Made by a program: the position numbers and the translations under genes. Positions 1-64,000 of a stretch of DNA of 64,000 nt are shown here, piece by piece. This stretch comes from an uncultured Odoribacter sp. Its GTDB lineage: Bacteria; Bacteroidota; Bacteroidia; Bacteroidales; Marinifilaceae. The stretch spans positions 3,961 to 67,960 of the forward strand of contig CALUKE010000007.1 in NCBI GenBank assembly GCA_944321165.1, in the 5' to 3' direction. How positions within the stretch are numbered: the stretch's first letter is position 1; the number at the start of each line of letters is the position of its first letter. The notes below the pieces were generated by a model. That model had not been told where the DNA came from, did not search any database, and saw only the letters and a list, made by a program, of their open reading frames with translations.

Positions 1-359
1 ATTGGGATCTGGAATTGGCAAAATGTATTTCTCCTCGTTGCAAGTATCGGGTGGAAACGAAAGATCCAGATGTGGATGTGATGGTGGAAGCTTCGGGGGA
101 CAATATAACGACTTTGGATAAATTGATCGGAGATATCGAACCTTCGAGTGATAAACTTCCGATTTTATTGAAAAAATACATTTCATTGAATGGGCGTATT
201 ATAGGTTTCAATATTGATCCTAAGTTTAATATGTGTTTGGATGGTCTGTTGATTCTGGATTTATTTGAGGTCCCGATGTCTACGATTGAATCTCTCTCGA
301 AAGAGATCCATGATGATACGATTCTGAACCGTTTTTCTGCTGATAATTTGGAATTATAG
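1..359 (+). CDS. GNAT-family lipid N-acyltransferase (OlsB/GlsB-type, hemolysin-like), C-terminal fragment; 5' end is outside the window
   Basis: The frame is open from the window edge (nt 3 onward; the track M at 15 is a TTG). The tail LPILLKKYISLNGRIIG..DPKF..DGLLILDL resembles the conserved C-terminus of OlsB-type N-acyltransferases. Recognised from memory only. Confidence 0.5.
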   Translation, partial: WDLELAKCISPRCKYRVETKDPDVDVMVEASGDNITTLDKLIGDIEPSSDKLPILLKKYISLNGRIIGFNIDPKFNMCLDGLLILDLFEVPMSTIESLSKEIHDDTILNRFSADNLEL

Positions 360-387
360 ATTCAAATAGCGTTTTAAAATTATACGG

Positions 388-1044
388 ATGTACGATGTTG
401 TTTATATTTTCAGAGGGATTCTGATCGGACTGATGGTATCGGTACCGTTGGGACCGATGGGGGTGCTGATTATACAAAAGACATTGCAAAAGGGGGCTTT
501 GGCAGGTTTCGTGTCGGGGATGGGGGCTGCTTGTGCCGATCTTTTTTATGCAACGGTAGCTGCTTTTGGACTGGGGTTTGTGATCAATGTCATTCAGACT
601 CATGAACTGATATTGCAGATTATCGGTGGTATTTTTCTGATCATTGTCGGCTTGAAAATCTATTTTGATAATCCCTTGAAACAGATTCGAGTGAAAAAAC
701 GGGTGACCAAAAAAGGATTGTTGGGTGATTTTCTGACTTTATTTTTTCTGACTGTTTCCAATCCGGTGGCAATCGTTGTGTTTATGGCTGTTTTTGCCGG
801 AGCATCTGTTTTCGGTGATGAGCCTTCTTATCGGATAGAACTTTTTGTATTGGCCGGTGTATTGATCGGAGGCGGATTGTGGTGGTATACGCTTTCCACG
901 CTTGTGAATGTGTTCCGGAAGAAATTTCGTCTACGGGTATTGATTACGATTAACCGGGTGTCCGGCATTCTCATCACGGTATTGGGTGGTTTGGTGATTC
1001 TGGCGGCCTTTGAACCTTTCCGTTCCCTGTTGCCGACTGCATAG
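388..1044 (+). CDS. LysE/RhtB family amino-acid exporter
   Basis: 218 aa multi-TM protein with an ATG start. The N-terminal GILIGLMVSVPLGPMGVL motif and the overall length fit the LysE family. Confidence 0.8.
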   Translation: MYDVVYIFRGILIGLMVSVPLGPMGVLIIQKTLQKGALAGFVSGMGAACADLFYATVAAFGLGFVINVIQTHELILQIIGGIFLIIVGLKIYFDNPLKQIRVKKRVTKKGLLGDFLTLFFLTVSNPVAIVVFMAVFAGASVFGDEPSYRIELFVLAGVLIGGGLWWYTLSTLVNVFRKKFRLRVLITINRVSGILITVLGGLVILAAFEPFRSLLPTA

Positions 1045-1053
1045 TCTGTGTGT

Positions 1054-2142
1054 TCAAGTTCTGTTTTTCATCCTCTCCTGAAAATGCAGAGAGTCTCCCC
1101 ATTGATCGAGTCGTATTTCACAGCCGCTTTTCCTGACGCTTTCTATCAGACGACGTGTAGAATCTTCTGCACCTTCATCCATGCCGGGTTTATTTTCATA
1201 CAGGCGATAATTTCCCCGGTTGGTTAAAGGTGTAATATTGGGCATAATGACGTTGGCTCCGATTTGCAAGGCTTTCTCCCGGCCTTCTGGATCGATGGCT
1301 TGCAGAGCTGTCGTGGCTGCGATGTTGATATCCGGCATGAGTAAACGCAGGCAGCTGACCATGTGTAGTCCCCATCTCAAGCGATCCTGTTGAGATCCTA
1401 ACAGATGCCGGAATGCCCACAAGGGAGTGTCTCTATGTTCCAGATAAGGTCCCATTCCTACCATATCGATGTCCATGGATTTCAGGAAGAGCAGATCGTC
1501 CGCCAAATCCTCTGTTTTTTGAAACGGCAGACCGATCATGACTCCGGTACCGGTCTGGTAACCACATTTCTGAAGGAGACGGAGGCAGTTCCGGCGAGTG
1601 TGAAAATCATGTAGACGGTTGTTCGGGTGTATTTTTCGGTATAAGTTCTCATTTGATGTTTCGATCCGGAGCAGATAACGGTGGGCTCCGGCGTCAAACC
1701 ATCTTTGATAGGTTTCTTCGCTCTGTTCTCCAAAAGACAAGGTGATTCCTAAGCGGTCGTGGCTCAAATGCTTGATCTCTTTGAGAAGATGTTCGATTCG
1801 GAGGATAAAGTCCGGATCATTGCGTTCACCTCCTTGTAGAACGACAGAGCCATAATGATTTTCATAGGCAAACAGGGCAGACCGAATGATTTCCTCATCG
1901 CTCAATTCATAACGTTTGGCCTGGTGGTTCGATTTTCGGATACCGCAATACAGACAATCTTTGATACAGATGTTGGAGATTTCGATCAATCCCCGCATAT
2001 GAACCCCATTGCCAACTGTTTGGTTCCGAATGGCTTGGCTGTGCTGAAAGAGTTGCTTTTCTTCTACACCGGTACAATTCAGTAAGCGGATTAAATCAGC
2101 TTTCTCCAGTTCTGTTTTTCTTAAAATAGTTCCTATTTCCAT
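1054..2142 (-). CDS. hydE: [FeFe]-hydrogenase H-cluster radical SAM maturase HydE
   Basis: 362 aa. It has the radical-SAM CxxxCxxC motif (SNICIKDCLYCGIRKSN) and is collinear with HydE motifs (VLQGGE, GAHRYLLRIETSN, GYQTGTGVMIGLP, DMVGMGPY). Confidence 0.8.
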   Translation of the reverse strand: MEIGTILRKTELEKADLIRLLNCTGVEEKQLFQHSQAIRNQTVGNGVHMRGLIEISNICIKDCLYCGIRKSNHQAKRYELSDEEIIRSALFAYENHYGSVVLQGGERNDPDFILRIEHLLKEIKHLSHDRLGITLSFGEQSEETYQRWFDAGAHRYLLRIETSNENLYRKIHPNNRLHDFHTRRNCLRLLQKCGYQTGTGVMIGLPFQKTEDLADDLLFLKSMDIDMVGMGPYLEHRDTPLWAFRHLLGSQQDRLRWGLHMVSCLRLLMPDINIAATTALQAIDPEGREKALQIGANVIMPNITPLTNRGNYRLYENKPGMDEGAEDSTRRLIESVRKSGCEIRLDQWGDSLHFQERMKNRT

Positions 2143-2270
2143 GTTTTTTCTTTGCCGTAAAATTACAAAAACTAAAGTGATTCGTGATATCTGGAATTTA
2201 ATTTATATTTTTGAATTTCATAAAAGGATGGGAGTGTGAAACTCGGGATGGCTATTTTGAATGATCGGTC

Positions 2271-2831
2271 TTGATTGAGATAAATGAAAATATTATTCGG
2301 AATTTTTCTGCAGGACAGGAAAAGGCGTTCCGTATCTTGTATGAAAGATACGTACCTGCCTTACGTTATTTTGCTGCAAAATATGTGGAGAAGGCAGAGT
2401 TGATTGATGACGTGGTGCAGGATGTTTTTGTCTGTCTTTGGGAAAAGAAAGCTGATTTTACCACGGAAGGAGCCTTGAAAGCTTTTCTTTATACTTCAGT
2501 GAAGAATCATTGTTTGAATATACTCCGTCATCAGTGGGTAAAGGATCGGTATGCGGAAATTGTTCTTAGGGAAGATAATCAGGAATTTTTTTTAGAACAT
2601 ATCCTGGAGGCGGAATTGTTTGAGTTGCTGATGGCGGTCTTTAATGAACTGCCGCCGGCTTGTCGGGAAGTTTACAGATTGAGTCTGGAAGGTAAAAAAC
2701 ACGAAGAGATTGCAGAAATTCTTCACATTACGATCAATACGGTAAAAAAACAGAAAAACAAGGCAAATCATTATATGCGTGAACGTTTGAAGCATATTTT
2801 TGCCTTCCTCTGTTTCTTTCAAAATCTTTGA
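2271..2831 (+). CDS. ECF-type RNA polymerase sigma-70 factor
   Basis: 186 aa with region 2 (DVVQDVFVCLWEK) and region 4 (CREVYRLSLEGKKHEEIAEILHITINTVKKQ). There is no in-frame ATG near the 5' end, so the start appears to be TTG at 2271. Confidence 0.8.
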   Translation: MIEINENIIRNFSAGQEKAFRILYERYVPALRYFAAKYVEKAELIDDVVQDVFVCLWEKKADFTTEGALKAFLYTSVKNHCLNILRHQWVKDRYAEIVLREDNQEFFLEHILEAELFELLMAVFNELPPACREVYRLSLEGKKHEEIAEILHITINTVKKQKNKANHYMRERLKHIFAFLCFFQNL

Positions 2832-2937
2832 GTTTATTTCTTTTGCTTGGCTGAATAATTTTATGCTATTTGTCTGCTTGCGGGTAATTTTTATTATTTT
2901 TGTTTTCGAATAGCCTTTGAATTTGGAGATAAATCGT

Positions 2938-5661
2938 ATGAAAAAGGGAATAGGGTTGTCTGTATTAGCGGTTATATTGATAGCGGTCGTTGTATGTGCC
3001 ATTTGGTATATCAATGAGGAGGGAAAGATGCGTACAGGTAGTAAAGATGCCTTTATCCCGTATAACTCTGCCATTGTAATGACGGTCAATGACAAAGTGG
3101 TTTGGGCTCCGGAAGTGCAGCAGGCTTTTGCTGCTGATTGGAAGGCTTTTCGTGAGAAATTGTTGGTCCGGGTGGCTGATACCTTGCAGAGTCGGGAGTA
3201 TGTCAAGCGGAATCCGTATGTTTTGGCAGTTCGGGTAGAGGGGAAAAAAGATACTCGTTTTTTGTATGTGATGGACAGTAAGGACCTGTTGTCGAGGGGT
3301 GAGGTGTCGAATTTCCTGGTACAGGCTTTTGCTGCAGGAAATGAAAAGGTCCGCAAATACGATCGTCATAAAATATATACTCTGCAACAGGGAGGTGAAG
3401 TTGTTTATTTTGCTGTCTGTGGTGGAATCGTTTTGATTTCCGACTCTGATTTGTATATTGAGGACGGTTTGAAACAATTTGATCAGGAGGAGACCGGAAC
3501 TGGAGAAAAGCCTCATTATCGGAATGTGAATAAATATTTCTCCGCAGGTGCCGGAGTGAATATCTGGTTGAATACATCAGCCTTTACCGATTTGCTGCCT
3601 TTGTATGTTCAGGCGGAAAAGATATTCCCACATGTTGATGTGACTCGTTTTTTTAAATGGGGGGCTTTGGATGGAGATTTCAGTACACAGGGAGTCTGTT
3701 TGAATGGTTTTTTAGATTATAGCAGTTTGCCGGCTTCTTATATGTTGACTTTGGAAAAACAGCAAGCCAGGGAGTCCTCACTCGATGGTGTCTTGCCGGC
3801 TGCTTTGCTTTCCGTCGGATTTTTGAATCTGAGCCAGCCGGAGACCTATTTGTCTGCATTGGAAAGTTATCGTTATACAATCGGAGAGAAAGAAACGATT
3901 TTTCGGAGAAAACAGCAATTTGTGAAAATGTTCGGAAACGGTTTTGAAGAGGAGTTGCAGGATTTGCTGCATGGAGAATTTGCAATGGGACAACTGGCTT
4001 ATCAGGAAACGACGGGAGAAAGGGAGGCGTTGATGGTTGTAGGACTGAAATCAGGTAGTCTGTGTAAAGTGCTCTTGGAACGGATGATGAAAAATTATGC
4101 CCGTTTTGCGAAATGTACACCGGAAAGTTTTTTGAACGCATACGGCTTGGACCGGGAAAAATCTTTTCAATATTATCGTTTCCCGGTGGAGGATTTCCCG
4201 GCTGTTTGTTGGGGTGATATTTTTGAAGGAATAAAAAGCCGTTATGTGTGGGTTGAGGATAATTATTTGATTTTTGCTTCTTCGGAGAATGCGGTGAAGT
4301 GTTTCATAAAAGATTATGTCCATGGAAATTTTATTCGGGATGTTGAATGGTATCAGCATTTGAAAGGTCGTTTAGCGGCTAAGTCCAATATTGCCTATTT
4401 TGCTCGTATGGAAGAGATGTTGCCTTTTTATCGTTCTTTTACACAGGACAGCTGGCAGAAATTTTTAACCTGCCGGGAAGCAGAAATTCCGGTATTCTCT
4501 AGTTGGGCCTGGCAGGGATCGAACGAAGGGAATATGTTGTATACCACCCTTTTTCTGAGTACTACAGAATTGCAGGAAGAAAACCGACCGCATGTATTGT
4601 GGCAAACCAAGCTGGATGCCCGAGTGAGCATGAAACCCGTTTCTGTGGTAAACCATGCGACCGGAGAAAGAGAGCTTTTTGTACAGGATGATCATCATAC
4701 GGTTTATTTGCTGAACGATGCCGGGCGTGTTCTCTGGAAAGTACCCCTGACGGAGAAAATCAACAGTGAGGTATATCAAGTTGATTTGTTTAAAAATGGG
4801 AAATTGCAATATTTGTTTTCGACTCCCTCCAGGATGTATTTGATTGATCGAAATGGAAATTCGGCCGGACGTTTCCCGATTGATTTCAAGACTCGCTGTA
4901 ATCAGGGGATTACGGTGTATGATTATGAAAATGACCGGAATTATCGCATTTTTGTCCCCTGTGAAGATCAGATGGTTTATTTGTACGGTTTGGATGGAAA
5001 GCCGGTTCAGGGCTGGAATCCCCGGAAGGCAGACAAGCAGATTGTCTCAAAGGTAGAGCATTTTCGGATAGACGGGAAAGATTACATTGTTTTTGCAGAC
5101 CAGTATCGTTTTTATATATTGGACCGAAGGGGGAACGAGCGGGTAAAGGTCTCTTCTGTATTTGACTTACCCTCCCATACGGAGGTTTATCTGGTGCATA
5201 AGAAGGGGCATCCATTTTTGTTGTTTGCGGGGAAAGGCGGACAATTGAATTTGGTTGATTTTTCCGGTCGTACCGAGGTATTGAAAATAGAAGGCTTGTC
5301 GGATTGTTTTGCCGTGAATGTGGCTGACTGGGATCAAGACGGAGATGAGGAGGTTATCTTTACTGAAGACAATCGTTTATTGATTGTCCGTTTGGACGGC
5401 AGTTTGCTTTTGAAGAAAGAAATTGCGGCAGAGTCTTTGGGTTTTCCGTATGTATATCGCTTCTCTGCCCATGATATCCGAATCGGGACTTCGGATCCGG
5501 AGGCGCAACAACTGTTGCTGTTGACAACCGATGGTAAATTGTCCGAAGGTTTCCCTGTTTCCGGAAGTTCTCCATTTTCAATAGTTTTTTCCGGCGAGGA
5601 TGGATTCTTTTTGTTTGCAGGAAATGAAAATGTGATTCTTAAATATAAAGTGTTGCGGTAA
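2938..5661 (+). CDS. Membrane-anchored hypothetical protein with C-terminal beta-propeller-like repeats
   Basis: The track ORF starts at TTG 2917; the first ATG at 2938 gives MKKGIGLSVLAVILIAVVV (a single N-terminal TM). The C-terminal half has repeated VYLLNDAGRVLW / MYLIDRNGNSAGRF / VYLYGLDGKPVQGW / FYILDRRGNERV strands, like PQQ/BamB-type blades. Function unknown. Confidence 0.6.
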   Translation: MKKGIGLSVLAVILIAVVVCAIWYINEEGKMRTGSKDAFIPYNSAIVMTVNDKVVWAPEVQQAFAADWKAFREKLLVRVADTLQSREYVKRNPYVLAVRVEGKKDTRFLYVMDSKDLLSRGEVSNFLVQAFAAGNEKVRKYDRHKIYTLQQGGEVVYFAVCGGIVLISDSDLYIEDGLKQFDQEETGTGEKPHYRNVNKYFSAGAGVNIWLNTSAFTDLLPLYVQAEKIFPHVDVTRFFKWGALDGDFSTQGVCLNGFLDYSSLPASYMLTLEKQQARESSLDGVLPAALLSVGFLNLSQPETYLSALESYRYTIGEKETIFRRKQQFVKMFGNGFEEELQDLLHGEFAMGQLAYQETTGEREALMVVGLKSGSLCKVLLERMMKNYARFAKCTPESFLNAYGLDREKSFQYYRFPVEDFPAVCWGDIFEGIKSRYVWVEDNYLIFASSENAVKCFIKDYVHGNFIRDVEWYQHLKGRLAAKSNIAYFARMEEMLPFYRSFTQDSWQKFLTCREAEIPVFSSWAWQGSNEGNMLYTTLFLSTTELQEENRPHVLWQTKLDARVSMKPVSVVNHATGERELFVQDDHHTVYLLNDAGRVLWKVPLTEKINSEVYQVDLFKNGKLQYLFSTPSRMYLIDRNGNSAGRFPIDFKTRCNQGITVYDYENDRNYRIFVPCEDQMVYLYGLDGKPVQGWNPRKADKQIVSKVEHFRIDGKDYIVFADQYRFYILDRRGNERVKVSSVFDLPSHTEVYLVHKKGHPFLLFAGKGGQLNLVDFSGRTEVLKIEGLSDCFAVNVADWDQDGDEEVIFTEDNRLLIVRLDGSLLLKKEIAAESLGFPYVYRFSAHDIRIGTSDPEAQQLLLLTTDGKLSEGFPVSGSSPFSIVFSGEDGFFLFAGNENVILKYKVLR

Positions 5662-5663
5662 AA

Positions 5664-6389
5664 TCATTCTTCTTCGTCTATTTCGATGTGAAGTTCTTCT
5701 TCTTTTTCTGACAGGTAGTCTTTCCCGGCAACAATCAGGACGATTTCTCCCTTTACGCCGTGTTGGCTGTAATAGGAAAGAAGCTCCTCGAGGCTTCCTC
5801 TTTTGAATTCTTCAAATACCTTACTGATCTCGCGAGCGACACAGGCATAGCGGGTCGGTCCGAAAAGGGTGGACATTTGTTCCAGCGTTTTCAAGAGGCG
5901 GAAGGGTGATTCGTAGAAAATCATAGTCCGGCTTTCTTCTGCTAATGCATGGAGTTTTTTCTGGCGTCCTTTCTTTTGTGGCAGGAAACCTTCAAAGCAG
6001 AATCGGTCACAAGGAAAACCGGAATTCACCAAGGCCGGAACAAAGGCTGTAGCTCCGGGAAGGCATTCTGTTTCGATACCCTCTTCCACACAGGTACGGG
6101 TCAGCAGAAAGCCCGGGTCGGAAATTCCTGGTGTGCCGGCATCACTGATGAGGGCGATATTTTCTCCTTTTTTTATCCGTTCGGCCATACGGGCTACCTG
6201 CTGGTGTTCGTTGAATTTGTGGTGGGAAAGCAGCGGTGTCGTGATATCATAATGTCTTAATAGCTTGGCACTGGTACGGGTATCTTCGGCTAAAATCAGA
6301 TCCACTTCTTTCAGAAGGCGCAGTGCCCGCAGCGTGATATCTTCCATATTTCCGATCGGTGTAGGAATCAGATATAATTTGCCCATCAT
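5664..6389 (-). CDS. rsmI: 16S rRNA (cytidine1402-2'-O)-methyltransferase RsmI
   Basis: 241 aa. LYLIPTPIGN..DITLRAL..L..VD.ILAEDTR at the N-terminus and ISDAGTPGISDPG are hallmark RsmI motifs. Confidence 0.9.
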   Translation of the reverse strand: MMGKLYLIPTPIGNMEDITLRALRLLKEVDLILAEDTRTSAKLLRHYDITTPLLSHHKFNEHQQVARMAERIKKGENIALISDAGTPGISDPGFLLTRTCVEEGIETECLPGATAFVPALVNSGFPCDRFCFEGFLPQKKGRQKKLHALAEESRTMIFYESPFRLLKTLEQMSTLFGPTRYACVAREISKVFEEFKRGSLEELLSYYSQHGVKGEIVLIVAGKDYLSEKEEELHIEIDEEE

Positions 6390-6560
6390 ATTTCAGTTTT
6401 TCTTTGGTAAATATTTACGACAAAGGTAGTGAGAAACCTGAAATAAAGTCTCTTTACTATTAAAATTTCAGAATTTGATTTTTCCTTTTCAGTGTATGTG
6501 TCTGTAAATAATATATTTGGCAAGTATAATCAGATTTCGAAGAAAAAAAAAGACATTTTT

Positions 6561-6591
6561 TTTGTCAGGAAATAAATTTGCCGTATATTTG
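6561..6591 (+). promoter_or_regulatory. Bacteroidetes-type promoter (-33 TTTG / -7 TAnnTTTG) for the tRNA-Glu pair
   Basis: TTTG at 6561-6564, a 19 nt spacer, then TATATTTG at 6584-6591, about 20 nt upstream of the first tRNA. Confidence 0.5.
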
Positions 6592-6611
6592 CATCCGCTA
6601 AGCGAAACTAT

Positions 6612-6683
6612 GGTCTGTTCGTCTAGGGGCTAGGACGCAAGATTTTCATTCTTGTAACACGGGTTCGATTCCCGTACAGACTA
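6612..6683 (+). tRNA. tRNA-Glu (anticodon UUC)
   Basis: 72 nt cloverleaf that closely parallels E. coli tRNA-Glu (TTCGTCTAG.GGC..AGGAC ... GGTTCGATTCCC). The anticodon loop is TTTTCAT. No encoded CCA. Confidence 0.9.
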
Positions 6684-6694
6684 CAAAGACAGAC

Positions 6695-6766
6695 GGTCTG
6701 TTCGTCTAGGGGCTAGGACGCAAGATTTTCATTCTTGTAACACGGGTTCGATTCCCGTACAGACTA
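6695..6766 (+). tRNA. tRNA-Glu (anticodon UUC), identical tandem copy
   Basis: Base-for-base identical to 6612-6683 and separated from it by an 11 nt spacer. Confidence 0.9.
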
Positions 6767-6797
6767 CTTAAAAAGTTGAATTTTTATATTTGTAGAA

Positions 6798-7049
6798 ATG
6801 GCAAATCATAAATCATCAGAAAAAAGAATTAGACAGACTGAAACAAGAAGAGCTCATAATCGTTATTATGCAAAAACAACGCGTAATGCGGTAAAAAAAT
6901 TGCGTATGACGACTGATAAAGGTGTGGCTGTCGAATTATTGCCGAAAGTTGTTGCTATGTTGGATAAATTGGCAAAGAAAAATATTATCCACGATAATAA
7001 AGCTGCCAACCTGAAATCCAAATTGGCGCTGCACGTAAATAAACTGTAA
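6798..7049 (+). CDS. rpsT: 30S ribosomal protein S20
   Basis: 83 aa basic protein. [14 protein letters not shown]...N is the canonical S20 N-terminus. Confidence 0.95.
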
Positions 7050-7076
7050 TTCGTTTATCCGATTTCTTGATATACA

Positions 7077-7108
7077 GGAGATGAGTATTTACTCATCTCC
7101 TTTCTTTC
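7077..7108 (+). terminator. Rho-independent terminator after rpsT
   Basis: Perfect 10 bp stem GGAGATGAGT/ACTCATCTCC with an ATTT loop (7077-7100), followed by TTTCTTTC. Confidence 0.6.
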
Positions 7109-7176
7109 ATGACATAAGGTTTTGTTCTTTTTTATTTGTCGAATTTTTCGTAATTTGTTTATCTAAAACTTATGTT

Positions 7177-7878
7177 ATGACAGATCGGAATCTTCCAATG
7201 AATTCCTGGGCTGCGGACGAGCTTCCCCGGGAAAAATTACTGGCTCAGGGGGCTTCGGCTCTTTCGGTCAGTGAGCTTTTTGCTATTTTATTGCGTTCTG
7301 GGGTAGGTGGTGAAACTGCCTTGGAGTTGTCGCGAAGGATTTTGGCGGATAACAACAATGATCTGAATCAATTGGCCCGTCGTGGAGTTCGGGAATTGAT
7401 GAATAAATACAAAGGAGTTGGTATGGCCAAGGCCGCCGCGATTGTTGCCGCCATGGAGATCGGTCGACGTCGGCGTCCTGAAACCCAGTCGATCAGATCT
7501 GTGATCCGTTCCAGCAAGGATGCCTATCAATACATTCGTCCATTTATTGAAGATTTGGATCATGAAGAATTCTGGGTAATTTATCTGACTCATTCCAACC
7601 AGGTTAAAGGAAGCGAATGTTTGTCCTCCGGAGGGATGGACGGTACGGTTATTGATGTGCGTTTGCTTTTCCGGAGTGCTTTGGATGTGAAGGCATCTTA
7701 TTTGATTGTGGCCCATAATCATCCGGGAGGGACATTGAAGCCCAGTGTTAATGATGAACGGGTTACTCGAAAAATTTATGAAGGTGGAAGTCTGTTGGAT
7801 ATAAAATTATATGATCATATCATTGTGGGGGCAAATAATTATTATAGTTTTGCAGACGAAGGCAAACTGAATGCTTGA
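7177..7878 (+). CDS. radC: RadC-family JAB-domain protein
   Basis: The track ORF (7081) begins inside the rpsT terminator, so I use ATG 7177 (MTDRNL..). PREKL, SELLAILLR.G and the JAMM motif HNHPGG with S..D are present. Confidence 0.85.
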   Translation: MTDRNLPMNSWAADELPREKLLAQGASALSVSELFAILLRSGVGGETALELSRRILADNNNDLNQLARRGVRELMNKYKGVGMAKAAAIVAAMEIGRRRRPETQSIRSVIRSSKDAYQYIRPFIEDLDHEEFWVIYLTHSNQVKGSECLSSGGMDGTVIDVRLLFRSALDVKASYLIVAHNHPGGTLKPSVNDERVTRKIYEGGSLLDIKLYDHIIVGANNYYSFADEGKLNA

Positions 7879-8068
7879 GGTAAAAGCGAGAATGACATGT
7901 TGGCACGAATGGCTGTCGCATTTGCAGCGTGACAGTGTGTCCTGTCAGACAGCTTGTCGTTGGCAAAGTTTTTGTTGAATGCTGTTTTAGCAATTTTTAG
8001 GATATCTGAAAATGCTTCATTTGCGTAAAAATAGTGATAAGCGATTGTAAATAATAAAAATAAATACC

Positions 8069-8635
8069 ATGGCTAAAGATGTAAAGGATATGGAGGAACA
8101 GGAAGAGTTGAAGGAGGAACCGCAACAGGAAGAGGAAAAGGAAACGAAAGAAAAGCATACAAAAACGAAGAAGGAGAGCAAGGAGGAGAAAATCGAGGAG
8201 ATGGGGCAGAAATTGGCAGAAATGAATGACAAGTATCTGCGACTGTCTGCAGAATTCGATAATTATCGGAAACGTACTTTGAAGGAACGGATGGAGTTGA
8301 CCAAAAGTGCCGGTGAACAGATTTTGGAAAAAATTCTTCCGGTGATGGATAATTTTGAACGTGCTCTGAAGAGTATGGAGACGGCAAAGGATGTTCCGGC
8401 ATTACGGGAAGGTGTGGAATTGATATATGCTAACTTTAGGGATTTTTTGTCTCAGCAGGGGGTAAAAGAGATGGAATGCCTGCATACAGATTTTGATCCG
8501 GAATTGCAGGAAGCAGTGACGAAGATCCCGGCTCCGACAGAAGATTTGAAAGGGAAGGTGGTCGATTGTATCCAGAAAGGATACACTTTACACGATAAAG
8601 TCATTCGTTTCCCCAAGGTAGTGGTGGGAGAATAA
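8069..8635 (+). CDS. grpE: Nucleotide exchange factor GrpE
   Basis: 188 aa with an acidic/lysine-rich N-terminus, YLRL.AEFDNYRKR, and the GY.L.D.VIR...V C-terminus. Confidence 0.95.
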   Translation: MAKDVKDMEEQEELKEEPQQEEEKETKEKHTKTKKESKEEKIEEMGQKLAEMNDKYLRLSAEFDNYRKRTLKERMELTKSAGEQILEKILPVMDNFERALKSMETAKDVPALREGVELIYANFRDFLSQQGVKEMECLHTDFDPELQEAVTKIPAPTEDLKGKVVDCIQKGYTLHDKVIRFPKVVVGE

Positions 8636-8732
8636 AGCTGATACAGATGTTAGGAATGGCTTAGCTGGAAAGACGGAAGTGGGGTGTCGTGTGTGAATAT
8701 ATTTAAGGATAAAGCGAAATTGAATTCAAGTA

Positions 8733-9887
8733 ATGGCTGAAAAAAGAGATTATTATGAAGTGTTGGGAGTGGCTAAAAATGCGGATGCCGCAGAGATAAA
8801 AAAAGCGTATCGTAAATTAGCCTTGCAGTATCATCCCGACAGAAATCCTGGAGATAAAGAGGCGGAGGAAAAATTCAAAGAGGCTGCGGAAGCTTATGAT
8901 GTATTGAGTAATGAGGAGAAACGGCGTCGTTATGACCAGTTCGGACATGCCGGTCTGGGTGGTGCTGGTGGATTTGGCGGGGGTGGTATGAGCATGGATG
9001 ATATTTTTGCTCATTTCGGTGATATTTTCGGTAGTTTCGGCGGTTTCGGCGGTTTTGGCGGTTTTGGTGGGGGAGGACGTTCTGCCCGGCGTGTCAATCG
9101 AGGCACCAATCTTCGGGTAAAAGTGAAAATCTCTTTGGAAGAAGTTGCTTCAGGTGTAGAGAAAAAGATAAAGGTAAAGAAATACGTTGCCGATACACAT
9201 TGTCACGGTACAGGTGCAAAAGATGGGAAGTCTTTTTCAACGTGTTCAACTTGCCATGGAACGGGGCAAATTACGAGGGTTCAGAATACGATCCTGGGAG
9301 CGATGCAGACAACATCAACTTGTCCTACCTGTGAAGGAGAAGGTAAAATTATTGATGAAAAATGTCCGCATTGTAACGGAGAGGGAGTAATGCTGTCGGA
9401 AGAAGTGATTACCCTGAATATCCCTGCCGGCGTTTCCGACGGTATGCAATTGTCCTTGAGCGGGAAAGGGAATGCTGCCAGACGAGGTGGAGTGAATGGG
9501 GACTTGATCGTTTTGATTGAGGAAATTGAACATCCGGATTTAGTCCGGGATGGGAATGATTTATTGTATAATACCTTCATCAGCTTCCCGGAAGCGGTGT
9601 TGGGAACTTCTGCCGAAATTCCCACTTTGGAAGGAAAAGTGAAAGTAAAAATAGAGGCAGGAACACAGCCTGGAAAAATTTTACGTTTGAAAGGGAAAGG
9701 TATTCCGGATATCAACGGTTACGGCAAAGGCGATCTGTTGGTAAAGGTAAATGTCTGGATTCCGAAAAATCTGTCCAAAGAGGATAAAAAAATAATGGAG
9801 GAATTGAAGGACGCTTCTTTTATGAAACCGACGAATCTTGAAAATAAGAAAGGCTTTTTCCGGAAAATGAAAGATTTCTTTGAATAA
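8733..9887 (+). CDS. dnaJ: Molecular chaperone DnaJ
   Basis: J-domain (DYYEVLGV..A...[15 protein letters not shown]), a G/F-rich linker and four CxxCxGxG zinc-finger repeats. Confidence 0.95.
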
Positions 9888-9908
9888 TATCTCTTCCAAT
9901 AGTGAACT

Positions 9909-10868
9909 ATGATTACGTTGACCCAACTGGAATATATCGTTGCGATCGATGAATATCGGCATTTTGCGACAGCTGCCGAGAAATGTTTTGTTACCCAACC
10001 GACGTTGAGCATGCAGATAAAAAAACTGGAAGACGAGTTGGGAGTTATCATATTCGATCGTTCAAGACAACCGGTTGTTCCAACCGATATCGGTTCAAAA
10101 CTGATAGAACAGGCAAGGATGACGCTCTCTGCTACGGAACGGATCAAGGAGATTATCAAAGAAGAGCAACAGGAGGTAGAAGGAACTTTGAAGATAGGGA
10201 TTATTCCGACTTTGGCTCCTTATTTGTTGCCTGTTTTTATAGGTCCTTATATCCGTAAATATCCTGCTGTTAAGGTAGAAATCGAAGAGTTGGTGTCGGA
10301 AGAAATTATTCGTCGCCTGAAACGGGATTTGTTGGATGTGGGGTTGTTTGTCACTCCCTATCGGGATGAGAGGATCATTGAAGTTCCTGTTTTTTATGAG
10401 GAAATGTTGGTTTATGCTCATCCGGAAAGTGAATTGTTGAAAAAAAAGGAGTTGACGCATCAGGATATTACGACTCCTGAAATCTGGATGCTTGGAAGTG
10501 GACACTGTTTTCGAAATCAGGTGTTGAATCTGTGTGAAATTTTTGAATTTCAGCATAATAAATTACCGTTTGAGTTTGAAAGTAACTCGTTGGAAACTTT
10601 GATGCGAATTGTGGATGTTGAAGGGGGATTTACTTTGATTCCGGAGTTGGCATTGCAATATATGGCACCGGAGAAGAAAAAACAGGTTCGTTCGTTGGAA
10701 GATATGAAGCCTTTGAGAGAGGTGAGTGTGATTTATTCCCGGCATTTTACGAAACGGCGTTTGATATCCTTGCTTTGTGAGGAAATCAAGTCTGTCGTAC
10801 CACCTCATATGTTGAAGCGGGATCGGGGAATGATTGTTGAGTGGAAGGCTTGTGAAAAGGTCGAGTGA
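9909..10868 (+). CDS. oxyR: LysR-family peroxide-sensing regulator OxyR
   Basis: LysR wHTH ([35 protein letters not shown]). [14 protein letters not shown] supplies the two redox cysteines at OxyR-like spacing (C199/C208 equivalents). Confidence 0.8.
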
Positions 10869-10875
10869 TAAAATA

Positions 10876-11478
10876 ATGAAGATGGATTTAATCAGAAACA
10901 GTTTTTTAGAGGCTCAGCAGCTTTTGGAAATGTTTGTTTCAGAGGAAAACAATCTGAAACAGGTAAAGGCTGCCGGAGATTTGTTGGTTGATGCTTTTCG
11001 GCATGGCGGGAAAGTATTTAGTTGTGGAAATGGTGGATCTTTGTGTGATGCCATGCATTTTGCCGAGGAGCTTACCGGGCGTTTCCGTCAGGAAAGACCT
11101 GCTTTACCGGCAATAGCCATTGCAGATCCTTCTCATTTGACCTGTGTTTCGAATGACATGGGGTTTGATTTGGTGTTTTCAAAATATCTGGAAGCATTGG
11201 GAAAAGATGGGGATGTATTGCTGGCAATCAGTACTTCCGGCAATTCCTCCAATGTGCTGAATGCGATCGATACTGCCCGGAGTCTGGGAATGAAAGTCAT
11301 TGGGCTGACGGGTAAAACCGGTGGCGAAATGAAAAACCGTTGTGATGTTGCAATCGTAGTGCCTTGGCATAGATATTCCGATCGGATTCAGGAAATACAT
11401 ATTAAGATTATTCATATTTTGATTGAATATATTGAACAGGCTTTGTTCCAGAATCAACTGGAGACGGGCGATAAATAA
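10876..11478 (+). CDS. gmhA: D-sedoheptulose-7-phosphate isomerase (SIS domain)
   Basis: I use ATG 10876 (MKMDLIRN..), because the track start at 10834 overlaps oxy[18 protein letters not shown] and ISTSGNS motifs are present. Confidence 0.85.
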
Positions 11479-11501
11479 GATAAATAAATACGATAGTAGT
11501 T

Positions 11502-12179
11502 ATGGGAAATAAAATTAATGATCCGATAGCCCGTTTGATGGGGTTGCGATATAAGTCCCATCCCTGGCATGGTTTGGAAGTGGGCGATGATGCTCCGAAA
11601 GTAGTGACTGCCTTTATCGAAATGGTTCCGACAGATACCGTAAAGTATGAGTTGGATAAAGTGAGCGGTTATATTAAAATCGATCGTCCGCAGAAATATT
11701 CGAATGTCGTTCCAGCTTTGTATGGATTTATTCCTCAAAGTTATTGTGGCGGGTTGGTGGCTGAATATGCCATGCAGCAGACACAGCGCAATGATATTCA
11801 GGGGGATGGGGACCCGTTGGATATTTGTGTGCTGACGGAAAAGACCATTGCTCATGGAGATATTATTGCTCGTGTACGTCCGATCGGAGGTTTCCGGATG
11901 CTGGACGGACAGGAAGCGGATGATAAGATTATTGCGGTGTTGAAACACGATGCCACTTATAATATTTATAACGATATTTCTGAATTGCCGCATATTGTAG
12001 TAGATCGTTTGAAACATTATTTTTTGACTTATAAGGACATGCCGGGAGAAGAAGGACAGCGGAAGGTGGAAATTACTGATGTGTATGGACAGGAGGAGGC
12101 GTATGAGGTGATCCGCCGTTCGCTGGAAGACTATAAAAATCATTTTGAAGGTCTGGAAGATATATTGAGCCGGGTGTAA
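11502..12179 (+). CDS. ppa: Inorganic diphosphatase (family I)
   Basis: 225 aa. E..P......KYE.DK, the DGDPLDICVL metal-binding motif and D.KIIAV are present. Confidence 0.85.
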   Translation: MGNKINDPIARLMGLRYKSHPWHGLEVGDDAPKVVTAFIEMVPTDTVKYELDKVSGYIKIDRPQKYSNVVPALYGFIPQSYCGGLVAEYAMQQTQRNDIQGDGDPLDICVLTEKTIAHGDIIARVRPIGGFRMLDGQEADDKIIAVLKHDATYNIYNDISELPHIVVDRLKHYFLTYKDMPGEEGQRKVEITDVYGQEEAYEVIRRSLEDYKNHFEGLEDILSRV

Positions 12180-12190
12180 GGTAATGCTTT

Positions 12191-13723
12191 TTAAAGTCCC
12201 CAGGAATCACGATCCAGACTCCGGTATTGAATCGCTTCTGCGATATGGGATGGAAGGATGTGGGGCTCATCGGCCAGGTCGGCGATGGTGCGGGACAGTT
12301 TGATGATTCGGTCGTAAGCGCGTGCTGACAGACCGAATTTTTGCATGGCCATTTTAAGAAGATTCAGACACTGTCGATCGAGGGGACAGAAGCGTTTGAT
12401 GAGGGCGGGGTGCATTTGTGCATTGCAATGGATACCGGGGAAATTTTTGAACCGTTCTGTTTGTATTTGTCGGGCTGCGATTACGCGTTTACGGATGGCC
12501 GAACTGGATTCGGCCTCTTGTTTGCCTGTGATCTTTTCCAATTCAACCGGTACGACCTCAATGTGCATATCGATACGGTCGAGTAGCGGACCGGAAATTT
12601 TGGAAAGATAGCGTTGAATGGCCCCGCCCGAACAGGTACACTCTTTGGTCGGATGGTTATAATAACCGCAGGGGCACGGATTCATCGAGGCAATCAGCAT
12701 GAAATTTGCCGGATAGTCGACGCTGTAGTGAGCCCGGCTGATCGTAATTTTTCGGTCTTCCAGCGGTTGTCTCATGACTTCCAGTACGTTGCGCTGGAAT
12801 TCTGTCAATTCGTCCAAAAAAAGTACTCCGTTGGTCGCTAATGAAATTTCTCCCGGCCGGGGGATGTTGCCTCCTCCGATCAGGGCAATTGGAGAGATGG
12901 TATGATGAGGGGAACGAAAAGGACGGGTAGTAATCAGCGAACAATTGCGCGATAATTTGCCGGCTACGGAATGAATCTTGGTAGTTTCGAGTGATTCCTC
13001 TACGGTCATAGGCGGTAGAATGCCCGGCAGCCGGCGAGCCAGCATGGTTTTTCCGGAACCGGGAGCTCCGACCATCAGCAAATTGTGAGCACCAGCAGCA
13101 GCGATCTCCAATGCTCGTTTAACGTTTTCCTGTCCTTTTACATCTTTGAAATCATAATACGGATCGTTGGGATCTGTCGACTGGGAAGGGTCGAAAATGA
13201 AGGGCTGTGATTTGCATTTGCCGCTTAAAAAGTCGACGACTTCCCGGATATGTGAGAATCCATATACCTGTATTCCTTCTACGATCGCGGCTTCATTGGC
13301 ATTTTCCAAAGGAACGATGATATTTTTAAATCCTTCCGACCGGGCATTGATGGCGATGGGAAGAACTCCTTTCACGGCGACCAGACTGCCGTCCAGAGAA
13401 AGTTCTCCCAATAACAGATAATTTCCCAACTCTTCTGATGGGAGTTGCTCATTGGCGGCCAGTATGCCGATTCCCAACGGAAGGTCGTAGGCTGAGCCTT
13501 CTTTTTTTACATCGGCCGGAGCCATGTTGATGATGATACGTTTTCCCGGAATGCGGCTGCCGATTTCTCGCAACGCAGAATCGATCCGTTGCTGGCTTTC
13601 CTTGACCGCATTGTCCGGTAAGCCCACGATGATAAATTTCGCACCGTTCAGGATGTTTACTTCCAGAGTGATCGTAGTTGCTTCGATACCATTGACCGCA
13701 CCGCTGAAAATCTTGACTAACAT
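12191..13723 (-). CDS. comM: YifB/ComM-family Mg-chelatase-like AAA+ ATPase
   Basis: 510 aa. It has an N-terminal Lon-like domain, Walker A GAPGSGKT, GVLFLDEL, an MCM-like core and a C-terminal HTH. Confidence 0.9.
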   Translation of the reverse strand: MLVKIFSGAVNGIEATTITLEVNILNGAKFIIVGLPDNAVKESQQRIDSALREIGSRIPGKRIIINMAPADVKKEGSAYDLPLGIGILAANEQLPSEELGNYLLLGELSLDGSLVAVKGVLPIAINARSEGFKNIIVPLENANEAAIVEGIQVYGFSHIREVVDFLSGKCKSQPFIFDPSQSTDPNDPYYDFKDVKGQENVKRALEIAAAGAHNLLMVGAPGSGKTMLARRLPGILPPMTVEESLETTKIHSVAGKLSRNCSLITTRPFRSPHHTISPIALIGGGNIPRPGEISLATNGVLFLDELTEFQRNVLEVMRQPLEDRKITISRAHYSVDYPANFMLIASMNPCPCGYYNHPTKECTCSGGAIQRYLSKISGPLLDRIDMHIEVVPVELEKITGKQEAESSSAIRKRVIAARQIQTERFKNFPGIHCNAQMHPALIKRFCPLDRQCLNLLKMAMQKFGLSARAYDRIIKLSRTIADLADEPHILPSHIAEAIQYRSLDRDSWGL

Positions 13724-13790
13724 GGCATGCAGGTTTGTGATTCGAAAGAGTAAGTTAAGAAAATTTTACAAATAATCAAAACGGGTTACC

Positions 13791-14594
13791 TTATTTTTTC
13801 TTGACGAATTCCAAGGAGGTTGTCTGGCCGTCGAATACTGCATAACTGTAGTAGCTGATCCAGTCTCCGGTGTTGATATAACGACTGGAAGGGGATAAGG
13901 TGAAATCAATGGGCAGGTGGCGATGTCCGAAGATGAAATAGTCGAAAGACTGCTTTTTTATGACTGTTTGGCAAAAGCGTATGATTTCTTCCTGTTCGGC
14001 TCCCCGGAAATCGTCGGCTTCAATTTTACCATTACCCAAGCGGGAGTGGGAAGACCATTTTTGTGCAATCCAGATACCGATGTCTGGGTGTAACCAGCGA
14101 AAGCAACGTTGGAGAAAATGGTTGTGGAAAATACGGTACAGAAATAGATACCCCCGGTCGTGCGGGTTTAAGGCGTCTCCATGACCGATGAGGAAGCGTT
14201 TCCCGCAAATATTGAAAATTTCATTGTGAGTATGTAAGATCACTCCGCATTCGTTCGGAAGATAATCGAATGCCCATATATCGTGATTCCCGGTAAAAAA
14301 ATGTACCGGAATCCCGTGGTCTGTGAAATCGCATAATTTGGCGAGGAAACGGACATATCCCTTGGGGACGGAACGTTTGTACTCAAACCAGAAATCGAAA
14401 ATGTCTCCTAACAGGAAGAGAACTCCACAGTCGGGGCGGATGGAGTCGAGCCATTGAACTAGGAATTGTTCCCGTTCCCGCTCGTGTTTCAATACCGGAG
14501 CCCCTAAATGGATATCGGAAATGAAATAAATTTTTTTCCCTTCCGTCAGAGGAAGTATGTTTTCTGTTTCGGGAATACGTTCATTTCTCTTCAT
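13791..14594 (-). CDS. lpxH: UDP-2,3-diacylglucosamine diphosphatase
   Basis: Calcineurin-like metallophosphoesterase motifs (ISDIHLG, LLGDIFDFW, GNHD, GHGD, GHRH) in LpxH order. Confidence 0.8.
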   Translation of the reverse strand: MKRNERIPETENILPLTEGKKIYFISDIHLGAPVLKHEREREQFLVQWLDSIRPDCGVLFLLGDIFDFWFEYKRSVPKGYVRFLAKLCDFTDHGIPVHFFTGNHDIWAFDYLPNECGVILHTHNEIFNICGKRFLIGHGDALNPHDRGYLFLYRIFHNHFLQRCFRWLHPDIGIWIAQKWSSHSRLGNGKIEADDFRGAEQEEIIRFCQTVIKKQSFDYFIFGHRHLPIDFTLSPSSRYINTGDWISYYSYAVFDGQTTSLEFVKKK

Positions 14595-14628
14595 CGTTGT
14601 GATTTCCTTTATACCGACAGCGGCCGGA

Positions 14629-15786
14629 TTATTTCAGCAGATCCTTCAGTCGGTCTTCCAGGCGTTGTCCTGATAGATTCTTGCCTACAATTTCAAATTT
14701 GGGATTGATGATATAATTGGCCGGTATGGTCTGAATGTTCCATGCCTGGGCTGCCCGGCTTTTTAGGCCTTCAGAATCCCATACGCAAATCCAGTCCAAA
14801 TTCAATTGTTTGATAAGGTTTTGCCAAGCAAGTTTGTTTTGATCCAGACAAACTTGATAAATCAAAAATCCGTTGTGCTTGAACTTGTTGTATACTGATT
14901 TTAGTTCTTGTGCATAAGCAACTCCTTCTTTGGTATTAAGAACCGTGAAATCCAGTAAAATATATTTTCCTTTCAATGAATTCAGGGAAATCGTATCTCC
15001 TTGGGCATTGGGAAGATTGATTTCCGGTAGTGCATTTTCGCTGTTATCGATTAGCTGTTTGATTTTCAGATTTTGAATTGCTTTGTTAATCTGGTCCAGG
15101 TGTTTTAAAATGGCTTTGGTATATTGAGATTCCGGGTACATGGCTTTGAGGGAAGAGGCAACGACTTTGTACGAATGTAGATCATTCTCCGGGGTGAGGA
15201 TGAAATTGTCCTGATCAAATTTTTGGTACAGTGCATAGTAGGAGGCCGGAGATACGGCGTGTTTCAGGATAAAGTCCTTGGAAAAATTGATCTGTTTGTT
15301 GATGATGGAATCCCAGGCAGCTGCGACTTGTTGGCGTTCCTGTGTCGCTTCGACTGGCAAGGCTGAGAAAGTTTTTTTCAGAGAATCCATCGCAACTTGT
15401 GTATGGTTTAATTGGAAGTTCAATAATTTGATCCAAAGCGAATGTTCGGAACCGTCTACCCAGTAGTTCTGGGAAAGACCGTTTAAGCTTCCGCTCAATT
15501 CGATGTGATCTTCCGGTTCGGCAATGAAAGTAACGAATTCTTTCGGTCCGATCTTGATATTATAAAAAGTCGGTAAAGTGACAGCTGTCTTGAAAGAAAA
15601 GTGTCCATTCCGATCGGTTTGGGTAGAATCGATGATAATGGCATTGTCAACATTCACTTGCTCGAGGTATACTTTTTGGTTGGCGGCTTCTTTGATTTCT
15701 CCCGTTATTTTAACATTATTTTTGTTTGTACAGGCTGTCAGTGCACATAATACGAATAGCGGAGTCCATATATTTTTTCTTATCAT
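14629..15786 (-). CDS. Lipoprotein with DUF4369-like N-domain and a TlpA/thioredoxin-like C-domain lacking CxxC
   Basis: Lipobox LCALTAC. The C-terminal region aligns by eye to the TlpA/ResA fold (KGKYILLDF....., P.NYIINP...IVGKNL), but NTKEG replaces WCxxC. Confidence 0.7.
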   Translation of the reverse strand: MIRKNIWTPLFVLCALTACTNKNNVKITGEIKEAANQKVYLEQVNVDNAIIIDSTQTDRNGHFSFKTAVTLPTFYNIKIGPKEFVTFIAEPEDHIELSGSLNGLSQNYWVDGSEHSLWIKLLNFQLNHTQVAMDSLKKTFSALPVEATQERQQVAAAWDSIINKQINFSKDFILKHAVSPASYYALYQKFDQDNFILTPENDLHSYKVVASSLKAMYPESQYTKAILKHLDQINKAIQNLKIKQLIDNSENALPEINLPNAQGDTISLNSLKGKYILLDFTVLNTKEGVAYAQELKSVYNKFKHNGFLIYQVCLDQNKLAWQNLIKQLNLDWICVWDSEGLKSRAAQAWNIQTIPANYIINPKFEIVGKNLSGQRLEDRLKDLLK

Positions 15787-15933
15787 AGTGTATAAGGTTA
15801 GTTTTTATTAGATTTTGACCGTACGAAAATACAATTTTTTTAGACTTTGACAAAGTGAATCGTTTAGTTAAAATTCTGTCAAGAAACTTCCCGAACGGTG
15901 GGGTTTGGATAGAAAAGAATATATTTGCAAACG

Positions 15934-16362
15934 ATGTTGAAAATTGGGAAACAAATATTGCATTGGACGGTGCTGGTGATTACCGGAATAGCTCTGATCG
16001 GAGTGAATGTAACACAGTCGTGTTGTGTTCATGCCAATCAGGTGCATTGGACGGTGAAGGTGCTGCCGACAGCGGATGTCTGTCCCTGTGAAGAGGAATG
16101 TACGTGTTGTTGTGCCGGGAAATGGTATTGTGCAGATGGATGTCATACGGAAAAGCGACATGCCTATTACAAGATTACGGATTCGTCCATCGTAGAGCGT
16201 TGTGTTCAGATGGAGTTGAAAATAGATTGTTTGCCAGAATTCAATGTTACTGGACGGTTGGTTTTGCCTCTTTGGGAAAGACAACCCGATTGTGAAACTG
16301 CTGTCTGGAAAATTCCGGAAATTCCGCCTTCTCCGGCGTGGCTTTGTACCTTCCTTTGTTGA
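15934..16362 (+). CDS. Hypothetical Cys-rich secreted/membrane-anchored protein (142 aa, 15 Cys)
   Basis: The first ATG in the track ORF (which starts at TTG 15925) is 15934. It has an N-terminal hydrophobic helix (ILHWTVLVITGIALIGV) followed by the clusters SCC, CPCEEECTCCC and YCADGC. Codon positions look coding-like, but several other frames here are also open, so coding status is uncertain. Confidence 0.4.
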   Translation: MLKIGKQILHWTVLVITGIALIGVNVTQSCCVHANQVHWTVKVLPTADVCPCEEECTCCCAGKWYCADGCHTEKRHAYYKITDSSIVERCVQMELKIDCLPEFNVTGRLVLPLWERQPDCETAVWKIPEIPPSPAWLCTFLC

Positions 16363-16388
16363 TTTACTGTCGATTGGTGTGGAAGTGA

Positions 16389-16427
16389 TTACCTGTCTTT
16401 TTCAGGTAAGGAGTTTTTGTTTTTTTA
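16389..16427 (+). terminator. Hairpin plus T-tract immediately upstream of the TonB-receptor gene (terminator or attenuator candidate)
   Basis: TTACCTG/CAGGTAA 7 bp stem (16389-16409), a 4 nt spacer, then TTTTTGTTTTTTT (16414-16426). Only about 26 nt remain before ATG 16453. Confidence 0.4.
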
Positions 16428-16452
16428 TTGAAAATGAACTAATCGATTAGGA

Positions 16453-18726
16453 ATGAAATTTTTAAGTATTGTAATCCTGTTGTTCGTTTCAGGGGGAATG
16501 TATGCACAGGATATCAGGGGGCGTGTTGTTGAAATTGAAAACGGCAAGAAAATCGGTTTACCGGGAGCCAATGTCTATTGGTCGGGGACGACGGAGGGAG
16601 GAGTGACGGATGCCGATGGCTGTTTTAAAATAAAATGGAATAAATCGGGACGTCTGGTTGCCAGTTTTATCGGTTATAGACCGGATACCGTATGGGTTGC
16701 TTATATGGATAAGCAGGTAGAAATCGAGCTGTTGTCTGGAGAAATGCTGGATGAAGTAGAAGTGTTGACTCGAGGCAATACGACGATCATGAGTACCCGT
16801 GGACCTTTGATTGAGCAGGTGATTACGGGGGAGGAGTTGTGTAAGGCAGCCTGTTGCAATTTGGGAGAAAGTTTTACGACCAATGCTTCGGTGGATGTGG
16901 CATATGCCGATGCCGTGACTGGAGCCAAACAAATTCAATTACTGGGTCTGACCGGAAAGTATGTGCAGATGATGACAGAAAATATGCCAAATTTCCGGGG
17001 AATTTCAGCTTTGTATGGCTTGAATTATGTTCCCGGACCTTGGATGAGCGCCATTTCGGTTTCGAAAGGTGCCGGTTCGGTGATTAATGGTTATGAGGCC
17101 ATTGCCGGTCAAATCAGTGTCGATTACAAGAAGCCGACGACAAGTGAAAAGATTTTTTTCAATCTCTACGGGAATAGTGAGGGAATGGTAGAATTTAATA
17201 TGAATACCGGTATTCGTTTGAATGATAAATGGAGTACTGCGCTACTGGCTCATGGAGATTGGCTGAAGGAAGCCCATGATGGAAATCGGGATGGTTTCCT
17301 GGATATGCCCAAAACGACCCAATACAATTTGATGAATCGTTGGCAATACAAGACAGAGGCCTGGTTTTTACAGTTTGGCGGCAAATGTTTGGATGAGTCG
17401 CGTTTGGGCGGGCAGAAGGGATTTCAGAAAGAAATGCGAAATCAGTATGGAGGAGAGGCCTTGTATGGAATCGGTATCGATTCCCGTCGTTATGAAGGTT
17501 TTCTGAAACTGGGATATTTGATGCCTCAATATGAGAATACCAGTATGGCTCTTTTGGTGAATTATACCGATCACGATCTTGATTCCTATTATGGTGCTCG
17601 GGATTATAATGCTCGTCAACGGACCTTGTTTGCCAATTATATTTTTCAGTCGATTTTCGGGAATAATGAAAATCAGAAATATTCGGCCGGAGTAACCTTT
17701 AATTTTGATCGTTATGATGAATCGTTCAATGATTATTGGCCGACACTGGGACAGAAGACGGAAACCGTCAATTTCGATCGAGAAGAAAGAGTCGGCGGGG
17801 CTTTCTTTCAGTATACCGGTTCGTTTTGGGAGAAATTTACGCTGATGGCCGGTTTACGGTATGATTATCACAATATTTTCGGAGGTTTTTTTACACCTCG
17901 TTTGCATCTGGCCTATGCTCCGGACGATTTTACCATGTTGAAACTGTCTGCTGGGCGAGGAGCCCGTGTTGCCAATATCTTGGCGGATAACGGTTATTTG
18001 TTGGCTTCTTCTCGACTTGTTTATGTCAATGATAAGTTATTGGTCGACCATCCGGAAGAACTAGAACGTTTGAATATGGAAAAAGCCTGGAATTTTGGTG
18101 TTCAACTGAATCGGAAGTTTTTGATTTTTGACAGGATGCTGAACATAAACCTGGATTATTATCGGACGGATTTTTCCAGTCAGGTGATTGTGGATAATGA
18201 AACGCAAGCCGGGAAGGTTCATTTTTATAATCTCGATGGAGAGTCTTATTCCAATTGTTATCAGGTAGAGGCAAAATATGAATTGATTCCCCGTTTGGAT
18301 GTATTGGGTGCTTTTCGTTACAATGATGTAAAGATCACGATGGGGGATCGCTTGCTGAGGGCTCCGTTACAGAGCAGATACAAGGGATTGTTGAATTTGT
18401 CTTATTATACCAATATGAAAAAGTGGCAATTCGATTTTACTACTCAGTTTAACGGTTCCGGACGTATTCCCGTATCTCCGGATGAAAGTGGAAGTGTGGC
18501 AGAACATTTTGATTCGTTTCGGATTATGAATGCCCAGATCTCCAAGTTTTTCCGTAAATGGAGTATTTATGCCGGCTGTGAGAATATCGGAGATTTCACG
18601 CAAAAACATCCGATTCTTGCTTCCGATCAACCGTGGGGACCGGCTTTCGATGCCTCGAAAATCTGGGGTCCGGTGCATGGCAGGAAATTTTATATCGGTT
18701 TGCGATTCGGATTAGACAGAGAATGA
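16453..18726 (+). CDS. TonB-dependent receptor with CarboxypepD_reg N-terminal domain
   Basis: 757 aa with a signal peptide, IRGRVV....G.PGANV...G...GVTDADG, a plug region (KAACCNLGESFTTNASVDV..DAVTGAKQIQLLGL) and a beta-barrel ending in a conserved aromatic-rich C-terminus. Confidence 0.9.
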   Translation: MKFLSIVILLFVSGGMYAQDIRGRVVEIENGKKIGLPGANVYWSGTTEGGVTDADGCFKIKWNKSGRLVASFIGYRPDTVWVAYMDKQVEIELLSGEMLDEVEVLTRGNTTIMSTRGPLIEQVITGEELCKAACCNLGESFTTNASVDVAYADAVTGAKQIQLLGLTGKYVQMMTENMPNFRGISALYGLNYVPGPWMSAISVSKGAGSVINGYEAIAGQISVDYKKPTTSEKIFFNLYGNSEGMVEFNMNTGIRLNDKWSTALLAHGDWLKEAHDGNRDGFLDMPKTTQYNLMNRWQYKTEAWFLQFGGKCLDESRLGGQKGFQKEMRNQYGGEALYGIGIDSRRYEGFLKLGYLMPQYENTSMALLVNYTDHDLDSYYGARDYNARQRTLFANYIFQSIFGNNENQKYSAGVTFNFDRYDESFNDYWPTLGQKTETVNFDREERVGGAFFQYTGSFWEKFTLMAGLRYDYHNIFGGFFTPRLHLAYAPDDFTMLKLSAGRGARVANILADNGYLLASSRLVYVNDKLLVDHPEELERLNMEKAWNFGVQLNRKFLIFDRMLNINLDYYRTDFSSQVIVDNETQAGKVHFYNLDGESYSNCYQVEAKYELIPRLDVLGAFRYNDVKITMGDRLLRAPLQSRYKGLLNLSYYTNMKKWQFDFTTQFNGSGRIPVSPDESGSVAEHFDSFRIMNAQISKFFRKWSIYAGCENIGDFTQKHPILASDQPWGPAFDASKIWGPVHGRKFYIGLRFGLDRE

Positions 18727-18754
18727 TTGAATTTTAAATGAATAAAAAAGAAAA

Positions 18755-19099
18755 ATGATGAAAACAGTTCGATTGATTTTTATGATGGCGGTGATGTTGA
18801 TGTTTGCATTGAATGTAAACGCTGAAAAGAAAAACGAAAAAACCGTTGTTTTCAATGCAAATTTGCATTGTGCATCCTGCAAGGCAAAAATTGAAAAGAA
18901 TATTCCTTTTGAAAAAGGGGTAAAAGATCTGAAAATTGATATGGAAAAACAAACCATTACGGTAACTTTCCGGGAAGACAAGAATAATGTGGAAAATCTT
19001 CAGAAAGCCATTGAAAAACTGAATGTTCAGGTGATTTCCTTTAAAACGGCAGAAAAGGACGGGAAAGGTGCTGGAGGACAGCAATTGAAAAAACGATAG
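18755..19099 (+). CDS. Exported heavy-metal-associated (HMA) domain protein
   Basis: 114 aa with a signal peptide, a CASC (CxxC) metal-binding motif and a ferredoxin-like HMA pattern (..V.GV..L.ID.E.QTITV.F). Confidence 0.85.
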   Translation: MMKTVRLIFMMAVMLMFALNVNAEKKNEKTVVFNANLHCASCKAKIEKNIPFEKGVKDLKIDMEKQTITVTFREDKNNVENLQKAIEKLNVQVISFKTAEKDGKGAGGQQLKKR

Positions 19100-19139
19100 C
19101 CGGACTACGTTATCGTTATAGCGGGATGGAGTAAAAAAT

Positions 19140-19180
19140 ATACCGGTTTGCGAAGTATGGATATACCTGCAAACCGGTAT
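19140..19180. terminator. Bidirectional terminator hairpin between convergent genes
   Basis: 12 bp perfect stem ATACCGGTTTGC/GCAAACCGGTAT, flanked by an A-run upstream and GTTTTT downstream. Confidence 0.6.
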
Positions 19181-19184
19181 GTTT

Positions 19185-20075
19185 TTAGATGTCCAGATAT
19201 TTCCCTTCCTGGTCGAATGCAGCTAAAGCCGCATTGACTGCAGGTGTATCTTCTTTATAAGTAACTCCGAACCATTTTGCGTTGGTTTTCAGTACTTTGA
19301 CATTTGCCACCTTGTCTTTGATCATTTTATCTACGACTTTCGGGATGTAGAATTCCGATTTCAGGTTGTCTTTGTTGGCCGGATAGAATTCGATGAATTG
19401 TCTTTCGATTTCACCGAATATTTTCGGAGTAAAAGCCCAGAAATTCATGGAAACCAGATCATCAGCATTCAGTACTTGTCCGCTTTCTTCATCTTTGATA
19501 CTGCCGTCTGCCTGTTGGCCTATTTTAGTACATTCGGTGACAGCGGTCAGATGCTGATGGTTATCGGTTTGGCAGATCCCTCGGGAGACTGTTCCGTTTT
19601 CAGACAAGGTGGACGCCAGACGATAACCTACCAGGCCAAATTCTTGGTCTGTCGCTTCGTTTGCCAAAAAGTCATGCGCTTGTACAAAAGCGTCACTTCC
19701 GTAAAAATCATCGGCGTTTAAAGCGGCGAACGGTTCGTGGATTACCTCTTTGGCACACCAAATCGCATGTGCAGTTCCCCAAGGTTTTTCACGCTCGATG
19801 GGTGGCATGCCGCCAGGCAGTTTGTCCATGCTTTGATAGCAATAGGCTGTTTGAACCATACCTTCTGCATATTTCCCCACAAAATCAATGAATTCTTTGG
19901 CAAAACTCTCTCGGATGACAAAGACTATCTTGTCGAATCCGGCGTGGACTGCATCATAAACGGTATAATGCAGCAGTGCTTTCTGATGCGGTCCCAGGGG
20001 AGTGATTTGCTTCAAACTACCGAAACGGGAACCCATGCCGGCTGCCATCACTAATAGTGTAGTCTTTTTTTTCAT
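19185..20075 (-). CDS. Sugar-phosphate nucleotidyltransferase family protein
   Basis: 296 aa. It has the N-terminal LVMAAGMGSRFG..KQ pyrophosphorylase signature. Substrate is not assignable. Confidence 0.7.
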   Translation of the reverse strand: MKKKTTLLVMAAGMGSRFGSLKQITPLGPHQKALLHYTVYDAVHAGFDKIVFVIRESFAKEFIDFVGKYAEGMVQTAYCYQSMDKLPGGMPPIEREKPWGTAHAIWCAKEVIHEPFAALNADDFYGSDAFVQAHDFLANEATDQEFGLVGYRLASTLSENGTVSRGICQTDNHQHLTAVTECTKIGQQADGSIKDEESGQVLNADDLVSMNFWAFTPKIFGEIERQFIEFYPANKDNLKSEFYIPKVVDKMIKDKVANVKVLKTNAKWFGVTYKEDTPAVNAALAAFDQEGKYLDI

Positions 20076-20147
20076 AGATCATTGTTTTATATAAGTGTCA
20101 GTGTTTTCTTGCTGACGAGTGAATGACAATGTGCCGATTCGCTGAAT

Positions 20148-22097
20148 TTATTTCAGCGAATCTCCATGCGTGTGTATATAGCGGGTGAATACCTCCATGG
20201 CTTCATATTCGGCCATCCCCAAACGATTGTACAAGTCGGCTGTGTTCCGGTTGCGATCTTCTGCCCGTTGCCAGAATTCCCGAGGATCATCTCCCGGATA
20301 GGCCGGGCCGTTGTTTTGAGAACCGTGTTTATAAATGGCTTTTCGTTTGATGGACAATTCAGCCGGACTGATGGGAACAGCCATGTCAACTTTTTCTATT
20401 TCCCATTCCATCCAGGCGCCGCGATACCACCAGGTGTTGCAGTCTTTAAACCAGTCATCCTGATCGATGATGTTGTAAGCCTGCAGGATGGCATCGAGAC
20501 ATACTCCGTGGGTCCCGTGAGGATCCGCCAGGTCACCGGCAGCATAGATTTGATGGGGTTTCACCTCTCGGAGCAGTTTGACAATAATGTCAATGTCTTT
20601 TTCTGACAGCGGATTCTTTTTTACCTTGCCTGTTTCATAGAAAGGCAGATTCAAGAAGTGAACTCGTTCCTGTGGTACTCCAATAAAACGGCAGGCTCCG
20701 CGAGCCTCTGCCCGACGCAATGCGGCTTTGAATGGCAACAGGTAGGAGGCCTCTTCATCCTCCGGTGAACGTTGGGCAATGTCGTGTTTGATTTGCTGGA
20801 AGGCTTTTTCCATCGTGGGCATATCTCCGCCGACCAGGTTTGTGAAAGTGGTGGCGATATCCATTTGCTGGTAGATATAGTCGTCGAAAACGGCGATGCT
20901 GCCGGAAGTCTGATAGGCAACATGCACTTCATGCCCCTGTTCTACCAGACGTGCGAATGTTCCTCCCATGGAGATGACATCATCATCCGGATGCGGGCTG
21001 AAAATCAATACTCTTTTAGGATAGGGATAAGCCCTTTCTGGGCGGGTGGAGTCATCTGCGTTGGGTTTCCCTCCCGGCCAACCGGTGATGGTGTGTTGCA
21101 GGTCGTTGAAAACCTGTATGTTCACTTTGTTGGCAGAACCGAACGTTTTGATCAAATCGGTCATCCCATTGTCGATATAGTCTTTGTTTTCGACTTTTAA
21201 GATCGGTTTCTTTACTTTCAGGCACAGCCAGATCACTGCTTTTCGAATGAGTTTGTCATTCCAGTCTACTTTGCTGACCAGCCACGGTTGGTTGGCTCGG
21301 GTCAATTCTTCAGCGGCACTTTCGTCGATGACGAATTGCACGTTGGGATGAACTTGCAAGAAAGTAGCCGGTACGGCATCAGTAACACTACCTTCGACCG
21401 TCGCTTTGATAATCGGCGCTTTTTTCTCTCCCCAGGCGAGTAAAATGACTTTTCTGGCTTTCATAATGGTGCCCACCCCCATGGTTATGGCCCGTGTCGG
21501 AACTTTATCTCTTCCGCCGAAATCTCCGGAAGCGTCTTTTATGGTCAGATCGTTCAAATATACCATCCGAGTCTTGGAGCTCGGGGTTGAGCCCGGTTCA
21601 TTAAAACCGATGTGTCCGGTACGGCCGATACCTAAAATCTGAATATCAATACCTCCTTCGGCTTCAATCATCCGTTCATATTCTTTGCAGAAATTTTCTA
21701 CTTCTTCTAAGGGAAGATTTCCGTCCGGAATATGAATGTTCTGAGGATCAATATCGATGTGGTCAAAAAGGTGGTGATGCATGAAATAGTGATAGCTTTG
21801 CTCTGATTCCTTGGGCATGGGCATGTATTCATCCAGGTTGAAGGTAATGACATTCTTGAAAGAAAGCCCTTCTTCCCGATGCATGCGAACCAATTCTTCG
21901 TATAGTTTGATCGGAGAGGAGCCTGTTGCTAAACCTAAAACACATTTTTCGCTTTTGGCTGCGTTACGACGGATTAAGTCTGCAATTTCCTGAGCGACCG
22001 CTTTGACTGCTTCTGTCGGTTTCTCATAAATCTGAACGGGTATTTTTTCAAACCGATTCGCACCTTCACCTTTTGCTATATAATTCTTAGTGATCAT
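20148..22097 (-). CDS. nagB: Glucosamine-6-phosphate deaminase, long Bacteroidetes form (NagB domain + LmbE/PIG-L-like domain)
   Basis: 649 aa. The N-terminal NagB motifs (LGLATGSSP, FNLDEY, LGIGRTGHIGFNEPGS) are followed by SPHPDDDVISMGGT (LmbE-type). Confidence 0.85.
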   Translation of the reverse strand: MITKNYIAKGEGANRFEKIPVQIYEKPTEAVKAVAQEIADLIRRNAAKSEKCVLGLATGSSPIKLYEELVRMHREEGLSFKNVITFNLDEYMPMPKESEQSYHYFMHHHLFDHIDIDPQNIHIPDGNLPLEEVENFCKEYERMIEAEGGIDIQILGIGRTGHIGFNEPGSTPSSKTRMVYLNDLTIKDASGDFGGRDKVPTRAITMGVGTIMKARKVILLAWGEKKAPIIKATVEGSVTDAVPATFLQVHPNVQFVIDESAAEELTRANQPWLVSKVDWNDKLIRKAVIWLCLKVKKPILKVENKDYIDNGMTDLIKTFGSANKVNIQVFNDLQHTITGWPGGKPNADDSTRPERAYPYPKRVLIFSPHPDDDVISMGGTFARLVEQGHEVHVAYQTSGSIAVFDDYIYQQMDIATTFTNLVGGDMPTMEKAFQQIKHDIAQRSPEDEEASYLLPFKAALRRAEARGACRFIGVPQERVHFLNLPFYETGKVKKNPLSEKDIDIIVKLLREVKPHQIYAAGDLADPHGTHGVCLDAILQAYNIIDQDDWFKDCNTWWYRGAWMEWEIEKVDMAVPISPAELSIKRKAIYKHGSQNNGPAYPGDDPREFWQRAEDRNRNTADLYNRLGMAEYEAMEVFTRYIHTHGDSLK

Positions 22098-22166
22098 AAG
22101 TAATTATTTAAATTTATATTGTCGTGAATACAAAGATAAGAAATCTTTGCTATTTTTATCAAGGAT

Positions 22167-23258
22167 TCAGTCTGAAAGTCCAGGATTCTTTGTTTCTTTT
22201 CCGGCCAGTTGTCCGCAGGCGGCATCGATGTCCTGTCCTTTGCTGCGACGGACATGTACAACCATGTGGCAACCTTCCAGGTATTTGATAAATTCTTCCT
22301 GGCGTTTTTCCGGACTGTGGGAGAATGCAGAGCCTTCGACCTGATTATATTCAATCAGGTTGATCTTGATAGGGAACTGACGGCAGTAGAGAGCCAGCGC
22401 CTTGGCATCTTCGAGGCTGTCGTTGATATCTTTGAGAAGCAGATATTCGAACGTCGGCCGAGTGCCTGTCTTCTCTACGAAATATTTCAGGCTTTCTGCA
22501 ATGGCACTCAAAGGATAGGCTTTGTTGATCGGCATGAGGGAACTGCGGACTGTTTCTTTGGCTGAGTGAAGGGAAACGGCCAGGTTGAACCGAACTTTCT
22601 CGTCAGCCAATTGTCTTATTTTATCCGGAATGCCTGCCGTGGAAACCGTAATTCGGTAGGGAGACATCGCCAGGCCGTCTTCGGCAGTGATCCGTTCGAT
22701 GGCCTGAAGCAGGTGTTCGTAATTTAACAGCGGTTCTCCCATTCCCATAAAGACGATGTTGGACAGAGGCATTCCTTGGGTTTCCGCCGCTTTTTGTGCC
22801 TGTATGACTTGCTCGAATATTTCACCTGTAGTTAGGTCGCGTTTAAATCCCAAATGACCGGTTGCACAGAATTTGCATCCTAATTTGCATCCTACCTGAG
22901 AAGATACACAAACGGTGAATCTTTGATTGCCGGGAATCAAAACACTTTCCACCAGAAAACCGTCTCTCAGGCGCCAGGCTGTTTTCCGTGTACCATCGGC
23001 TGCGGTTTGTACTTGAACAGGCCATAGGCAATCGAAATAGAAATGTTGGTTTAAAAGTTCACGGGTATTTTTGGATAAATTGCTCATTTGTTCAAAATCA
23101 GTGCTACCCCTTTGCCAGATCCATTGCCAGATCTGTTTCGCCCGAAAAGCTTTCTCGCCGTGGGCTGTTAAAAGAAGGGAAAGTTCTTCGAGAGAAATTC
23201 CCCTGATATTTTTTTTGTTGTTAACTCCGTCCATAATTATAAAATCCAAACCTTTCAA
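22167..23258 (-). CDS. rlmN: 23S rRNA/tRNA (adenine2503-C2)-methyltransferase RlmN
   Basis: Radical-SAM CKLGCKFCATG, FRAKQIWQWIW, MGMGEPL and the CGQL C-terminal cysteine motif. The start could instead be the internal ATG at 23234. Confidence 0.9.
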   Translation of the reverse strand: MKGLDFIIMDGVNNKKNIRGISLEELSLLLTAHGEKAFRAKQIWQWIWQRGSTDFEQMSNLSKNTRELLNQHFYFDCLWPVQVQTAADGTRKTAWRLRDGFLVESVLIPGNQRFTVCVSSQVGCKLGCKFCATGHLGFKRDLTTGEIFEQVIQAQKAAETQGMPLSNIVFMGMGEPLLNYEHLLQAIERITAEDGLAMSPYRITVSTAGIPDKIRQLADEKVRFNLAVSLHSAKETVRSSLMPINKAYPLSAIAESLKYFVEKTGTRPTFEYLLLKDINDSLEDAKALALYCRQFPIKINLIEYNQVEGSAFSHSPEKRQEEFIKYLEGCHMVVHVRRSKGQDIDAACGQLAGKETKNPGLSD

Positions 23259-23495
23259 TTTGCAAAGGTATTTTATTTGTGTTATTTCTAATTGAAATGT
23301 TTCTGTTTTTTTATTTTGTGACTTTTCTATTGTTAAAATAAAGTGAAAATCAGAGAAAGAACGGATTTAATTATATATTTGCACTAATCTTAACTTAAAA
23401 GTTATAATACTGTAGTAAAAGTTTGTTTTTCGTTAAGATGTTGAAGTTTGATGGTGCGGATATTATAATTTTAAAATTAAATACGATCAAAACAC

Positions 23496-25658
23496 ATGAA
23501 GAAATTATTTATTATGGCTCTTGCTCTGTTTGCTGTTTCGATAGTCAGGGCTGATGAAGGGATGTGGTTGTTGTCCAAACTGAAACAACTGAATATTGAG
23601 AAAATGCAACAGATGGGCTTTAAACTGACGGCTGAAGATATTTATGACGTGAACAAACCGGGAATCAAAGATGCGATTGTCGGTTTGGGGAATGAGGGGC
23701 GTCCTTTCCGGCATTTTTGTTCCGGGGAGATTATTTCTCCGAATGGATTGTTGTTGACGAATCACCATTGTGGTTTCAGTGCGATTCAATCTCATTCATC
23801 CGTAGAGCATGATTATCTGGCCAATGGCTTTTGGGCCTATAAAATGGAAGATGAACTGACGAATCCCGGTATTACGGCTTCTATCCTGGAACGCATGGAA
23901 GATGTTACCGACCGGATTGCTCCTCTGTTGAAAGACGATATGAGCGAGATGGATCGGACGGTGATTATCGATAGCATGTCTGCCGTAATTGTCAAGGAAG
24001 CTGTCGCTGGAACCCAGTTGAGCGGACAGGTGCAGGCCATGTTCGAAGGGAATCAGTTTTTCTTGTTTTTATATACCATTTATAAGGATGTTCGTTTGGT
24101 AGGTGCTCCTCCTCAGAGTATGGGAAAATTCGGAGGCGATACGGACAACTGGATGTGGCCGCGTCATACGGCCGATTTCTCTATGTTTCGGATTTATACG
24201 GCTCCGGATGGCAGTCCTGCCGAGTATTCCAAAGACAATGTGCCTTTGAAACCGAAACATTATCTGCCGATTTCCATCAAAGGAGTGAAAGACGGTGATT
24301 TTGCGATGATCATGGGGTTCCCGGGAACCACAGACCGTTATACAACCAGTTTCGGTTTGCAGAATACGATGGATGTAACGAATGATATCCGTTACAAAGT
24401 CCGGACCGTGAAATTGGATATCATGCGTGAAGAAATGGCCAAGAGTCCTAAGACACGGATACAGTATGCATCCAAATATGCCAGTTGTGCCAATTATTGG
24501 AAGTATTCCTTCGAACAGAACAAGGCTTTGAAAAATTTGAAAACCAAAGAGAATAAGGAAGCCATTGAAAAAGAGTTTACGGCATGGGTAAATGCAGATC
24601 CCGCCCGAAAAGCTGTTTACGGCGAGGTACTGTCCATGATCCAGCAGGGATATAAAGATATGCAGGAGTATTCGGTGGCATCGTCTTATGCCCAGGAAGC
24701 GCTGGCCGGCCCTGAAGCCCATCTCTTTGCTTATCGTGCCGGAAGAATGATCGAAGACCTTTGTGATAAAAATATCGCTTCGGAAGAAAAAGCCGGGACA
24801 AAAGAGATGTTGAAGGAAATGGCGAAAGCCTTTTTCAAGGATTACAATGCCGTGTTGGATATGAAGTTGTTCAGTGCATTGTTCAAAATGTATAACGATC
24901 AAGTCAACTCTGATCTGCATCCGGAAGTCATTTCCTGGATCAATAAGAAATACAAGGGAGACTATGATAAGTTTGCCGCGGACCTGTTGCAGAAGTCTGT
25001 TTTTATGGACGAGGCTGTTTTCCTGGCTTTTCTGGAAAAACCAGACCTGAAGAAATTGGAGAAGGATCCGGTATATATGGCTGGAAAATCTTTCTATGAG
25101 ATCTGGATCAAATTGTCGGCTTATAGTGGAGAAATGCAGGAGAAGATCGCCAAAGGCGACCGTCTGTTTGTACGGGGATTGATGGAGATGCAGCCGGACA
25201 AGGCCTGGGCTCCGAATGCCAATTCCACCATTCGTTTGACTTACGGTAAGGTGGGAAGCTACAAACCCCGGGATGCTGTTTTTTATGACTATTATACGAC
25301 CTTGACCGGAGTGATTGAAAAAGAGGGACCGAAAGGGGGAGAATTCGAAGTGCCCGAACGTCTGAAAGAGTTGTATGCTCAAAAAGATTTTGGACCGTAT
25401 GGTACCGATCACCTGTGTGTCAATTTTATCACCGATAACGATATTACGGGAGGAAACAGCGGTTCCGGTGTAATTAATGCCGAAGGTCATTTGATTGGTA
25501 CGGCTTTTGATGGAAATTCAGAGGCTATGTCCGGAGACATCGACTTTGAAGAGAATCTGCAGCGTTGTATCAATCTGGATACCCGCTATTTCCTTTGGAT
25601 TGTGGATAAGTATGCCGGAGCAAAGAATTTGATTGAAGAAATGACTATCATAAAATAA
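23496..25658 (+). CDS. S46-family dipeptidyl-peptidase (DPP7/DPP11-like)
   Basis: 720 aa with a signal peptide, DEGMWL, TNHHCG (catalytic His), and GGNSGSGV (catalytic Ser) near the C-terminus. Confidence 0.9.
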   Translation: MKKLFIMALALFAVSIVRADEGMWLLSKLKQLNIEKMQQMGFKLTAEDIYDVNKPGIKDAIVGLGNEGRPFRHFCSGEIISPNGLLLTNHHCGFSAIQSHSSVEHDYLANGFWAYKMEDELTNPGITASILERMEDVTDRIAPLLKDDMSEMDRTVIIDSMSAVIVKEAVAGTQLSGQVQAMFEGNQFFLFLYTIYKDVRLVGAPPQSMGKFGGDTDNWMWPRHTADFSMFRIYTAPDGSPAEYSKDNVPLKPKHYLPISIKGVKDGDFAMIMGFPGTTDRYTTSFGLQNTMDVTNDIRYKVRTVKLDIMREEMAKSPKTRIQYASKYASCANYWKYSFEQNKALKNLKTKENKEAIEKEFTAWVNADPARKAVYGEVLSMIQQGYKDMQEYSVASSYAQEALAGPEAHLFAYRAGRMIEDLCDKNIASEEKAGTKEMLKEMAKAFFKDYNAVLDMKLFSALFKMYNDQVNSDLHPEVISWINKKYKGDYDKFAADLLQKSVFMDEAVFLAFLEKPDLKKLEKDPVYMAGKSFYEIWIKLSAYSGEMQEKIAKGDRLFVRGLMEMQPDKAWAPNANSTIRLTYGKVGSYKPRDAVFYDYYTTLTGVIEKEGPKGGEFEVPERLKELYAQKDFGPYGTDHLCVNFITDNDITGGNSGSGVINAEGHLIGTAFDGNSEAMSGDIDFEENLQRCINLDTRYFLWIVDKYAGAKNLIEEMTIIK

Positions 25659-25672
25659 CAAAACCAAGCGTT

Positions 25673-26695
25673 ATGAAAAATTTAGATTGGAGTAAATTGT
25701 CTTTTGGGTATTCCAAGACGGATTATAATGTACGTTGTTATTATAAGGACGGCAAATGGAGTGCTCCGGAAGTAAGCGATTCTGAAATGCTGAATATCCA
25801 CATGGCTTCGACTTGTTTGCATTATGGACAGGAAGCTTTTGAAGGAATGAAGGCTTTCCGGGGTCAGGATGGAAAAATTCGTTTGTTCCGTTGCGAGGAA
25901 AATGCCAAACGGATGATCAGTTCTGCAGAATATGTGATGATGCAGGCTCCGTCGGTGGAACTGTTTACTGAAGCAGTGGTAAAGGCCATCGAGTTGAACA
26001 AAGAATATGTACCGCCTTATGAATCCGGTGCCAGTCTGTACATTCGTCCTCTGTTGATCGGAGTCGGACCTCAGATGGGTGTCGCTCCGGCAAAAGAATA
26101 TCTGTTTGTGGTATTTGTAGCTCCTGTGGGTCCGTATTTCAAAGCCGGTTTCAAACCGACCAAGGTGATGCTTGAGCGTCATTATGACCGGGCCGCTCCC
26201 AATGGAACCGGACATATAAAGGTAGGTGGAAACTATGCTGCCGGTATGCGTTCTGGCGAAGTGGCCCATCAGAAAGGTTATTCAACGGCCATTTTCCTGG
26301 ATTCCAAGGAAAAGAAATATATCGATGAGTGTGGACCGGCCAATTTCTTCGGTATCAAGAACGGCACTTACATCACACCGTTCTCTCATACCATTTTGCC
26401 TTCCATCACCAATGCCAGTCTGATGGTCTTGGCCGAGGACATGGGATTGAAGGTGGAACGTCGGCATATCTTGGTTGAAGAACTGGAAACCTTTGAGGAA
26501 GCCGGTGCTTGCGGAACGGCTGCTGTGATCAGTCCGATCGGGCAGATCGATGATCTGGAAAACAATAAGAGTATTTGCTTCGGTCAACCGGGGGTTCCGG
26601 GCGAATGGTGTACGAAATTGTATAACCGTTTGAGAGCTATTCAGTATGGCGATGAGCCCGATAAGTTCGGTTGGGTGAAAGTACTCGATTTCTAG
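25673..26695 (+). CDS. ilvE: Branched-chain amino acid aminotransferase
   Basis: 340 aa. Class IV aminotransferase motifs are present: FEGMKAFR, YIRP, KVGGNYA, CGTAAVISP. Confidence 0.9.
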   Translation: MKNLDWSKLSFGYSKTDYNVRCYYKDGKWSAPEVSDSEMLNIHMASTCLHYGQEAFEGMKAFRGQDGKIRLFRCEENAKRMISSAEYVMMQAPSVELFTEAVVKAIELNKEYVPPYESGASLYIRPLLIGVGPQMGVAPAKEYLFVVFVAPVGPYFKAGFKPTKVMLERHYDRAAPNGTGHIKVGGNYAAGMRSGEVAHQKGYSTAIFLDSKEKKYIDECGPANFFGIKNGTYITPFSHTILPSITNASLMVLAEDMGLKVERRHILVEELETFEEAGACGTAAVISPIGQIDDLENNKSICFGQPGVPGEWCTKLYNRLRAIQYGDEPDKFGWVKVLDF

Positions 26696-26732
26696 GGGAA
26701 TAGATTTTTAGAAATAATTAATTGACTCAGAG

Positions 26733-26766
26733 ACAATGTCCGCATTACGGCGGACATTGTTTTTTT
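26733..26766 (+). terminator. Rho-independent terminator after ilvE
   Basis: 11 bp perfect stem ACAATGTCCGC/GCGGACATTGT with a 6 nt loop, followed by TTTTTT. Confidence 0.7.
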
Positions 26767-26787
26767 GCATAAAAAATGCTCGAATGA

Positions 26788-26818
26788 TTTGGTTTATTAC
26801 GAAAAATTCGTAGATTTG
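26788..26818 (+). promoter_or_regulatory. Bacteroidetes-type promoter for the blaI-like operon
   Basis: TTTG (26788-26791), a 19 nt spacer, then TAGATTTG (26811-26818), 20 nt upstream of ATG 26838. Confidence 0.5.
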
Positions 26819-26831
26819 CGAAAAAATCGTA
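26798..26831 (+). promoter_or_regulatory. Two dyad-symmetric operator candidates for the BlaI-family repressor
   Basis: TACGAAAAATTCGTA (26798-26812, perfect 6-3-6 palindrome) and TGCGAAAAAATCGTA (26817-26831, one mismatch). They overlap and flank the -7 box. Confidence 0.35.
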
Positions 26832-26837
26832 AATATA

Positions 26838-27194
26838 ATGGAAAAACTGACCTTTCAAGAAGAAGAGTTGATGCTGATCATCTGGCAGCAACGGGAAGGA
26901 GTGATCAAGGACTTTCTGAATTGTCTGAAAGAACCGCGTCCTCCTTATACGACTGTCGCCTCTATCGTTAAGAATCTGGAGCGAAAGGGGTATGTACGGT
27001 CGAAGCGTTATGGAAATACTTATGTCTACTCGCCTTTGATAGAGGAAGGTGAATATAAGAATCATTTTTTGTCGGGAGTGGTTCGGAATTATTTTGAAAA
27101 TTCTTACAAGGAGATGGTGACTTTTTTTGCCCGGGAGCAAAAAATATCGGCCAAGGAGTTGAAAGAAATAATCAGGCTGATAGAAAAAGAGTAA
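26838..27194 (+). CDS. BlaI/MecI/CopY-family transcriptional repressor
   Basis: 118 aa winged-helix protein. The family pattern is present: L...E..LM.IIW, TTVASIVKNLERKGYV and a C-terminal dimerisation helix. Confidence 0.85.
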   Translation: MEKLTFQEEELMLIIWQQREGVIKDFLNCLKEPRPPYTTVASIVKNLERKGYVRSKRYGNTYVYSPLIEEGEYKNHFLSGVVRNYFENSYKEMVTFFAREQKISAKELKEIIRLIEKE

Positions 27195-27198
27195 ACAG

Positions 27199-28719
27199 AT
27201 GGATAATTTTTTGCATTATATGTTGCAGGTAAACATTGGGTTGGTGCTGTTTTATATTTTGTACTGGCTCGTTTTTTCGAGGGACACTTTTTTTGTTCTT
27301 CGACGGTGGTGTCTGTTTTTAATGGTGCTGCTGTCTTTCCTTTGCCCAGTCCTTTCTTTTTCTGCCTGGTGGCAGGAGGAGGCAGGGTGGCCGACCTTGG
27401 TGGCGGAGTATGCTGAATTTTGGGCAGAAACCGTTCCGGTGATACCGGAACAACCGGAGCTTCCTTTCTGGCAACAGCTGTTGGTGGGCATCTGGGGGAT
27501 GGGAAGTCTGGCTTTCCTGGGAAGAATGTGTTGGTGGCTCTGGAAAATCTGTTCTTTGGCCAGACGGGGGAAAAAACAGTATTGGCAGGGAGTACCGCTG
27601 ATTGTGCTGGACCGGTGTGCTGCTCCTTTTTCTTTTTTTCAGTGGATTTTTGTGGATCCGGCCCTTCATGGAGAAAAAGAACTGCGGGAAATTCTGCTGC
27701 ACGAATCTGCCCACGTCCGTCAATGGCATTCTTTGGATTTGCTGTGGGGAGAAGGGCTGGTGATCCTTTTCTGGTTTAATCCTGTGGTCTGGTGGCTGCG
27801 GAAAGAAATTCGGCAGAATCTGGAGTTTTTGGCGGATGAAAAAGTGATGACGGCGGGTGGGGACCGGAAAAATTACCAGTATCATTTGCTTCGTTTATCG
27901 AATCCGTCGATCGTACTACCTTTTGTAAATAATTTCAATGTCAAAATTAAAAAACGAATTGTTATGATGAACAAGAAAAAGACTTCCAGATTTGCTACGA
28001 TGAAGTATCTCTTGTTACTTCCGGTAGCCGGATTGTTGATATTGACAGGAAATCTGCAGGCGATGGCCGATTTGACTTTCCCGGAGATATCACTCTCTTC
28101 AGACCAGCATGCTCAACTCTATGAAGGACGGATTCTGGATGAACAACATCGTCCTTTACAGGGGGTGTCGGTGGTGGTGAAAGGACAGACGCAGGGCACT
28201 TTGACCGACCGGCAAGGACAGTTTTCTATCCGAACGGATTCCGGCAATGAATTGGTATTCAGTTATGTGGGTAGAAAAACCGTGTCGGTTGTATGTAAGG
28301 ATCAGTCGAACCTGGGTGATATCGTGCTGGCGGTCCAGGCGGTCGAATTGGACGAGATCGTAGCGATCGGGTATACTGCCGAACAGAAAAATACGGGAGA
28401 AGAGGAAGAAATCTTTGTTGTGGTTGAAGATATGCCGGAATTTGTGCAGGGAAATCTTTCCCACTATCTGGCACAACGCCTCAAATATCCGGCAAAGGCT
28501 CTGGAACAGGGAATTACCGGTCAGGTGCTTGTTTCTTTTGTGGTTGATAAAACGGGTAAAGTGACTCAACCGACCATTGTGCGGAGTGTCGAAAAATCCC
28601 TGGATCAGGAAGCCTTGCGGTTGGTGACGGAAATGCCGGACTGGAAACCTGGAAAACAGAGAGGGGTCCCCGTGGATGTACTTTATACCTTGCCGATTTC
28701 GTTTCGTTTGAATAAATAA
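27199..28719 (+). CDS. M56 (BlaR1-like) metallopeptidase fused to CarboxypepD_reg and TonB C-terminal domains
   Basis: N-terminal TMs and HESAHVRQWH (HExxH). A later TM is followed by YEGRILDEQHRPLQGVSVVVKGQTQGTLTDRQGQF, then a TonB_C-like end (PEF.GG...YLA..L.YP..A...GI.G.V.VSFVVDK.G....P.IV). Confidence 0.8.
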   Translation: MDNFLHYMLQVNIGLVLFYILYWLVFSRDTFFVLRRWCLFLMVLLSFLCPVLSFSAWWQEEAGWPTLVAEYAEFWAETVPVIPEQPELPFWQQLLVGIWGMGSLAFLGRMCWWLWKICSLARRGKKQYWQGVPLIVLDRCAAPFSFFQWIFVDPALHGEKELREILLHESAHVRQWHSLDLLWGEGLVILFWFNPVVWWLRKEIRQNLEFLADEKVMTAGGDRKNYQYHLLRLSNPSIVLPFVNNFNVKIKKRIVMMNKKKTSRFATMKYLLLLPVAGLLILTGNLQAMADLTFPEISLSSDQHAQLYEGRILDEQHRPLQGVSVVVKGQTQGTLTDRQGQFSIRTDSGNELVFSYVGRKTVSVVCKDQSNLGDIVLAVQAVELDEIVAIGYTAEQKNTGEEEEIFVVVEDMPEFVQGNLSHYLAQRLKYPAKALEQGITGQVLVSFVVDKTGKVTQPTIVRSVEKSLDQEALRLVTEMPDWKPGKQRGVPVDVLYTLPISFRLNK

Positions 28720-28722
28720 TGG

Positions 28723-29949
28723 ATGAGGATGGATCTCAAACTGTTGTTTTCGATGCTTGTTTTGGGCTGTTGTATCAGCTGTACTCCGCACTCTGACAAA
28801 GAGTATTTGAGAAAAGTGCGGCAAAAGATGGATCGGGTGGAATCGGTTTCCTACCGGATGATACAGCAGACGTGGGAACCGGGAGATTCGGATCCCGTAT
28901 ATAAAGAAGAGTTTTATGTTTATGAACATAAAAATCCGGAAGATACGGCAGTCGGAAGCTCGTATCTGGTTGCCCGCGACCGGGCATTTCAGCAGGTGGA
29001 AACAGGTTATGACGGGAAGGTCTGTTTTACTTTGGATCGGGATGAAAAAGAGGTCTGGATAGACAATTTTACACGGAAGAGACCGGTGGCGTTTCGTTTG
29101 GTCATGCCGAAATTTTTCTTTCATACCCGGTGTATTCTGGATTATGCATTGACGACTGCGGACAGTGTCACCCTTTCTTTGCAAGACTTGGGGGAAGATT
29201 ATCTGTTGTCGTTGACTGTTCATATGCCTCAACAGGTGGAATTTTTTGGCAAACCTTGTTATATGCCGGAAAATCCGTATGTGTATGATCCGACTTCTGT
29301 TTATAAGGTATGGATTTCTAAGGCTACGGATCTGCCATACAGAAGTCGTCAGGAGATGTGTCTCACTATTGTTGAATGGGAATGTGCTGATTTCGTTTTT
29401 GACTTGCCGGACAAGGACCTGATTGTAGCCGAAGATTTTTATCCGGAAGATTACACGCTTCACCGGTACGGCGAAGCTCGTCGGGAGGAAACAGCGGATA
29501 TGACCGGCAAGCAGGCTCCCGCCTGGACGCTGACGGATATGAATGATCATCCGGTTTCTTTGGATGCCTTGAAATCGAAGGTCATCCTGTTGCAGTTGAC
29601 CGGTATCGGATGCGGTCCTTGTAAGGTTTCTATCCCTTTCCTTCGTCGTTTGAGAAATCTGTACGATCAGGAAGCACTTGAAATCGTGGCTGTTGAAACC
29701 TGGGGAAGAAAGAAATCTTCCTGTGAGAATTATATCCGGAATTTTGGCATCAATTATCGTTTTTTGAGTGGAAACGAAAAGGAAATTGCCGAATTGGTGC
29801 AGAACTATCAGAGCGGAGGAGGGGTCCCGCAATTTTTTGTGATCGATTCGGAAAGGAAAATTGTCAAACAGATTTCCGGTTATGCGGAGGAAACTACCGA
29901 TAGAGAAATAGAGCAGCAGATAGAACGATTACTGGGTGTCGGGGAGTAG
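28723..29949 (+). CDS. TlpA-family thiol:disulfide oxidoreductase lipoprotein with N-terminal uncharacterised domain
   Basis: Lipobox LVLGCCISC. The C-terminal thioredoxin fold has an intact GIGCGPC active site and GGVPQFFVID. Confidence 0.75.
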   Translation: MRMDLKLLFSMLVLGCCISCTPHSDKEYLRKVRQKMDRVESVSYRMIQQTWEPGDSDPVYKEEFYVYEHKNPEDTAVGSSYLVARDRAFQQVETGYDGKVCFTLDRDEKEVWIDNFTRKRPVAFRLVMPKFFFHTRCILDYALTTADSVTLSLQDLGEDYLLSLTVHMPQQVEFFGKPCYMPENPYVYDPTSVYKVWISKATDLPYRSRQEMCLTIVEWECADFVFDLPDKDLIVAEDFYPEDYTLHRYGEARREETADMTGKQAPAWTLTDMNDHPVSLDALKSKVILLQLTGIGCGPCKVSIPFLRRLRNLYDQEALEIVAVETWGRKKSSCENYIRNFGINYRFLSGNEKEIAELVQNYQSGGGVPQFFVIDSERKIVKQISGYAEETTDREIEQQIERLLGVGE

Positions 29950-29971
29950 ACACTTCGTATGGAAATAGAAA

Positions 29972-30008
29972 ATCGCTCACAAAAGTACGGATTTCTTTTG
30001 TGAGCGAT
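29972..30008. terminator. Bidirectional terminator hairpin between convergent genes
   Basis: 14 bp perfect stem ATCGCTCACAAAAG/CTTTTGTGAGCGAT with a 9 nt loop. Confidence 0.65.
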
Positions 30009-30024
30009 GGTTTGGCAGGGTGTA

Positions 30025-31299
30025 TTATTTCGTATTGATGATAACGGCGGCATTCGGATAATAGCCTACTTCTTTTTCGATGGCGCTGATCGGGCGGATT
30101 TGTAAGATAGTCGAAGGATCGATATCGAAGCGGCGGGACAAACGTCCGTCGATGACCAACAACGGCTCTTCCACTTTGTCCAGATTGTATTTGTACTCCT
30201 GTTCGTCGTATTTAAATGTCAATGTTCCGTTTTGAAAACTGATGAATTTCCCCAGTGGGTCGCCGGAAGTAATGAACAGGTATGATTTTTTGATGTCCTC
30301 TTTGGAGGGAATGATGTTGACATTCAGGATCTGTTCGGGCATCTGTACATTGTCTTTCGGGTGCTCTTGCCCGTCGATGACATAGGTCATGTCTGAGTTC
30401 TGGGAGTCGATTTTGATCTTTGTCTTTCCATTCTCTTTGGTGATTTGTACAGAATTGCTGCTGACATCCTGTCCGTTGCCAAAAGACTGGAAAAATTTTT
30501 CTACGTGTTGTTCTCCGTTTTGGAGAAGTTTTTCAAGTTCTTCTTCTGACATTCCATTCATGGAACTGAAAAAATCGTCCACCGGGAAGTTCCCGAAAGG
30601 GAAAAATCGGTTAGCCTGGTTTTGGTCTGTAGAGTCACTGGGGGCTCCGAAAAATTGTTCAAAAATATGGCCTGAGCCCATTCTTGAATGCAAATTTTCC
30701 ATCATTTGCTGCATGTGTTGAGAGATGGAACCGAAATCCATTTCCGGAAAATCGTTGTATCGTTTATAGGATTCGTAGGCTTCCGGATTGGAGGACAGGG
30801 TGGCCAGAGAGGATAAACCGGGCAGATTCAATGCTCTGGACAAGAGGGAAATCTGGTTTAGCTGGATATCGCCCCGCAGTTCGATGATGTCTAATTGTTG
30901 CGGGGTTTGATTCCAGACGACCAGATCTGTCACCTGCTCATTTTTACTGTGGGTATAGATCAACTGTTTCCCGAATTCGTTGTTGCGGCTTTTGATGAGC
31001 TTGTATTTGTCCGGATTGTCCAGAATTTCTCTGAATTGTGACATGAGTTTGTTGTTCAATGTCTCATCGGTTTGGCCGAAATCTACATTCAACATATTGA
31101 CTTCTTCCAGTTTTTGCAACAATTCGGTCGCTTCGGACGGTAGGTTGTTCCGTTGATAAAGGGCATACAGATTTTTGTCCAATTGGGTAACGGTGATACC
31201 GTTTTTCTCATGATATTTCGACATGAGTTTGGATAATTGGGCATTTGCGGCAAAGGGCAGAACAAATGCTGCAATGAAAAGGATACATACTTTTTTCAT
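30025..31299 (-). CDS. DUF4252-like exported protein, unusually long (424 aa)
   Basis: A signal peptide, then the DUF4252-like pattern (L..LM.KY....GITVT.L.K.....Y......S.....LL.KLE.V..L). It is the last gene of an ECF sigma operon. The C-terminal ~250 aa are extra relative to the usual short form. Confidence 0.65.
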   Translation of the reverse strand: MKKVCILFIAAFVLPFAANAQLSKLMSKYHEKNGITVTQLDKNLYALYQRNNLPSEATELLQKLEEVNMLNVDFGQTDETLNNKLMSQFREILDNPDKYKLIKSRNNEFGKQLIYTHSKNEQVTDLVVWNQTPQQLDIIELRGDIQLNQISLLSRALNLPGLSSLATLSSNPEAYESYKRYNDFPEMDFGSISQHMQQMMENLHSRMGSGHIFEQFFGAPSDSTDQNQANRFFPFGNFPVDDFFSSMNGMSEEELEKLLQNGEQHVEKFFQSFGNGQDVSSNSVQITKENGKTKIKIDSQNSDMTYVIDGQEHPKDNVQMPEQILNVNIIPSKEDIKKSYLFITSGDPLGKFISFQNGTLTFKYDEQEYKYNLDKVEEPLLVIDGRLSRRFDIDPSTILQIRPISAIEKEVGYYPNAAVIINTK

Positions 31300-31323
31300 G
31301 ATATGAATGGTTTTAAATGATTT

Positions 31324-31749
31324 TTATTCTACGGCAATAATCAGGTGATGATCTTCGTAAAGAATCTTCTGTGCGGGAGCCTGTTTCTCTTCGATGGCAT
31401 TTCCGATGATGCGCAAGGCATTTTCAAAACGTTCTTTTTTCAGATTGTCGGATAGCGGCAGCGGTTGAGACGCGGAGGGTAGCAATTTTTGCAGAGAAAA
31501 AAACAGTACCAGCATGGCCGCAATACTGCCGACTGTTATCCATCGGTGCTGCCTTCTGCTCCGTTGCTTTTGTCTGATTTTGTCCTGGATAACTTTTTGA
31601 AGACCTTCCGGCATGGCGCTTGGTCTCAGACACAAGATCGGTTCCTCCGGTAAGTTTCCTTCTTGCCAGGCTTTTTTCAGTGTTTTTTCTTCTGTCAGAG
31701 TTGTTTCGCCCTGATAATATCGTTTTAATAGTTCTTCTTTCTGTTCCAT
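31324..31749 (-). CDS. Putative single-pass anti-sigma factor
   Basis: 141 aa. It lies directly downstream of the ECF sigma gene. It has an N-terminal cytoplasmic helix segment and a central TM (WITVGSIAAMLVLFF). Confidence 0.5.
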   Translation of the reverse strand: MEQKEELLKRYYQGETTLTEEKTLKKAWQEGNLPEEPILCLRPSAMPEGLQKVIQDKIRQKQRSRRQHRWITVGSIAAMLVLFFSLQKLLPSASQPLPLSDNLKKERFENALRIIGNAIEEKQAPAQKILYEDHHLIIAVE

Positions 31750-31760
31750 GCTTCCCTGTT

Positions 31761-32276
31761 TTAGCGCTGTTTCACTTCTCTGACTCCGAGCTTTTCTACC
31801 ATTTCTTTTACCTTTGAACGTCCCCGGGAAAGCAATACCCGGATGTAGTTCGGGGTTAAACCCGTAATCTGTTCAATCTCATCAAATTCCAATTCTTCTA
31901 CGTCCCGAAGGATGATCACTTCCCGTTGGGGATCGGGTAAAGTGTGAAGAATCTTTTGAATCAATGCCACCGTATCTCTGTTTTCGATTTCCTGTTGCAG
32001 GTCTTGGGTATATCCTTCGCTGCCGTTTATGGGGCTATCGCAATATGTCGGCTTTTGTTTTTTGAGCCAATCGAAACAGAGATTGCGGGCCACCTTGAAT
32101 ACCCAGGCTTTGGGATTTTGGATTTTTTGCCAATCGCTTCGGGTATCCCAGAGTTTGACCATAATATCCTGGGTAAGGTCTGCCGCATCGGATGAATTGG
32201 AAACGATGTGCAGGACATAAGAATAGATATTCTTTGCCATCGGCAGGATCATATGGTTAAATTCTTTTTCAGTCAT
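31761..32276 (-). CDS. ECF-type RNA polymerase sigma-70 factor
   Basis: 171 aa with region 2 (DLTQDIMVKLW) and region 4 (QREVIILRDVEELEFDEIEQITGLTPNYIRVLLSRGR). Confidence 0.85.
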   Translation of the reverse strand: MTEKEFNHMILPMAKNIYSYVLHIVSNSSDAADLTQDIMVKLWDTRSDWQKIQNPKAWVFKVARNLCFDWLKKQKPTYCDSPINGSEGYTQDLQQEIENRDTVALIQKILHTLPDPQREVIILRDVEELEFDEIEQITGLTPNYIRVLLSRGRSKVKEMVEKLGVREVKQR

Positions 32277-32559
32277 CGTAATAAAGACGAATGAAGTCTG
32301 ATTTTATTACAAAGGAAGAAAGATTTTTTTGTTAAAGAATGTTCTTATGGTGTTTTTGGGAAGCTGAAGGGAAACAGGTGTGGAATAATTCTGCTGGATT
32401 GTGGAATAATTCCTCATAAAAGGTATACGAATAAAAAGTTCGGTTTTTGTATAATTCAGATAATCAGTATTGAATGATGTGTGGTAAAAATTGGTATGCT
32501 TTTTACTTGTATAAATTCAGCAAGTTAAATAAAGTGAAAGGCATATAAAGCAAATCAAC

Positions 32560-33708
32560 ATGAATTATAAAATTTGGATAGGCAGCTTTGCATGTGTACT
32601 TCTCATCGGAGTTGTCGGTTGTAAAAAGGAAAAGGTTCGGGAAGGGATTCCGGTGATCGTTGAAAAAGTAGGCGTGAAAGATGTAGAGATATACGGCGAC
32701 TATGTCGGACGGATTCGGGCTCGTCAGTTTGTAGAAGTACATGCCCGGGTGGAAGGGTATCTGGAAAAGATGCTTTTTGAAGAGGGAAAACGGGTGGAGC
32801 GTAATCAGCCCCTTTTTCTGATCAATCCGGATCTGTATAGGGCTCGGGCAGATAAAGCGGCTGCCCAGCTGAAAAAGGACGAGGCCCAGGAATTGAAGAC
32901 CGGTCGGGACGTTGAGCGTTTGCAGCCGCTTTATGAACAGAATGCCGCCAGCCAGCTGGATTTGGACAATGCGGTGGCTGCCTATGAGAGTGCAAAGGCC
33001 AATGTGGCGATGAGCCGGGCTGATCTGGCACAGGCGGAGATGGAATTGGGATATACGACGGTGAGGTCGCCGATTTCCGGATATATCAGCGAGCGTTATG
33101 CAGATATCGGTACCTTGGTCGGTCCCGGGTCCAAATCCTTGTTGGCGACGGTCGTTGCCAGCGATACCGTATTGGTGGATTTCAGTTTGACCGCTTTGGA
33201 TTATTTACGAAGTCAGCAGCGGAATGTGCGTTTGGGAGAGCAGGACGCGTCGCGATCCTGGCAACCGTCCATTACGGTAACATTGGCTGATAACTCCATA
33301 TATCCGGAGCGGGGTTTGGTGGATTTTGCCGAACCGCAGGTGGATCCCAAGACCGGTACTTTTGGAGTGCGGGCGGAATTGGCCAATCCGGAACGGAAAT
33401 TGTTGCCGGGACAGTTTACGAAAGTAAAACTTTTGTTGGATGTCCGGGAAAATGCCGTGGTAGTTCCTGGAAAAGCGGTGATCATTGAAAAGGGCGGTGC
33501 TTATGTATATGTGATGCGGCGGGATAGCACAGCAGAGAAACGTTTTATTGAAACAGGTCCTGAAGTAGACCAGTTGGTTGTGGTAGAACGGGGGCTGGGT
33601 CCGGATGAGATAGTCGTGTCCGAAGGACAGCACAAGCTGTCTCCTGGAGATTTGCTGTCTCCGCAAGTGGCAGTGAAAGAGGATGAAGGTACGGAATCAA
33701 TAAATTAA
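32560..33708 (+). CDS. RND efflux periplasmic adaptor (MFP) lipoprotein
   Basis: Lipobox VVGCKK, coiled-coil hairpin region, LGYT.VRSPISGYI, and an HlyD/AcrA-like beta-barrel C-terminus. Confidence 0.9.
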   Translation: MNYKIWIGSFACVLLIGVVGCKKEKVREGIPVIVEKVGVKDVEIYGDYVGRIRARQFVEVHARVEGYLEKMLFEEGKRVERNQPLFLINPDLYRARADKAAAQLKKDEAQELKTGRDVERLQPLYEQNAASQLDLDNAVAAYESAKANVAMSRADLAQAEMELGYTTVRSPISGYISERYADIGTLVGPGSKSLLATVVASDTVLVDFSLTALDYLRSQQRNVRLGEQDASRSWQPSITVTLADNSIYPERGLVDFAEPQVDPKTGTFGVRAELANPERKLLPGQFTKVKLLLDVRENAVVVPGKAVIIEKGGAYVYVMRRDSTAEKRFIETGPEVDQLVVVERGLGPDEIVVSEGQHKLSPGDLLSPQVAVKEDEGTESIN

Positions 33709-33714
33709 GGCAAG

Positions 33715-36700
33715 ATGAAAGTTGAATTTTTTATAGACCGTCCCATTTTTTCGGCGGTATTATCTATATTGATTGTGGTAGTGGGGTGTATCGGACTCTA
33801 TTTGTTGCCGGTAGATCAATATCCGCAAATAACACCTCCGATGGTGAAAATATCGGCTTCTTATCCGGGAGCGAGTGCGCAAACGGTATCACAGGCCGTG
33901 GCCACTCCGATCGAACAGGAGTTGAACGGTACACCAGGCATGCTTTACATGGAATCGAGCAGTTCCAATTCCGGTGGACTTACCATCAATGTGACGTTCG
34001 ATATTTCTGCCAATCCGGAATTGTCTGCCGTAGAAATCCAGAATCGGGTAAAACTGGCGGAATCGCGTTTGCCGGCGGAGGTGGTACAGAATGGGATCTC
34101 TGTTGAAAAACAGTCCTCCAATCAGTTGATGACTTTGACGTTGACCTCGGACGATCCCCGTTTCGATGAAATTTATTTGAGCAATTTTGCAACGATCAAT
34201 GTACAGGATATTTTGCGGCGTATACCGGGAGTCGGACGTGTATCCAATATCGGTAGCCGTTATTATGGCATGTGCATCTGGGTATTGCCCGACCGGATGG
34301 CCAATTTCGGTTTGACGGTCAAAGATCTGCAGGATGCCTTGAAGGATCAGAACCGGGAGTCGGCGGCCGGAGAGTTGGGAAAGCAGCCGATTAGCGGGCA
34401 GGACATAACCATACCGATTACGACTCAGGGACGTTTGTCGACGGTCAATGAATTTGAGGAGATCGTGGTACGGGCGAATCCCGACGGTTCCATTATTCGG
34501 TTGCGGGATGTGGCCCGGGTTTCTTTGGAAGCTTCTTCCTATTCGACGGAGAGCGGTATGAACGGCAAGAACGCCGCTGTTCTGGGAATATATACCTTGC
34601 CGGGAGCCAATGCCGTGGAAGTGGCCCGCCAGGTGCGGGAAGCCATGGAGGAAATCAGTGAAAACTTTCCGGAAGGCCTGAATTATGAGATTCCGTTTGA
34701 TATCACCAGTTATATTTCCGAATCGATCCATGAAGTTTACAAGACTTTGTTCGAGGCTTTGCTATTGGTTGTACTGGTGGTTTTCCTCTCTTTGCAGAAT
34801 TGGCGGGCTTCTTTGATTCCGCTGATTGCTGTCCCCATTTCGTTGGTGGGAACTTTTGGAGTGATGCTGGTATTGGGATTTTCGTTGAATCTGTTGACGT
34901 TGTTGGGATTGATCCTTTCGATCGGTATTGTGGTTGACGATGCCATTGTCGTAGTGGAAGCGGTAGAAAGTTATATGGAGAAGGAGGGCTTGTCTCCTTA
35001 CGAGGCGACGAAAAAGGCCATGCGAGGATTGACAGGGGCCTTGATTGCCACTTCTCTGGTATTGGCCGCTGTGTTTGTGCCGGTGAGTTTCCTGGGAGGA
35101 ATAACGGGTCTGCTGTATCGGCAGTTTGCGATTACCATTGTGGTTTCGGTATTGATCTCTGCGGTGGTGGCCTTGACGTTGAGTCCGGCTTTGTGTGCCA
35201 TTTTGTTGCGACCGACAAAGTCTTCTAAGAATTTGATCTTTCGAAAAATCAACCAGTGGCTGGTAACCGGCAATCGGAAATACATCGGTATCATCGGGAA
35301 ATCGATTGCCCGTCCCCGGCGTGTTCTGGCGGGGTTTGGCATGGTACTCGTATTTATATTTGTGTTAAACCGGATCGTACCGAGCAGTTTTATTCCGGAA
35401 GAAGACCAGGGGTATTTTAAAGTGGAACTGGAGTTGCCGGAGGGAGCTACGCTGGAAAGGACCCGGGTTGTGACCGACCGGGCGGTCGCTTACCTGAAAA
35501 CCCATCCTGCCGTGGATTATGTGCAGAATGTAACCGGTTCGAGTCCGCGGGTGGGAACCAATCAGGCCCGTTCGGAGTTGACGGTGATCCTGAAACCCTG
35601 GGAGGAACGGAAAGGAAACGGTCTGGGGGTGGATCAGGTGATGGACGAGGTGCGAAAAGAACTGAAAAAATATCCCGAAGCTCAGGTCTATCTGTCAAAA
35701 CCACCGGTAATTCCGGGTTTGGGAACTTCGGGCGGTTTTGAAATGCAGGTGGAAGCCCGGAATGGTGCCACTTTTGATAATCTGGTCAGTGCGGTGGATA
35801 CTTTGATGAAATACGCACAGCAGACCAAGGCTTTTACGGGTTTGTCCTCTTCTTTGCAGGCGGAGATTCCTCAATTGTATTTTGATGTCGATCGGGACAA
35901 GGCAAAATTTCTGGGCATTCCGATGTCGGATATATTTTCGACCATGAAAGCGTATACCGGTTCGGTGTATGTCAATGATTTCAATATGTTCAACCGGGTG
36001 TATAAAGTCTATATTCAGGCGGAAGCGCCTTATCGGGCCCGCAAGGACAATATCAGCATGTTTTTTGTCAAGACTTCGGGGGGGGATATGGTTCCATTGA
36101 CAGCCTTGGGAGATGCGGAGTATACCACAGGACCGGGAAATATCAAACGTTTCAATATGTTTACGACGGCAGTGGTCCGGGGGGCTGCAGCATCCGGTTA
36201 CAGTTCCGGGGAGGTGATGCGAATGATGGAAAAGATTGCCGCGGATCATTTGCCGGATAATATAGGCGTAGAGTGGAGCGGTTTGTCTTATCAGGAAAAG
36301 AAGGCGGAAGGGCAGTTGGGTTTGGTGCTGGCATTGGTGTTTCTGTTTGTGTTCCTCTTTCTGGCGGCTTTGTATGAGAGCTGGCTGGTACCGATTTCTG
36401 TGTTGCTGTCTTTGCCGGTCGCTGCTTTGGGGGCTTATCTGGGCATTTTGGGTTTCGGGTTGGAAAATGACATTTATTTCCAGATCGGTTTGGTAACCCT
36501 GATCGGATTGGCGGCAAAGAATGCCATTTTGATCGTCGAATTTGCCAAGATGGAAGTGGATCAGGGAACGGATATCGTGACGGCTGCCAAAAATGCCGCT
36601 ACACTTCGTTTCCGACCGATTTTGATGACCTCGCTCGCCTTTGTGTTGGGGATGTTGCCGCTGGTGATGGCTTCCGGACCGGGCTCTGCCAGCCGGCATT

Positions 36701-36846
36701 CGATCGGTACCGGTGTTTTTTTCGGGATGATTGCCGCCATTACCATCGGAATCGTGTTAGTGCCGTTCTTTTTTGTGATGGTGTATAAAGTGAAAGAAAA
36801 GATGCGCAGGAAACTCAGTTTTAAAAGAAAAGGGATGGTTTTGTAA
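33715..36846 (+). CDS. RND efflux permease (AcrB/HAE1 family)
   Basis: 1043 aa. FFIDRPIFS..LSI at the N-terminus, 12-TM architecture, and GIVVDDAIVVVE and LAAKNAILIVEFA motifs. Confidence 0.95.
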   Translation: MKVEFFIDRPIFSAVLSILIVVVGCIGLYLLPVDQYPQITPPMVKISASYPGASAQTVSQAVATPIEQELNGTPGMLYMESSSSNSGGLTINVTFDISANPELSAVEIQNRVKLAESRLPAEVVQNGISVEKQSSNQLMTLTLTSDDPRFDEIYLSNFATINVQDILRRIPGVGRVSNIGSRYYGMCIWVLPDRMANFGLTVKDLQDALKDQNRESAAGELGKQPISGQDITIPITTQGRLSTVNEFEEIVVRANPDGSIIRLRDVARVSLEASSYSTESGMNGKNAAVLGIYTLPGANAVEVARQVREAMEEISENFPEGLNYEIPFDITSYISESIHEVYKTLFEALLLVVLVVFLSLQNWRASLIPLIAVPISLVGTFGVMLVLGFSLNLLTLLGLILSIGIVVDDAIVVVEAVESYMEKEGLSPYEATKKAMRGLTGALIATSLVLAAVFVPVSFLGGITGLLYRQFAITIVVSVLISAVVALTLSPALCAILLRPTKSSKNLIFRKINQWLVTGNRKYIGIIGKSIARPRRVLAGFGMVLVFIFVLNRIVPSSFIPEEDQGYFKVELELPEGATLERTRVVTDRAVAYLKTHPAVDYVQNVTGSSPRVGTNQARSELTVILKPWEERKGNGLGVDQVMDEVRKELKKYPEAQVYLSKPPVIPGLGTSGGFEMQVEARNGATFDNLVSAVDTLMKYAQQTKAFTGLSSSLQAEIPQLYFDVDRDKAKFLGIPMSDIFSTMKAYTGSVYVNDFNMFNRVYKVYIQAEAPYRARKDNISMFFVKTSGGDMVPLTALGDAEYTTGPGNIKRFNMFTTAVVRGAAASGYSSGEVMRMMEKIAADHLPDNIGVEWSGLSYQEKKAEGQLGLVLALVFLFVFLFLAALYESWLVPISVLLSLPVAALGAYLGILGFGLENDIYFQIGLVTLIGLAAKNAILIVEFAKMEVDQGTDIVTAAKNAATLRFRPILMTSLAFVLGMLPLVMASGPGSASRHSIGTGVFFGMIAAITIGIVLVPFFFVMVYKVKEKMRRKLSFKRKGMVL

Positions 36847-36848
36847 AT

Positions 36849-38213
36849 ATGGGAAAAATGAAAAGAATTTGTTTTATCGGAAATATATGCCTGTTGGCGA
36901 TTTGTCTGGGGGCTTGCAGACTGGGCAAACAGTATACGAGACCTGATTTGCGATTGCCGGAGCAAATTGCGGATGTGCCGGCTGATACGACTTCAGTTCA
37001 GGATATAAAATGGTCGGAATTGTATGCGGATCCGGTATTGCAGCAATTGATCCGGAAAACCCTGGAGAACAATAAGGATATGCTGATGGCTGCCGCCAAA
37101 GTGAAAGAACTGATGGAGTCGAAAAGAATTGCGAAGGCGGATCTGCTGCCGAAGGTGGATGCCTTCATAGGGGGCGAACGGGAGTATGATGCTTCTCCGG
37201 GCAATACCTTTGAAGGGAAGCTCCTGGCTTCCTGGGAAGTCGATCTGTGGGGTAAATTGCGTTGGGCCAATCAGGCCGCGGTGGCGGCTTATCTGCAAAG
37301 CGTGGAGGGACGGCAGGCCTTGCGCTTGTCTTTGATTGCCAATGTGGCTCAGGCTTATTTCGAGCTGATCGCGCTGGATCAGGAACTGACGATTGTAAAA
37401 CAGACTCTGGAGGCGCGTCGGGAAGGGGTCCGTTTGGCCAAGCTGCGTTTTGAAGGGGGGCTGACTTCTGAGAATCCGATGCGTCAGGCTCAGGTCGAAC
37501 TGGCAAAGACTCAGACCCTGGTGCCCGATCTGGAGAAGTCAATTCGTTTGAAAGAGAATCAGATATCTTTACTGGCCGGTGAGTATCCGGGTGTCGTGGA
37601 ACGGGGAAAAAGCATCGAACAGCAGCAGTTGATGGCGACCTTGCCGGTGGGCCTGCCTTCCCAGTTGCTGGAACGGAGACCCGATATCCGACAGGCCGAA
37701 TATCGTTTGAAAGAGGCACATGCCAAAGCCGGAGTCGCTTTTACCAATATGTTCCCGAAATTTACCTTGACCGGACACTATGGCCTGGAAAGTACAGAAT
37801 TTTCCAATTTTTTGCGTGATCCGTATTTCCTGGTCAGTGGCAAATTACTGACACCTCTGTTTAATATGGGGAAAAACAGGGCACAGTGGAGAGCTTCCAA
37901 GGCGGTGAAGGAACAGGAAATCTACAACTACCAGAAAGTGGTGTTGAAAGCTTTTACTGAGGTGAGCAATGCGTTGATCTCGTCCCAAAAAAGCCGGGAA
38001 ATCCGGAAAGCACGCGAGCATCTGGAAAATTCGGCCCGATCCAACCTGGATTTGGCGACTTTGCAATATATCAATGGAGTCATCAGTTATCTGGATGTAT
38101 TGGATGCCCAACGGGGGTATTTCGATGCCCAGATCGGTCTGAACAATGCCATTCGGGATGAATTGTTGGCAACGGTAGAATTATATAAGGTATTGGGTGG
38201 TGGGGAAGAATAA
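36849..38213 (+). CDS. RND efflux outer-membrane factor lipoprotein (NodT/TolC family)
   Basis: Lipobox LGACR, two OEP repeats, and a Y..GV.SYLDVLDAQR motif near the C-terminus. Confidence 0.9.
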   Translation: MGKMKRICFIGNICLLAICLGACRLGKQYTRPDLRLPEQIADVPADTTSVQDIKWSELYADPVLQQLIRKTLENNKDMLMAAAKVKELMESKRIAKADLLPKVDAFIGGEREYDASPGNTFEGKLLASWEVDLWGKLRWANQAAVAAYLQSVEGRQALRLSLIANVAQAYFELIALDQELTIVKQTLEARREGVRLAKLRFEGGLTSENPMRQAQVELAKTQTLVPDLEKSIRLKENQISLLAGEYPGVVERGKSIEQQQLMATLPVGLPSQLLERRPDIRQAEYRLKEAHAKAGVAFTNMFPKFTLTGHYGLESTEFSNFLRDPYFLVSGKLLTPLFNMGKNRAQWRASKAVKEQEIYNYQKVVLKAFTEVSNALISSQKSREIRKAREHLENSARSNLDLATLQYINGVISYLDVLDAQRGYFDAQIGLNNAIRDELLATVELYKVLGGGEE

Positions 38214-38218
38214 TTGTT

Positions 38219-38260
38219 CTGTTTTCCGATCTTTTCCTTTTGAGGAGGATCGGAAAACAG
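38219..38260. terminator. Bidirectional terminator hairpin between the RND operon and the TIR gene
   Basis: 13 bp perfect stem CTGTTTTCCGATC/GATCGGAAAACAG, followed by TTTTG. Confidence 0.65.
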
Positions 38261-38269
38261 TTTTGCGAA

Positions 38270-38860
38270 TTATCCGATGAATTTGTTTTTTTGCCACCGG
38301 CCGTTTTCTTGAGTGCCGTCAGCCCAGGTATAACAGCCTTTTCCATGTTTCTGGTTTTTGAACCATTCTCCTGTATACCGGTCGCCGTTAGGCCAATAAT
38401 AGGTGCCTTGTCCCTGTTTTTGATCGTCGAACCATTCGCCTTCATATCGGTCTCCGTCTGTCCAGAAGAAGGTGCCTTTCCCTTGTTTCTTGTCATCGAC
38501 CCATTGCCCTTCGTAGCGATTGCCGTTTGAGAAATAGTAACATCCCTGTCCGTTCATTTTGCCCTCTTCCCATTGACCGACGTATTTATCGCCATTTGCC
38601 CATACATAGCTTCCCATGCCTTGCCTTTGGTTTTCCACCCATTCTCCAGCATATCGGGAGCCGTCTTGCCAGTAATAGGTGCCTTGTCCATGTTTCTGAT
38701 CATTGACCCATTGTCCTTCATAACGGTTGCCGTTGGCATAGGTGTATACTCCCCAGCCGTGCATATTACCGTTGGCCCAGTTCCCTTCGTATTTGTCACC
38801 GTTATTCCACTGATAGCAGCCCTGACCGTGTAGTTTCCCATCGATCACTTCTCCGAAATA
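38270..38860 (-). repeat. 69-nt periodic coding repeats (MORN array)
   Basis: Eight consecutive 23-codon units (YEGQW..D.K.G.G.Y.W..G.R) are seen directly in the translation. The periodicity also creates two long mirror ORFs on the + strand. Confidence 0.8.
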
Positions 38861-39349
38861 GCTGCCGTTGTCAAATTTCAGGGTTTGTTTCTTGACGGAT
38901 TGTGTGTAGGTTTGTGAGTGATCGGTATGAGTGGCGGATGCTCCCAACGGGCGTCCCAGACATTTCTGGAGAGAGGTGACGAGTTCCTGAATGTGATAAC
39001 TTTCAAACGGATAAGCATCGATGCGGTCGAGTTTCAGTAAATGGTAAGTCATATCGCTGGGCCCTAGTTTCTTGGCAATTTTGAATGGAATAATCGTTTT
39101 TTCAAATTCCAGGGCCAGGCTGATTTCATTGGCTGTATTCTCTGAGTTATTGGAATTTTCCGACCAGACAAAAAGCAGAATCTGGCTTTTGTAAACCGCT
39201 TGGGAAATGGCCTTCGCGTAAGAAGTGCCTGTATTGATTTCCTCTTTGTCGATCCAATAAGAAATGCCGGCCTCCATCAGGGCCTGTTTGATTCTTTTTA
39301 CTACTTCTTCGTCCTTTCTCGAATAGCTGATAAATACGTCGTAGTCCAT
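38270..39349 (-). CDS. TIR-domain protein fused to an array of MORN repeats
   Basis: The N-terminus YDVFISYSRKDEEVVKRI...L...GISYWID....I..G......I..A...S.ILLFV.SENS..SE.T.NEISLA is TIR-like. Residues ~164-359 form 8 full and 1 partial 23-aa Y.G.W..G...G.G repeats (MORN). Confidence 0.85.
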   Translation of the reverse strand: MDYDVFISYSRKDEEVVKRIKQALMEAGISYWIDKEEINTGTSYAKAISQAVYKSQILLFVWSENSNNSENTANEISLALEFEKTIIPFKIAKKLGPSDMTYHLLKLDRIDAYPFESYHIQELVTSLQKCLGRPLGASATHTDHSQTYTQSVKKQTLKFDNGSYFGEVIDGKLHGQGCYQWNNGDKYEGNWANGNMHGWGVYTYANGNRYEGQWVNDQKHGQGTYYWQDGSRYAGEWVENQRQGMGSYVWANGDKYVGQWEEGKMNGQGCYYFSNGNRYEGQWVDDKKQGKGTFFWTDGDRYEGEWFDDQKQGQGTYYWPNGDRYTGEWFKNQKHGKGCYTWADGTQENGRWQKNKFIG

Positions 39350-39368
39350 AAGATGTCTTTTTGTTTTA

Positions 39369-39376
39369 CAAATGTA
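39369..39376 (-). promoter_or_regulatory. -7 box (TACATTTG) candidate for the TIR-MORN gene
   Basis: The minus-strand TACATTTG lies 19 nt upstream of the ATG. The upstream element is TTTA (not TTTG) at a 21 nt spacing. Confidence 0.3.
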
Positions 39377-39414
39377 TCATTAATTTCGATATTTTACTAA
39401 AGCCTGAAAATAAA

Positions 39415-39444
39415 AGAGACCATCTCCCGGAGGGAATGGCCTCT
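39415..39444 (-). terminator. Terminator candidate after the GH2 gene
   Basis: Imperfect 9 bp outer stem (AGAGACCAT/ATGGCCTCT, one mismatch) plus an inner TCCC/GGGA pairing. A T-rich tract follows on the minus strand. Confidence 0.45.
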
Positions 39445-39486
39445 TGCTCAAAAAATCGAAATAGATGCTTACGTCGAAAAATATGG

Positions 39487-41292
39487 TTATTTCAAGATAT
39501 CGCAGATTTTTTGATTGATTTCCCGGATCTTTTCTTCATTGACTTTGATCTGTTTGCGGTCGTAAGTCATTAGTCCGTTGACTTCTCCTTCAACATCTGT
39601 GATCTGCGTGTAGACTCCGGCGGAAAAACCTCGCTGGATCAGTTCCAATAAATGTTCGGCATATTTGATGTATTCGTCGGTAACCTCTTCCGGGGTGTTG
39701 AATTTTACATAACCCCAGTTTTTGTCCGGCATCCAAAGATGATCTTTCATCACTAAACCGATCCCTCCATATTCTCCCAATACGGTGGCTCGCATCGGAT
39801 CGTACAGATACAGATCGGGGCCCGGGTAATTGTGTAAGTCGAGTATATCTCCACAGGTATAATGGTTACCTCCACTGGCAGGGTTTACCAAACGGCTTGG
39901 ATCGTAAGATTTTGTCCAGGCTGCTATTTCCGGGGTTTTGAACTGTCCCCAGGCTTCGTTGAACGGTACCCATACTCCGATGCAGGGATTGGAATACAGC
40001 AGATCGATGATTTCTTTCCATTCCCGACGATAATTGCTTTCGGATTCGGAGGAATGAATCATTTCCACGCCGTTGAAATATTGTCTGTTTTGCCATTGCG
40101 GTCCTCTGTCGCCATTCGGCATGTCTTGCCAAACGATCATACCCAGTCTGTCGCAGTGAGTATACCAGCGGGCCGGTTCGACCTTTACATGTTTACGGAT
40201 CATATTGAAACCGAAATCTTTGGCTTTTTGAATATCGTATACCAGTGCTTCATCGGTCGGAGCCGTATATAGACCGTCAGGCCACCAGCCCTGATCGAGC
40301 GGACCGAAATGAAAGATATTCTGATTGTTTAATTGCAAGCGGGTGATTCCGTTGGCATCCCGATGGATGGAATATTTGCGCATGGCAGCATAGCTGTTCA
40401 CTTCGTCCGTGATTTTTCCCTGATGGGTCAACGTGACTTTCAGGTCGTACAGGAAAGGATTTTCCGGACTCCATAGTTTGGGATTTTCGATTTTTAACTG
40501 GATGGCTTGTCCCTGTATGGCCTTACCGGTAGCAACGATCTTCTGTCCCTCGGACAATACGACTGAAATGATGTCTGACGGACAGGCGTTGGCGGTTGTT
40601 GCTTCTATGGTCAATGTTTTTTGATCGATATCCGGGGTTGTCTTCAGATAGGTAATGTGACTGGCTGCCACGGGCTCTAACCAGACGGTCTGCCAGATAC
40701 CGCTGACCGGGGTATACCAGATTCCATCCGGACGGTTTACCTGTTTCCCTCTCGGTTGATAACCTTCATCAGTCGGGTCCCATACCTTTACTGTAATCTG
40801 GTTTGATCCTTTGGTTAAGGCCGGGGTGATATCGAATGAGAAGGGGGTATAACCACCTTTGTGACTACCCATTTTTACTCCATTTACCCATACCTCTGCC
40901 TGCCAGTCGACGGCTCCGAAATGTAATAGTACATTTTTGTTTTTCCAGGATGCCGGAACGGTAAATTCCCGCGTATACCACAGTTCATTTTCTTTCCCCA
41001 AGGTTTTCATGACACCGGAAAGGCTTGATTCAACGGCGAACGGAACTAAAATTTCTCCATCCATTTCTGTCGGTTGGGCGCTGCCTGCGGGGCGAATGGC
41101 ATAGTTCCACAATCCATTCAGGTTTTTCCACTCTTTCCGTTCCATGAGCGGACGAGGATATTCCGGTAATACATGGTTCGGATCTATTTGTTCCGCCCAG
41201 GCGGTTTTTATTTTATCGCCGGCAGGTTTCCATTGGGCATGTCCGCCTAAGGCAATAGCCAGAACAATGGCTGAAAGCAGAGTTTTTTTCAT
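39487..41292 (-). CDS. Glycoside hydrolase family 2 protein
   Basis: 601 aa with a signal peptide. It has the GH2 sugar-binding, Ig-like and TIM-barrel order (W.Y.R.F..P, FGAVDW.A.VWVNG, NMIR.H, WQDMP, NE.WGQ). Confidence 0.85.
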   Translation of the reverse strand: MKKTLLSAIVLAIALGGHAQWKPAGDKIKTAWAEQIDPNHVLPEYPRPLMERKEWKNLNGLWNYAIRPAGSAQPTEMDGEILVPFAVESSLSGVMKTLGKENELWYTREFTVPASWKNKNVLLHFGAVDWQAEVWVNGVKMGSHKGGYTPFSFDITPALTKGSNQITVKVWDPTDEGYQPRGKQVNRPDGIWYTPVSGIWQTVWLEPVAASHITYLKTTPDIDQKTLTIEATTANACPSDIISVVLSEGQKIVATGKAIQGQAIQLKIENPKLWSPENPFLYDLKVTLTHQGKITDEVNSYAAMRKYSIHRDANGITRLQLNNQNIFHFGPLDQGWWPDGLYTAPTDEALVYDIQKAKDFGFNMIRKHVKVEPARWYTHCDRLGMIVWQDMPNGDRGPQWQNRQYFNGVEMIHSSESESNYRREWKEIIDLLYSNPCIGVWVPFNEAWGQFKTPEIAAWTKSYDPSRLVNPASGGNHYTCGDILDLHNYPGPDLYLYDPMRATVLGEYGGIGLVMKDHLWMPDKNWGYVKFNTPEEVTDEYIKYAEHLLELIQRGFSAGVYTQITDVEGEVNGLMTYDRKQIKVNEEKIREINQKICDILK

Positions 41293-41550
41293 GTGAATCG
41301 CATTAATTAGAATTTGATAACTATAGTTTGCTATTTACAACTTGCAACAACAAATATAATTGTTTTCGCTGATCATGAGGAGCAAATTCTATTCAAACAA
41401 AGGTAAATTTTAACCAAAATTCTTTTTTTGATTATAAATGACTATTTCCTGACCAGAATTTTAAGTTTTTGTAAAATCGGAAAAGTAGACATGCCTCAAT
41501 GGAATTGTCAAAAAAAGATCGTAGTTTTACGTTTCGAAGATAGTCGATAT

Positions 41551-42366
41551 ATGAAATATGCGTTAATTACCGGAGCTTCTTCCGGAATCGGTCTGGAGTT
41601 TGCCCGCCAACTGGCGGAACGTGCCTATGGCATAGTCATCGTCAGTAATCGGCCGGAAGAAAATCTGCATGCAGCTTCGGTTATACGACAGATTGCATTC
41701 CGGAAAAATCCAGCGGTGGGGGAAGAAGCCGTTAAGATCATTGATATGGACCTGACTCTTCCGGAGGCGGCGGCACAGATTTATTCCCAAGTACAGGCGT
41801 GGGGAATCGAGGTTGAAATACTGGTGAGCAATGCAGGCATGTTGCTGTTTTCGACCTTGACAAGAACAGCTGCACAAAAGCTGGATCAGATTATCGCCTT
41901 GCACTGTTCGACTCCTGCCAAGCTGGTCCGTCTGTTCGGGCAGGATATGCAGAAGCGCAGACAAGGGTATATTTTGCTGACCTCCTCGATGACAGCCTGG
42001 ATGCCTTATCCTACCATTTCGCATTATGGGGCGACCAAAGCGTTTTTGAAAAATTTCGCCCGTTCGGTCTGGTATGAATTTCGCCCTTATGGGATTGGTG
42101 TGACGGCCTTATTTCCCGGGGCGGTAGATACTCCGCTCTATAATCTCGATGCTTCGAAAAGAAGAATGCTTCGATTGTCGGGGATTATGCAGACTCCCGA
42201 GAAGACCGTCTCTGTCGCTTTGAGGAAATTGTTCCGAAAAAGACATCGCTGTGTTCCCGGATTTTTTACCCGATTGATTGTGATGCTTTGTGTGATGACG
42301 CCAGCCTGGGTGATAGCCTTGCTGTTGAAATTACCGGTGATAAAAAAGATTTTGGCACAGGTTTGA
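41551..42366 (+). CDS. Short-chain dehydrogenase/reductase (SDR)
   Basis: I use ATG 41551 (MKYALITGASSGIG = TGxxxGxG), and see NAG and YGATK (YxxxK). The upstream part of the track ORF has no SDR similarity. Confidence 0.85.
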   Translation: MKYALITGASSGIGLEFARQLAERAYGIVIVSNRPEENLHAASVIRQIAFRKNPAVGEEAVKIIDMDLTLPEAAAQIYSQVQAWGIEVEILVSNAGMLLFSTLTRTAAQKLDQIIALHCSTPAKLVRLFGQDMQKRRQGYILLTSSMTAWMPYPTISHYGATKAFLKNFARSVWYEFRPYGIGVTALFPGAVDTPLYNLDASKRRMLRLSGIMQTPEKTVSVALRKLFRKRHRCVPGFFTRLIVMLCVMTPAWVIALLLKLPVIKKILAQV

Positions 42367-42381
42367 TTTATCGGTAAAAAA

Positions 42382-42414
42382 CAGAAAAACCGCTGCTGTT
42401 GCAACGGTTTTCTG
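42382..42414. terminator. Hairpin between the SDR gene and the 3' end of tRNA-Leu
   Basis: CAGAAAAACCG / CGGTTTTCTG stem (one bulged A) with a 12 nt loop. Confidence 0.55.
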
Positions 42415-42426
42415 TGTGGTCGGTTG

Positions 42427-42511
42427 TACCCAGGGCGGGAATCGAACCCGCACGTCTGTTGAGGACACTGGATTTTGAGTCCAGCGCGTCTACCAATTCC
42501 GCCACCTGGGC
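42427..42511 (-). tRNA. tRNA-Leu (anticodon CAA)
   Basis: The reverse complement gives an 85 nt class II tRNA: GCCCAGGTGGCGGAATTGGTAGACGC.., anticodon loop CTCAAAA, a long variable arm, and T-arm GCGGGTTCGATTCCCGC. Confidence 0.9.
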
Positions 42512-42525
42512 AAAGAACTCGGGTG

Positions 42526-42556
42526 CAAAGGTAGATATTTTCGGATAACCTGCAAA
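42526..42556 (-). promoter_or_regulatory. Bacteroidetes-type promoter for tRNA-Leu
   Basis: The minus strand reads TTTG, 19 nt, then TACCTTTG. The -7 box ends 14 nt before the tRNA 5' end. Confidence 0.5.
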
Positions 42557-42790
42557 AAAAAAGTATATTTTTTTGAAACTTTTTTTTATGAGAAGGCGTA
42601 AAGTCGTTATATTCTTAATGTTCACTATTCATATGATGGCTGACTGGCCGGAGGAATCTGCCTCCGGCCGATTTTTTGTATCGATACTGCCGGCATGCCG
42701 CTTGTAAAATATGGATTTGGCTCGTGGGATAAGGTAAAATACTTTAAATTTGTGTTTTCAATGATTTGTTGTATGCTCAAGAGATTTTGT

Positions 42791-45046
42791 ATGAAAGCGC
42801 TTTTTTTTCTGTGCGGATGCTGGATATGGATTTGTTTTTCCTGTACGACCCAGTCGTTTCGAGAACCTTCGTTGCAGCTGATTCCTCAGCCGGCAAAAAT
42901 TTGTTTTGAAAAAGGAGAGTTTGTTTTGAATCAGCATACTCCCGTATTCGTGGCTGGCGGGGAAGAGATGGATTCGGAAGTGGAACTTTTGTCGGCTGTG
43001 ACAAGGCAGTTGGGCGGTTTTGATTTGAAGCGGGAAAAGGGAGAAAATGCCATTGTGCTGCAGTTGGATACGACTGTGGCCTGTGTCGGGAAAGAGGGAT
43101 ATCGCCTGAAGATTGAGCCGGCGGGAGTGACTTTGTCGGCACCGGAGGTTAGCGGTTTGTTTTATGGCATACAAACCTTCATACAATTGTTGAATGATCC
43201 TCAATTTTACAATGCGGAAGAGCATGCCTGGCATTTGCCGGCCATGCTGGTGGAAGATGAGCCGGCTTTCCCTTATCGGGGGTTGCATTTGGATGTTTCA
43301 CGTCACTTTTTCCCCAAGGAGTTTGTGATGAAATGCCTGGATTTGATGTCTGTCTACAAGATGAATCGTTTCCACTGGCATTTGACGGATGCTGCCGGTT
43401 GGCGGATTGAAATCAAGCGATATCCTGAGCTGACGGAGCGTGCCGCCTGGCGGACGCAGGAAAATTACATGGATTGGTGGAACGGCGATCGACACTATGC
43501 AACTTCGGATGCTCCGGGAGCTTATGGCGGATATTATACCCAGGAGGAAATCCGGGAAGTGGTGGAATATGCTGCCCGACGTCATGTGACGGTTATTCCG
43601 GAAATAGAAATGCCGGGGCATTCCGAAGAGGTGTTGGCTGTTTTCCCGCAACTGGGCTGTTATGGCCAGCCTTATCGGAATGGCGAATTGTGTATCGGTA
43701 ATGAGGCGACTTTCGAGTTTGTGGAGAATGTATTGACGGAAGTGATGGCACTTTTCCCATCGGAATACATTCATATCGGAGGAGATGAAGCCTCTGCCGC
43801 GGCGTGGGAAAAGTGTCCGAAATGTCAGAAACGGCGTCGGGAAGAGCATCTGAAGGATGAAAAGGAGTTGCAGAGTTACATGATCCATCGGGTGGAGGCT
43901 TTTCTGAATGCGAAAGGACGTAAATTGATCGGTTGGGACGAGATTCTGGACGGCGGTCTGGCTCCGGCGGCTACCGTGATGTCCTGGCGGGGAGAAAGTG
44001 GAGGAATACAGGCAGCCCGGATGGGGCATGATGTGATTATGACGCCGGGCGGATATTGTTATTTTGACAGTTATCAGGCGGATCCCCGTACACAACCGGC
44101 CGCAATCGGCGGCTTCTTGCCATATCTGAAAGTATACTCTTACCATCCGGTACCGGCAGAGCTCTCTCCGGAAGAGGCCCGGCATGTATTGGGGGCACAG
44201 GCCAACCTCTGGACCGAATACATTCCGACAACCGCCCATGCGGAGTATATGATTTTTCCGCGTTTGCTGGCTTTGTCAGAAGTCGTCTGGACGCCTCGGG
44301 AAAAGCGGGATGCTGCGGATTTTAAAAGGCGGATTGCCTGGCACATCGATTGGTTGCGGGGGAAAGGAGTGAATGTATTTGGTCTGAGCGATCGTCTGGA
44401 CTTGTTGGATGAGGTGGATACGCTTCAGCGTCGGATACGGGTTCGCTTCGATTCGGAGAAATATAAACCGGAGATACATTACACCCTGAACGGAGGGGCG
44501 GAACAGCTGTATACGGATGCTTTTTATGTAACGGATTCCGCCTGTATAGAAGCGTTTCTGGTGGAAGATGGAAAGCCTTCGGAGGAGGTGTTGCAGAAGC
44601 GCCTGGATTATCATCGGGCTGTGGGGAAAAAGGTGCATTACGAGAAACTTTATAGCAGTTCTTATCCGGCGGCCGGCGAATCGACCCTGGTGGACGGGAA
44701 ACGGGGCGGTTTGACCTATGGTGACGGGCGTTGGCAGGGGTTTCTGTCTGATGTGAATGTCACCATTGATCTGGATTCCGTGTGTGATCTCTCCTATGTT
44801 TCTGCCGGATTCATGCAGTTGATCGGGCCTGGAGTGTATATGCCGAACTTTGTTAGTGTCAGCGTTTCTGAAGATGGTGAAACGTTTCAGGAAGTGGCTC
44901 GTATAGATAACAGAGTCCCGGCTGATGAAAAACAGTTGGTTATAGAGGATTTTACAGCCCGTTTCAAGACAAGGGGGCGTTATGTGAAGTTTTTTGCCAA
45001 GCGGCAGAGAGGTTTTCAATTTATAGATGAAATCGTAATATATTGA
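42791..45046 (+). CDS. GH20 beta-N-acetylhexosaminidase with C-terminal discoidin-like domain
   Basis: I use ATG 42791 (MKALFFLCGC signal). GH20 motifs are present: RGLHLDVSRHFF, NRFHWHLTD, HIGGDE (catalytic D-E) and W.GE. The C-terminal ~150 aa look F5/8-type-C-like. Confidence 0.9.
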   Translation: MKALFFLCGCWIWICFSCTTQSFREPSLQLIPQPAKICFEKGEFVLNQHTPVFVAGGEEMDSEVELLSAVTRQLGGFDLKREKGENAIVLQLDTTVACVGKEGYRLKIEPAGVTLSAPEVSGLFYGIQTFIQLLNDPQFYNAEEHAWHLPAMLVEDEPAFPYRGLHLDVSRHFFPKEFVMKCLDLMSVYKMNRFHWHLTDAAGWRIEIKRYPELTERAAWRTQENYMDWWNGDRHYATSDAPGAYGGYYTQEEIREVVEYAARRHVTVIPEIEMPGHSEEVLAVFPQLGCYGQPYRNGELCIGNEATFEFVENVLTEVMALFPSEYIHIGGDEASAAAWEKCPKCQKRRREEHLKDEKELQSYMIHRVEAFLNAKGRKLIGWDEILDGGLAPAATVMSWRGESGGIQAARMGHDVIMTPGGYCYFDSYQADPRTQPAAIGGFLPYLKVYSYHPVPAELSPEEARHVLGAQANLWTEYIPTTAHAEYMIFPRLLALSEVVWTPREKRDAADFKRRIAWHIDWLRGKGVNVFGLSDRLDLLDEVDTLQRRIRVRFDSEKYKPEIHYTLNGGAEQLYTDAFYVTDSACIEAFLVEDGKPSEEVLQKRLDYHRAVGKKVHYEKLYSSSYPAAGESTLVDGKRGGLTYGDGRWQGFLSDVNVTIDLDSVCDLSYVSAGFMQLIGPGVYMPNFVSVSVSEDGETFQEVARIDNRVPADEKQLVIEDFTARFKTRGRYVKFFAKRQRGFQFIDEIVIY

Positions 45047-47466
45047 GAAAGTTAGCGATATTATATGTTTTTATTTTTCTGATTGGTTGCGGGACGGGAA
45101 TTTGTCAGGAGAGAACCCGGAATCAGGGAGTTGTCAAAGGGCGGATTTTTGATCAGGATACGCAGGAGGGGATTCCCTTTGCCAGTGTGGTGATCTGGGG
45201 AACGACCCTTGGGGAGGCGGCTGATGAGAATGGTTATTTCCGGATTGAGCGGGTCCCGCCGGGTTTTATCCGCTTGGAGGTCCGCTGTGTGGGATATAAG
45301 ACACGGGTCACCTCCGAATTTATGGTCAATACGGCCATCGAACACACGGAAAATGTCGGCCTGGAGGTGGAAACGGCAGCCTTGGACGCGGTAACTGTGG
45401 TGGCCGGGACTTATCGGAAAAGTGCTGACAGTCCGGTCTCCTTGCGACGGATCGGAATTGCGGAAATCGAGAAAAATCCCGGGGGCAATCGGGATATTTC
45501 GAAAGTAGTGCAGTCGATGCCCGGGGTACTCTCCTCGCCGGCTTTTCGGAATGATTTTGTGGTGAGGGGTGGCGGACCGGCGGAAAATCGTTTTTATCTG
45601 GATGAAATAGAGTTGCCCAATCTGAATCATTTTGCCACTCAGGGGGCTTCGGGCGGGGTGGTGAGTATTGTGAATGTCGATTTCGTGCGGGAGGTCCGGT
45701 TTTATTCCGGGGCATTTCCGGCTGCGGCCGGAAACATGCTCAGTTCGATGCTTGCTTTTCGGTTGATGGAAGGGAATCCCGATCGGGTCAAATGGCGGGC
45801 GACGGTTGGGGCGACAGACTATGGCTTGTCTCTGGACGGTCCCTTGACTTCGAAGACATCTTTTCTGGTATCCGCCCGGCGCAGTTATCTGAAGATGCTG
45901 TTCGGTTTTATCGGACTCCCTTTTTTGCCGGTATACAATGATTTTCAGTTTAAAACCCTGACCCGTTTGGATGAAAAGAATGAATGGACTTTCCTGGGAA
46001 TCGGGGCATACGATGTCAACCATCTGAATACCGATATGAATGATCCGGACGATCAGCAGGAATATCTGTTGAACTGGCTGCCCGAAAGCCGACAGTGGAG
46101 TTATACCGTAGGGACTACTTTCAAGCATTACGGTGACCATGGACAGCATCTGTTTGTGTTGAGCCGGAGCGGTTTGCACAATGTGATTGAGAAATACACC
46201 GATAATGACCGGAGCAAATCCAAATGGATCGATTTTCACTCCGGCGAGACGGAGAATAAATTCCGTTATGAACATCGGCGGACGCTGGATTCATATAAAC
46301 TGAATGTCGGGGCGGCGCTGGAATATGCACAATACGATAACCGGACTTTCCGGAAGATCTTTGTCGCCGGAGAGTCGGCGGCGCTCGATTATTCCCGGAG
46401 GCTGGACTTGTGGAAATGGGCGTTGTTCGGACAGCTTTCCCGAAGTTGGTGGCATGAACGCTTGTTGCTTTCTCTGGGCGTTCGGATGGATGGCTGTGAT
46501 TACCAGACAGGGACCGCCAATCTGTTCCGTCAGTTTTCTCCCCGTGTATCGGTTTCTTATGCCTGGAATGACCGATGGGCTTTGAATGGGAATTTCGGAC
46601 GCTATTATCAGTTGCCTGCTTATACCACTTTGGGATATGCCGATTCGGACGGGCGTTTGTTGAACAAACAGGCGGGAACGGGCTATATCGCTTCGAACCA
46701 CTATGTGCTGGGGGTGGAATATCGGCCGGGAAAGATGACCGATATTACTTTGGAAGGTTTTTATAAAACCTATGCCCGCTATCCGGTTTCTGTCAGCGAT
46801 TCGGTTGCTTTGGCCAATAAGGGGACCGATTATGTGGCTGTTGGAGATGAGGCGGTTGTGCCTCGCGGGGAAGGACGGGCTTATGGGGTGGAGTTGATGC
46901 TCCGGACCCAGGAATTTTACGGGATCGTGGCTTCTATGGCCTATACCTGGTATTGGTCGGAATTCAAGAAAATGGATGCTTCCCTGCAGCCCGGCGGACA
47001 ATACATTCCCAGCAGTTGGGACAACCGTCATATTTTTTCTTTGACGGCGACCCGTTCTTTCGGACGCCATTGGGATCTGGGCCTGAAATGGAGATATGTC
47101 GGCGGCGGACCTTATACTCCGTATGATCTGGAAACCTCTTCCCGGATAGCGGCCTGGGATGCCCGTCAGCAGCCTTATTATGATTATGCCCGTTTCAATA
47201 CGGAGCGTTTGCCGGCTTTTCATCAATTGGATGTGCGGGTGGATCGTAGTTTTTATTTCCGGAAATGGGCTTTGACCCTTTATGTCGATGTGCAGAATGT
47301 TTATAATTATAAGGCCTTGGGACCGGACATCTGGATGCCGGAAGAGAATGAAGACGGTAGTTATCGTCAGGACCCGGAACGGGAAGGTTATTATTTGATG
47401 CGAAGTATAAAAAATGAACTGGGCGGAACGGTTTTGCCGTCTGTCGGTATCATCGTGGATTTTTAA
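45043..47466 (+). CDS. TonB-dependent receptor with CarboxypepD_reg N-terminal domain
   Basis: 807 aa. VKGRIFDQDTQEGIPFASVVIWGT..G...DENGYF, then a plug and a barrel ending in ...GIIVDF. The apparent TTG start overlaps the GH20 stop by 4 nt. No SusD partner. Confidence 0.85.
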   Translation: MRKLAILYVFIFLIGCGTGICQERTRNQGVVKGRIFDQDTQEGIPFASVVIWGTTLGEAADENGYFRIERVPPGFIRLEVRCVGYKTRVTSEFMVNTAIEHTENVGLEVETAALDAVTVVAGTYRKSADSPVSLRRIGIAEIEKNPGGNRDISKVVQSMPGVLSSPAFRNDFVVRGGGPAENRFYLDEIELPNLNHFATQGASGGVVSIVNVDFVREVRFYSGAFPAAAGNMLSSMLAFRLMEGNPDRVKWRATVGATDYGLSLDGPLTSKTSFLVSARRSYLKMLFGFIGLPFLPVYNDFQFKTLTRLDEKNEWTFLGIGAYDVNHLNTDMNDPDDQQEYLLNWLPESRQWSYTVGTTFKHYGDHGQHLFVLSRSGLHNVIEKYTDNDRSKSKWIDFHSGETENKFRYEHRRTLDSYKLNVGAALEYAQYDNRTFRKIFVAGESAALDYSRRLDLWKWALFGQLSRSWWHERLLLSLGVRMDGCDYQTGTANLFRQFSPRVSVSYAWNDRWALNGNFGRYYQLPAYTTLGYADSDGRLLNKQAGTGYIASNHYVLGVEYRPGKMTDITLEGFYKTYARYPVSVSDSVALANKGTDYVAVGDEAVVPRGEGRAYGVELMLRTQEFYGIVASMAYTWYWSEFKKMDASLQPGGQYIPSSWDNRHIFSLTATRSFGRHWDLGLKWRYVGGGPYTPYDLETSSRIAAWDARQQPYYDYARFNTERLPAFHQLDVRVDRSFYFRKWALTLYVDVQNVYNYKALGPDIWMPEENEDGSYRQDPEREGYYLMRSIKNELGGTVLPSVGIIVDF

Positions 47467-47741
47467 ATAGCGATATGAAAAATGTGGTATTTGTCGTGTC
47501 GGCCGAAAAATTGTCCGACCAATGGAGTCAGGCCGTAGGAGAAACCCAGTCCGAACAGAATCGGTATGTTGAAAGCACTGTTGACAAAAGAGGCTGCCGC
47601 CAGGTCGAGGGTGGAGAATTGTCCGACCATGATATTGTCGGCCAGACCGACGATTACGATACCGATTTGCCCGATGACAATCGGTATGCCCAAACGGACA
47701 AGTTCCCGATAGTGTTCCTTGTAGGTAGAGAAATAATTCAT
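47463..47741 (-). pseudogene. Truncated MATE-family efflux transporter (N-terminal ~85 aa only)
   Basis: MNYFSTYKEHYRELVRLGIPIVIGQIGIVIVGLADNIMVGQ.S...LAA.SF.N....P..FG.GFSYGLTPLVGQFFG is a typical MATE N-terminus. The ORF stops after 92 aa, exactly at the 3' end of the TonB-receptor gene. Confidence 0.6.
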
Positions 47742-47898
47742 GTCTGGAAAGAATCATTTGACAGTTGCCAAAAATAGCGACTTTTTTTATTCCTCCAGCT
47801 GTTTGCTTTTGTTTTTCTACGGCCTGTTTCTTTCTTTTTATATTTGGAGCATAGCTTTTTGTTTTGTAACTTGCCCTCATTAAGCGGAGTTGTTTTAA

Positions 47899-49245
47899 AT
47901 GTATTCTATTATGAAAAAATTCTTGACTACTTTTATTGGGGTATTGTTTTGCTCATTAGCGGTTTTTGCTGGCGACGGGATTTATGAGAAGCTGCAACGG
48001 ATACCGCAGATCAGCGATATTCAGAAAATGCAAGTTAAACCTTTTCAGGAGTATTATCAATTTTGGTTTGAACAACCGATAGACCATGCTGATCCGTCTA
48101 AGGGAACCTTCAAGCAAAAAGTACTTTTGGGTCATAAGCAACTGGAGGCTCCCGTTGTTGTGGAATTGGAGGGATACAATATCTGGTCGCCGAACGAAGG
48201 CGAGCTGTCCCATCTTTTGAAGGGAAACCAACTGACCGTTGAACACCGTTTTTTTGACCAAAGTGTACCGGAAGGCGGAATTCCCTGGGAATATCTTACG
48301 ATCAAACAGGCGGCGGACGACCACCATGAAATTATACAGACATTGAAAAAGGCCCTTTATCCGGATTCCAAATGGGTGACTACCGGTATCAGCAAAGGCG
48401 GGCAGACGACGATATTCCACCGTTATTTTTATCCGGAGGATGTGGATGTGAGTGTACCGTATGTCGCTCCTTTGAATTTGTCCTATGTAGATCCGCGTTT
48501 GGAAAAATTTCTGGATAAATTGGGCACACCCAAAAGTGGTATTAAATCTTTTTTCGGGGGAGAAGATCTGAACAATTGTCATTATTTGATTCGGGATTTT
48601 CAGATCATGTGTTTTGAGCACCTGGACGTTTTGTTGCCTTTATTGGAAAAACTGGCTGCCGAAAAGGGGTATACTTATCAGAGGGTGGGTGGAACCCAAA
48701 GAGCGTTGCAATTGATGATATTGGAATATCCGTTTGCCTTCTGGCAGTGGGGAAATAACTGTGCGGATATCCCCAGTCAGGAGAGTGAGGATTGGCAGGA
48801 AATTTTCGATTATCTGGCGAAAGTCTCTTCTCCGGACTTTTTTGACGACCAGTATATTGTCCGGATGCAGCCTTTCTTTTATGCGGCTCTGACAGAAATC
48901 GGCATGTATGATTATAATATAAAACCGTTCAAAAAATATTTCCCGGCAGACGAGAAGAACATTGATTTCTCTTTTACCATGCCGGATGGGGCAGAGAAGA
49001 AGCCTTTTAATGAGAAACAGATGCGGGCAATTGCTGAATGGTTGCAGACGGATGCAGAGAAAATGCTGTTCGTCTATGGGGGCAGCGATCCCTGGTATGC
49101 TACCGGAGTCGATCTCAAGAAAAATGGAAAATGTCGGAAATATGTACGGGGAGATATGAGTCATGCTTGTCGGATCAAGGATTTTGATCCGGTTTCTCGG
49201 GAAGATCTGATCGATACGTTGACGGAATGGTTGCAGGAGAAATGA
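47899..49245 (+). CDS. S28-like (or S37-like) serine peptidase, alpha/beta hydrolase fold
   Basis: 448 aa with a signal peptide, an F.Q.IDH..........F.QKV N-terminal motif and a GISKGG nucleophile elbow. Family assignment is from memory. The start could be 47911. Confidence 0.65.
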   Translation: MYSIMKKFLTTFIGVLFCSLAVFAGDGIYEKLQRIPQISDIQKMQVKPFQEYYQFWFEQPIDHADPSKGTFKQKVLLGHKQLEAPVVVELEGYNIWSPNEGELSHLLKGNQLTVEHRFFDQSVPEGGIPWEYLTIKQAADDHHEIIQTLKKALYPDSKWVTTGISKGGQTTIFHRYFYPEDVDVSVPYVAPLNLSYVDPRLEKFLDKLGTPKSGIKSFFGGEDLNNCHYLIRDFQIMCFEHLDVLLPLLEKLAAEKGYTYQRVGGTQRALQLMILEYPFAFWQWGNNCADIPSQESEDWQEIFDYLAKVSSPDFFDDQYIVRMQPFFYAALTEIGMYDYNIKPFKKYFPADEKNIDFSFTMPDGAEKKPFNEKQMRAIAEWLQTDAEKMLFVYGGSDPWYATGVDLKKNGKCRKYVRGDMSHACRIKDFDPVSREDLIDTLTEWLQEK

Positions 49246-50321
49246 AGACAGAGGAAAGAGGACCTTTGTCGGGTTTGGTGACGGTGAAGGCGGATTGGGA
49301 TACGCCTGCGGTGATTATTCTGGATCAGACCGAGTTGCCGAATCGGGAGGTGTATGTCCGGTTGACGACTCCGGAAGCCTTGTGGAAGGCGATTTATCAT
49401 TTGAAAGTGCGGGGCGCTCCGGCCATCGGAGTGGCTGTCGCATATGGCGTGGCGGTTTGTATGCGGCCGTTTGCCGATGCTCCCTTCGCGGATTTCTTCC
49501 GACATTTTGTGGAGTTGAAAAAATACCTGGCGACTTCCCGCCCTACGGCAGTCAATCTTTTTACGGCCCTTGACCGGATGGAAAAATGTATTTTGCAGCA
49601 TCGGGATCTTCCGACTCCGGAGATCGTGATCTGTTTGCAACGGGAATCGGAAGCGATACGGGCGGAGGATGCCGGTGCCTGTCGCAGGATTGGGGCGTGG
49701 GGATTGGGATTGTTGACGCCGGGGATGGGGCTGCTGACTCATTGCAATGCCGGACATTTGGCGGTTTCTGAATACGGTACGGCACTGGCACCGATTTACC
49801 TGGGGCAGGAGCGAGGGTATCAGTTTCGGGTCTTTGCCGATGAAACGCGGCCCTTGCTGCAGGGTGCCCGTCTGACGGCCTACGAATTGCAGAAAGCGGG
49901 GGTGGACGTAACGCTGATCTGTGATAACATGGCCTCCGTCGTGATGAAGAAAGGATGGGTACAGGCCGTACTGGTGGGATGCGACCGGGTGGCGGCAAAC
50001 GGAGACGTCGCCAATAAAATCGGTACTTCCGGGGTGGCTGTCCTGGCCCGGTATTACGGTATTCCCTTTTATGTATTGGGTCCTACTTCAACGGTCGATC
50101 TGGCCTGTCCCCGAGGAGAAGAGATCGTCATCGAGGAACGGAAGCCGGAAGAAATTACGGAGAAATGGTATGCCCGCCGCATGGCTCCTGCCGGAATTCA
50201 CGTGTACAATCCGGCCTTTGATGTCACTTCCCACGAATTGGTATCGGCCATTATCACTGAACGGGGGATCGCTTATCCCCCATACGCGGAGACACTTCCC
50301 GGGTTAGTCCGGAGTCGATAA
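49242..50321 (+). CDS. mtnA: S-methyl-5-thioribose-1-phosphate isomerase
   Basis: ATG 49242 overlaps the preceding stop (ATGA). It has the eIF-2B-alpha/beta/delta-like fold motifs VRGAPAIG, RPTAVNL, THCNAG and GCDRVAANGDVANKIGT. Confidence 0.85.
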   Translation: MKTEERGPLSGLVTVKADWDTPAVIILDQTELPNREVYVRLTTPEALWKAIYHLKVRGAPAIGVAVAYGVAVCMRPFADAPFADFFRHFVELKKYLATSRPTAVNLFTALDRMEKCILQHRDLPTPEIVICLQRESEAIRAEDAGACRRIGAWGLGLLTPGMGLLTHCNAGHLAVSEYGTALAPIYLGQERGYQFRVFADETRPLLQGARLTAYELQKAGVDVTLICDNMASVVMKKGWVQAVLVGCDRVAANGDVANKIGTSGVAVLARYYGIPFYVLGPTSTVDLACPRGEEIVIEERKPEEITEKWYARRMAPAGIHVYNPAFDVTSHELVSAIITERGIAYPPYAETLPGLVRSR

Positions 50322-51548
50322 TCGGGTTTCCAGTTCTTCGCAGATGATCCGGGTGGCTCCCAGTTGGGCGTTTACATAGGCTGCCGCCTTTTGGCCGGCG
50401 GCCTCTGCGATGGAGGGATGTTGGATCAGACTGTCCAGTAACTCGGAAAGTTCCCGGCTGTTGGAAATACTGAATCCCCCTCCTTCCCGGATCAGACTGA
50501 CTGCTTCATTGAATTTCTGGTATTTGGGACCGAAGATCACCGGAATTCCATAGACCGCCGCTTCGAGGGTATTGTGGATACCGACTCCGAATCCCCCTCC
50601 GATATAGCTGATCCGTCCGTAGCGGTAAACCGAAGAAAGAAATCCGATGCGGTCGATTACCAGTACGTCATAATCAGCCAGATGGCTCTCTTCGGAACTG
50701 TAGCGGACGATCTTTTTCCGACATTTTTCCAGAATCGTCTTGATATGACTTTCTCCGATTTCATGTGGGACTAATATCCATTTATAGTTTCCGGCATGCC
50801 GGTTGATGTATTCCAGCAGTATCTCTTCGTCCGGGGGCCAGGTGCTGCCACAAACCACCGCGGCCTGGCCATGGCAGAATTGTTCCACCTTATCGATCTG
50901 CCTGGCGCTGGAGGCGATTTGTTTGACCCGGTCGAAGCGGGTATCTCCGGTGAGTTGTGCCTTAGAAATGCCGATGGATGCCAACAGACGTACAGACTGT
51001 TCGTCCTGTACAAATAGTTTTTGGAAACATGAAAGCATTTGCCGGTGTAATCTTCCCCACTTTTGGAAAAATGGCTGTTCGGGACGGAAAATGGCTGAAA
51101 TCAGGTAGGCCGGAATTTTTCTGATCTGCAATTCATGCAAATAATGATACCAGAATTCATATTTGATGAACACCGCAGCATCCGGACGGAATTTTTCGAT
51201 CATTCGGATGGCGTTGCTTTTGGTATCTCCCGGCAGATAGAAAATGTAGTCCGCCCCCGGATAATTTTTCCGAACTTCATATCCGGACGGAGAAAAAAAG
51301 GTCAACAGTATCCGGGTATCGGGTACGGCTGCTTTCAAGGCTTCCATGACCGGACGTCCCTGTTCGAATTCACCGAGGGAGGCGGCATGGAACCAGACCA
51401 AACGTCCCGGTTTCCGTTCTATCTCTTGGATTTTTTTCCAGCTTTCCTTTCTCCCTTTGCTCAATAAGGCGGCCTTTTCATTGAAGGGGGCTGCCAGCCG
51501 GATGGCCAGATTGTAACTCCGGATGCCGATGTCGTATAAAAACGTCAT
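50304..51548 (-). CDS. waaA: 3-deoxy-D-manno-octulosonic acid (Kdo) transferase
   Basis: 414 aa. LY........L......R and WFHAASLGE are present, along with a GT30-type C-terminal domain. Its 3' end overlaps mtnA tail-to-tail by 18 nt. Confidence 0.9.
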   Translation of the reverse strand: MTFLYDIGIRSYNLAIRLAAPFNEKAALLSKGRKESWKKIQEIERKPGRLVWFHAASLGEFEQGRPVMEALKAAVPDTRILLTFFSPSGYEVRKNYPGADYIFYLPGDTKSNAIRMIEKFRPDAAVFIKYEFWYHYLHELQIRKIPAYLISAIFRPEQPFFQKWGRLHRQMLSCFQKLFVQDEQSVRLLASIGISKAQLTGDTRFDRVKQIASSARQIDKVEQFCHGQAAVVCGSTWPPDEEILLEYINRHAGNYKWILVPHEIGESHIKTILEKCRKKIVRYSSEESHLADYDVLVIDRIGFLSSVYRYGRISYIGGGFGVGIHNTLEAAVYGIPVIFGPKYQKFNEAVSLIREGGGFSISNSRELSELLDSLIQHPSIAEAAGQKAAAYVNAQLGATRIICEELETRLSTPD

Positions 51549-51705
51549 AATGATGGTTTAAATTTGCAGCAACAAAATTATAAATAAAACTCAAACGTTT
51601 TACTCTTCTTCGACGCCTTTTCCCGTTGTCTGCCGGCTTTTCGTTTTTACGGGGGAGTTTAACATTTTTCTTCCGTATTCCTGTTTTCTTTTCATTTTTA
51701 CTTCT

Positions 51706-51713
51706 TATCTTTG
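51706..51713 (+). promoter_or_regulatory. -7 box (TATCTTTG) candidate for the metK leader
   Basis: It matches TAnnTTTG. There is no clean TTTG at -33. It sits ~12 nt upstream of the riboswitch-like element. Confidence 0.3.
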
Positions 51714-51725
51714 CGCCCGTCAATG

Positions 51726-51775
51726 TGGAAAGATTTGGCTGATTGCAACCACAGAAAAAAATTGCTAAAATGCAT
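51726..51775 (+). ncRNA. SAM-II-like riboswitch candidate in the metK leader
   Basis: GGAAAGAUUUGGCUGAUUGCAACCACAGAAAAAAAUUGCUAAAAUGC shares the ordered blocks GAUUU / AUUGCAA / A-rich / GCUAAAA with the SAM-II (metA/metX motif) aptamer as I remember it. It is located upstream of the SAM synthetase gene. Confidence 0.4.
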
Positions 51776-51824
51776 ACACTTCTGAATTCAACCATCCATT
51801 CACTTTCCCGTATATTAATTTCCG

Positions 51825-51884
51825 ATTTTAGATTTACGCGGTACGTTGTTTGGTGTGCGTGATCTTTAATCAAAAATCTAAAAT
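51825..51884 (+). promoter_or_regulatory. Long-range hairpin occluding the A-rich region just upstream of the metK start codon
   Basis: ATTTTAGATTT (51825-51835) is perfectly complementary to AAATCTAAAAT (51874-51884). The 3' arm ends 6 nt before ATG 51891. Confidence 0.4.
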
Positions 51885-51890
51885 TAAATT

Positions 51891-53195
51891 ATGGGATATT
51901 TATTTACTTCAGAATCTGTATCGGAGGGACATCCGGATAAAGTGGCCGATCAGATTTCGGATGCGGTTCTGGACCGGATTTTGGCATTCGATCCGGAGGC
52001 AAAAGTGGCTTGCGAGACCTTGGTCACGACGGGACAGACTGTCATCGCAGGTGAAATCAAAACGAAGACTTATGTGGATGTACAGCGTGTAGCCCGTGAG
52101 GTTATCAATGAAATCGGTTACACCAAGAGTGAATACATGTTCGATGGGAACAGTTGCGGGGTTCTCTCGGCCATTCACGAACAGTCGCCGGACATCAACC
52201 GGGGGGTCGTACGGGAAGATCCCATGGAACAAGGGGCCGGCGATCAGGGGATGATGTTCGGGTATGCTTGTAACGAGACCGATAATTACATGCCCTTGTC
52301 CCTGGAACTGGCGCATCTTTTACTCAAAGAACTGGCGAAGATTCGGAAGGAGGGGCAATTGATGCAGTACTTGCGTCCGGATTCCAAGTCTCAGGTGACG
52401 ATCGAATACGGGGAAGACGGGAAGCCGTTGCGGATTCATACCATAGTAATCTCGACCCAGCATGATGATTTTATCAAACCGCTCAATGAGACGGAGGAGG
52501 CCCAGTTGAAAGCCGATCAGGCAATGGTGGAATGGATCCGCAAGGATATTGTCGACATACTTTTGCCACGGGTAAAAGCACAGTTGCCGAGAAGAGTGCA
52601 GGCTTTGTTCGACAAGAATCTGATTTTGTTTGTGAATCCGACGGGAAAATTCGTGATTGGAGGTCCTCATGGAGATACCGGTTTGACGGGCAGAAAGATA
52701 ATTGTGGATACTTATGGCGGGAAAGGGGCTCATGGCGGAGGTGCTTTTTCGGGGAAAGATCCGTCGAAGGTAGATCGTTCTGCTGCCTATGCGGCCCGGC
52801 ATATTGCCAAGAATATGGTTGCTGCCGGTCTGGCGGATGAAATTTTGATACAGATTTCCTATGCGATCGGAGTGGCTCGGCCTGTCGGCGTTTATGTCAA
52901 TACTTACGGGACATCAAAAGTCAATCTGACCGATGCGGAAATCGCCGAGAAAGTAGGCGAGATTTTTGATCTTCGTCCGAGGGCAATCGTTGAACGGTTG
53001 AAATTGTGTAATCCCATTTATCAGGAGACAGCCAGTTATGGACATATGGGGCGCCAACCGGAAATCGTGAAAAAAGTGTTTACCTCTAATTATTGGCCGA
53101 CGGTGGAAAAAGAAGTGGAACTTTTCACCTGGGAAAAATTGGATTACGTCTCCCAACTCAAGGAAGCTTTCCAGGAATACAGGAAAAATTCCTAG
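51891..53195 (+). CDS. metK: S-adenosylmethionine synthetase
   Basis: 434 aa. [24 protein letters not shown] and [15 protein letters not shown] are present. Confidence 0.95.
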
Positions 53196-53220
53196 TTCGG
53201 AACAGATAATAGAAAAGATG

Positions 53221-53250
53221 GGGCTGTGTCTTACGACGTAGCCCTTTTTT
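53221..53250 (+). terminator. Rho-independent terminator after metK
   Basis: 10 bp stem GGGCTGTGTC/GACGTAGCCC (two G-U pairs) with a TTAC loop, followed by TTTTTT. Confidence 0.7.
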
Positions 53251-53348
53251 GGCTTGTGTTCAAGGGTCCACAAAGTGATCACACCATAGAAATAAACTTT
53301 ATTAAGATAATTTCTTCTCCATTTACTCCACGTTGAAAGTTTACAGAA

Positions 53349-53394
53349 TTTAACAAAAAGGCAATAAAAGGCAATGAAAAGATAATGGAATGCC
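53349..53394 (+). promoter_or_regulatory. Cluster-specific upstream motif, copy A (18-mer + decamer repeat + GAATGCC)
   Basis: TTTAACAAAAAGGCAATA (53349-53366), a tandem decamer AAAGGCAATG (53367-53376), then GAATGCC after 11 nt (53388-53394). A -7-like TAAACTTG lies at 53419-53426. Confidence 0.45.
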
Positions 53395-53447
53395 TATAGT
53401 TGTTTCGGGGATTACTCCTAAACTTGTATGAAATAAAAGTGATATTC

Positions 53448-54701
53448 ATGAAGGTTGTTGTAGTTTCCGGGATGGTTGCTCTTTTTGTGTGTCGGTTTAG
53501 GATGCAGGCTTCGGTGATGGCAAGTGTATTGGTCGTTTCTACACTGATGTTTATCGGGATGCTTGGGGTACTTTCTTTGTGGGATAGTGAGCATTTGCTC
53601 GCTTCCCGTTATTTTTTTCAGGGACAGCAAAGAGCGCATTTATCGTCTGCTGTTGTAAAATATTGTCAGGACACTTCTTTTTGTATCGGTTTCGGACAGG
53701 ATACCTCCCTGATGCTTTTTCCCGGACTGTTGAGCTCGGAAGTCGGGTTTTGCCGGAAACGCTGGGGATTGTATGAAACATTGGTGTTGATGGCCGGTGA
53801 TGAGAAAAAATGTTGTCTGATGGGAAAAGCAGATGAAGGTTACAGCCGGGCTGCCCTGTATCTTCCGGAACGGCGGCGTACGCTTTCGATTGCGGGTAAA
53901 AGCCAGGTAACAGGGAAGTTGTATATTGGAAGTCAGGGTGTCGCTTATACACAGCTAAGATCGAAATTTTTCGACGGCACGCCTATTGCACCTTCCGACA
54001 TCTGCCGGAGCGGAGAAACGCTTCCGCCGCCGGCTCCTGAAATCATCGCTTATGTCAGGGAATTGTTCCGATGTGCTACAGAGGAATGGCCTGAGGCGGA
54101 AAGCTTCGGACAGGCTACGTTTGCCGGTCCGGTAGAATATCGTCGGATCGGACAGGAAATTGGAACGATGGAATTGGCAGGTCCTTATGTGTTATGTTCT
54201 ACCGATTCGCTATATATCCGAGGCGATTGCCGGTTAAGGGGAGTTATCATTGTTGCTGGGAAAGTGTGCATTGGCAGCGGTTTTCAGGGGGCGGTACAGG
54301 TTTTTGCCCGGGATGCTATTTGGCTTGAAGAACGAGTTGTTTTACAGGCTGGATCAGGATTGTGGGTGAACGGTGGCACTCCTCGGCGTTCGGTTCGGCT
54401 GGAGGAAAATTGTCGGGTGGAAGGTTATATCGTGGTGGCGGGGAATACGGAACGGTCGGAGTCTCCATATGCACATTACTATCAACCGGCTTCTGCCGAG
54501 GTGAAGGGCTTGGTGTATATTGACGGAATTGCCGATGTGCAGGGAGTTGTCGAGGGAAGCCTGTATGCCGGAGAACTTTATCATTTTGCACCCGAAGGAT
54601 ATTATGCTGATTTGTTTTGCGACTTATCAGTCAGCCGTTCTCCAGGTACGGTGTATCCGTTTCTGATGAGAGGACCGGTAGAAAGGAGGGAAATAAAATG
54701 A
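53448..54701 (+). CDS. GspK/PilX-like N-terminal anchor fused to a bactofilin-like beta-helix region (hypothetical)
   Basis: The start is uncertain (TTG 53400, ATG 53448 or ATG 53502). The hydrophobic N-terminus RMQASVMASVLVVSTLMFIGMLGVLSL resembles the PilX_N/GspK anchor without Glu+5. The C-terminal half has repeated V.G.V.V.G strands (GKVCIGSGFQGAVQVFA.., VEGYIVVAGN, GLVYIDGIADVQGVVEGSLYAG). It overlaps the next gene by ATGA. Confidence 0.5.
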   Translation: MKVVVVSGMVALFVCRFRMQASVMASVLVVSTLMFIGMLGVLSLWDSEHLLASRYFFQGQQRAHLSSAVVKYCQDTSFCIGFGQDTSLMLFPGLLSSEVGFCRKRWGLYETLVLMAGDEKKCCLMGKADEGYSRAALYLPERRRTLSIAGKSQVTGKLYIGSQGVAYTQLRSKFFDGTPIAPSDICRSGETLPPPAPEIIAYVRELFRCATEEWPEAESFGQATFAGPVEYRRIGQEIGTMELAGPYVLCSTDSLYIRGDCRLRGVIIVAGKVCIGSGFQGAVQVFARDAIWLEERVVLQAGSGLWVNGGTPRRSVRLEENCRVEGYIVVAGNTERSESPYAHYYQPASAEVKGLVYIDGIADVQGVVEGSLYAGELYHFAPEGYYADLFCDLSVSRSPGTVYPFLMRGPVERREIK

Positions 54702-55057
54702 GAATGGAAAAGTCTGTCTGGAGGGCCTCTTCCTTACCGGAATGTGTCGTAGCTTCTGTCATCCTGATGACGGTTTTCTTGTTGTCAGTAGAGATTCTTG
54801 TCCGACTGGCGGGTAAAGTGGAAGAACAGGAATCTGTTGTGGCTTTATCGGCTGCTTTGCAGGAGGGATTGTACGAACTGGATGACGGTGCTCATGTCGA
54901 GGGAGACTATACTTTTATTTATGGGGAGATCCGGGTAGAAGCTTCTCTATCCCTGTACGATGACCGTATTCAGCAACTTGTACTGACGGCTTGGCCGGAG
55001 CGGGGCGGTAGTTGTGTCAAACGTTACCATTTAATCCGAAAAGCAGATGGACACTGA
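54698..55057 (+). CDS. Minor (pseudo)pilin with degenerate class III signal
   Basis: ATG 54698 gives MRMEKSVWRA/SSLPECVVASVILMTVFLLSV, with Glu at +5 after a small residue followed by a hydrophobic helix. 119 aa, GspI-like in size. Confidence 0.6.
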   Translation: MRMEKSVWRASSLPECVVASVILMTVFLLSVEILVRLAGKVEEQESVVALSAALQEGLYELDDGAHVEGDYTFIYGEIRVEASLSLYDDRIQQLVLTAWPERGGSCVKRYHLIRKADGH

Positions 55058-55481
55058 TTCTATACCGGCATGGACATTACCGGAACTGTTGATTGTTATG
55101 ATTTTGTCCGGTCTTATTTTTTTAGCTGTGTTAGACGCGACCAATCTTGTCGGGCGTTTTTCCGTTTATCTCACGGAACGCTGGAGGCGTACGGAAGGAG
55201 AGCTGTCTGCCTGTTGTCAGTTGGATGAACTGATAAGCCGTACCGACAGTATTGTCGTACAGGATGTTGGTTTACAACTTTATTGTCGGGATACTCCCTT
55301 GGCTGTTTTGCAGGTGTCCGATGACAGTCTGTTGTGTTGTGATTACCGGAATAGAGAAGATACCTTGTTGCGCTGTGTGGAAAAGATGACGCTACATGGG
55401 GATACTTTGATTTTACAATTTTGCCATCCCCGGGGGAAAATCCGGTATCGTTGGAATATTCATAGAACTGTATGGCCATGA
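55047..55481 (+). CDS. Minor (pseudo)pilin with prepilin-type N-terminal signal
   Basis: MDTDSIPA/WTLPELLIVMILSGLIFLAV, with Glu at +5. 144 aa. It overlaps both neighbouring genes. Confidence 0.65.
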   Translation: MDTDSIPAWTLPELLIVMILSGLIFLAVLDATNLVGRFSVYLTERWRRTEGELSACCQLDELISRTDSIVVQDVGLQLYCRDTPLAVLQVSDDSLLCCDYRNREDTLLRCVEKMTLHGDTLILQFCHPRGKIRYRWNIHRTVWP

Positions 55482-56530
55482 GCAGGAATGTTAAACCTTT
55501 GAAAGAATCGAAGAAAGAGATGTTGTTTTCCGGATTGCATGTTTTGTTGACTGCCGGATTGGATTTCAGCCATTCTTTCCGGTTATTGATCGAGGAAGAA
55601 AAAGAGGAGAAAATTCGTTTACTGTTGAAAGAAATTTACGCTTCGGTGGTTGCTGGGAATACGTTGAACGAAAGTTTTGCCCGAAGCAGGCAATTCGGTG
55701 CATTGGATTGCGGTGTGTTGCGTATTGGGGAAGAGACGGGGCGTATAGCCGAAGCATTGGTTTTCCTGGCGGATTATTATCGTAAGCGGATCGAACAGCG
55801 TCGGATGATTTCGGGTGCGGTAAGTTATCCGCTTATCATCTTGGTGACAGCCTTGGTTGTTTTGGTGTTTATGGTTACTGTCATTGTGCCTATGTTCGAG
55901 CAGGTATATGCCCGTATGGGCAGTGAGCTGCCCTGGCTGACACGCCGGATTATCATTTTTTCACGTTACATGCCAAGCATATTGTTGGGAATGGGAGGAA
56001 TAGCCACAGTTGTTGGCTGTTGTTTTTATCATTGGCGTAAATGCAATGCTGTGCAGGCTTTTCTGGCTGCCGTGATATTGAAGTTGCCGCTTATTGGTGC
56101 GGTGGTCCGGCAGAATCAGCAAGCTCGGTTTTGTAAATTGCTCCGATTGCTTTATGGTTCCGGCGTACCCTTGTTGCATGCTTTGGAATTGTTGCGGGAC
56201 ATCATTACTTTTTATCCTTACAGTCGGTCTTTTGGTGTGATTGGGGAGGAACTTCGCCGGGGTGGTTTGTTTGCTGCCGGATTGGCTCGCTTCCCGCATA
56301 TATATGATCGTAAACTATGCGCTCTACTCCGTGTGGGAGAAGAAACAAACCATCTGGGAGAGATGTTGGGACGTCAGGGAGATATGCTTACCCGGGAACT
56401 CGAACATCGGTTGAAACAATTGGGTGGTTTTCTGGAACCTGTGTTGATTTTGGGTGTGGGTGGATTGGTTGCCTTGGTGTTGATTGCTATGTATTTGCCA
56501 ATGTTTAAATTAGGGAGTACGATCGGATAA
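55472..56530 (+). CDS. Type II secretion / type IV pilus platform protein (GspF/PilC family)
   Basis: 352 aa with two T2SSF-like repeats (L..G..L..SF........G....L..IGEE.G.....L and LL..G.PLL.AL.....I..............L..G......L and LLRVGEETN.L..ML) and three TM segments. Confidence 0.9.
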   Translation: MAMSRNVKPLKESKKEMLFSGLHVLLTAGLDFSHSFRLLIEEEKEEKIRLLLKEIYASVVAGNTLNESFARSRQFGALDCGVLRIGEETGRIAEALVFLADYYRKRIEQRRMISGAVSYPLIILVTALVVLVFMVTVIVPMFEQVYARMGSELPWLTRRIIIFSRYMPSILLGMGGIATVVGCCFYHWRKCNAVQAFLAAVILKLPLIGAVVRQNQQARFCKLLRLLYGSGVPLLHALELLRDIITFYPYSRSFGVIGEELRRGGLFAAGLARFPHIYDRKLCALLRVGEETNHLGEMLGRQGDMLTRELEHRLKQLGGFLEPVLILGVGGLVALVLIAMYLPMFKLGSTIG

Positions 56531-56704
56531 TCCGGTTAATTGCGATATTTTCTGTTTTTATATCGGTTGTTCTGCAAATGAAGGCATTCATTCGTGGAAT
56601 ATGTATATCTCGTTGATGAAAATGGATGGTAAGTTTGTAAAATTCATTTATCATAGTTAATGTTAATAGTGGTAATAAAAACTTAACTATTGACAATAAA
56701 CTGT

Positions 56705-57379
56705 ATGAAAAAAATTATCATTGTCGAGAAAAGAGCGGTAATCGCGAAAGAGATTCTGAAAGTCGTGAAAATAAGGGACTACAAGGTGGAAGTAGTGGAA
56801 ACCAATGCCGATGCTTTCCTGTATTATGATTCCGGTCAGACAAAAGCCATTGTGTTGGAGAATAATTATGACGGATTGTACCGGATTTTACGGCGGATTC
56901 GCTTGGAAGACCGGAAAACGGTCATTTTTGTGAAAGGACAGCCTATGGCGGATGAGGAGATTGAAATGGTTCTCGGTGAAGGGGCTGACAACTACATTAC
57001 TCATTTTACTTCCCGTGAGCTGAAAGCTTATTTACAGGCTTGGTTTCGTTATGTCGACTGGCAAGAAGAAAAAGAATATGTATTGAACGAGCGGGTACAT
57101 TTGGTCGTTGCCTCACAGCGGCTGTTTCTTCCCAGCGGGTCTCAGCTCTTGAGTGAATGTGAATTCCGGGTACTCGAACTTTTAGCCCGGAATAAAGGAA
57201 AAGTGGTTGCTTACGAGGAGTTGATCGGAATTTATTGGTTTGAATATAATGTCGATACGAAAACTTATTTATGTAAATGTGTGCGTCGGCTGCGTCATAT
57301 TTTGGGAGAAGATTCGGCTTTGACGATTACGAATGTATACAAGCGTGGGTATATGCTTGAAGACATAGATGTTTTTTAA
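56705..57379 (+). CDS. OmpR/PhoB-type winged-helix regulator with degenerate (pseudo-)receiver domain
   Basis: ATG 56705. The C-terminal Trans_reg_C pattern is present (LSECEFRVLELLARNKGKVV..EELI...W........TK.YL.KCVRRLRHIL.......ITNVYKRGYML). The N-terminal CheY-like fold is present but key residues are replaced (see findings). Confidence 0.75.
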   Translation: MKKIIIVEKRAVIAKEILKVVKIRDYKVEVVETNADAFLYYDSGQTKAIVLENNYDGLYRILRRIRLEDRKTVIFVKGQPMADEEIEMVLGEGADNYITHFTSRELKAYLQAWFRYVDWQEEKEYVLNERVHLVVASQRLFLPSGSQLLSECEFRVLELLARNKGKVVAYEELIGIYWFEYNVDTKTYLCKCVRRLRHILGEDSALTITNVYKRGYMLEDIDVF

Positions 57380-57410
57380 CAATAGGGCAATAGATTGTCA
57401 TCAGAATGCC
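57375..57410 (+). promoter_or_regulatory. Cluster-specific upstream motif, copy B (18-mer + GAATGCC)
   Basis: TTTAACAATAGGGCAATA (57375-57392; 16/18 identical to copy A), then GAATGCC after 11 nt (57404-57410). A -7-like CTACCTTG lies at 57445-57452. Confidence 0.45.
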
Positions 57411-57474
57411 ATTGGAACGTCAATACTTATCCGAAGGATTGTATCTACCTTGTGAAGGATAAAAACTGAATGGT

Positions 57475-57885
57475 ATGAATATGAATCTGAAACGGAAATG
57501 GCAGGCTTTTTCCTTACCTGAATTATTAGTCGTGTTAGTGATTATTGGCATTCTGGTGCTGATTGCTTTGCCTAATCTGATGCCGCTGATTTCCAAGGCC
57601 AAGAGTATGGAAGCGCAACAACAGCTGGTTTTCCTGCATACGCTGGAAAAAAGTTATTTCTATATCCGGTCGCGTTATTCCGCTTCGTTGGAAGAAGTCG
57701 GTTTCGAGCATGCCCGCTTGGTAACGGAAGGAGGAAATGCCAATTACCGCATTGAAATTGTATCGGCCGACGAACGGGGATTCCGGGCGACGGCCACGGC
57801 TGTCGTAGATTTTGACGGCGATGGTGTATACAATGTCTGGGAAATCGACCAAGACAAGGAGTTGAAGGAAATTACCAAAGACTGA
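57475..57885 (+). CDS. Major type IV pilin / GspG-like pseudopilin
   Basis: MNMNLKRKWQA/FSLPELLVVLVIIGILVLIALPNL is a classical prepilin cleavage/methylation domain with Glu+5. 136 aa. Confidence 0.85.
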   Translation: MNMNLKRKWQAFSLPELLVVLVIIGILVLIALPNLMPLISKAKSMEAQQQLVFLHTLEKSYFYIRSRYSASLEEVGFEHARLVTEGGNANYRIEIVSADERGFRATATAVVDFDGDGVYNVWEIDQDKELKEITKD

Positions 57886-57890
57886 CGGCG

Positions 57891-58346
57891 ATGGAAATGT
57901 TTTTATTGTGGCCTTTGTTGGTATTGATTCGGTCTGATTTTCGGGAACGGCAGGTCGAAGTTGCGACCCTTTTGGTTTTCGGCGGCATCCAATGGGGTAT
58001 CTGTCTGGTGGAGTCAGGAATAACGGTTTTTACAGAGAGGGTACTGGAAAATCTCTTGCTGTTGGCACTTTGGGGAATGGGTACAGGCATTTGGTTTCGA
58101 TGGCTGCGGTCCGGCAGGAAAAGTGTTTGTACAGGATGGATTGGAAAAGGAGACGTAGCTTTTCTAGTGTGTTTCCTACCGGTTTTTTCTTTGCGGGCCT
58201 TTCTGGTTTTTCTGTTGGTGTCATTCGGTATTTCGCTGATATATTGGCTGATATCAAGGAAAGGCTCATCCTTCACCATACCGTTAGTCAGTATGATGGG
58301 AATTTGTTATTTACCTGTTTTATTTTTTCGGATGTATGGATACTGA
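57891..58346 (+). CDS. Short A24-family prepilin peptidase (TadV/CpaA-like, no methyltransferase domain)
   Basis: 151 aa polytopic membrane protein. The two aspartate motifs are IRSDFRERQV and GKGDVAFL (the GxGDxK-like box). Confidence 0.65.
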   Translation: MEMFLLWPLLVLIRSDFRERQVEVATLLVFGGIQWGICLVESGITVFTERVLENLLLLALWGMGTGIWFRWLRSGRKSVCTGWIGKGDVAFLVCFLPVFSLRAFLVFLLVSFGISLIYWLISRKGSSFTIPLVSMMGICYLPVLFFRMYGY

Positions 58347-59709
58347 ATTATGTATTGTGACGGAGGTTCTGGATCGGCTTCCGGCGTCTGAAGCCTGGGA
58401 ATATCGGGTAGTACCCTGTGCTTTTCGTGACAAGGTATTGGTTTGTTATGGAGAAGAAGGCCGTGATTATACGCAGGTGATGGAGGAACTGGAAGTATTG
58501 ACTGGAAACGCTCTTGTTATCGAGCCGATAGCACCGGAAGAATTCCGCCGCTTAATTCATCGCTGTTATCGGAAAACCGGTAGAGAGTCAACGAAACAGA
58601 TCGCCATGGGACATTCCGGTTTTTTGTACGATTTGATCGAGGATGCTTATCGGAATTATGCCAGCGACATTCATTTCGAGCCCTACGAGCATATTTGTCG
58701 GGTGCGTTTTCGCATTGATGGGCAACTGATCGAACGGCATGTCGTTGAGAAAGGAAATTATGCATCGGTGGTCAATCAGATCAAGATTCTGGCGAATTTG
58801 GATATTTCCGAGAAACGTCTGCCGCAGGATGGCCGTATTTTTTATCACCATGGCGAGGCCCGTTTCGATGTGCGGGTTTCTGTGCTGCCGGTTATTCACG
58901 GAGAAAAGGTGGTGTTGCGGTTACTGACCCGTCATGCCGAATTGCTGGAATTGGGCAACTTGGGGTTCGATGCGCGCCAGTTGAGGGATTACCTGGGGGC
59001 AGTCCGTAAGCCGCATGGTTTGGTGCTGATATGCGGACCTACGGGTTCGGGGAAGAGTACTACTTTATATGCCACTCTTCGTTTATTGAATGAGATAACC
59101 CGGAATATTCTCACCATTGAAGATCCGGTGGAATATACTTTGGAAGGGGTGAATCAGGTGCAGTTGAGAGAAGATATCGGACTGACTTTTACGGCAGCTT
59201 TGCGGACATTTCTGCGACAGGATCCCGATATTGTCATGTTGGGAGAAATCCGGGATGCCGATACCGCACAGATGGCGATTCGCAGTGCCTTGACGGGACA
59301 TCTGATTCTTTCGACGATTCATACCAACAGTGCTTGGGGATGTGTGTCCCGGTTGACGGATATGGGGGTACATCCTTATCTGATTGCCGATACCCTGGTT
59401 TTGTGTGTAGCCCAGCGTTTGGTGCGTCTGTTGTGTCCGCATTGCAAAGTGCCCCGGGAGGACCGGCACGGTTTCCGGGCTGTGGGTTGTGAGGCATGCT
59501 ATGATACAGGATATGCCGGACGGAAAGCCATATATGAAGTCTTGCCTGTCGATGATCGGTTGGCTTCCGCTATCCGGAGAACGGAAGAGGTAACAGTCGA
59601 TCCGGAGCGTTTGGGAATCCGTACGTTGCGCTCATCGGCTCTCGAATTGGTGGAGCAGGGCTTGACCTCCTACGAAGAAGTGTTGCCTTTATTAAACGAA
59701 TGCTTATGA
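58336..59709 (+). CDS. GspE/PilB-family secretion ATPase
   Basis: 457 aa with a T2SSE_N-like N-terminus, Walker A GPTGSGKST, Walker B DPDIVMLGEIRD, His box LILSTIHTN, and a tetracysteine motif CPHC..(17)..CEAC. Confidence 0.9.
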   Translation: MDTELCIVTEVLDRLPASEAWEYRVVPCAFRDKVLVCYGEEGRDYTQVMEELEVLTGNALVIEPIAPEEFRRLIHRCYRKTGRESTKQIAMGHSGFLYDLIEDAYRNYASDIHFEPYEHICRVRFRIDGQLIERHVVEKGNYASVVNQIKILANLDISEKRLPQDGRIFYHHGEARFDVRVSVLPVIHGEKVVLRLLTRHAELLELGNLGFDARQLRDYLGAVRKPHGLVLICGPTGSGKSTTLYATLRLLNEITRNILTIEDPVEYTLEGVNQVQLREDIGLTFTAALRTFLRQDPDIVMLGEIRDADTAQMAIRSALTGHLILSTIHTNSAWGCVSRLTDMGVHPYLIADTLVLCVAQRLVRLLCPHCKVPREDRHGFRAVGCEACYDTGYAGRKAIYEVLPVDDRLASAIRRTEEVTVDPERLGIRTLRSSALELVEQGLTSYEEVLPLLNECL

Positions 59710-61592
59710 ATAGAAAAAAATGGCTCGCTGCATTGTTGCTTGTCTGGATGGCAACAATAACTCTCAATGCCCGCCCTCCTCAGGATTCATTGAGATTGGA
59801 AACGATCGGCCGAAGATTGGATTCGTTACTCTTGGTTGATCCTGCGTATGGGACGGAGATCGACCTTTCGGCGGGCAAATTGCCCTTGGAGGAATTGTTG
59901 CGGAATGTGGCCAGGGCCAATGGGGTGAATCTGTGTGTAAAAACCGGTAAACATCTGCTTGTGACCTGCCATTTTAAACGGGTTCGGGTGATAGATTTGC
60001 TTGCGTATCTCTGCCGGGAATATCAGTTGGAAATCGAGGTGGTCGGGAATATTGTTTCCGTATGCGATCCCCAACCTTTGCCTACGCCACCGCCGGTAAT
60101 TAAGGTCGGATACGACAGCCTGAGACGGGAATTGTCGTATGATTTGCAAGGGGAGGGGTTGGTGGATGTCGTGCGTGAGATTGTTCAACTTACCGGTGAA
60201 AAGATTGTCATTCCTCAAAATCTGTATGGTCGGCAGGTGTCCGGATTTATCAACGGGCTGCCGGTTCGTGAGGCGATAGAGGCATTGGCGGTGTCGAATG
60301 GTCTGGCGGTAGAACATCGGGATGGGAAATACTGGAATTTGTTGGCGGGAGAGGGGACGGCTTCGGACAGAACGGTTTCTTTCCAGCCCCGGCATTTTTT
60401 TACTGCCGACCAGGTTCGGGTGGACAGTACCGGTAAAGTTACCGTCTCGATTCAGCGCGGAAACATTCAGGATATTGTTACCGAAGTATGCAGGCTGGCG
60501 GATCTCGATCGGATGTTCCTGGCGCCGCTTAACCGGGAGGTCTCCTTGTATGTACGCAATGTCGATATTCCTTCGCTTTTCCATGTGTTGTTTGCGGGGA
60601 CTCCTTTCCTCTTTCAGGAAGTGAACGGCGTTTATCTTTTCGGAGCTCAGGATCAGCAGAAAACCTTGCGTACTACGGCTGTCATTCCCTTGCGCTACCG
60701 GACGGTGGAAAATGTACCCGATTTGATTCCTGAAGTCTTGAAAGCCGACATGCAAATCGGTGCTTTTGCCGAACAAAACAGTCTCATCGTATCGGGCAAT
60801 AGCCGGCAGATTGCTTCTCTCCGACAGTTTATTGAATCAATCGACCAGACGGTGCCACTGATTACCATTGAAGTCTTGATTGTCGATTCGAAGAAAAGCA
60901 GCCTTCGGGAAGCCGGAATAACGGCTGGTTTAGGAGAAAAACCGATAAAGACGACCGGAAGTTTCAGTCCCGGGGTGGATTTTTCCTTATCTGCGGCATC
61001 CATCAACCGCTTGATCAACAGTTTTAACGGTTTCGGCAGTATAAATCTGGGGAAAGTGACGCCTAATTTCTATTTCACGTTGAAGGCATTGGAAGAGGCT
61101 GGAACATTGGAATTGCGTTCTACTCCTAAATTGTCCACTCTGAACGGACATGAGGCGAGCTTGAAGAGTGGGGAAACCCGTTATTACAAAGAGGTGCAGA
61201 ATAACATCATGGGTACGCAGAATCCCATTCAGTCCGAATCTTATAGCTGGAAGAGTACGGAGGCCGATTTAAGTCTGAAAATCGTCCCTTATGTTAGTAG
61301 TGACGGGAAAATCACCCTGACGATCGAAATCGAACAGAGTGAGTTTACTGCCCGTGAAGAGAAAGACGCTCCTCCGGGGACGGCTACCCGCAGTTTTAAA
61401 TCCCGGATTCGGGTGGATAACGAGGATATGGTGCTGTTGGGCGGTATTGATCGCAATACCCGCGAGAAGGGGTCCAGCGGTTTGCCGCTGGTTGCCCGGA
61501 TTCCGCTGTTGAAATGGTTGTTCGGTGTGTCCACAGATAATAAGGTGGATGAAAAGTTGAGCATATTTATTAAACCGACAGTGATATTCTGA
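59700..61592 (+). CDS. Secretin (GspD/PilQ family outer-membrane channel)
   Basis: 630 aa with a signal peptide and N-domain repeats. The C-terminal secretin core has LRSTPKLSTLNG..A....G and ends ..SGLPLVARIPLLKWLFG....(n)..L.IFIKPTVI. Confidence 0.9.
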   Translation: MLMNRKKWLAALLLVWMATITLNARPPQDSLRLETIGRRLDSLLLVDPAYGTEIDLSAGKLPLEELLRNVARANGVNLCVKTGKHLLVTCHFKRVRVIDLLAYLCREYQLEIEVVGNIVSVCDPQPLPTPPPVIKVGYDSLRRELSYDLQGEGLVDVVREIVQLTGEKIVIPQNLYGRQVSGFINGLPVREAIEALAVSNGLAVEHRDGKYWNLLAGEGTASDRTVSFQPRHFFTADQVRVDSTGKVTVSIQRGNIQDIVTEVCRLADLDRMFLAPLNREVSLYVRNVDIPSLFHVLFAGTPFLFQEVNGVYLFGAQDQQKTLRTTAVIPLRYRTVENVPDLIPEVLKADMQIGAFAEQNSLIVSGNSRQIASLRQFIESIDQTVPLITIEVLIVDSKKSSLREAGITAGLGEKPIKTTGSFSPGVDFSLSAASINRLINSFNGFGSINLGKVTPNFYFTLKALEEAGTLELRSTPKLSTLNGHEASLKSGETRYYKEVQNNIMGTQNPIQSESYSWKSTEADLSLKIVPYVSSDGKITLTIEIEQSEFTAREEKDAPPGTATRSFKSRIRVDNEDMVLLGGIDRNTREKGSSGLPLVARIPLLKWLFGVSTDNKVDEKLSIFIKPTVIF

Positions 61593-62602
61593 TGAAACGG
61601 AGCAATGGATTTTTGGGGTTGTTGAACCGTTTTGCGGTGGTGGTAATCACTTTGAAAAAGGAGGCTGATCCGGATGTCGTGTTTTACCGGGGATGCTGGA
61701 AGAAAAGGAGGGTATGTCTGGAGCCGGTCGACGGTATACAGCCGGAGCGATGTCCAGTATTGGTGTTGTTTACCGGATATGGAGTGATTGTGAAAGATTG
61801 TACCGGGAAGATCGACTGGGCCGGAAGAGTGACGACGGGAGACGAATTTTTATGGGAATGGAAAGATGTGGGGGAAGAGCGTTTGTTGGTGTTTCTGCGT
61901 CGGGAAGGGGTTCGGCCGTGGTTGGAAAAATGGGAGGAAGAAGGATGGGCCGTGGCCGAAGTATCTCTGTCGGCGGTAGTCGATATTCCGGTTCTGGAAG
62001 CGTGGATTGAGCAAACCTACCGACATTGGCGGACATGGAGATATTGGCGAAAGGTCAGGAAAGAGCAGCAGGTGATTGCCACCCTTTTGTTGAAGCGCTT
62101 AAAGTGGCCCATACTTCTGTCGCTCCTGCTTTTGTCTGGTATCGGTTATCCCTTGCAAACAGCTTTACGACGGCAGGTTTTGCAACAGCAGGAGGAGTTG
62201 TCGTTATGGCAACGGAAGATACAACTGCGTCGGGATGAGGAGGAAAGGGCCGGAAGAATGTCGCGGATGCTGACCGGAAGTGGAAAATTGGCTCCGCTGT
62301 TCGATCGGATTGCTGCCGCAGTGCCTCGGGGGGTTACTCTTGTTCGCTTGGAGGCGAATCCTCCCGAACGGCGGGTAGAAACGGGTAAGCCTTTGGTTGT
62401 GAGGGATGGGTGTGTAATGGTGGAGGGTTATACCCGGGAACCGGCCGATGTGGCTATGTTTACGGAAAATCTGTCTGAGGCAGGCCGTTCATGGCGGGTG
62501 ATGCTCGAAGGATTGGATCGTAGGGTGGAAAAGGCGGATTTCACTTTCCGCATCAGTATTGTATGGCGAACAGATAAAGGACGGGAATATGAAGCAGAAT
62601 AA
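61592..62602 (+). CDS. Bitopic assembly-platform protein (GspL- or PilN-like)
   Basis: 336 aa: a ~175 aa cytoplasmic part, a TM (WPILLSLLLLSGIGYPL), a coiled-coil, then a ferredoxin-like end (PRGVTLVRLE...VMVEGYT....DVAMFTENL......V.L). The start overlaps the secretin stop (TGATG). Assigned from architecture only. Confidence 0.5.
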   Translation: MKRSNGFLGLLNRFAVVVITLKKEADPDVVFYRGCWKKRRVCLEPVDGIQPERCPVLVLFTGYGVIVKDCTGKIDWAGRVTTGDEFLWEWKDVGEERLLVFLRREGVRPWLEKWEEEGWAVAEVSLSAVVDIPVLEAWIEQTYRHWRTWRYWRKVRKEQQVIATLLLKRLKWPILLSLLLLSGIGYPLQTALRRQVLQQQEELSLWQRKIQLRRDEEERAGRMSRMLTGSGKLAPLFDRIAAAVPRGVTLVRLEANPPERRVETGKPLVVRDGCVMVEGYTREPADVAMFTENLSEAGRSWRVMLEGLDRRVEKADFTFRISIVWRTDKGREYEAE

Positions 62603-63089
62603 TTATCGGTATGGAAAAATCGGTCTGGCAGCCTTGCTGTTCGGATTGCCTTTCGTGCTTTGGTTTGGTGGTGGAAGACAGCTTGTTTCTTTGTGGCAAG
62701 CCAGCAAACGGAACGGGGCGGAGTTGCAGGAACTGCGGCAATGTCGTGATACGTTGGGCGATACGTTGGCCGTTTATCTGAAAAAGGGAGCCTGGTTGCG
62801 TGACGGTCGTTTGTTGGAACGGGTTCGACAATGGGGAGAAGTACGTGGAGTGACGGTGATCGGTTATACTCCCTGGCTGAGCGGTGAGGATCGGGGATGG
62901 AAACTTTACACGGCCGAACTCACCTTGGCAGGGGGATTTCTGCCGATGTTGGAGGTGTTGGATGCTTTGGAACGGGAAGGGGAAGGAATGAGGCCGGTGG
63001 CAGCCAGTTTCCGTTTGCATGCCGATGCCCGCAATCGGGAGAGACAATTACAATTGACTTTATGGATACAACAAATTACGGAAGAATGA
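62589..63089 (+). CDS. GspM/PilO-like assembly protein
   Basis: ATG 62589 (MKQNNYRYGKIGLAALLFGLPFVLWF), a single TM, a coiled-coil and an alpha/beta domain. 166 aa. Assigned from architecture and position only. Confidence 0.45.
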   Translation: MKQNNYRYGKIGLAALLFGLPFVLWFGGGRQLVSLWQASKRNGAELQELRQCRDTLGDTLAVYLKKGAWLRDGRLLERVRQWGEVRGVTVIGYTPWLSGEDRGWKLYTAELTLAGGFLPMLEVLDALEREGEGMRPVAASFRLHADARNRERQLQLTLWIQQITEE

Positions 63090-63475
63090 AAACAAAACGA
63101 ATGAAAACCTGGATACTGTTCTTAGCGGGAGCAGTGTCGTTTCTGTCGGGTTGTGACGATATTTTCGAGCCTGACCTGACGGGATCTTCGGTCAGGCTGA
63201 TTGCTCCCGGCGACAGTGTGACTACGAAGGTGGCGCGGCAATTGTTTCTGTGGGAAGCGTTGGACGGGGCGATGGCTTATCGTTTGCGGATAGCGACTCC
63301 GGATTTCCGCCGGCCCGAAGCCTGTCTGCTGGATACATTGGTGGCGGGGTGCCGCTATGAATATACTTTTCAGCCGGGGGTATACACTTGGGGTGTACGG
63401 GCCGAAAATTCAGTCTGGACAGGGGAATATGCCGTTCGCCTGTTGATTGTCTCACCTTTGGCTGAAGAACCATGA
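63086..63475 (+). CDS. Small lipoprotein (possible pilotin or accessory component)
   Basis: ATG 63086 overlaps the previous stop (ATGA). It has the lipobox AVSFLSGC and a ~110 aa beta-rich domain. Confidence 0.5.
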   Translation: MKTKRMKTWILFLAGAVSFLSGCDDIFEPDLTGSSVRLIAPGDSVTTKVARQLFLWEALDGAMAYRLRIATPDFRRPEACLLDTLVAGCRYEYTFQPGVYTWGVRAENSVWTGEYAVRLLIVSPLAEEP

Positions 63476-63939
63476 ACGGCTTGCAAAACCGGAAAACCGT
63501 CGCCGTGCTCCTTGTGTTGGCGACAGGACTTTGGGGAGGGATTCTCTGGCGGTTGGTACGTTATGCCGGTGAAGGGAAAGCGGTAGTCCCGGCATTTTCG
63601 CCGCCTTCACCGGTGGCTCCGGTAATAAAAGACACGTTACGCTTGAACTATCGTGATCCTTTCGTCGAAGTCCTGCCGGAGCCTGATCGTTCGGAGGTAA
63701 AGCCGGTACGGGTACTCGAGCCTGTGCGAACTTCTCCCATACCGGAAGAGCCTCCTTCTTTTCGTTTGTCCGGAATCATCCGAAAAGGAAAAAAAGATTT
63801 TCTGCTGTTCGAATACCCGGATGGGAGTGTACCGGTTTGGGAAAAAGGAACGGTAGACGGATATACGGTCGGAAAAATCTATACGGACTCTGTGGTGGTA
63901 CGTAAAGCCGGCCGGTGTTACACGCTTATGTTAAACTAA
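63472..63939 (+). CDS. PilP/GspC-like protein (TM, Pro-rich linker, small beta domain)
   Basis: N-terminal TM (VAVLLVLATGLWGGILW), a proline-rich linker, and a C-terminal FRLSGIIRKGKKDFLLFEY.DG....V.EKG.V.DGYTVGKI..DSVVV pattern like the PilP / GspC HR domain. Confidence 0.45.
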   Translation: MNGLQNRKTVAVLLVLATGLWGGILWRLVRYAGEGKAVVPAFSPPSPVAPVIKDTLRLNYRDPFVEVLPEPDRSEVKPVRVLEPVRTSPIPEEPPSFRLSGIIRKGKKDFLLFEYPDGSVPVWEKGTVDGYTVGKIYTDSVVVRKAGRCYTLMLN

Positions 63940-63950
63940 AATGTACGCTT

Positions 63951-64000
63951 ATGAAAAAAATGTGTTTTTTATGGCTCTTTATGGGCTTTGTGATGATGGC
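63951..64000 (+). CDS. Start of a further gene (signal-peptide-like N-terminus), truncated by the window end
   Basis: ATG 63951 gives MKKMCFLWLFMGFVMM.., 12 nt after the previous stop. It probably continues the operon. Confidence 0.3.
   Translation, partial: MKKMCFLWLFMGFVMM

Follow-up and report, generated by a model that had tools for sequence, protein, structure and literature searches.

Background

The closest known systems are the "putative T2SS" of Cytophaga hutchinsonii, genes chu_3191-3202, and the clusters of F. johnsoniae, Pedobacter and Odoribacter splanchnicus (Odosp_1522-1529) listed in the cluster table of Wang et al. 2017 (PMC5553014). Cytophaga mutants in the secretin, the platform or the pilin are impaired in cellulose use and adhesion, and lose cellulose-bound outer-membrane proteins (Wang et al. 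2017, PMC5553014). In the phylogeny of Denise et al. 2019 (PMC6668835), the Bacteroidetes system always branches with type IVa pili (T4aP), apart from true type II secretion systems (T2SS), and the authors regard it as a possible novel, independent machine for secretion that arose from T4aP. A literature search found no functional study in Bacteroidales, which agrees with what an earlier note on this DNA had stated.

This pilus-derived "type II-like" machine of Bacteroidota is little studied, and a complete copy lies in the window, by which we mean the whole stretch of 64,000 nucleotides analysed here, from an uncultured Odoribacter sp. The organism is a close relative of the O. splanchnicus listed with the Cytophaga cluster, and its RND pump is 93% identical to the O. 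splanchnicus protein. Unlike Cytophaga, it lives in the gut as an anaerobe and makes no use of cellulose. Our observations concern the gene inventory, family membership, linkage between genes in the genome and two protein folds.

The filament machine

Between 53.4 and 64.0 kb, the window holds twelve intact genes of a machine of the type IV filament type, all on the + strand (Table 1): a 417-residue pilin-like beta-helix protein, two minor pilins, a GspF/PilC platform, a major pilin, an A24-type peptidase, a single GspE/PilB ATPase, a secretin and four alignment proteins. Neighbouring genes overlap at their starts and stops by 1 to 14 nt, and the ATGA and TGATG overlaps pointed out earlier are real. 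Every gene listed in the earlier note was recovered, intact and on the + strand, and its description of a complete outer-membrane-spanning machine is borne out by inventory, profiles and motifs; the list had overlooked one gene, that of the OmpR-family regulator. The machine genes form one conserved array in 80 loci across Bacteroidota, and family membership rests on this synteny; no component reaches the NCBIfam equivalog cut-offs for T2SS or T4aP.

Table 1. Features of the locus, in window coordinates
Feature	Position	Strand	Remark
Large pilin-like protein, 417 aa	53448..54701	+	May be a tip or priming subunit
Minor pilin, about 119 aa, motif RA|SSLPE	54698..55057	+	ATGA overlap with upstream stop codon
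Minor pilin, 144 aa, motif PA|WTLPE	55047..55481	+	Weak prepilin N-terminal match, 0.067
GspF/PilC-type inner-membrane platform protein, 352 aa	55472..56530	+	Pfam T2SSF 6.7e-48
OmpR-family winged-helix regulator, degenerate receiver	56690..57379	+	Trans_reg_C 2.1e-11
Major pilin or pseudopilin, 136 aa, motif QA|FSLPE, Glu5 present	57475..57885	+	N_methyl 3.3e-6
Short A24-type prepilin peptidase, 151 aa, without methyltransferase domain	57891..58346	+	Peptidase_A24 0.012
GspE/PilB-type assembly ATPase, 457 aa	58336..59709	+	T2SSE 3.5e-125
Secretin, 630 aa, signal peptide	59700..61592	+	Secretin 2e-35, Secretin_N 7e-9
Bitopic alignment protein (L-like), 336 aa	61592..62602	+	PilN 0.017 (Pfam), weak
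Bitopic GspM/PilO-position protein, 166 aa	62589..63089	+	N-terminal TM helix by inspection
Small lipoprotein, 129 aa, lipobox LSGC	63086..63475	+	Conserved position
Bitopic GspC/PilP-like protein, 155 aa, C-terminal HR-type domain	63472..63939	+	T2SSC 0.042
X, first 17 codons; 1286-aa Sec-signal TcB-like YD-shell protein	63951..64000	+	11-nt gap after last machine gene

The same gene set and order are published for C. hutchinsonii (PMC5553014): this kind of machine is not new, and is already on record both there and in O. splanchnicus. Common to Cytophaga and the window are the pilin, the short A24 peptidase, the ATPase, the secretin, three or four PilN/O/P-like proteins and, upstream of the pilin gene, a block with the platform gene and divergent minor pilins, a likeness judged by published gene set and order, not by CHU protein sequences. 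The window differs in that the gene of an OmpR-like, pseudo-receiver regulator separates the two blocks, and in that the operon ends in a TcB/TcC-like Rhs cassette; no such cassette is mentioned in PMC5553014. Our main reading, in which our confidence is evenly balanced, is that the locus is an intact member of a Bacteroidota-specific, T4aP-derived "T2SS-like" machine first described in C. hutchinsonii, with the Rhs pair as its proposed cargo.

The 417-residue protein starts with a hydrophobic helix that lacks Glu5, continues with a pilin-type sheet and ends in a beta-helix; the missing Glu5 and the beta-helix had been noticed before. The AF2 model (pLDDT 94.1, pTM 0.88) has a helix at 22-74 and is rich in beta structure thereafter. 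The protein has no match in Pfam or NCBIfam, and its model gave nothing in Foldseek at E <= 1e-3, the best weak matches being ice-binding beta-helices (0.012) and the large minor pilin ComZ of Thermus (0.017). Its family comprises 1572 clusters at 50% identity, nearly all of 400-420 aa. Both minor pilins merge with pilin families in iterative profile searches, and the first, starting at 54698, has a weak NCBIfam match to ComGE. In the pilin family motif, position -1 is Ala in 62 of 77 ORFs. The peptidase keeps both catalytic Asp, D16 and D88 (GxGD), which are invariant across 24 orthologues.

The platform protein contains two T2SSF repeats and scores 199.9 bits against the NCBIfam GspF model, whose cut-off is 424. 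The ATPase carries a Walker A motif and the tetracysteine zinc motif C367xxC...CxxC388 that had been noticed before; its NCBIfam scores, 467 bits for GspE and 454 for PilB, each lie under the respective cut-off. In Pfam searches, the secretin has a sub-threshold STN match and no AMIN domains; at least 732 homologues are labelled GspD or PilQ by their source databases.

The earlier note had assigned the alignment proteins only weakly. For the 155-residue one, the family profile matches PilP (2ivw and 4av2, E 0.003) and GspC/OutC (6hcg, E 0.0037); for the 336-residue one, it gives only a weak match (PilN 3jc8, 0.19). In the 336-residue protein, about 165 cytoplasmic residues at the N-terminus are followed by a single TM helix and a periplasmic domain resembling PilN, and in related loci its gene always follows that of the secretin. 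Database searches gave no match for the 166-residue protein, whose gene position is kept in 63 loci, nor for the 129-residue lipoprotein, whose counterpart in environmental relatives has about 320 aa.

The regulator gene sits between the platform/minor-pilin block and the pilin-secretin block; its probable start is the ATG at 56705, and a Bacteroidetes -7 motif, TAAGTTTG, is found at 56630. The receiver scores 18.9 bits against the Response_reg cut-off of 30.2 and, by inspection, its acidic pair, phospho-Asp, Thr and Lys are all substituted. Among the loci compared, the gene is restricted to the window species and Gabonibacter (L007).

A horizontal origin of the distal machine genes had also been suggested. 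These genes are indeed richer in G+C and in Arg/Trp, but their GC3 of 0.51-0.55 lies within 1.2 SD of that of the window genes (0.496 +/- 0.050). Since GC3 is ordinary and the extra G+C stems from Arg/Trp-rich proteins, horizontal transfer is not supported.

Secretion system or pilus

The locus shares with the proteobacterial T2SS (Gsp/Pul/Xcp) one tetracysteine assembly ATPase, a GspF platform, a pilin of major-pseudopilin size, a large minor pilin without Glu5, a secretin, a GspC/PilP-type HR-domain protein and Sec-dependent candidate cargo. The earlier note, right about the single ATPase, the small pilin, the large pilin lacking Glu5 and the bitopic nature of alignment proteins, called the machine closer to T2SS; this holds for the inventory, but not for the phylogeny, in which the Bacteroidetes system groups with T4aP (PMC6668835). 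Unlike in T2SS, the window proteins fall under the GspD, GspE, GspF and GspG equivalog cut-offs, the minor pilins are three rather than four, GspK is unmatched, and the L-like protein joins a small cytoplasmic domain to a PilN-like periplasmic part.

The features shared with T4aP (PilABCDMNOPQ/T) are a PilA-like N-terminus, a PilB-like ATPase, PilC, PilN/PilP-like proteins and a PilQ-like secretin, besides the phylogenetic affinity known from the literature. Unlike in T4aP, the peptidase is short and without a methyltransferase half, and the system is compact, in one or two operons. We consider it unlikely that the locus builds a genuine type IV pilus on the cell surface, serving adhesion, biofilm or twitching, with the beta-helix protein as tip adhesin and a retraction ATPase elsewhere; the Rhs pair might then be carried on this pilus and delivered on contact. 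The published phylogeny favours a pilus, as do the top NCBIfam match of the major pilin, Myxococcus PilA (3e-15; GspG reaches 28.5 bits for a cut-off of 88.85), the T4aP-type alignment proteins to which the PilN- and PilP-like matches point, the weak resemblance of the beta-helix pilin to the Thermus tip pilin ComZ, and the impaired cellulose adhesion of the Cytophaga mutants. The same mutants, however, stay motile; the major pilin is GspG-sized; Pfam finds no separate PilM in the window; and the secretin is without AMIN domains. As the earlier note had it, no PilT or PilU is visible: a second ATPase is absent from the window and from the 10 kb around any of 72 related loci, which have one ATPase each. 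In other bacteria pilT genes are often unlinked, which counts for a pilus; that a retraction ATPase could lie elsewhere in the genome counts against secretion.

A DNA-uptake (competence) pseudopilus seems very improbable. The matches that suggest it, ComP_DUS on the pilin (22 bits for a cut-off of 27.3), the ComG family and the ComZ-like fold, are all below thresholds; ComEA, ComEC and DprA genes are not linked within the window; Riemerella, the sole genetically dissected competent member of the phylum, requires no pilin, ATPase or secretin genes; and what is conserved beside the machine is a toxin cassette rather than genes for DNA processing.

The Rhs cassette and its linkage to the machine

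The gene cut by the window edge, previously taken for a further machine part, is X, which opens a TcB/TcC-like Rhs cassette joined 3' to the operon; this is the most informative context of the locus, and the earlier note overlooked it. Near-identical contigs (L001, with 99.84% identity to the window along 10.5 kb) continue beyond the edge with X, a 1545-aa DUF6443-Rhs toxin, an Imm40 immunity gene and an orphan Rhs tip; X and the Rhs gene start 11 and 12 nt past the preceding gene. The predicted structure of an X homologue (pLDDT 84.6) has a TcB-like YD-shell fold, and Foldseek matches it to Rhs/TcB shells (E 1e-16) and to an SpvB N-domain (8.6e-4).

The two-gene pair resembles the BC cocoon of Tc (ABC) toxins, such as YenB-YenC and TcdB2-TccC3. 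Like TcB, X combines a large YD shell with an N-domain similar to SpvB, and the top Foldseek TM-scores, those of the homologue model, are with TcB chains; sequence similarity to TcB is sub-threshold. Like TcC, the second protein is shorter and has an Rhs core followed by a toxin that varies at the C-terminus. Unlike in Tc, no TcA translocator gene lies near the pair, the Rhs partner carries DUF6443 and Ig-like domains at its N-terminus, and the cassette includes an Imm40 immunity gene, which implies a bacterial target. Also unlike Tc, both proteins carry Sec signal peptides, found in every full-length X and Rhs protein inspected, and neither has another evident route across the outer membrane.

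Among host-associated Bacteroidales, the pair lies within three ORFs of the machine in 27 of 50 loci; in the environmental clade, in 5 of 30. The pair stands 3' of the operon in five arrangements, after the platform, C-like, L-like, secretin or M-like gene, and in other loci divergently, upstream of the pilin gene; gaps between machine and X are mostly of 25-127 nt. In an independent search of metagenomes that started from X, 23 of 80 loci had the machine immediately upstream, as did 14 of the 47 loci whose upstream sequence extended for 5 kb or more; about 30% of the pairs in this search are preceded by the machine, and the remaining 70% or so stand alone. Many of the latter share a recurrent context (S24 repressor, Lin1244_N, HU-like gene, DUF6486), probably in Bacteroidaceae. 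Bacteroides sensu stricto is usually reported to be without T2SS.

It is possible, if on the doubtful side, that the machine secretes other cargo in the general manner of a T2SS, glycan-degrading or surface proteins as in Cytophaga, and that mobile, recombinogenic Rhs modules accumulate beside the operon, a permissive site, without functional dependence. Most modules do stand alone, linkage is rare among environmental relatives, the Cytophaga phenotype concerns cellulose use and not toxins, and downstream, orphan Rhs tips and small-ORF arrays indicate ongoing rearrangement; the first three points also weigh against the pair as cargo. But adjacency is far above chance: X or Rhs fill 46 of 252 flank positions 1-2 (about 18%), where a rough guess for a random gene is well under 1%. 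It is seen again where the machine genes have been independently rearranged, with the machine always 5' of X, often co-oriented and at a short distance, and spans X proteins only about 20% identical to one another, spread over most of 34 clusters at 35% identity.

Discussion

What we infer is a secretion activity, its cargo and a piston mechanism. A secretory role is suggested by the Cytophaga mutants, the proposal of a T4aP-derived secretion system and the single ATPase at 72 loci. The X-Rhs pair is a likely candidate for the cargo, judging from short gaps, signal peptides and adjacency recurring across arrangements and X clusters. A folded TcB-TcC-type cocoon, about 10 nm wide in published Tc structures, may be too wide for the secretin lumen; X or Rhs alone, at 140-170 kDa, would be at the upper end of known T2SS cargo size.

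In the proposed mechanism, the short A24 peptidase would cleave the pilins at an Ala/Gly|xxLxE site, and the Glu5-less beta-helix protein, together with the two minor pilins, would prime a short filament of the major pilin. The filament would assemble on the platform, powered by the single zinc-binding ATPase, while the L-, M- and C/P-like proteins would link the assembly complex to the secretin, perhaps with the small lipoprotein. As a piston or short surface fibre, it would move folded, Sec-exported periplasmic proteins across the outer membrane. With the TcB-like/TcC-like Rhs pair as cargo, the machine would serve interbacterial antagonism. What is new here is that the gene truncated at the edge of the window opens a two-part Rhs toxin cassette running on from the operon.

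A type IV filament machine

From 53.4 kb to the end of the window, 13 complete open reading frames (ORFs) and the beginning of a fourteenth share the same orientation; within each block, the genes are joined by start/stop overlaps of 1-14 nucleotides. The gene inventory that the earlier note had drawn up by eye is borne out by profile matches, motifs and an alignment of orthologues, with two additions: a regulator, and the gene cut by the window edge. The latter had been taken for a further component of the machine; it is the start of X, the first gene of an Rhs cassette.

Features of the window and of related loci, with the evidence for each
Feature	Position	Strand	Evidence and remarks
tRNA-Glu(TTC), tandem pair	6612-6767	+	10 nt apart; identical Rfam scores
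Fusion protein	27199-28719	+	BlaR1-type M56 peptidase region, CarboxypepD_reg, TonB C-terminal domain
TIR-domain protein	38270-39349	-	N-terminal TIR (2.5e-23), seven MORN repeats; may be of defence or NADase type
SAM-II long-loop riboswitch	51719-51778	+	65.8 bits; upstream of metK
Terminator	~53220-53250		Hairpin and T-run after metK
Large beta-helix pilin, 417 aa	53448-54701		Pilin-like hydrophobic N-terminal helix, without Glu5
Small pilin-like protein	54698-55057		Hydrophobic N-terminal helix, xxLPE with Glu5
Small pilin-like protein	55047-55481		Hydrophobic N-terminal helix, xxLPE with Glu5
GspF/PilC platform			Pfam T2SSF 6.7e-48
Bacteroidetes -7 promoter motif	56630
OmpR-family regulator, between the machine blocks	56690-57379	+	Winged helix 2e-11; receiver under the Pfam cut-off
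Major pilin, 136 aa			N-methylation motif 3.3e-6; Glu5 present
A24-type peptidase, 151 aa			Peptidase_A24, just 0.012
GspE/PilB ATPase			T2SSE 3.5e-125; Walker A and CxxC...CxxC zinc motif
Secretin			Secretin 2e-35, plus Secretin_N
L-like protein, 336 aa, bitopic			Weak PilN signals
M-like protein, 166 aa, bitopic			No database match
Lipoprotein, 129 aa			No database match
C-like protein, 155 aa, bitopic			Family profile: PilP E 0.003, GspC/OutC E 0.0037 (HR-type domain)
X, 1286 aa	from 63951		Starts 11 nt after the last machine gene
Orphan Rhs C-terminal fragment	L001, 19705-20468		Downstream of Imm40; TNT domain (tuberculosis necrotizing toxin-like NADase)
X genes or X-Rhs modules duplicated in tandem	L096, 5939-13936

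Across 24 aligned orthologues of the peptidase, its catalytic aspartates, D16 and the D of GxGD88, do not vary, and iterative profile searches bring both small pilin-like proteins into the family of the major pilin. In 62 of the 77 major-pilin-sized ORFs of the related loci L007-L086, position -1 of the prepilin cleavage site is Ala, not the usual Gly (A|xxLxE).

The large pilin was modelled with AlphaFold on an alignment of 60 family members. The model is confident (pLDDT 94.1, pTM 0.88), and the predicted fold has a long N-terminal helix (residues 22-74), followed by a small sheet and, at the C-terminus, a beta-helix. The earlier note had proposed a GspK/PilX-like anchor, lacking Glu5 and fused to a beta-helix: the predicted model retains the shape, but the identity finds no support, neither sequence nor fold matching GspK. 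A Foldseek search of the PDB with this model gives no match at E <= 1e-3; its best matches, all weak, are ice-binding beta-helices (0.012) and ComZ (0.017), the large beta-solenoid minor pilin of Thermus. Nearly all members of the family are 400-420 amino acids long (clusters at 50% identity, E <= 1e-3).

The receiver domain of the regulator has, by inspection, lost its acidic pocket, phospho-Asp, Thr and Lys, and appears from its residues to be a pseudo-receiver. Among the compared loci, this regulator is confined to the species of the window and to Gabonibacter, each time just upstream of the pilin gene.

The surroundings of the machine are those of an ordinary chromosome, with genes for DnaJ, a ComM-like protein, an RND pump, TonB-dependent receptors, GH20, GH2, KdtA and MetK. 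The RND pump is 93% identical to a protein of Odoribacter splanchnicus, which makes the organism of the window a close relative within Odoribacter. Among the named homologues of the L-like protein, the nearest (P0009; 80% identity, partial) is annotated Alistipes indistinctus, whereas the housekeeping genes point to Odoribacter; the mismatch suggests a binning or naming problem, or a transfer of the locus.

Computed composition agrees with the impression, first gained by eye, that the distal genes of the machine are rich in G+C and in Arg and Trp codons. Their G+C content is 0.52-0.54, against 0.464 +/- 0.032 for the window; they contain 8-12% Arg against 5.2%, and 2-4.5% Trp against 1.4% (3-4.5% in three of the four). 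The horizontal origin that had been considered possible from this enrichment does not follow: GC3, at 0.51-0.55, lies within 1.2 SD of the window genes (0.496 +/- 0.050) and is exceeded by several housekeeping genes, and the excess of G+C is due to the Arg and Trp content.

Comparison with the canonical T2SS and the type IVa pilus

No component of the machine reaches the NCBIfam equivalog cut-offs for the T2SS, T4aP or Com systems. Compared with the canonical T2SS, the scores fall short for GspD (138.9 bits for a cut-off of 351), GspE (467 for 630), GspF (199.9 for 424) and GspG (28.5 for 88.85), and the ATPase scores about as well against PilB, with 454 bits, as against GspE. Besides the major pilin, the machine has three pilin-like genes, where a canonical T2SS has four minor pseudopilins, namely GspH, I, J and K.

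With the T4aP, the machine shares an A24 peptidase and a major pilin that has Glu5 and a class III signal peptide; it differs in having no Pfam match for a separate actin-like PilM or for an AMIN-domain secretin. A rival reading is a true pilus, adhesive or dynamic, that may present the toxin. There is one ATPase per locus, and no PilT-like gene was found in the window or in the 10-kb flanks of any of 72 related loci; PilT-type genes are often unlinked elsewhere, so that the genome may still hold one.

The least likely of the rivals is a competence pilus. All the matches in its favour are below threshold, ComP_DUS scoring 22 bits on the pilin for a cut-off of 27.3; no linked ComEA, ComEC or DprA gene was found beside the cluster, and competence in Riemerella does without such genes.

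The best-supported reading is that of a T2SS-like secretion machine. In such a machine, the pilins would be processed by the peptidase, the single ATPase would drive the assembly of a tip complex and of a short filament on the platform, and the L-, M- and C-like proteins would link filament assembly to the secretin.

A family already on record

The secretin has at least 732 homologues, which the source records call GspD or PilQ. A secretin scan of species-representative genomes yielded at least 600 matches, and 573 of these stretches were confirmed. The best 80 were compared; they belong to Odoribacteraceae, Rikenellaceae, Proteiniphilum and MAGs labelled Prevotellaceae or Bacteroides, as well as to environmental Bacteroidota, among them Marivirga, Owenweeksia and Marinifilum. 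One set of twelve genes keeps recurring in the secretin-anchored loci, usually as a single array: pilin, peptidase, ATPase, secretin, L-like, M-like, lipoprotein, C-like, beta-helix pilin, two minor pilins and platform. The window departs from this order in that the last four genes of the array are placed upstream instead. In a Cytophagales relative, Marivirga, the secretin is 37% identical and the gene order is the same.

Some local variations were also observed. Two Alistipes loci (L045 and L047) have several extra ORFs of 184-346 amino acids, with no family assignment, inserted between the ATPase and secretin genes. In the environmental clade (L057-L086), the lipoprotein is about 320 amino acids long versus about 130, and most loci have an extra conserved ORF, of about 190-260 amino acids, between the C-like and beta-helix pilin genes.

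This family is already described, if barely studied, and its presence in Odoribacter is on record. Wang et al. 2017 (PMC5553014) studied a "putative T2SS" of Cytophaga hutchinsonii, chu_3191-3202. Judged from the published description, it has the same order as the window, with a pilin, a short A24 peptidase, an ATPase, a secretin and three or four PilN/O/P-like genes, and both have a platform with divergent minor pilins. Disruption of the Cytophaga secretin, platform or pilin resulted in poorer cellulose use and adhesion and in altered cellulose-bound outer-membrane proteins, motility being intact (PMC5553014). Table 2 of the same paper includes O. splanchnicus Odosp_1522-1529; the locus tags from 1529 down to 1522, with 1523 skipped, fit the order pilin, peptidase, ATPase, secretin, L-like, M-like, lipoprotein, C-like. 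Denise, Abby and Rocha 2019 (PMC6668835) report that the "so-called T2SS of Bacteroidetes" always branches with the T4aP, apart from the true T2SS, and that their models fail to recognise it; they flag it as a possible independent secretion system. The earlier interpretation stands in part: the machine is real, and our literature search found no functional work on it in Bacteroidales, but the family had already been described and flagged as a possible secretion system.

The X-Rhs cassette

Past 64 kb, the sequence continues in metagenome contigs that match the window at 99.8-100% identity. Twelve nucleotides after X comes a gene for an Rhs protein of 1545 amino acids, with DUF6443 (2.9e-39), RHS repeats and recorded YD-shell matches, and then an Imm40 immunity gene (7e-14). 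Last comes the orphan Rhs tip with its TNT domain, listed for L001, one of the contigs matching the window; such a fragment is typical of Rhs toxin-tip displacement. Sec signal peptides are found on X, on the Rhs protein and on every full-length relative inspected, and where a locus continues beyond X, the next gene is almost always a DUF6443-Rhs gene. Besides the tandem duplication in L096, loci L157 and L174 have two consecutive X-Rhs modules, and in L007, from Gabonibacter, the machine is flanked by X on either side.

No Pfam domain is matched by X above threshold, SpvB and TcdB_midN both staying below it. The C-terminus of X consists of YD repeats, with matches to Rhs structures of the PDB down to 5e-10, and profile searches of the PDB give no sequence match for the N-terminal 90%. 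The YD repeats being all that matches, homology to TcB is not established from sequence, and the case for the fold rests on predicted structure. A homologue of 1188 amino acids, 38% identical to X, was modelled from a 54-sequence alignment (pLDDT 84.6, pTM 0.84). Foldseek matches this model to Rhs/YD shells (E about 1e-16) and to the SpvB N-terminal domain (8.6e-4); its TM-scores are all low, the highest being those of TcB chains, 0.24-0.28, versus 0.08-0.11 for T6SS Rhs proteins. Because of these low values, the predicted likeness of X to TcB is a fold-level resemblance, not proven homology.

In Tc toxins, TcC has an Rhs core and a variable C-terminal toxin, as does the Rhs partner of X, and the pair resembles the Tc "BC" cocoon. 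It differs from it by its signal peptides, its immunity gene and the absence of TcA: no TcA-like large gene flanks X-Rhs in about 170 loci.

Linkage seen from both sides

The association of the machine with X-Rhs was evaluated on two samples of 80 loci. In the first, anchored on the machine by its secretin, X or Rhs lies at most three ORFs from the cluster border in 27 of the 50 loci of the host-associated clade and in 5 of the 30 loci of the environmental clade; X or Rhs accounts for 46 of the 252 ORFs at flank positions 1 and 2. At least five arrangements place the pair after the final gene of the operon, which may be the platform, C-like, L-like, secretin or M-like gene; in other loci, it is divergent, upstream of the pilin gene. 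The gaps from machine to X are mostly 25-127 nucleotides.

In the second sample, anchored on X in a metagenome scan, the machine is directly upstream in 23 of 80 loci, and in 14 of the 47 with at least 5 kb of upstream sequence. Clusters of X at 50-70% identity are each consistently linked or consistently stand-alone, and the linked X proteins span most of the 34 clusters at 35% identity. Seen from either anchor, the association is strong; it is not obligate, with about 70% of X-Rhs modules standing alone. A strict reverse linkage, in which X implies a machine nearby, is rejected, the machine being absent within 10 kb of X in 10 of 10 loci obtained from seven X homologues on long contigs.

Many stand-alone modules sit behind an S24/LexA-like repressor, a Lin1244_N protein, an HU-HIG protein and a DUF6486 ORF of about 32 amino acids. 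Those with the S24-repressor context (L087, L088, L093, L094, L120-L123, L134-L144, L176) appear to be from Bacteroidaceae, and the repressor hints at SOS-type or mobile-element control. Downstream of stand-alone modules are arrays of ORFs of 150-300 amino acids, possibly immunity genes or orphan tips.

Discussion

It is plausible that the X-Rhs pair is a cargo of the machine, because the pair is Sec-exported, has no other evident route across the outer membrane, and is fused to the machine operon in the window. Against this stand the majority of modules, which occur alone, the weak linkage in environmental relatives, and the possibility that a closed BC-type cocoon exceeds the width of the secretin; the ten long-contig loci lowered our confidence in the idea. 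A rival reading takes the machine for a general secretion system and the Rhs cassette for a passenger. Going further with the cargo reading, we raise a conjecture that we hold to be rather improbable: that this T4aP-derived machine of Bacteroidota is a dedicated device for the export or delivery of Sec-dependent, TcB/TcC-like, two-part Rhs cocoon toxins.

What is new here is the tight coupling of the machine to such toxin pairs. Apart from Wang 2017 and Denise 2019, nothing relevant came up in literature searches on Rhs with T2SS or T4P in Bacteroidota, on DUF6443, on TcB/TcC in Bacteroidetes and on secretion in O. splanchnicus.

The machine is widespread, with its secretin in at least 573 stretches of species-representative genomes and its beta-helix pilin in 1572 protein clusters, yet its genetics have been studied just once, in a cellulose degrader from soil. 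Accounts of export across the outer membrane of Bacteroidota usually centre on the T9SS, the T6SS and vesicles, and we found no explanation in the literature of how Sec-dependent Rhs toxins of Bacteroidales cross this membrane. The linkage merges two questions, the role of the machine in gut anaerobes and the exit route of these Rhs proteins, within a culturable gut commensal. If the conjecture of a dedicated device holds, it would be a previously unrecognised delivery route for polymorphic toxins and a new weapon of gut Bacteroidales beside the T6SS, in which the beta-helix tip pilin or the pseudopilus would fill the role played elsewhere by TcA or VgrG/PAAR.
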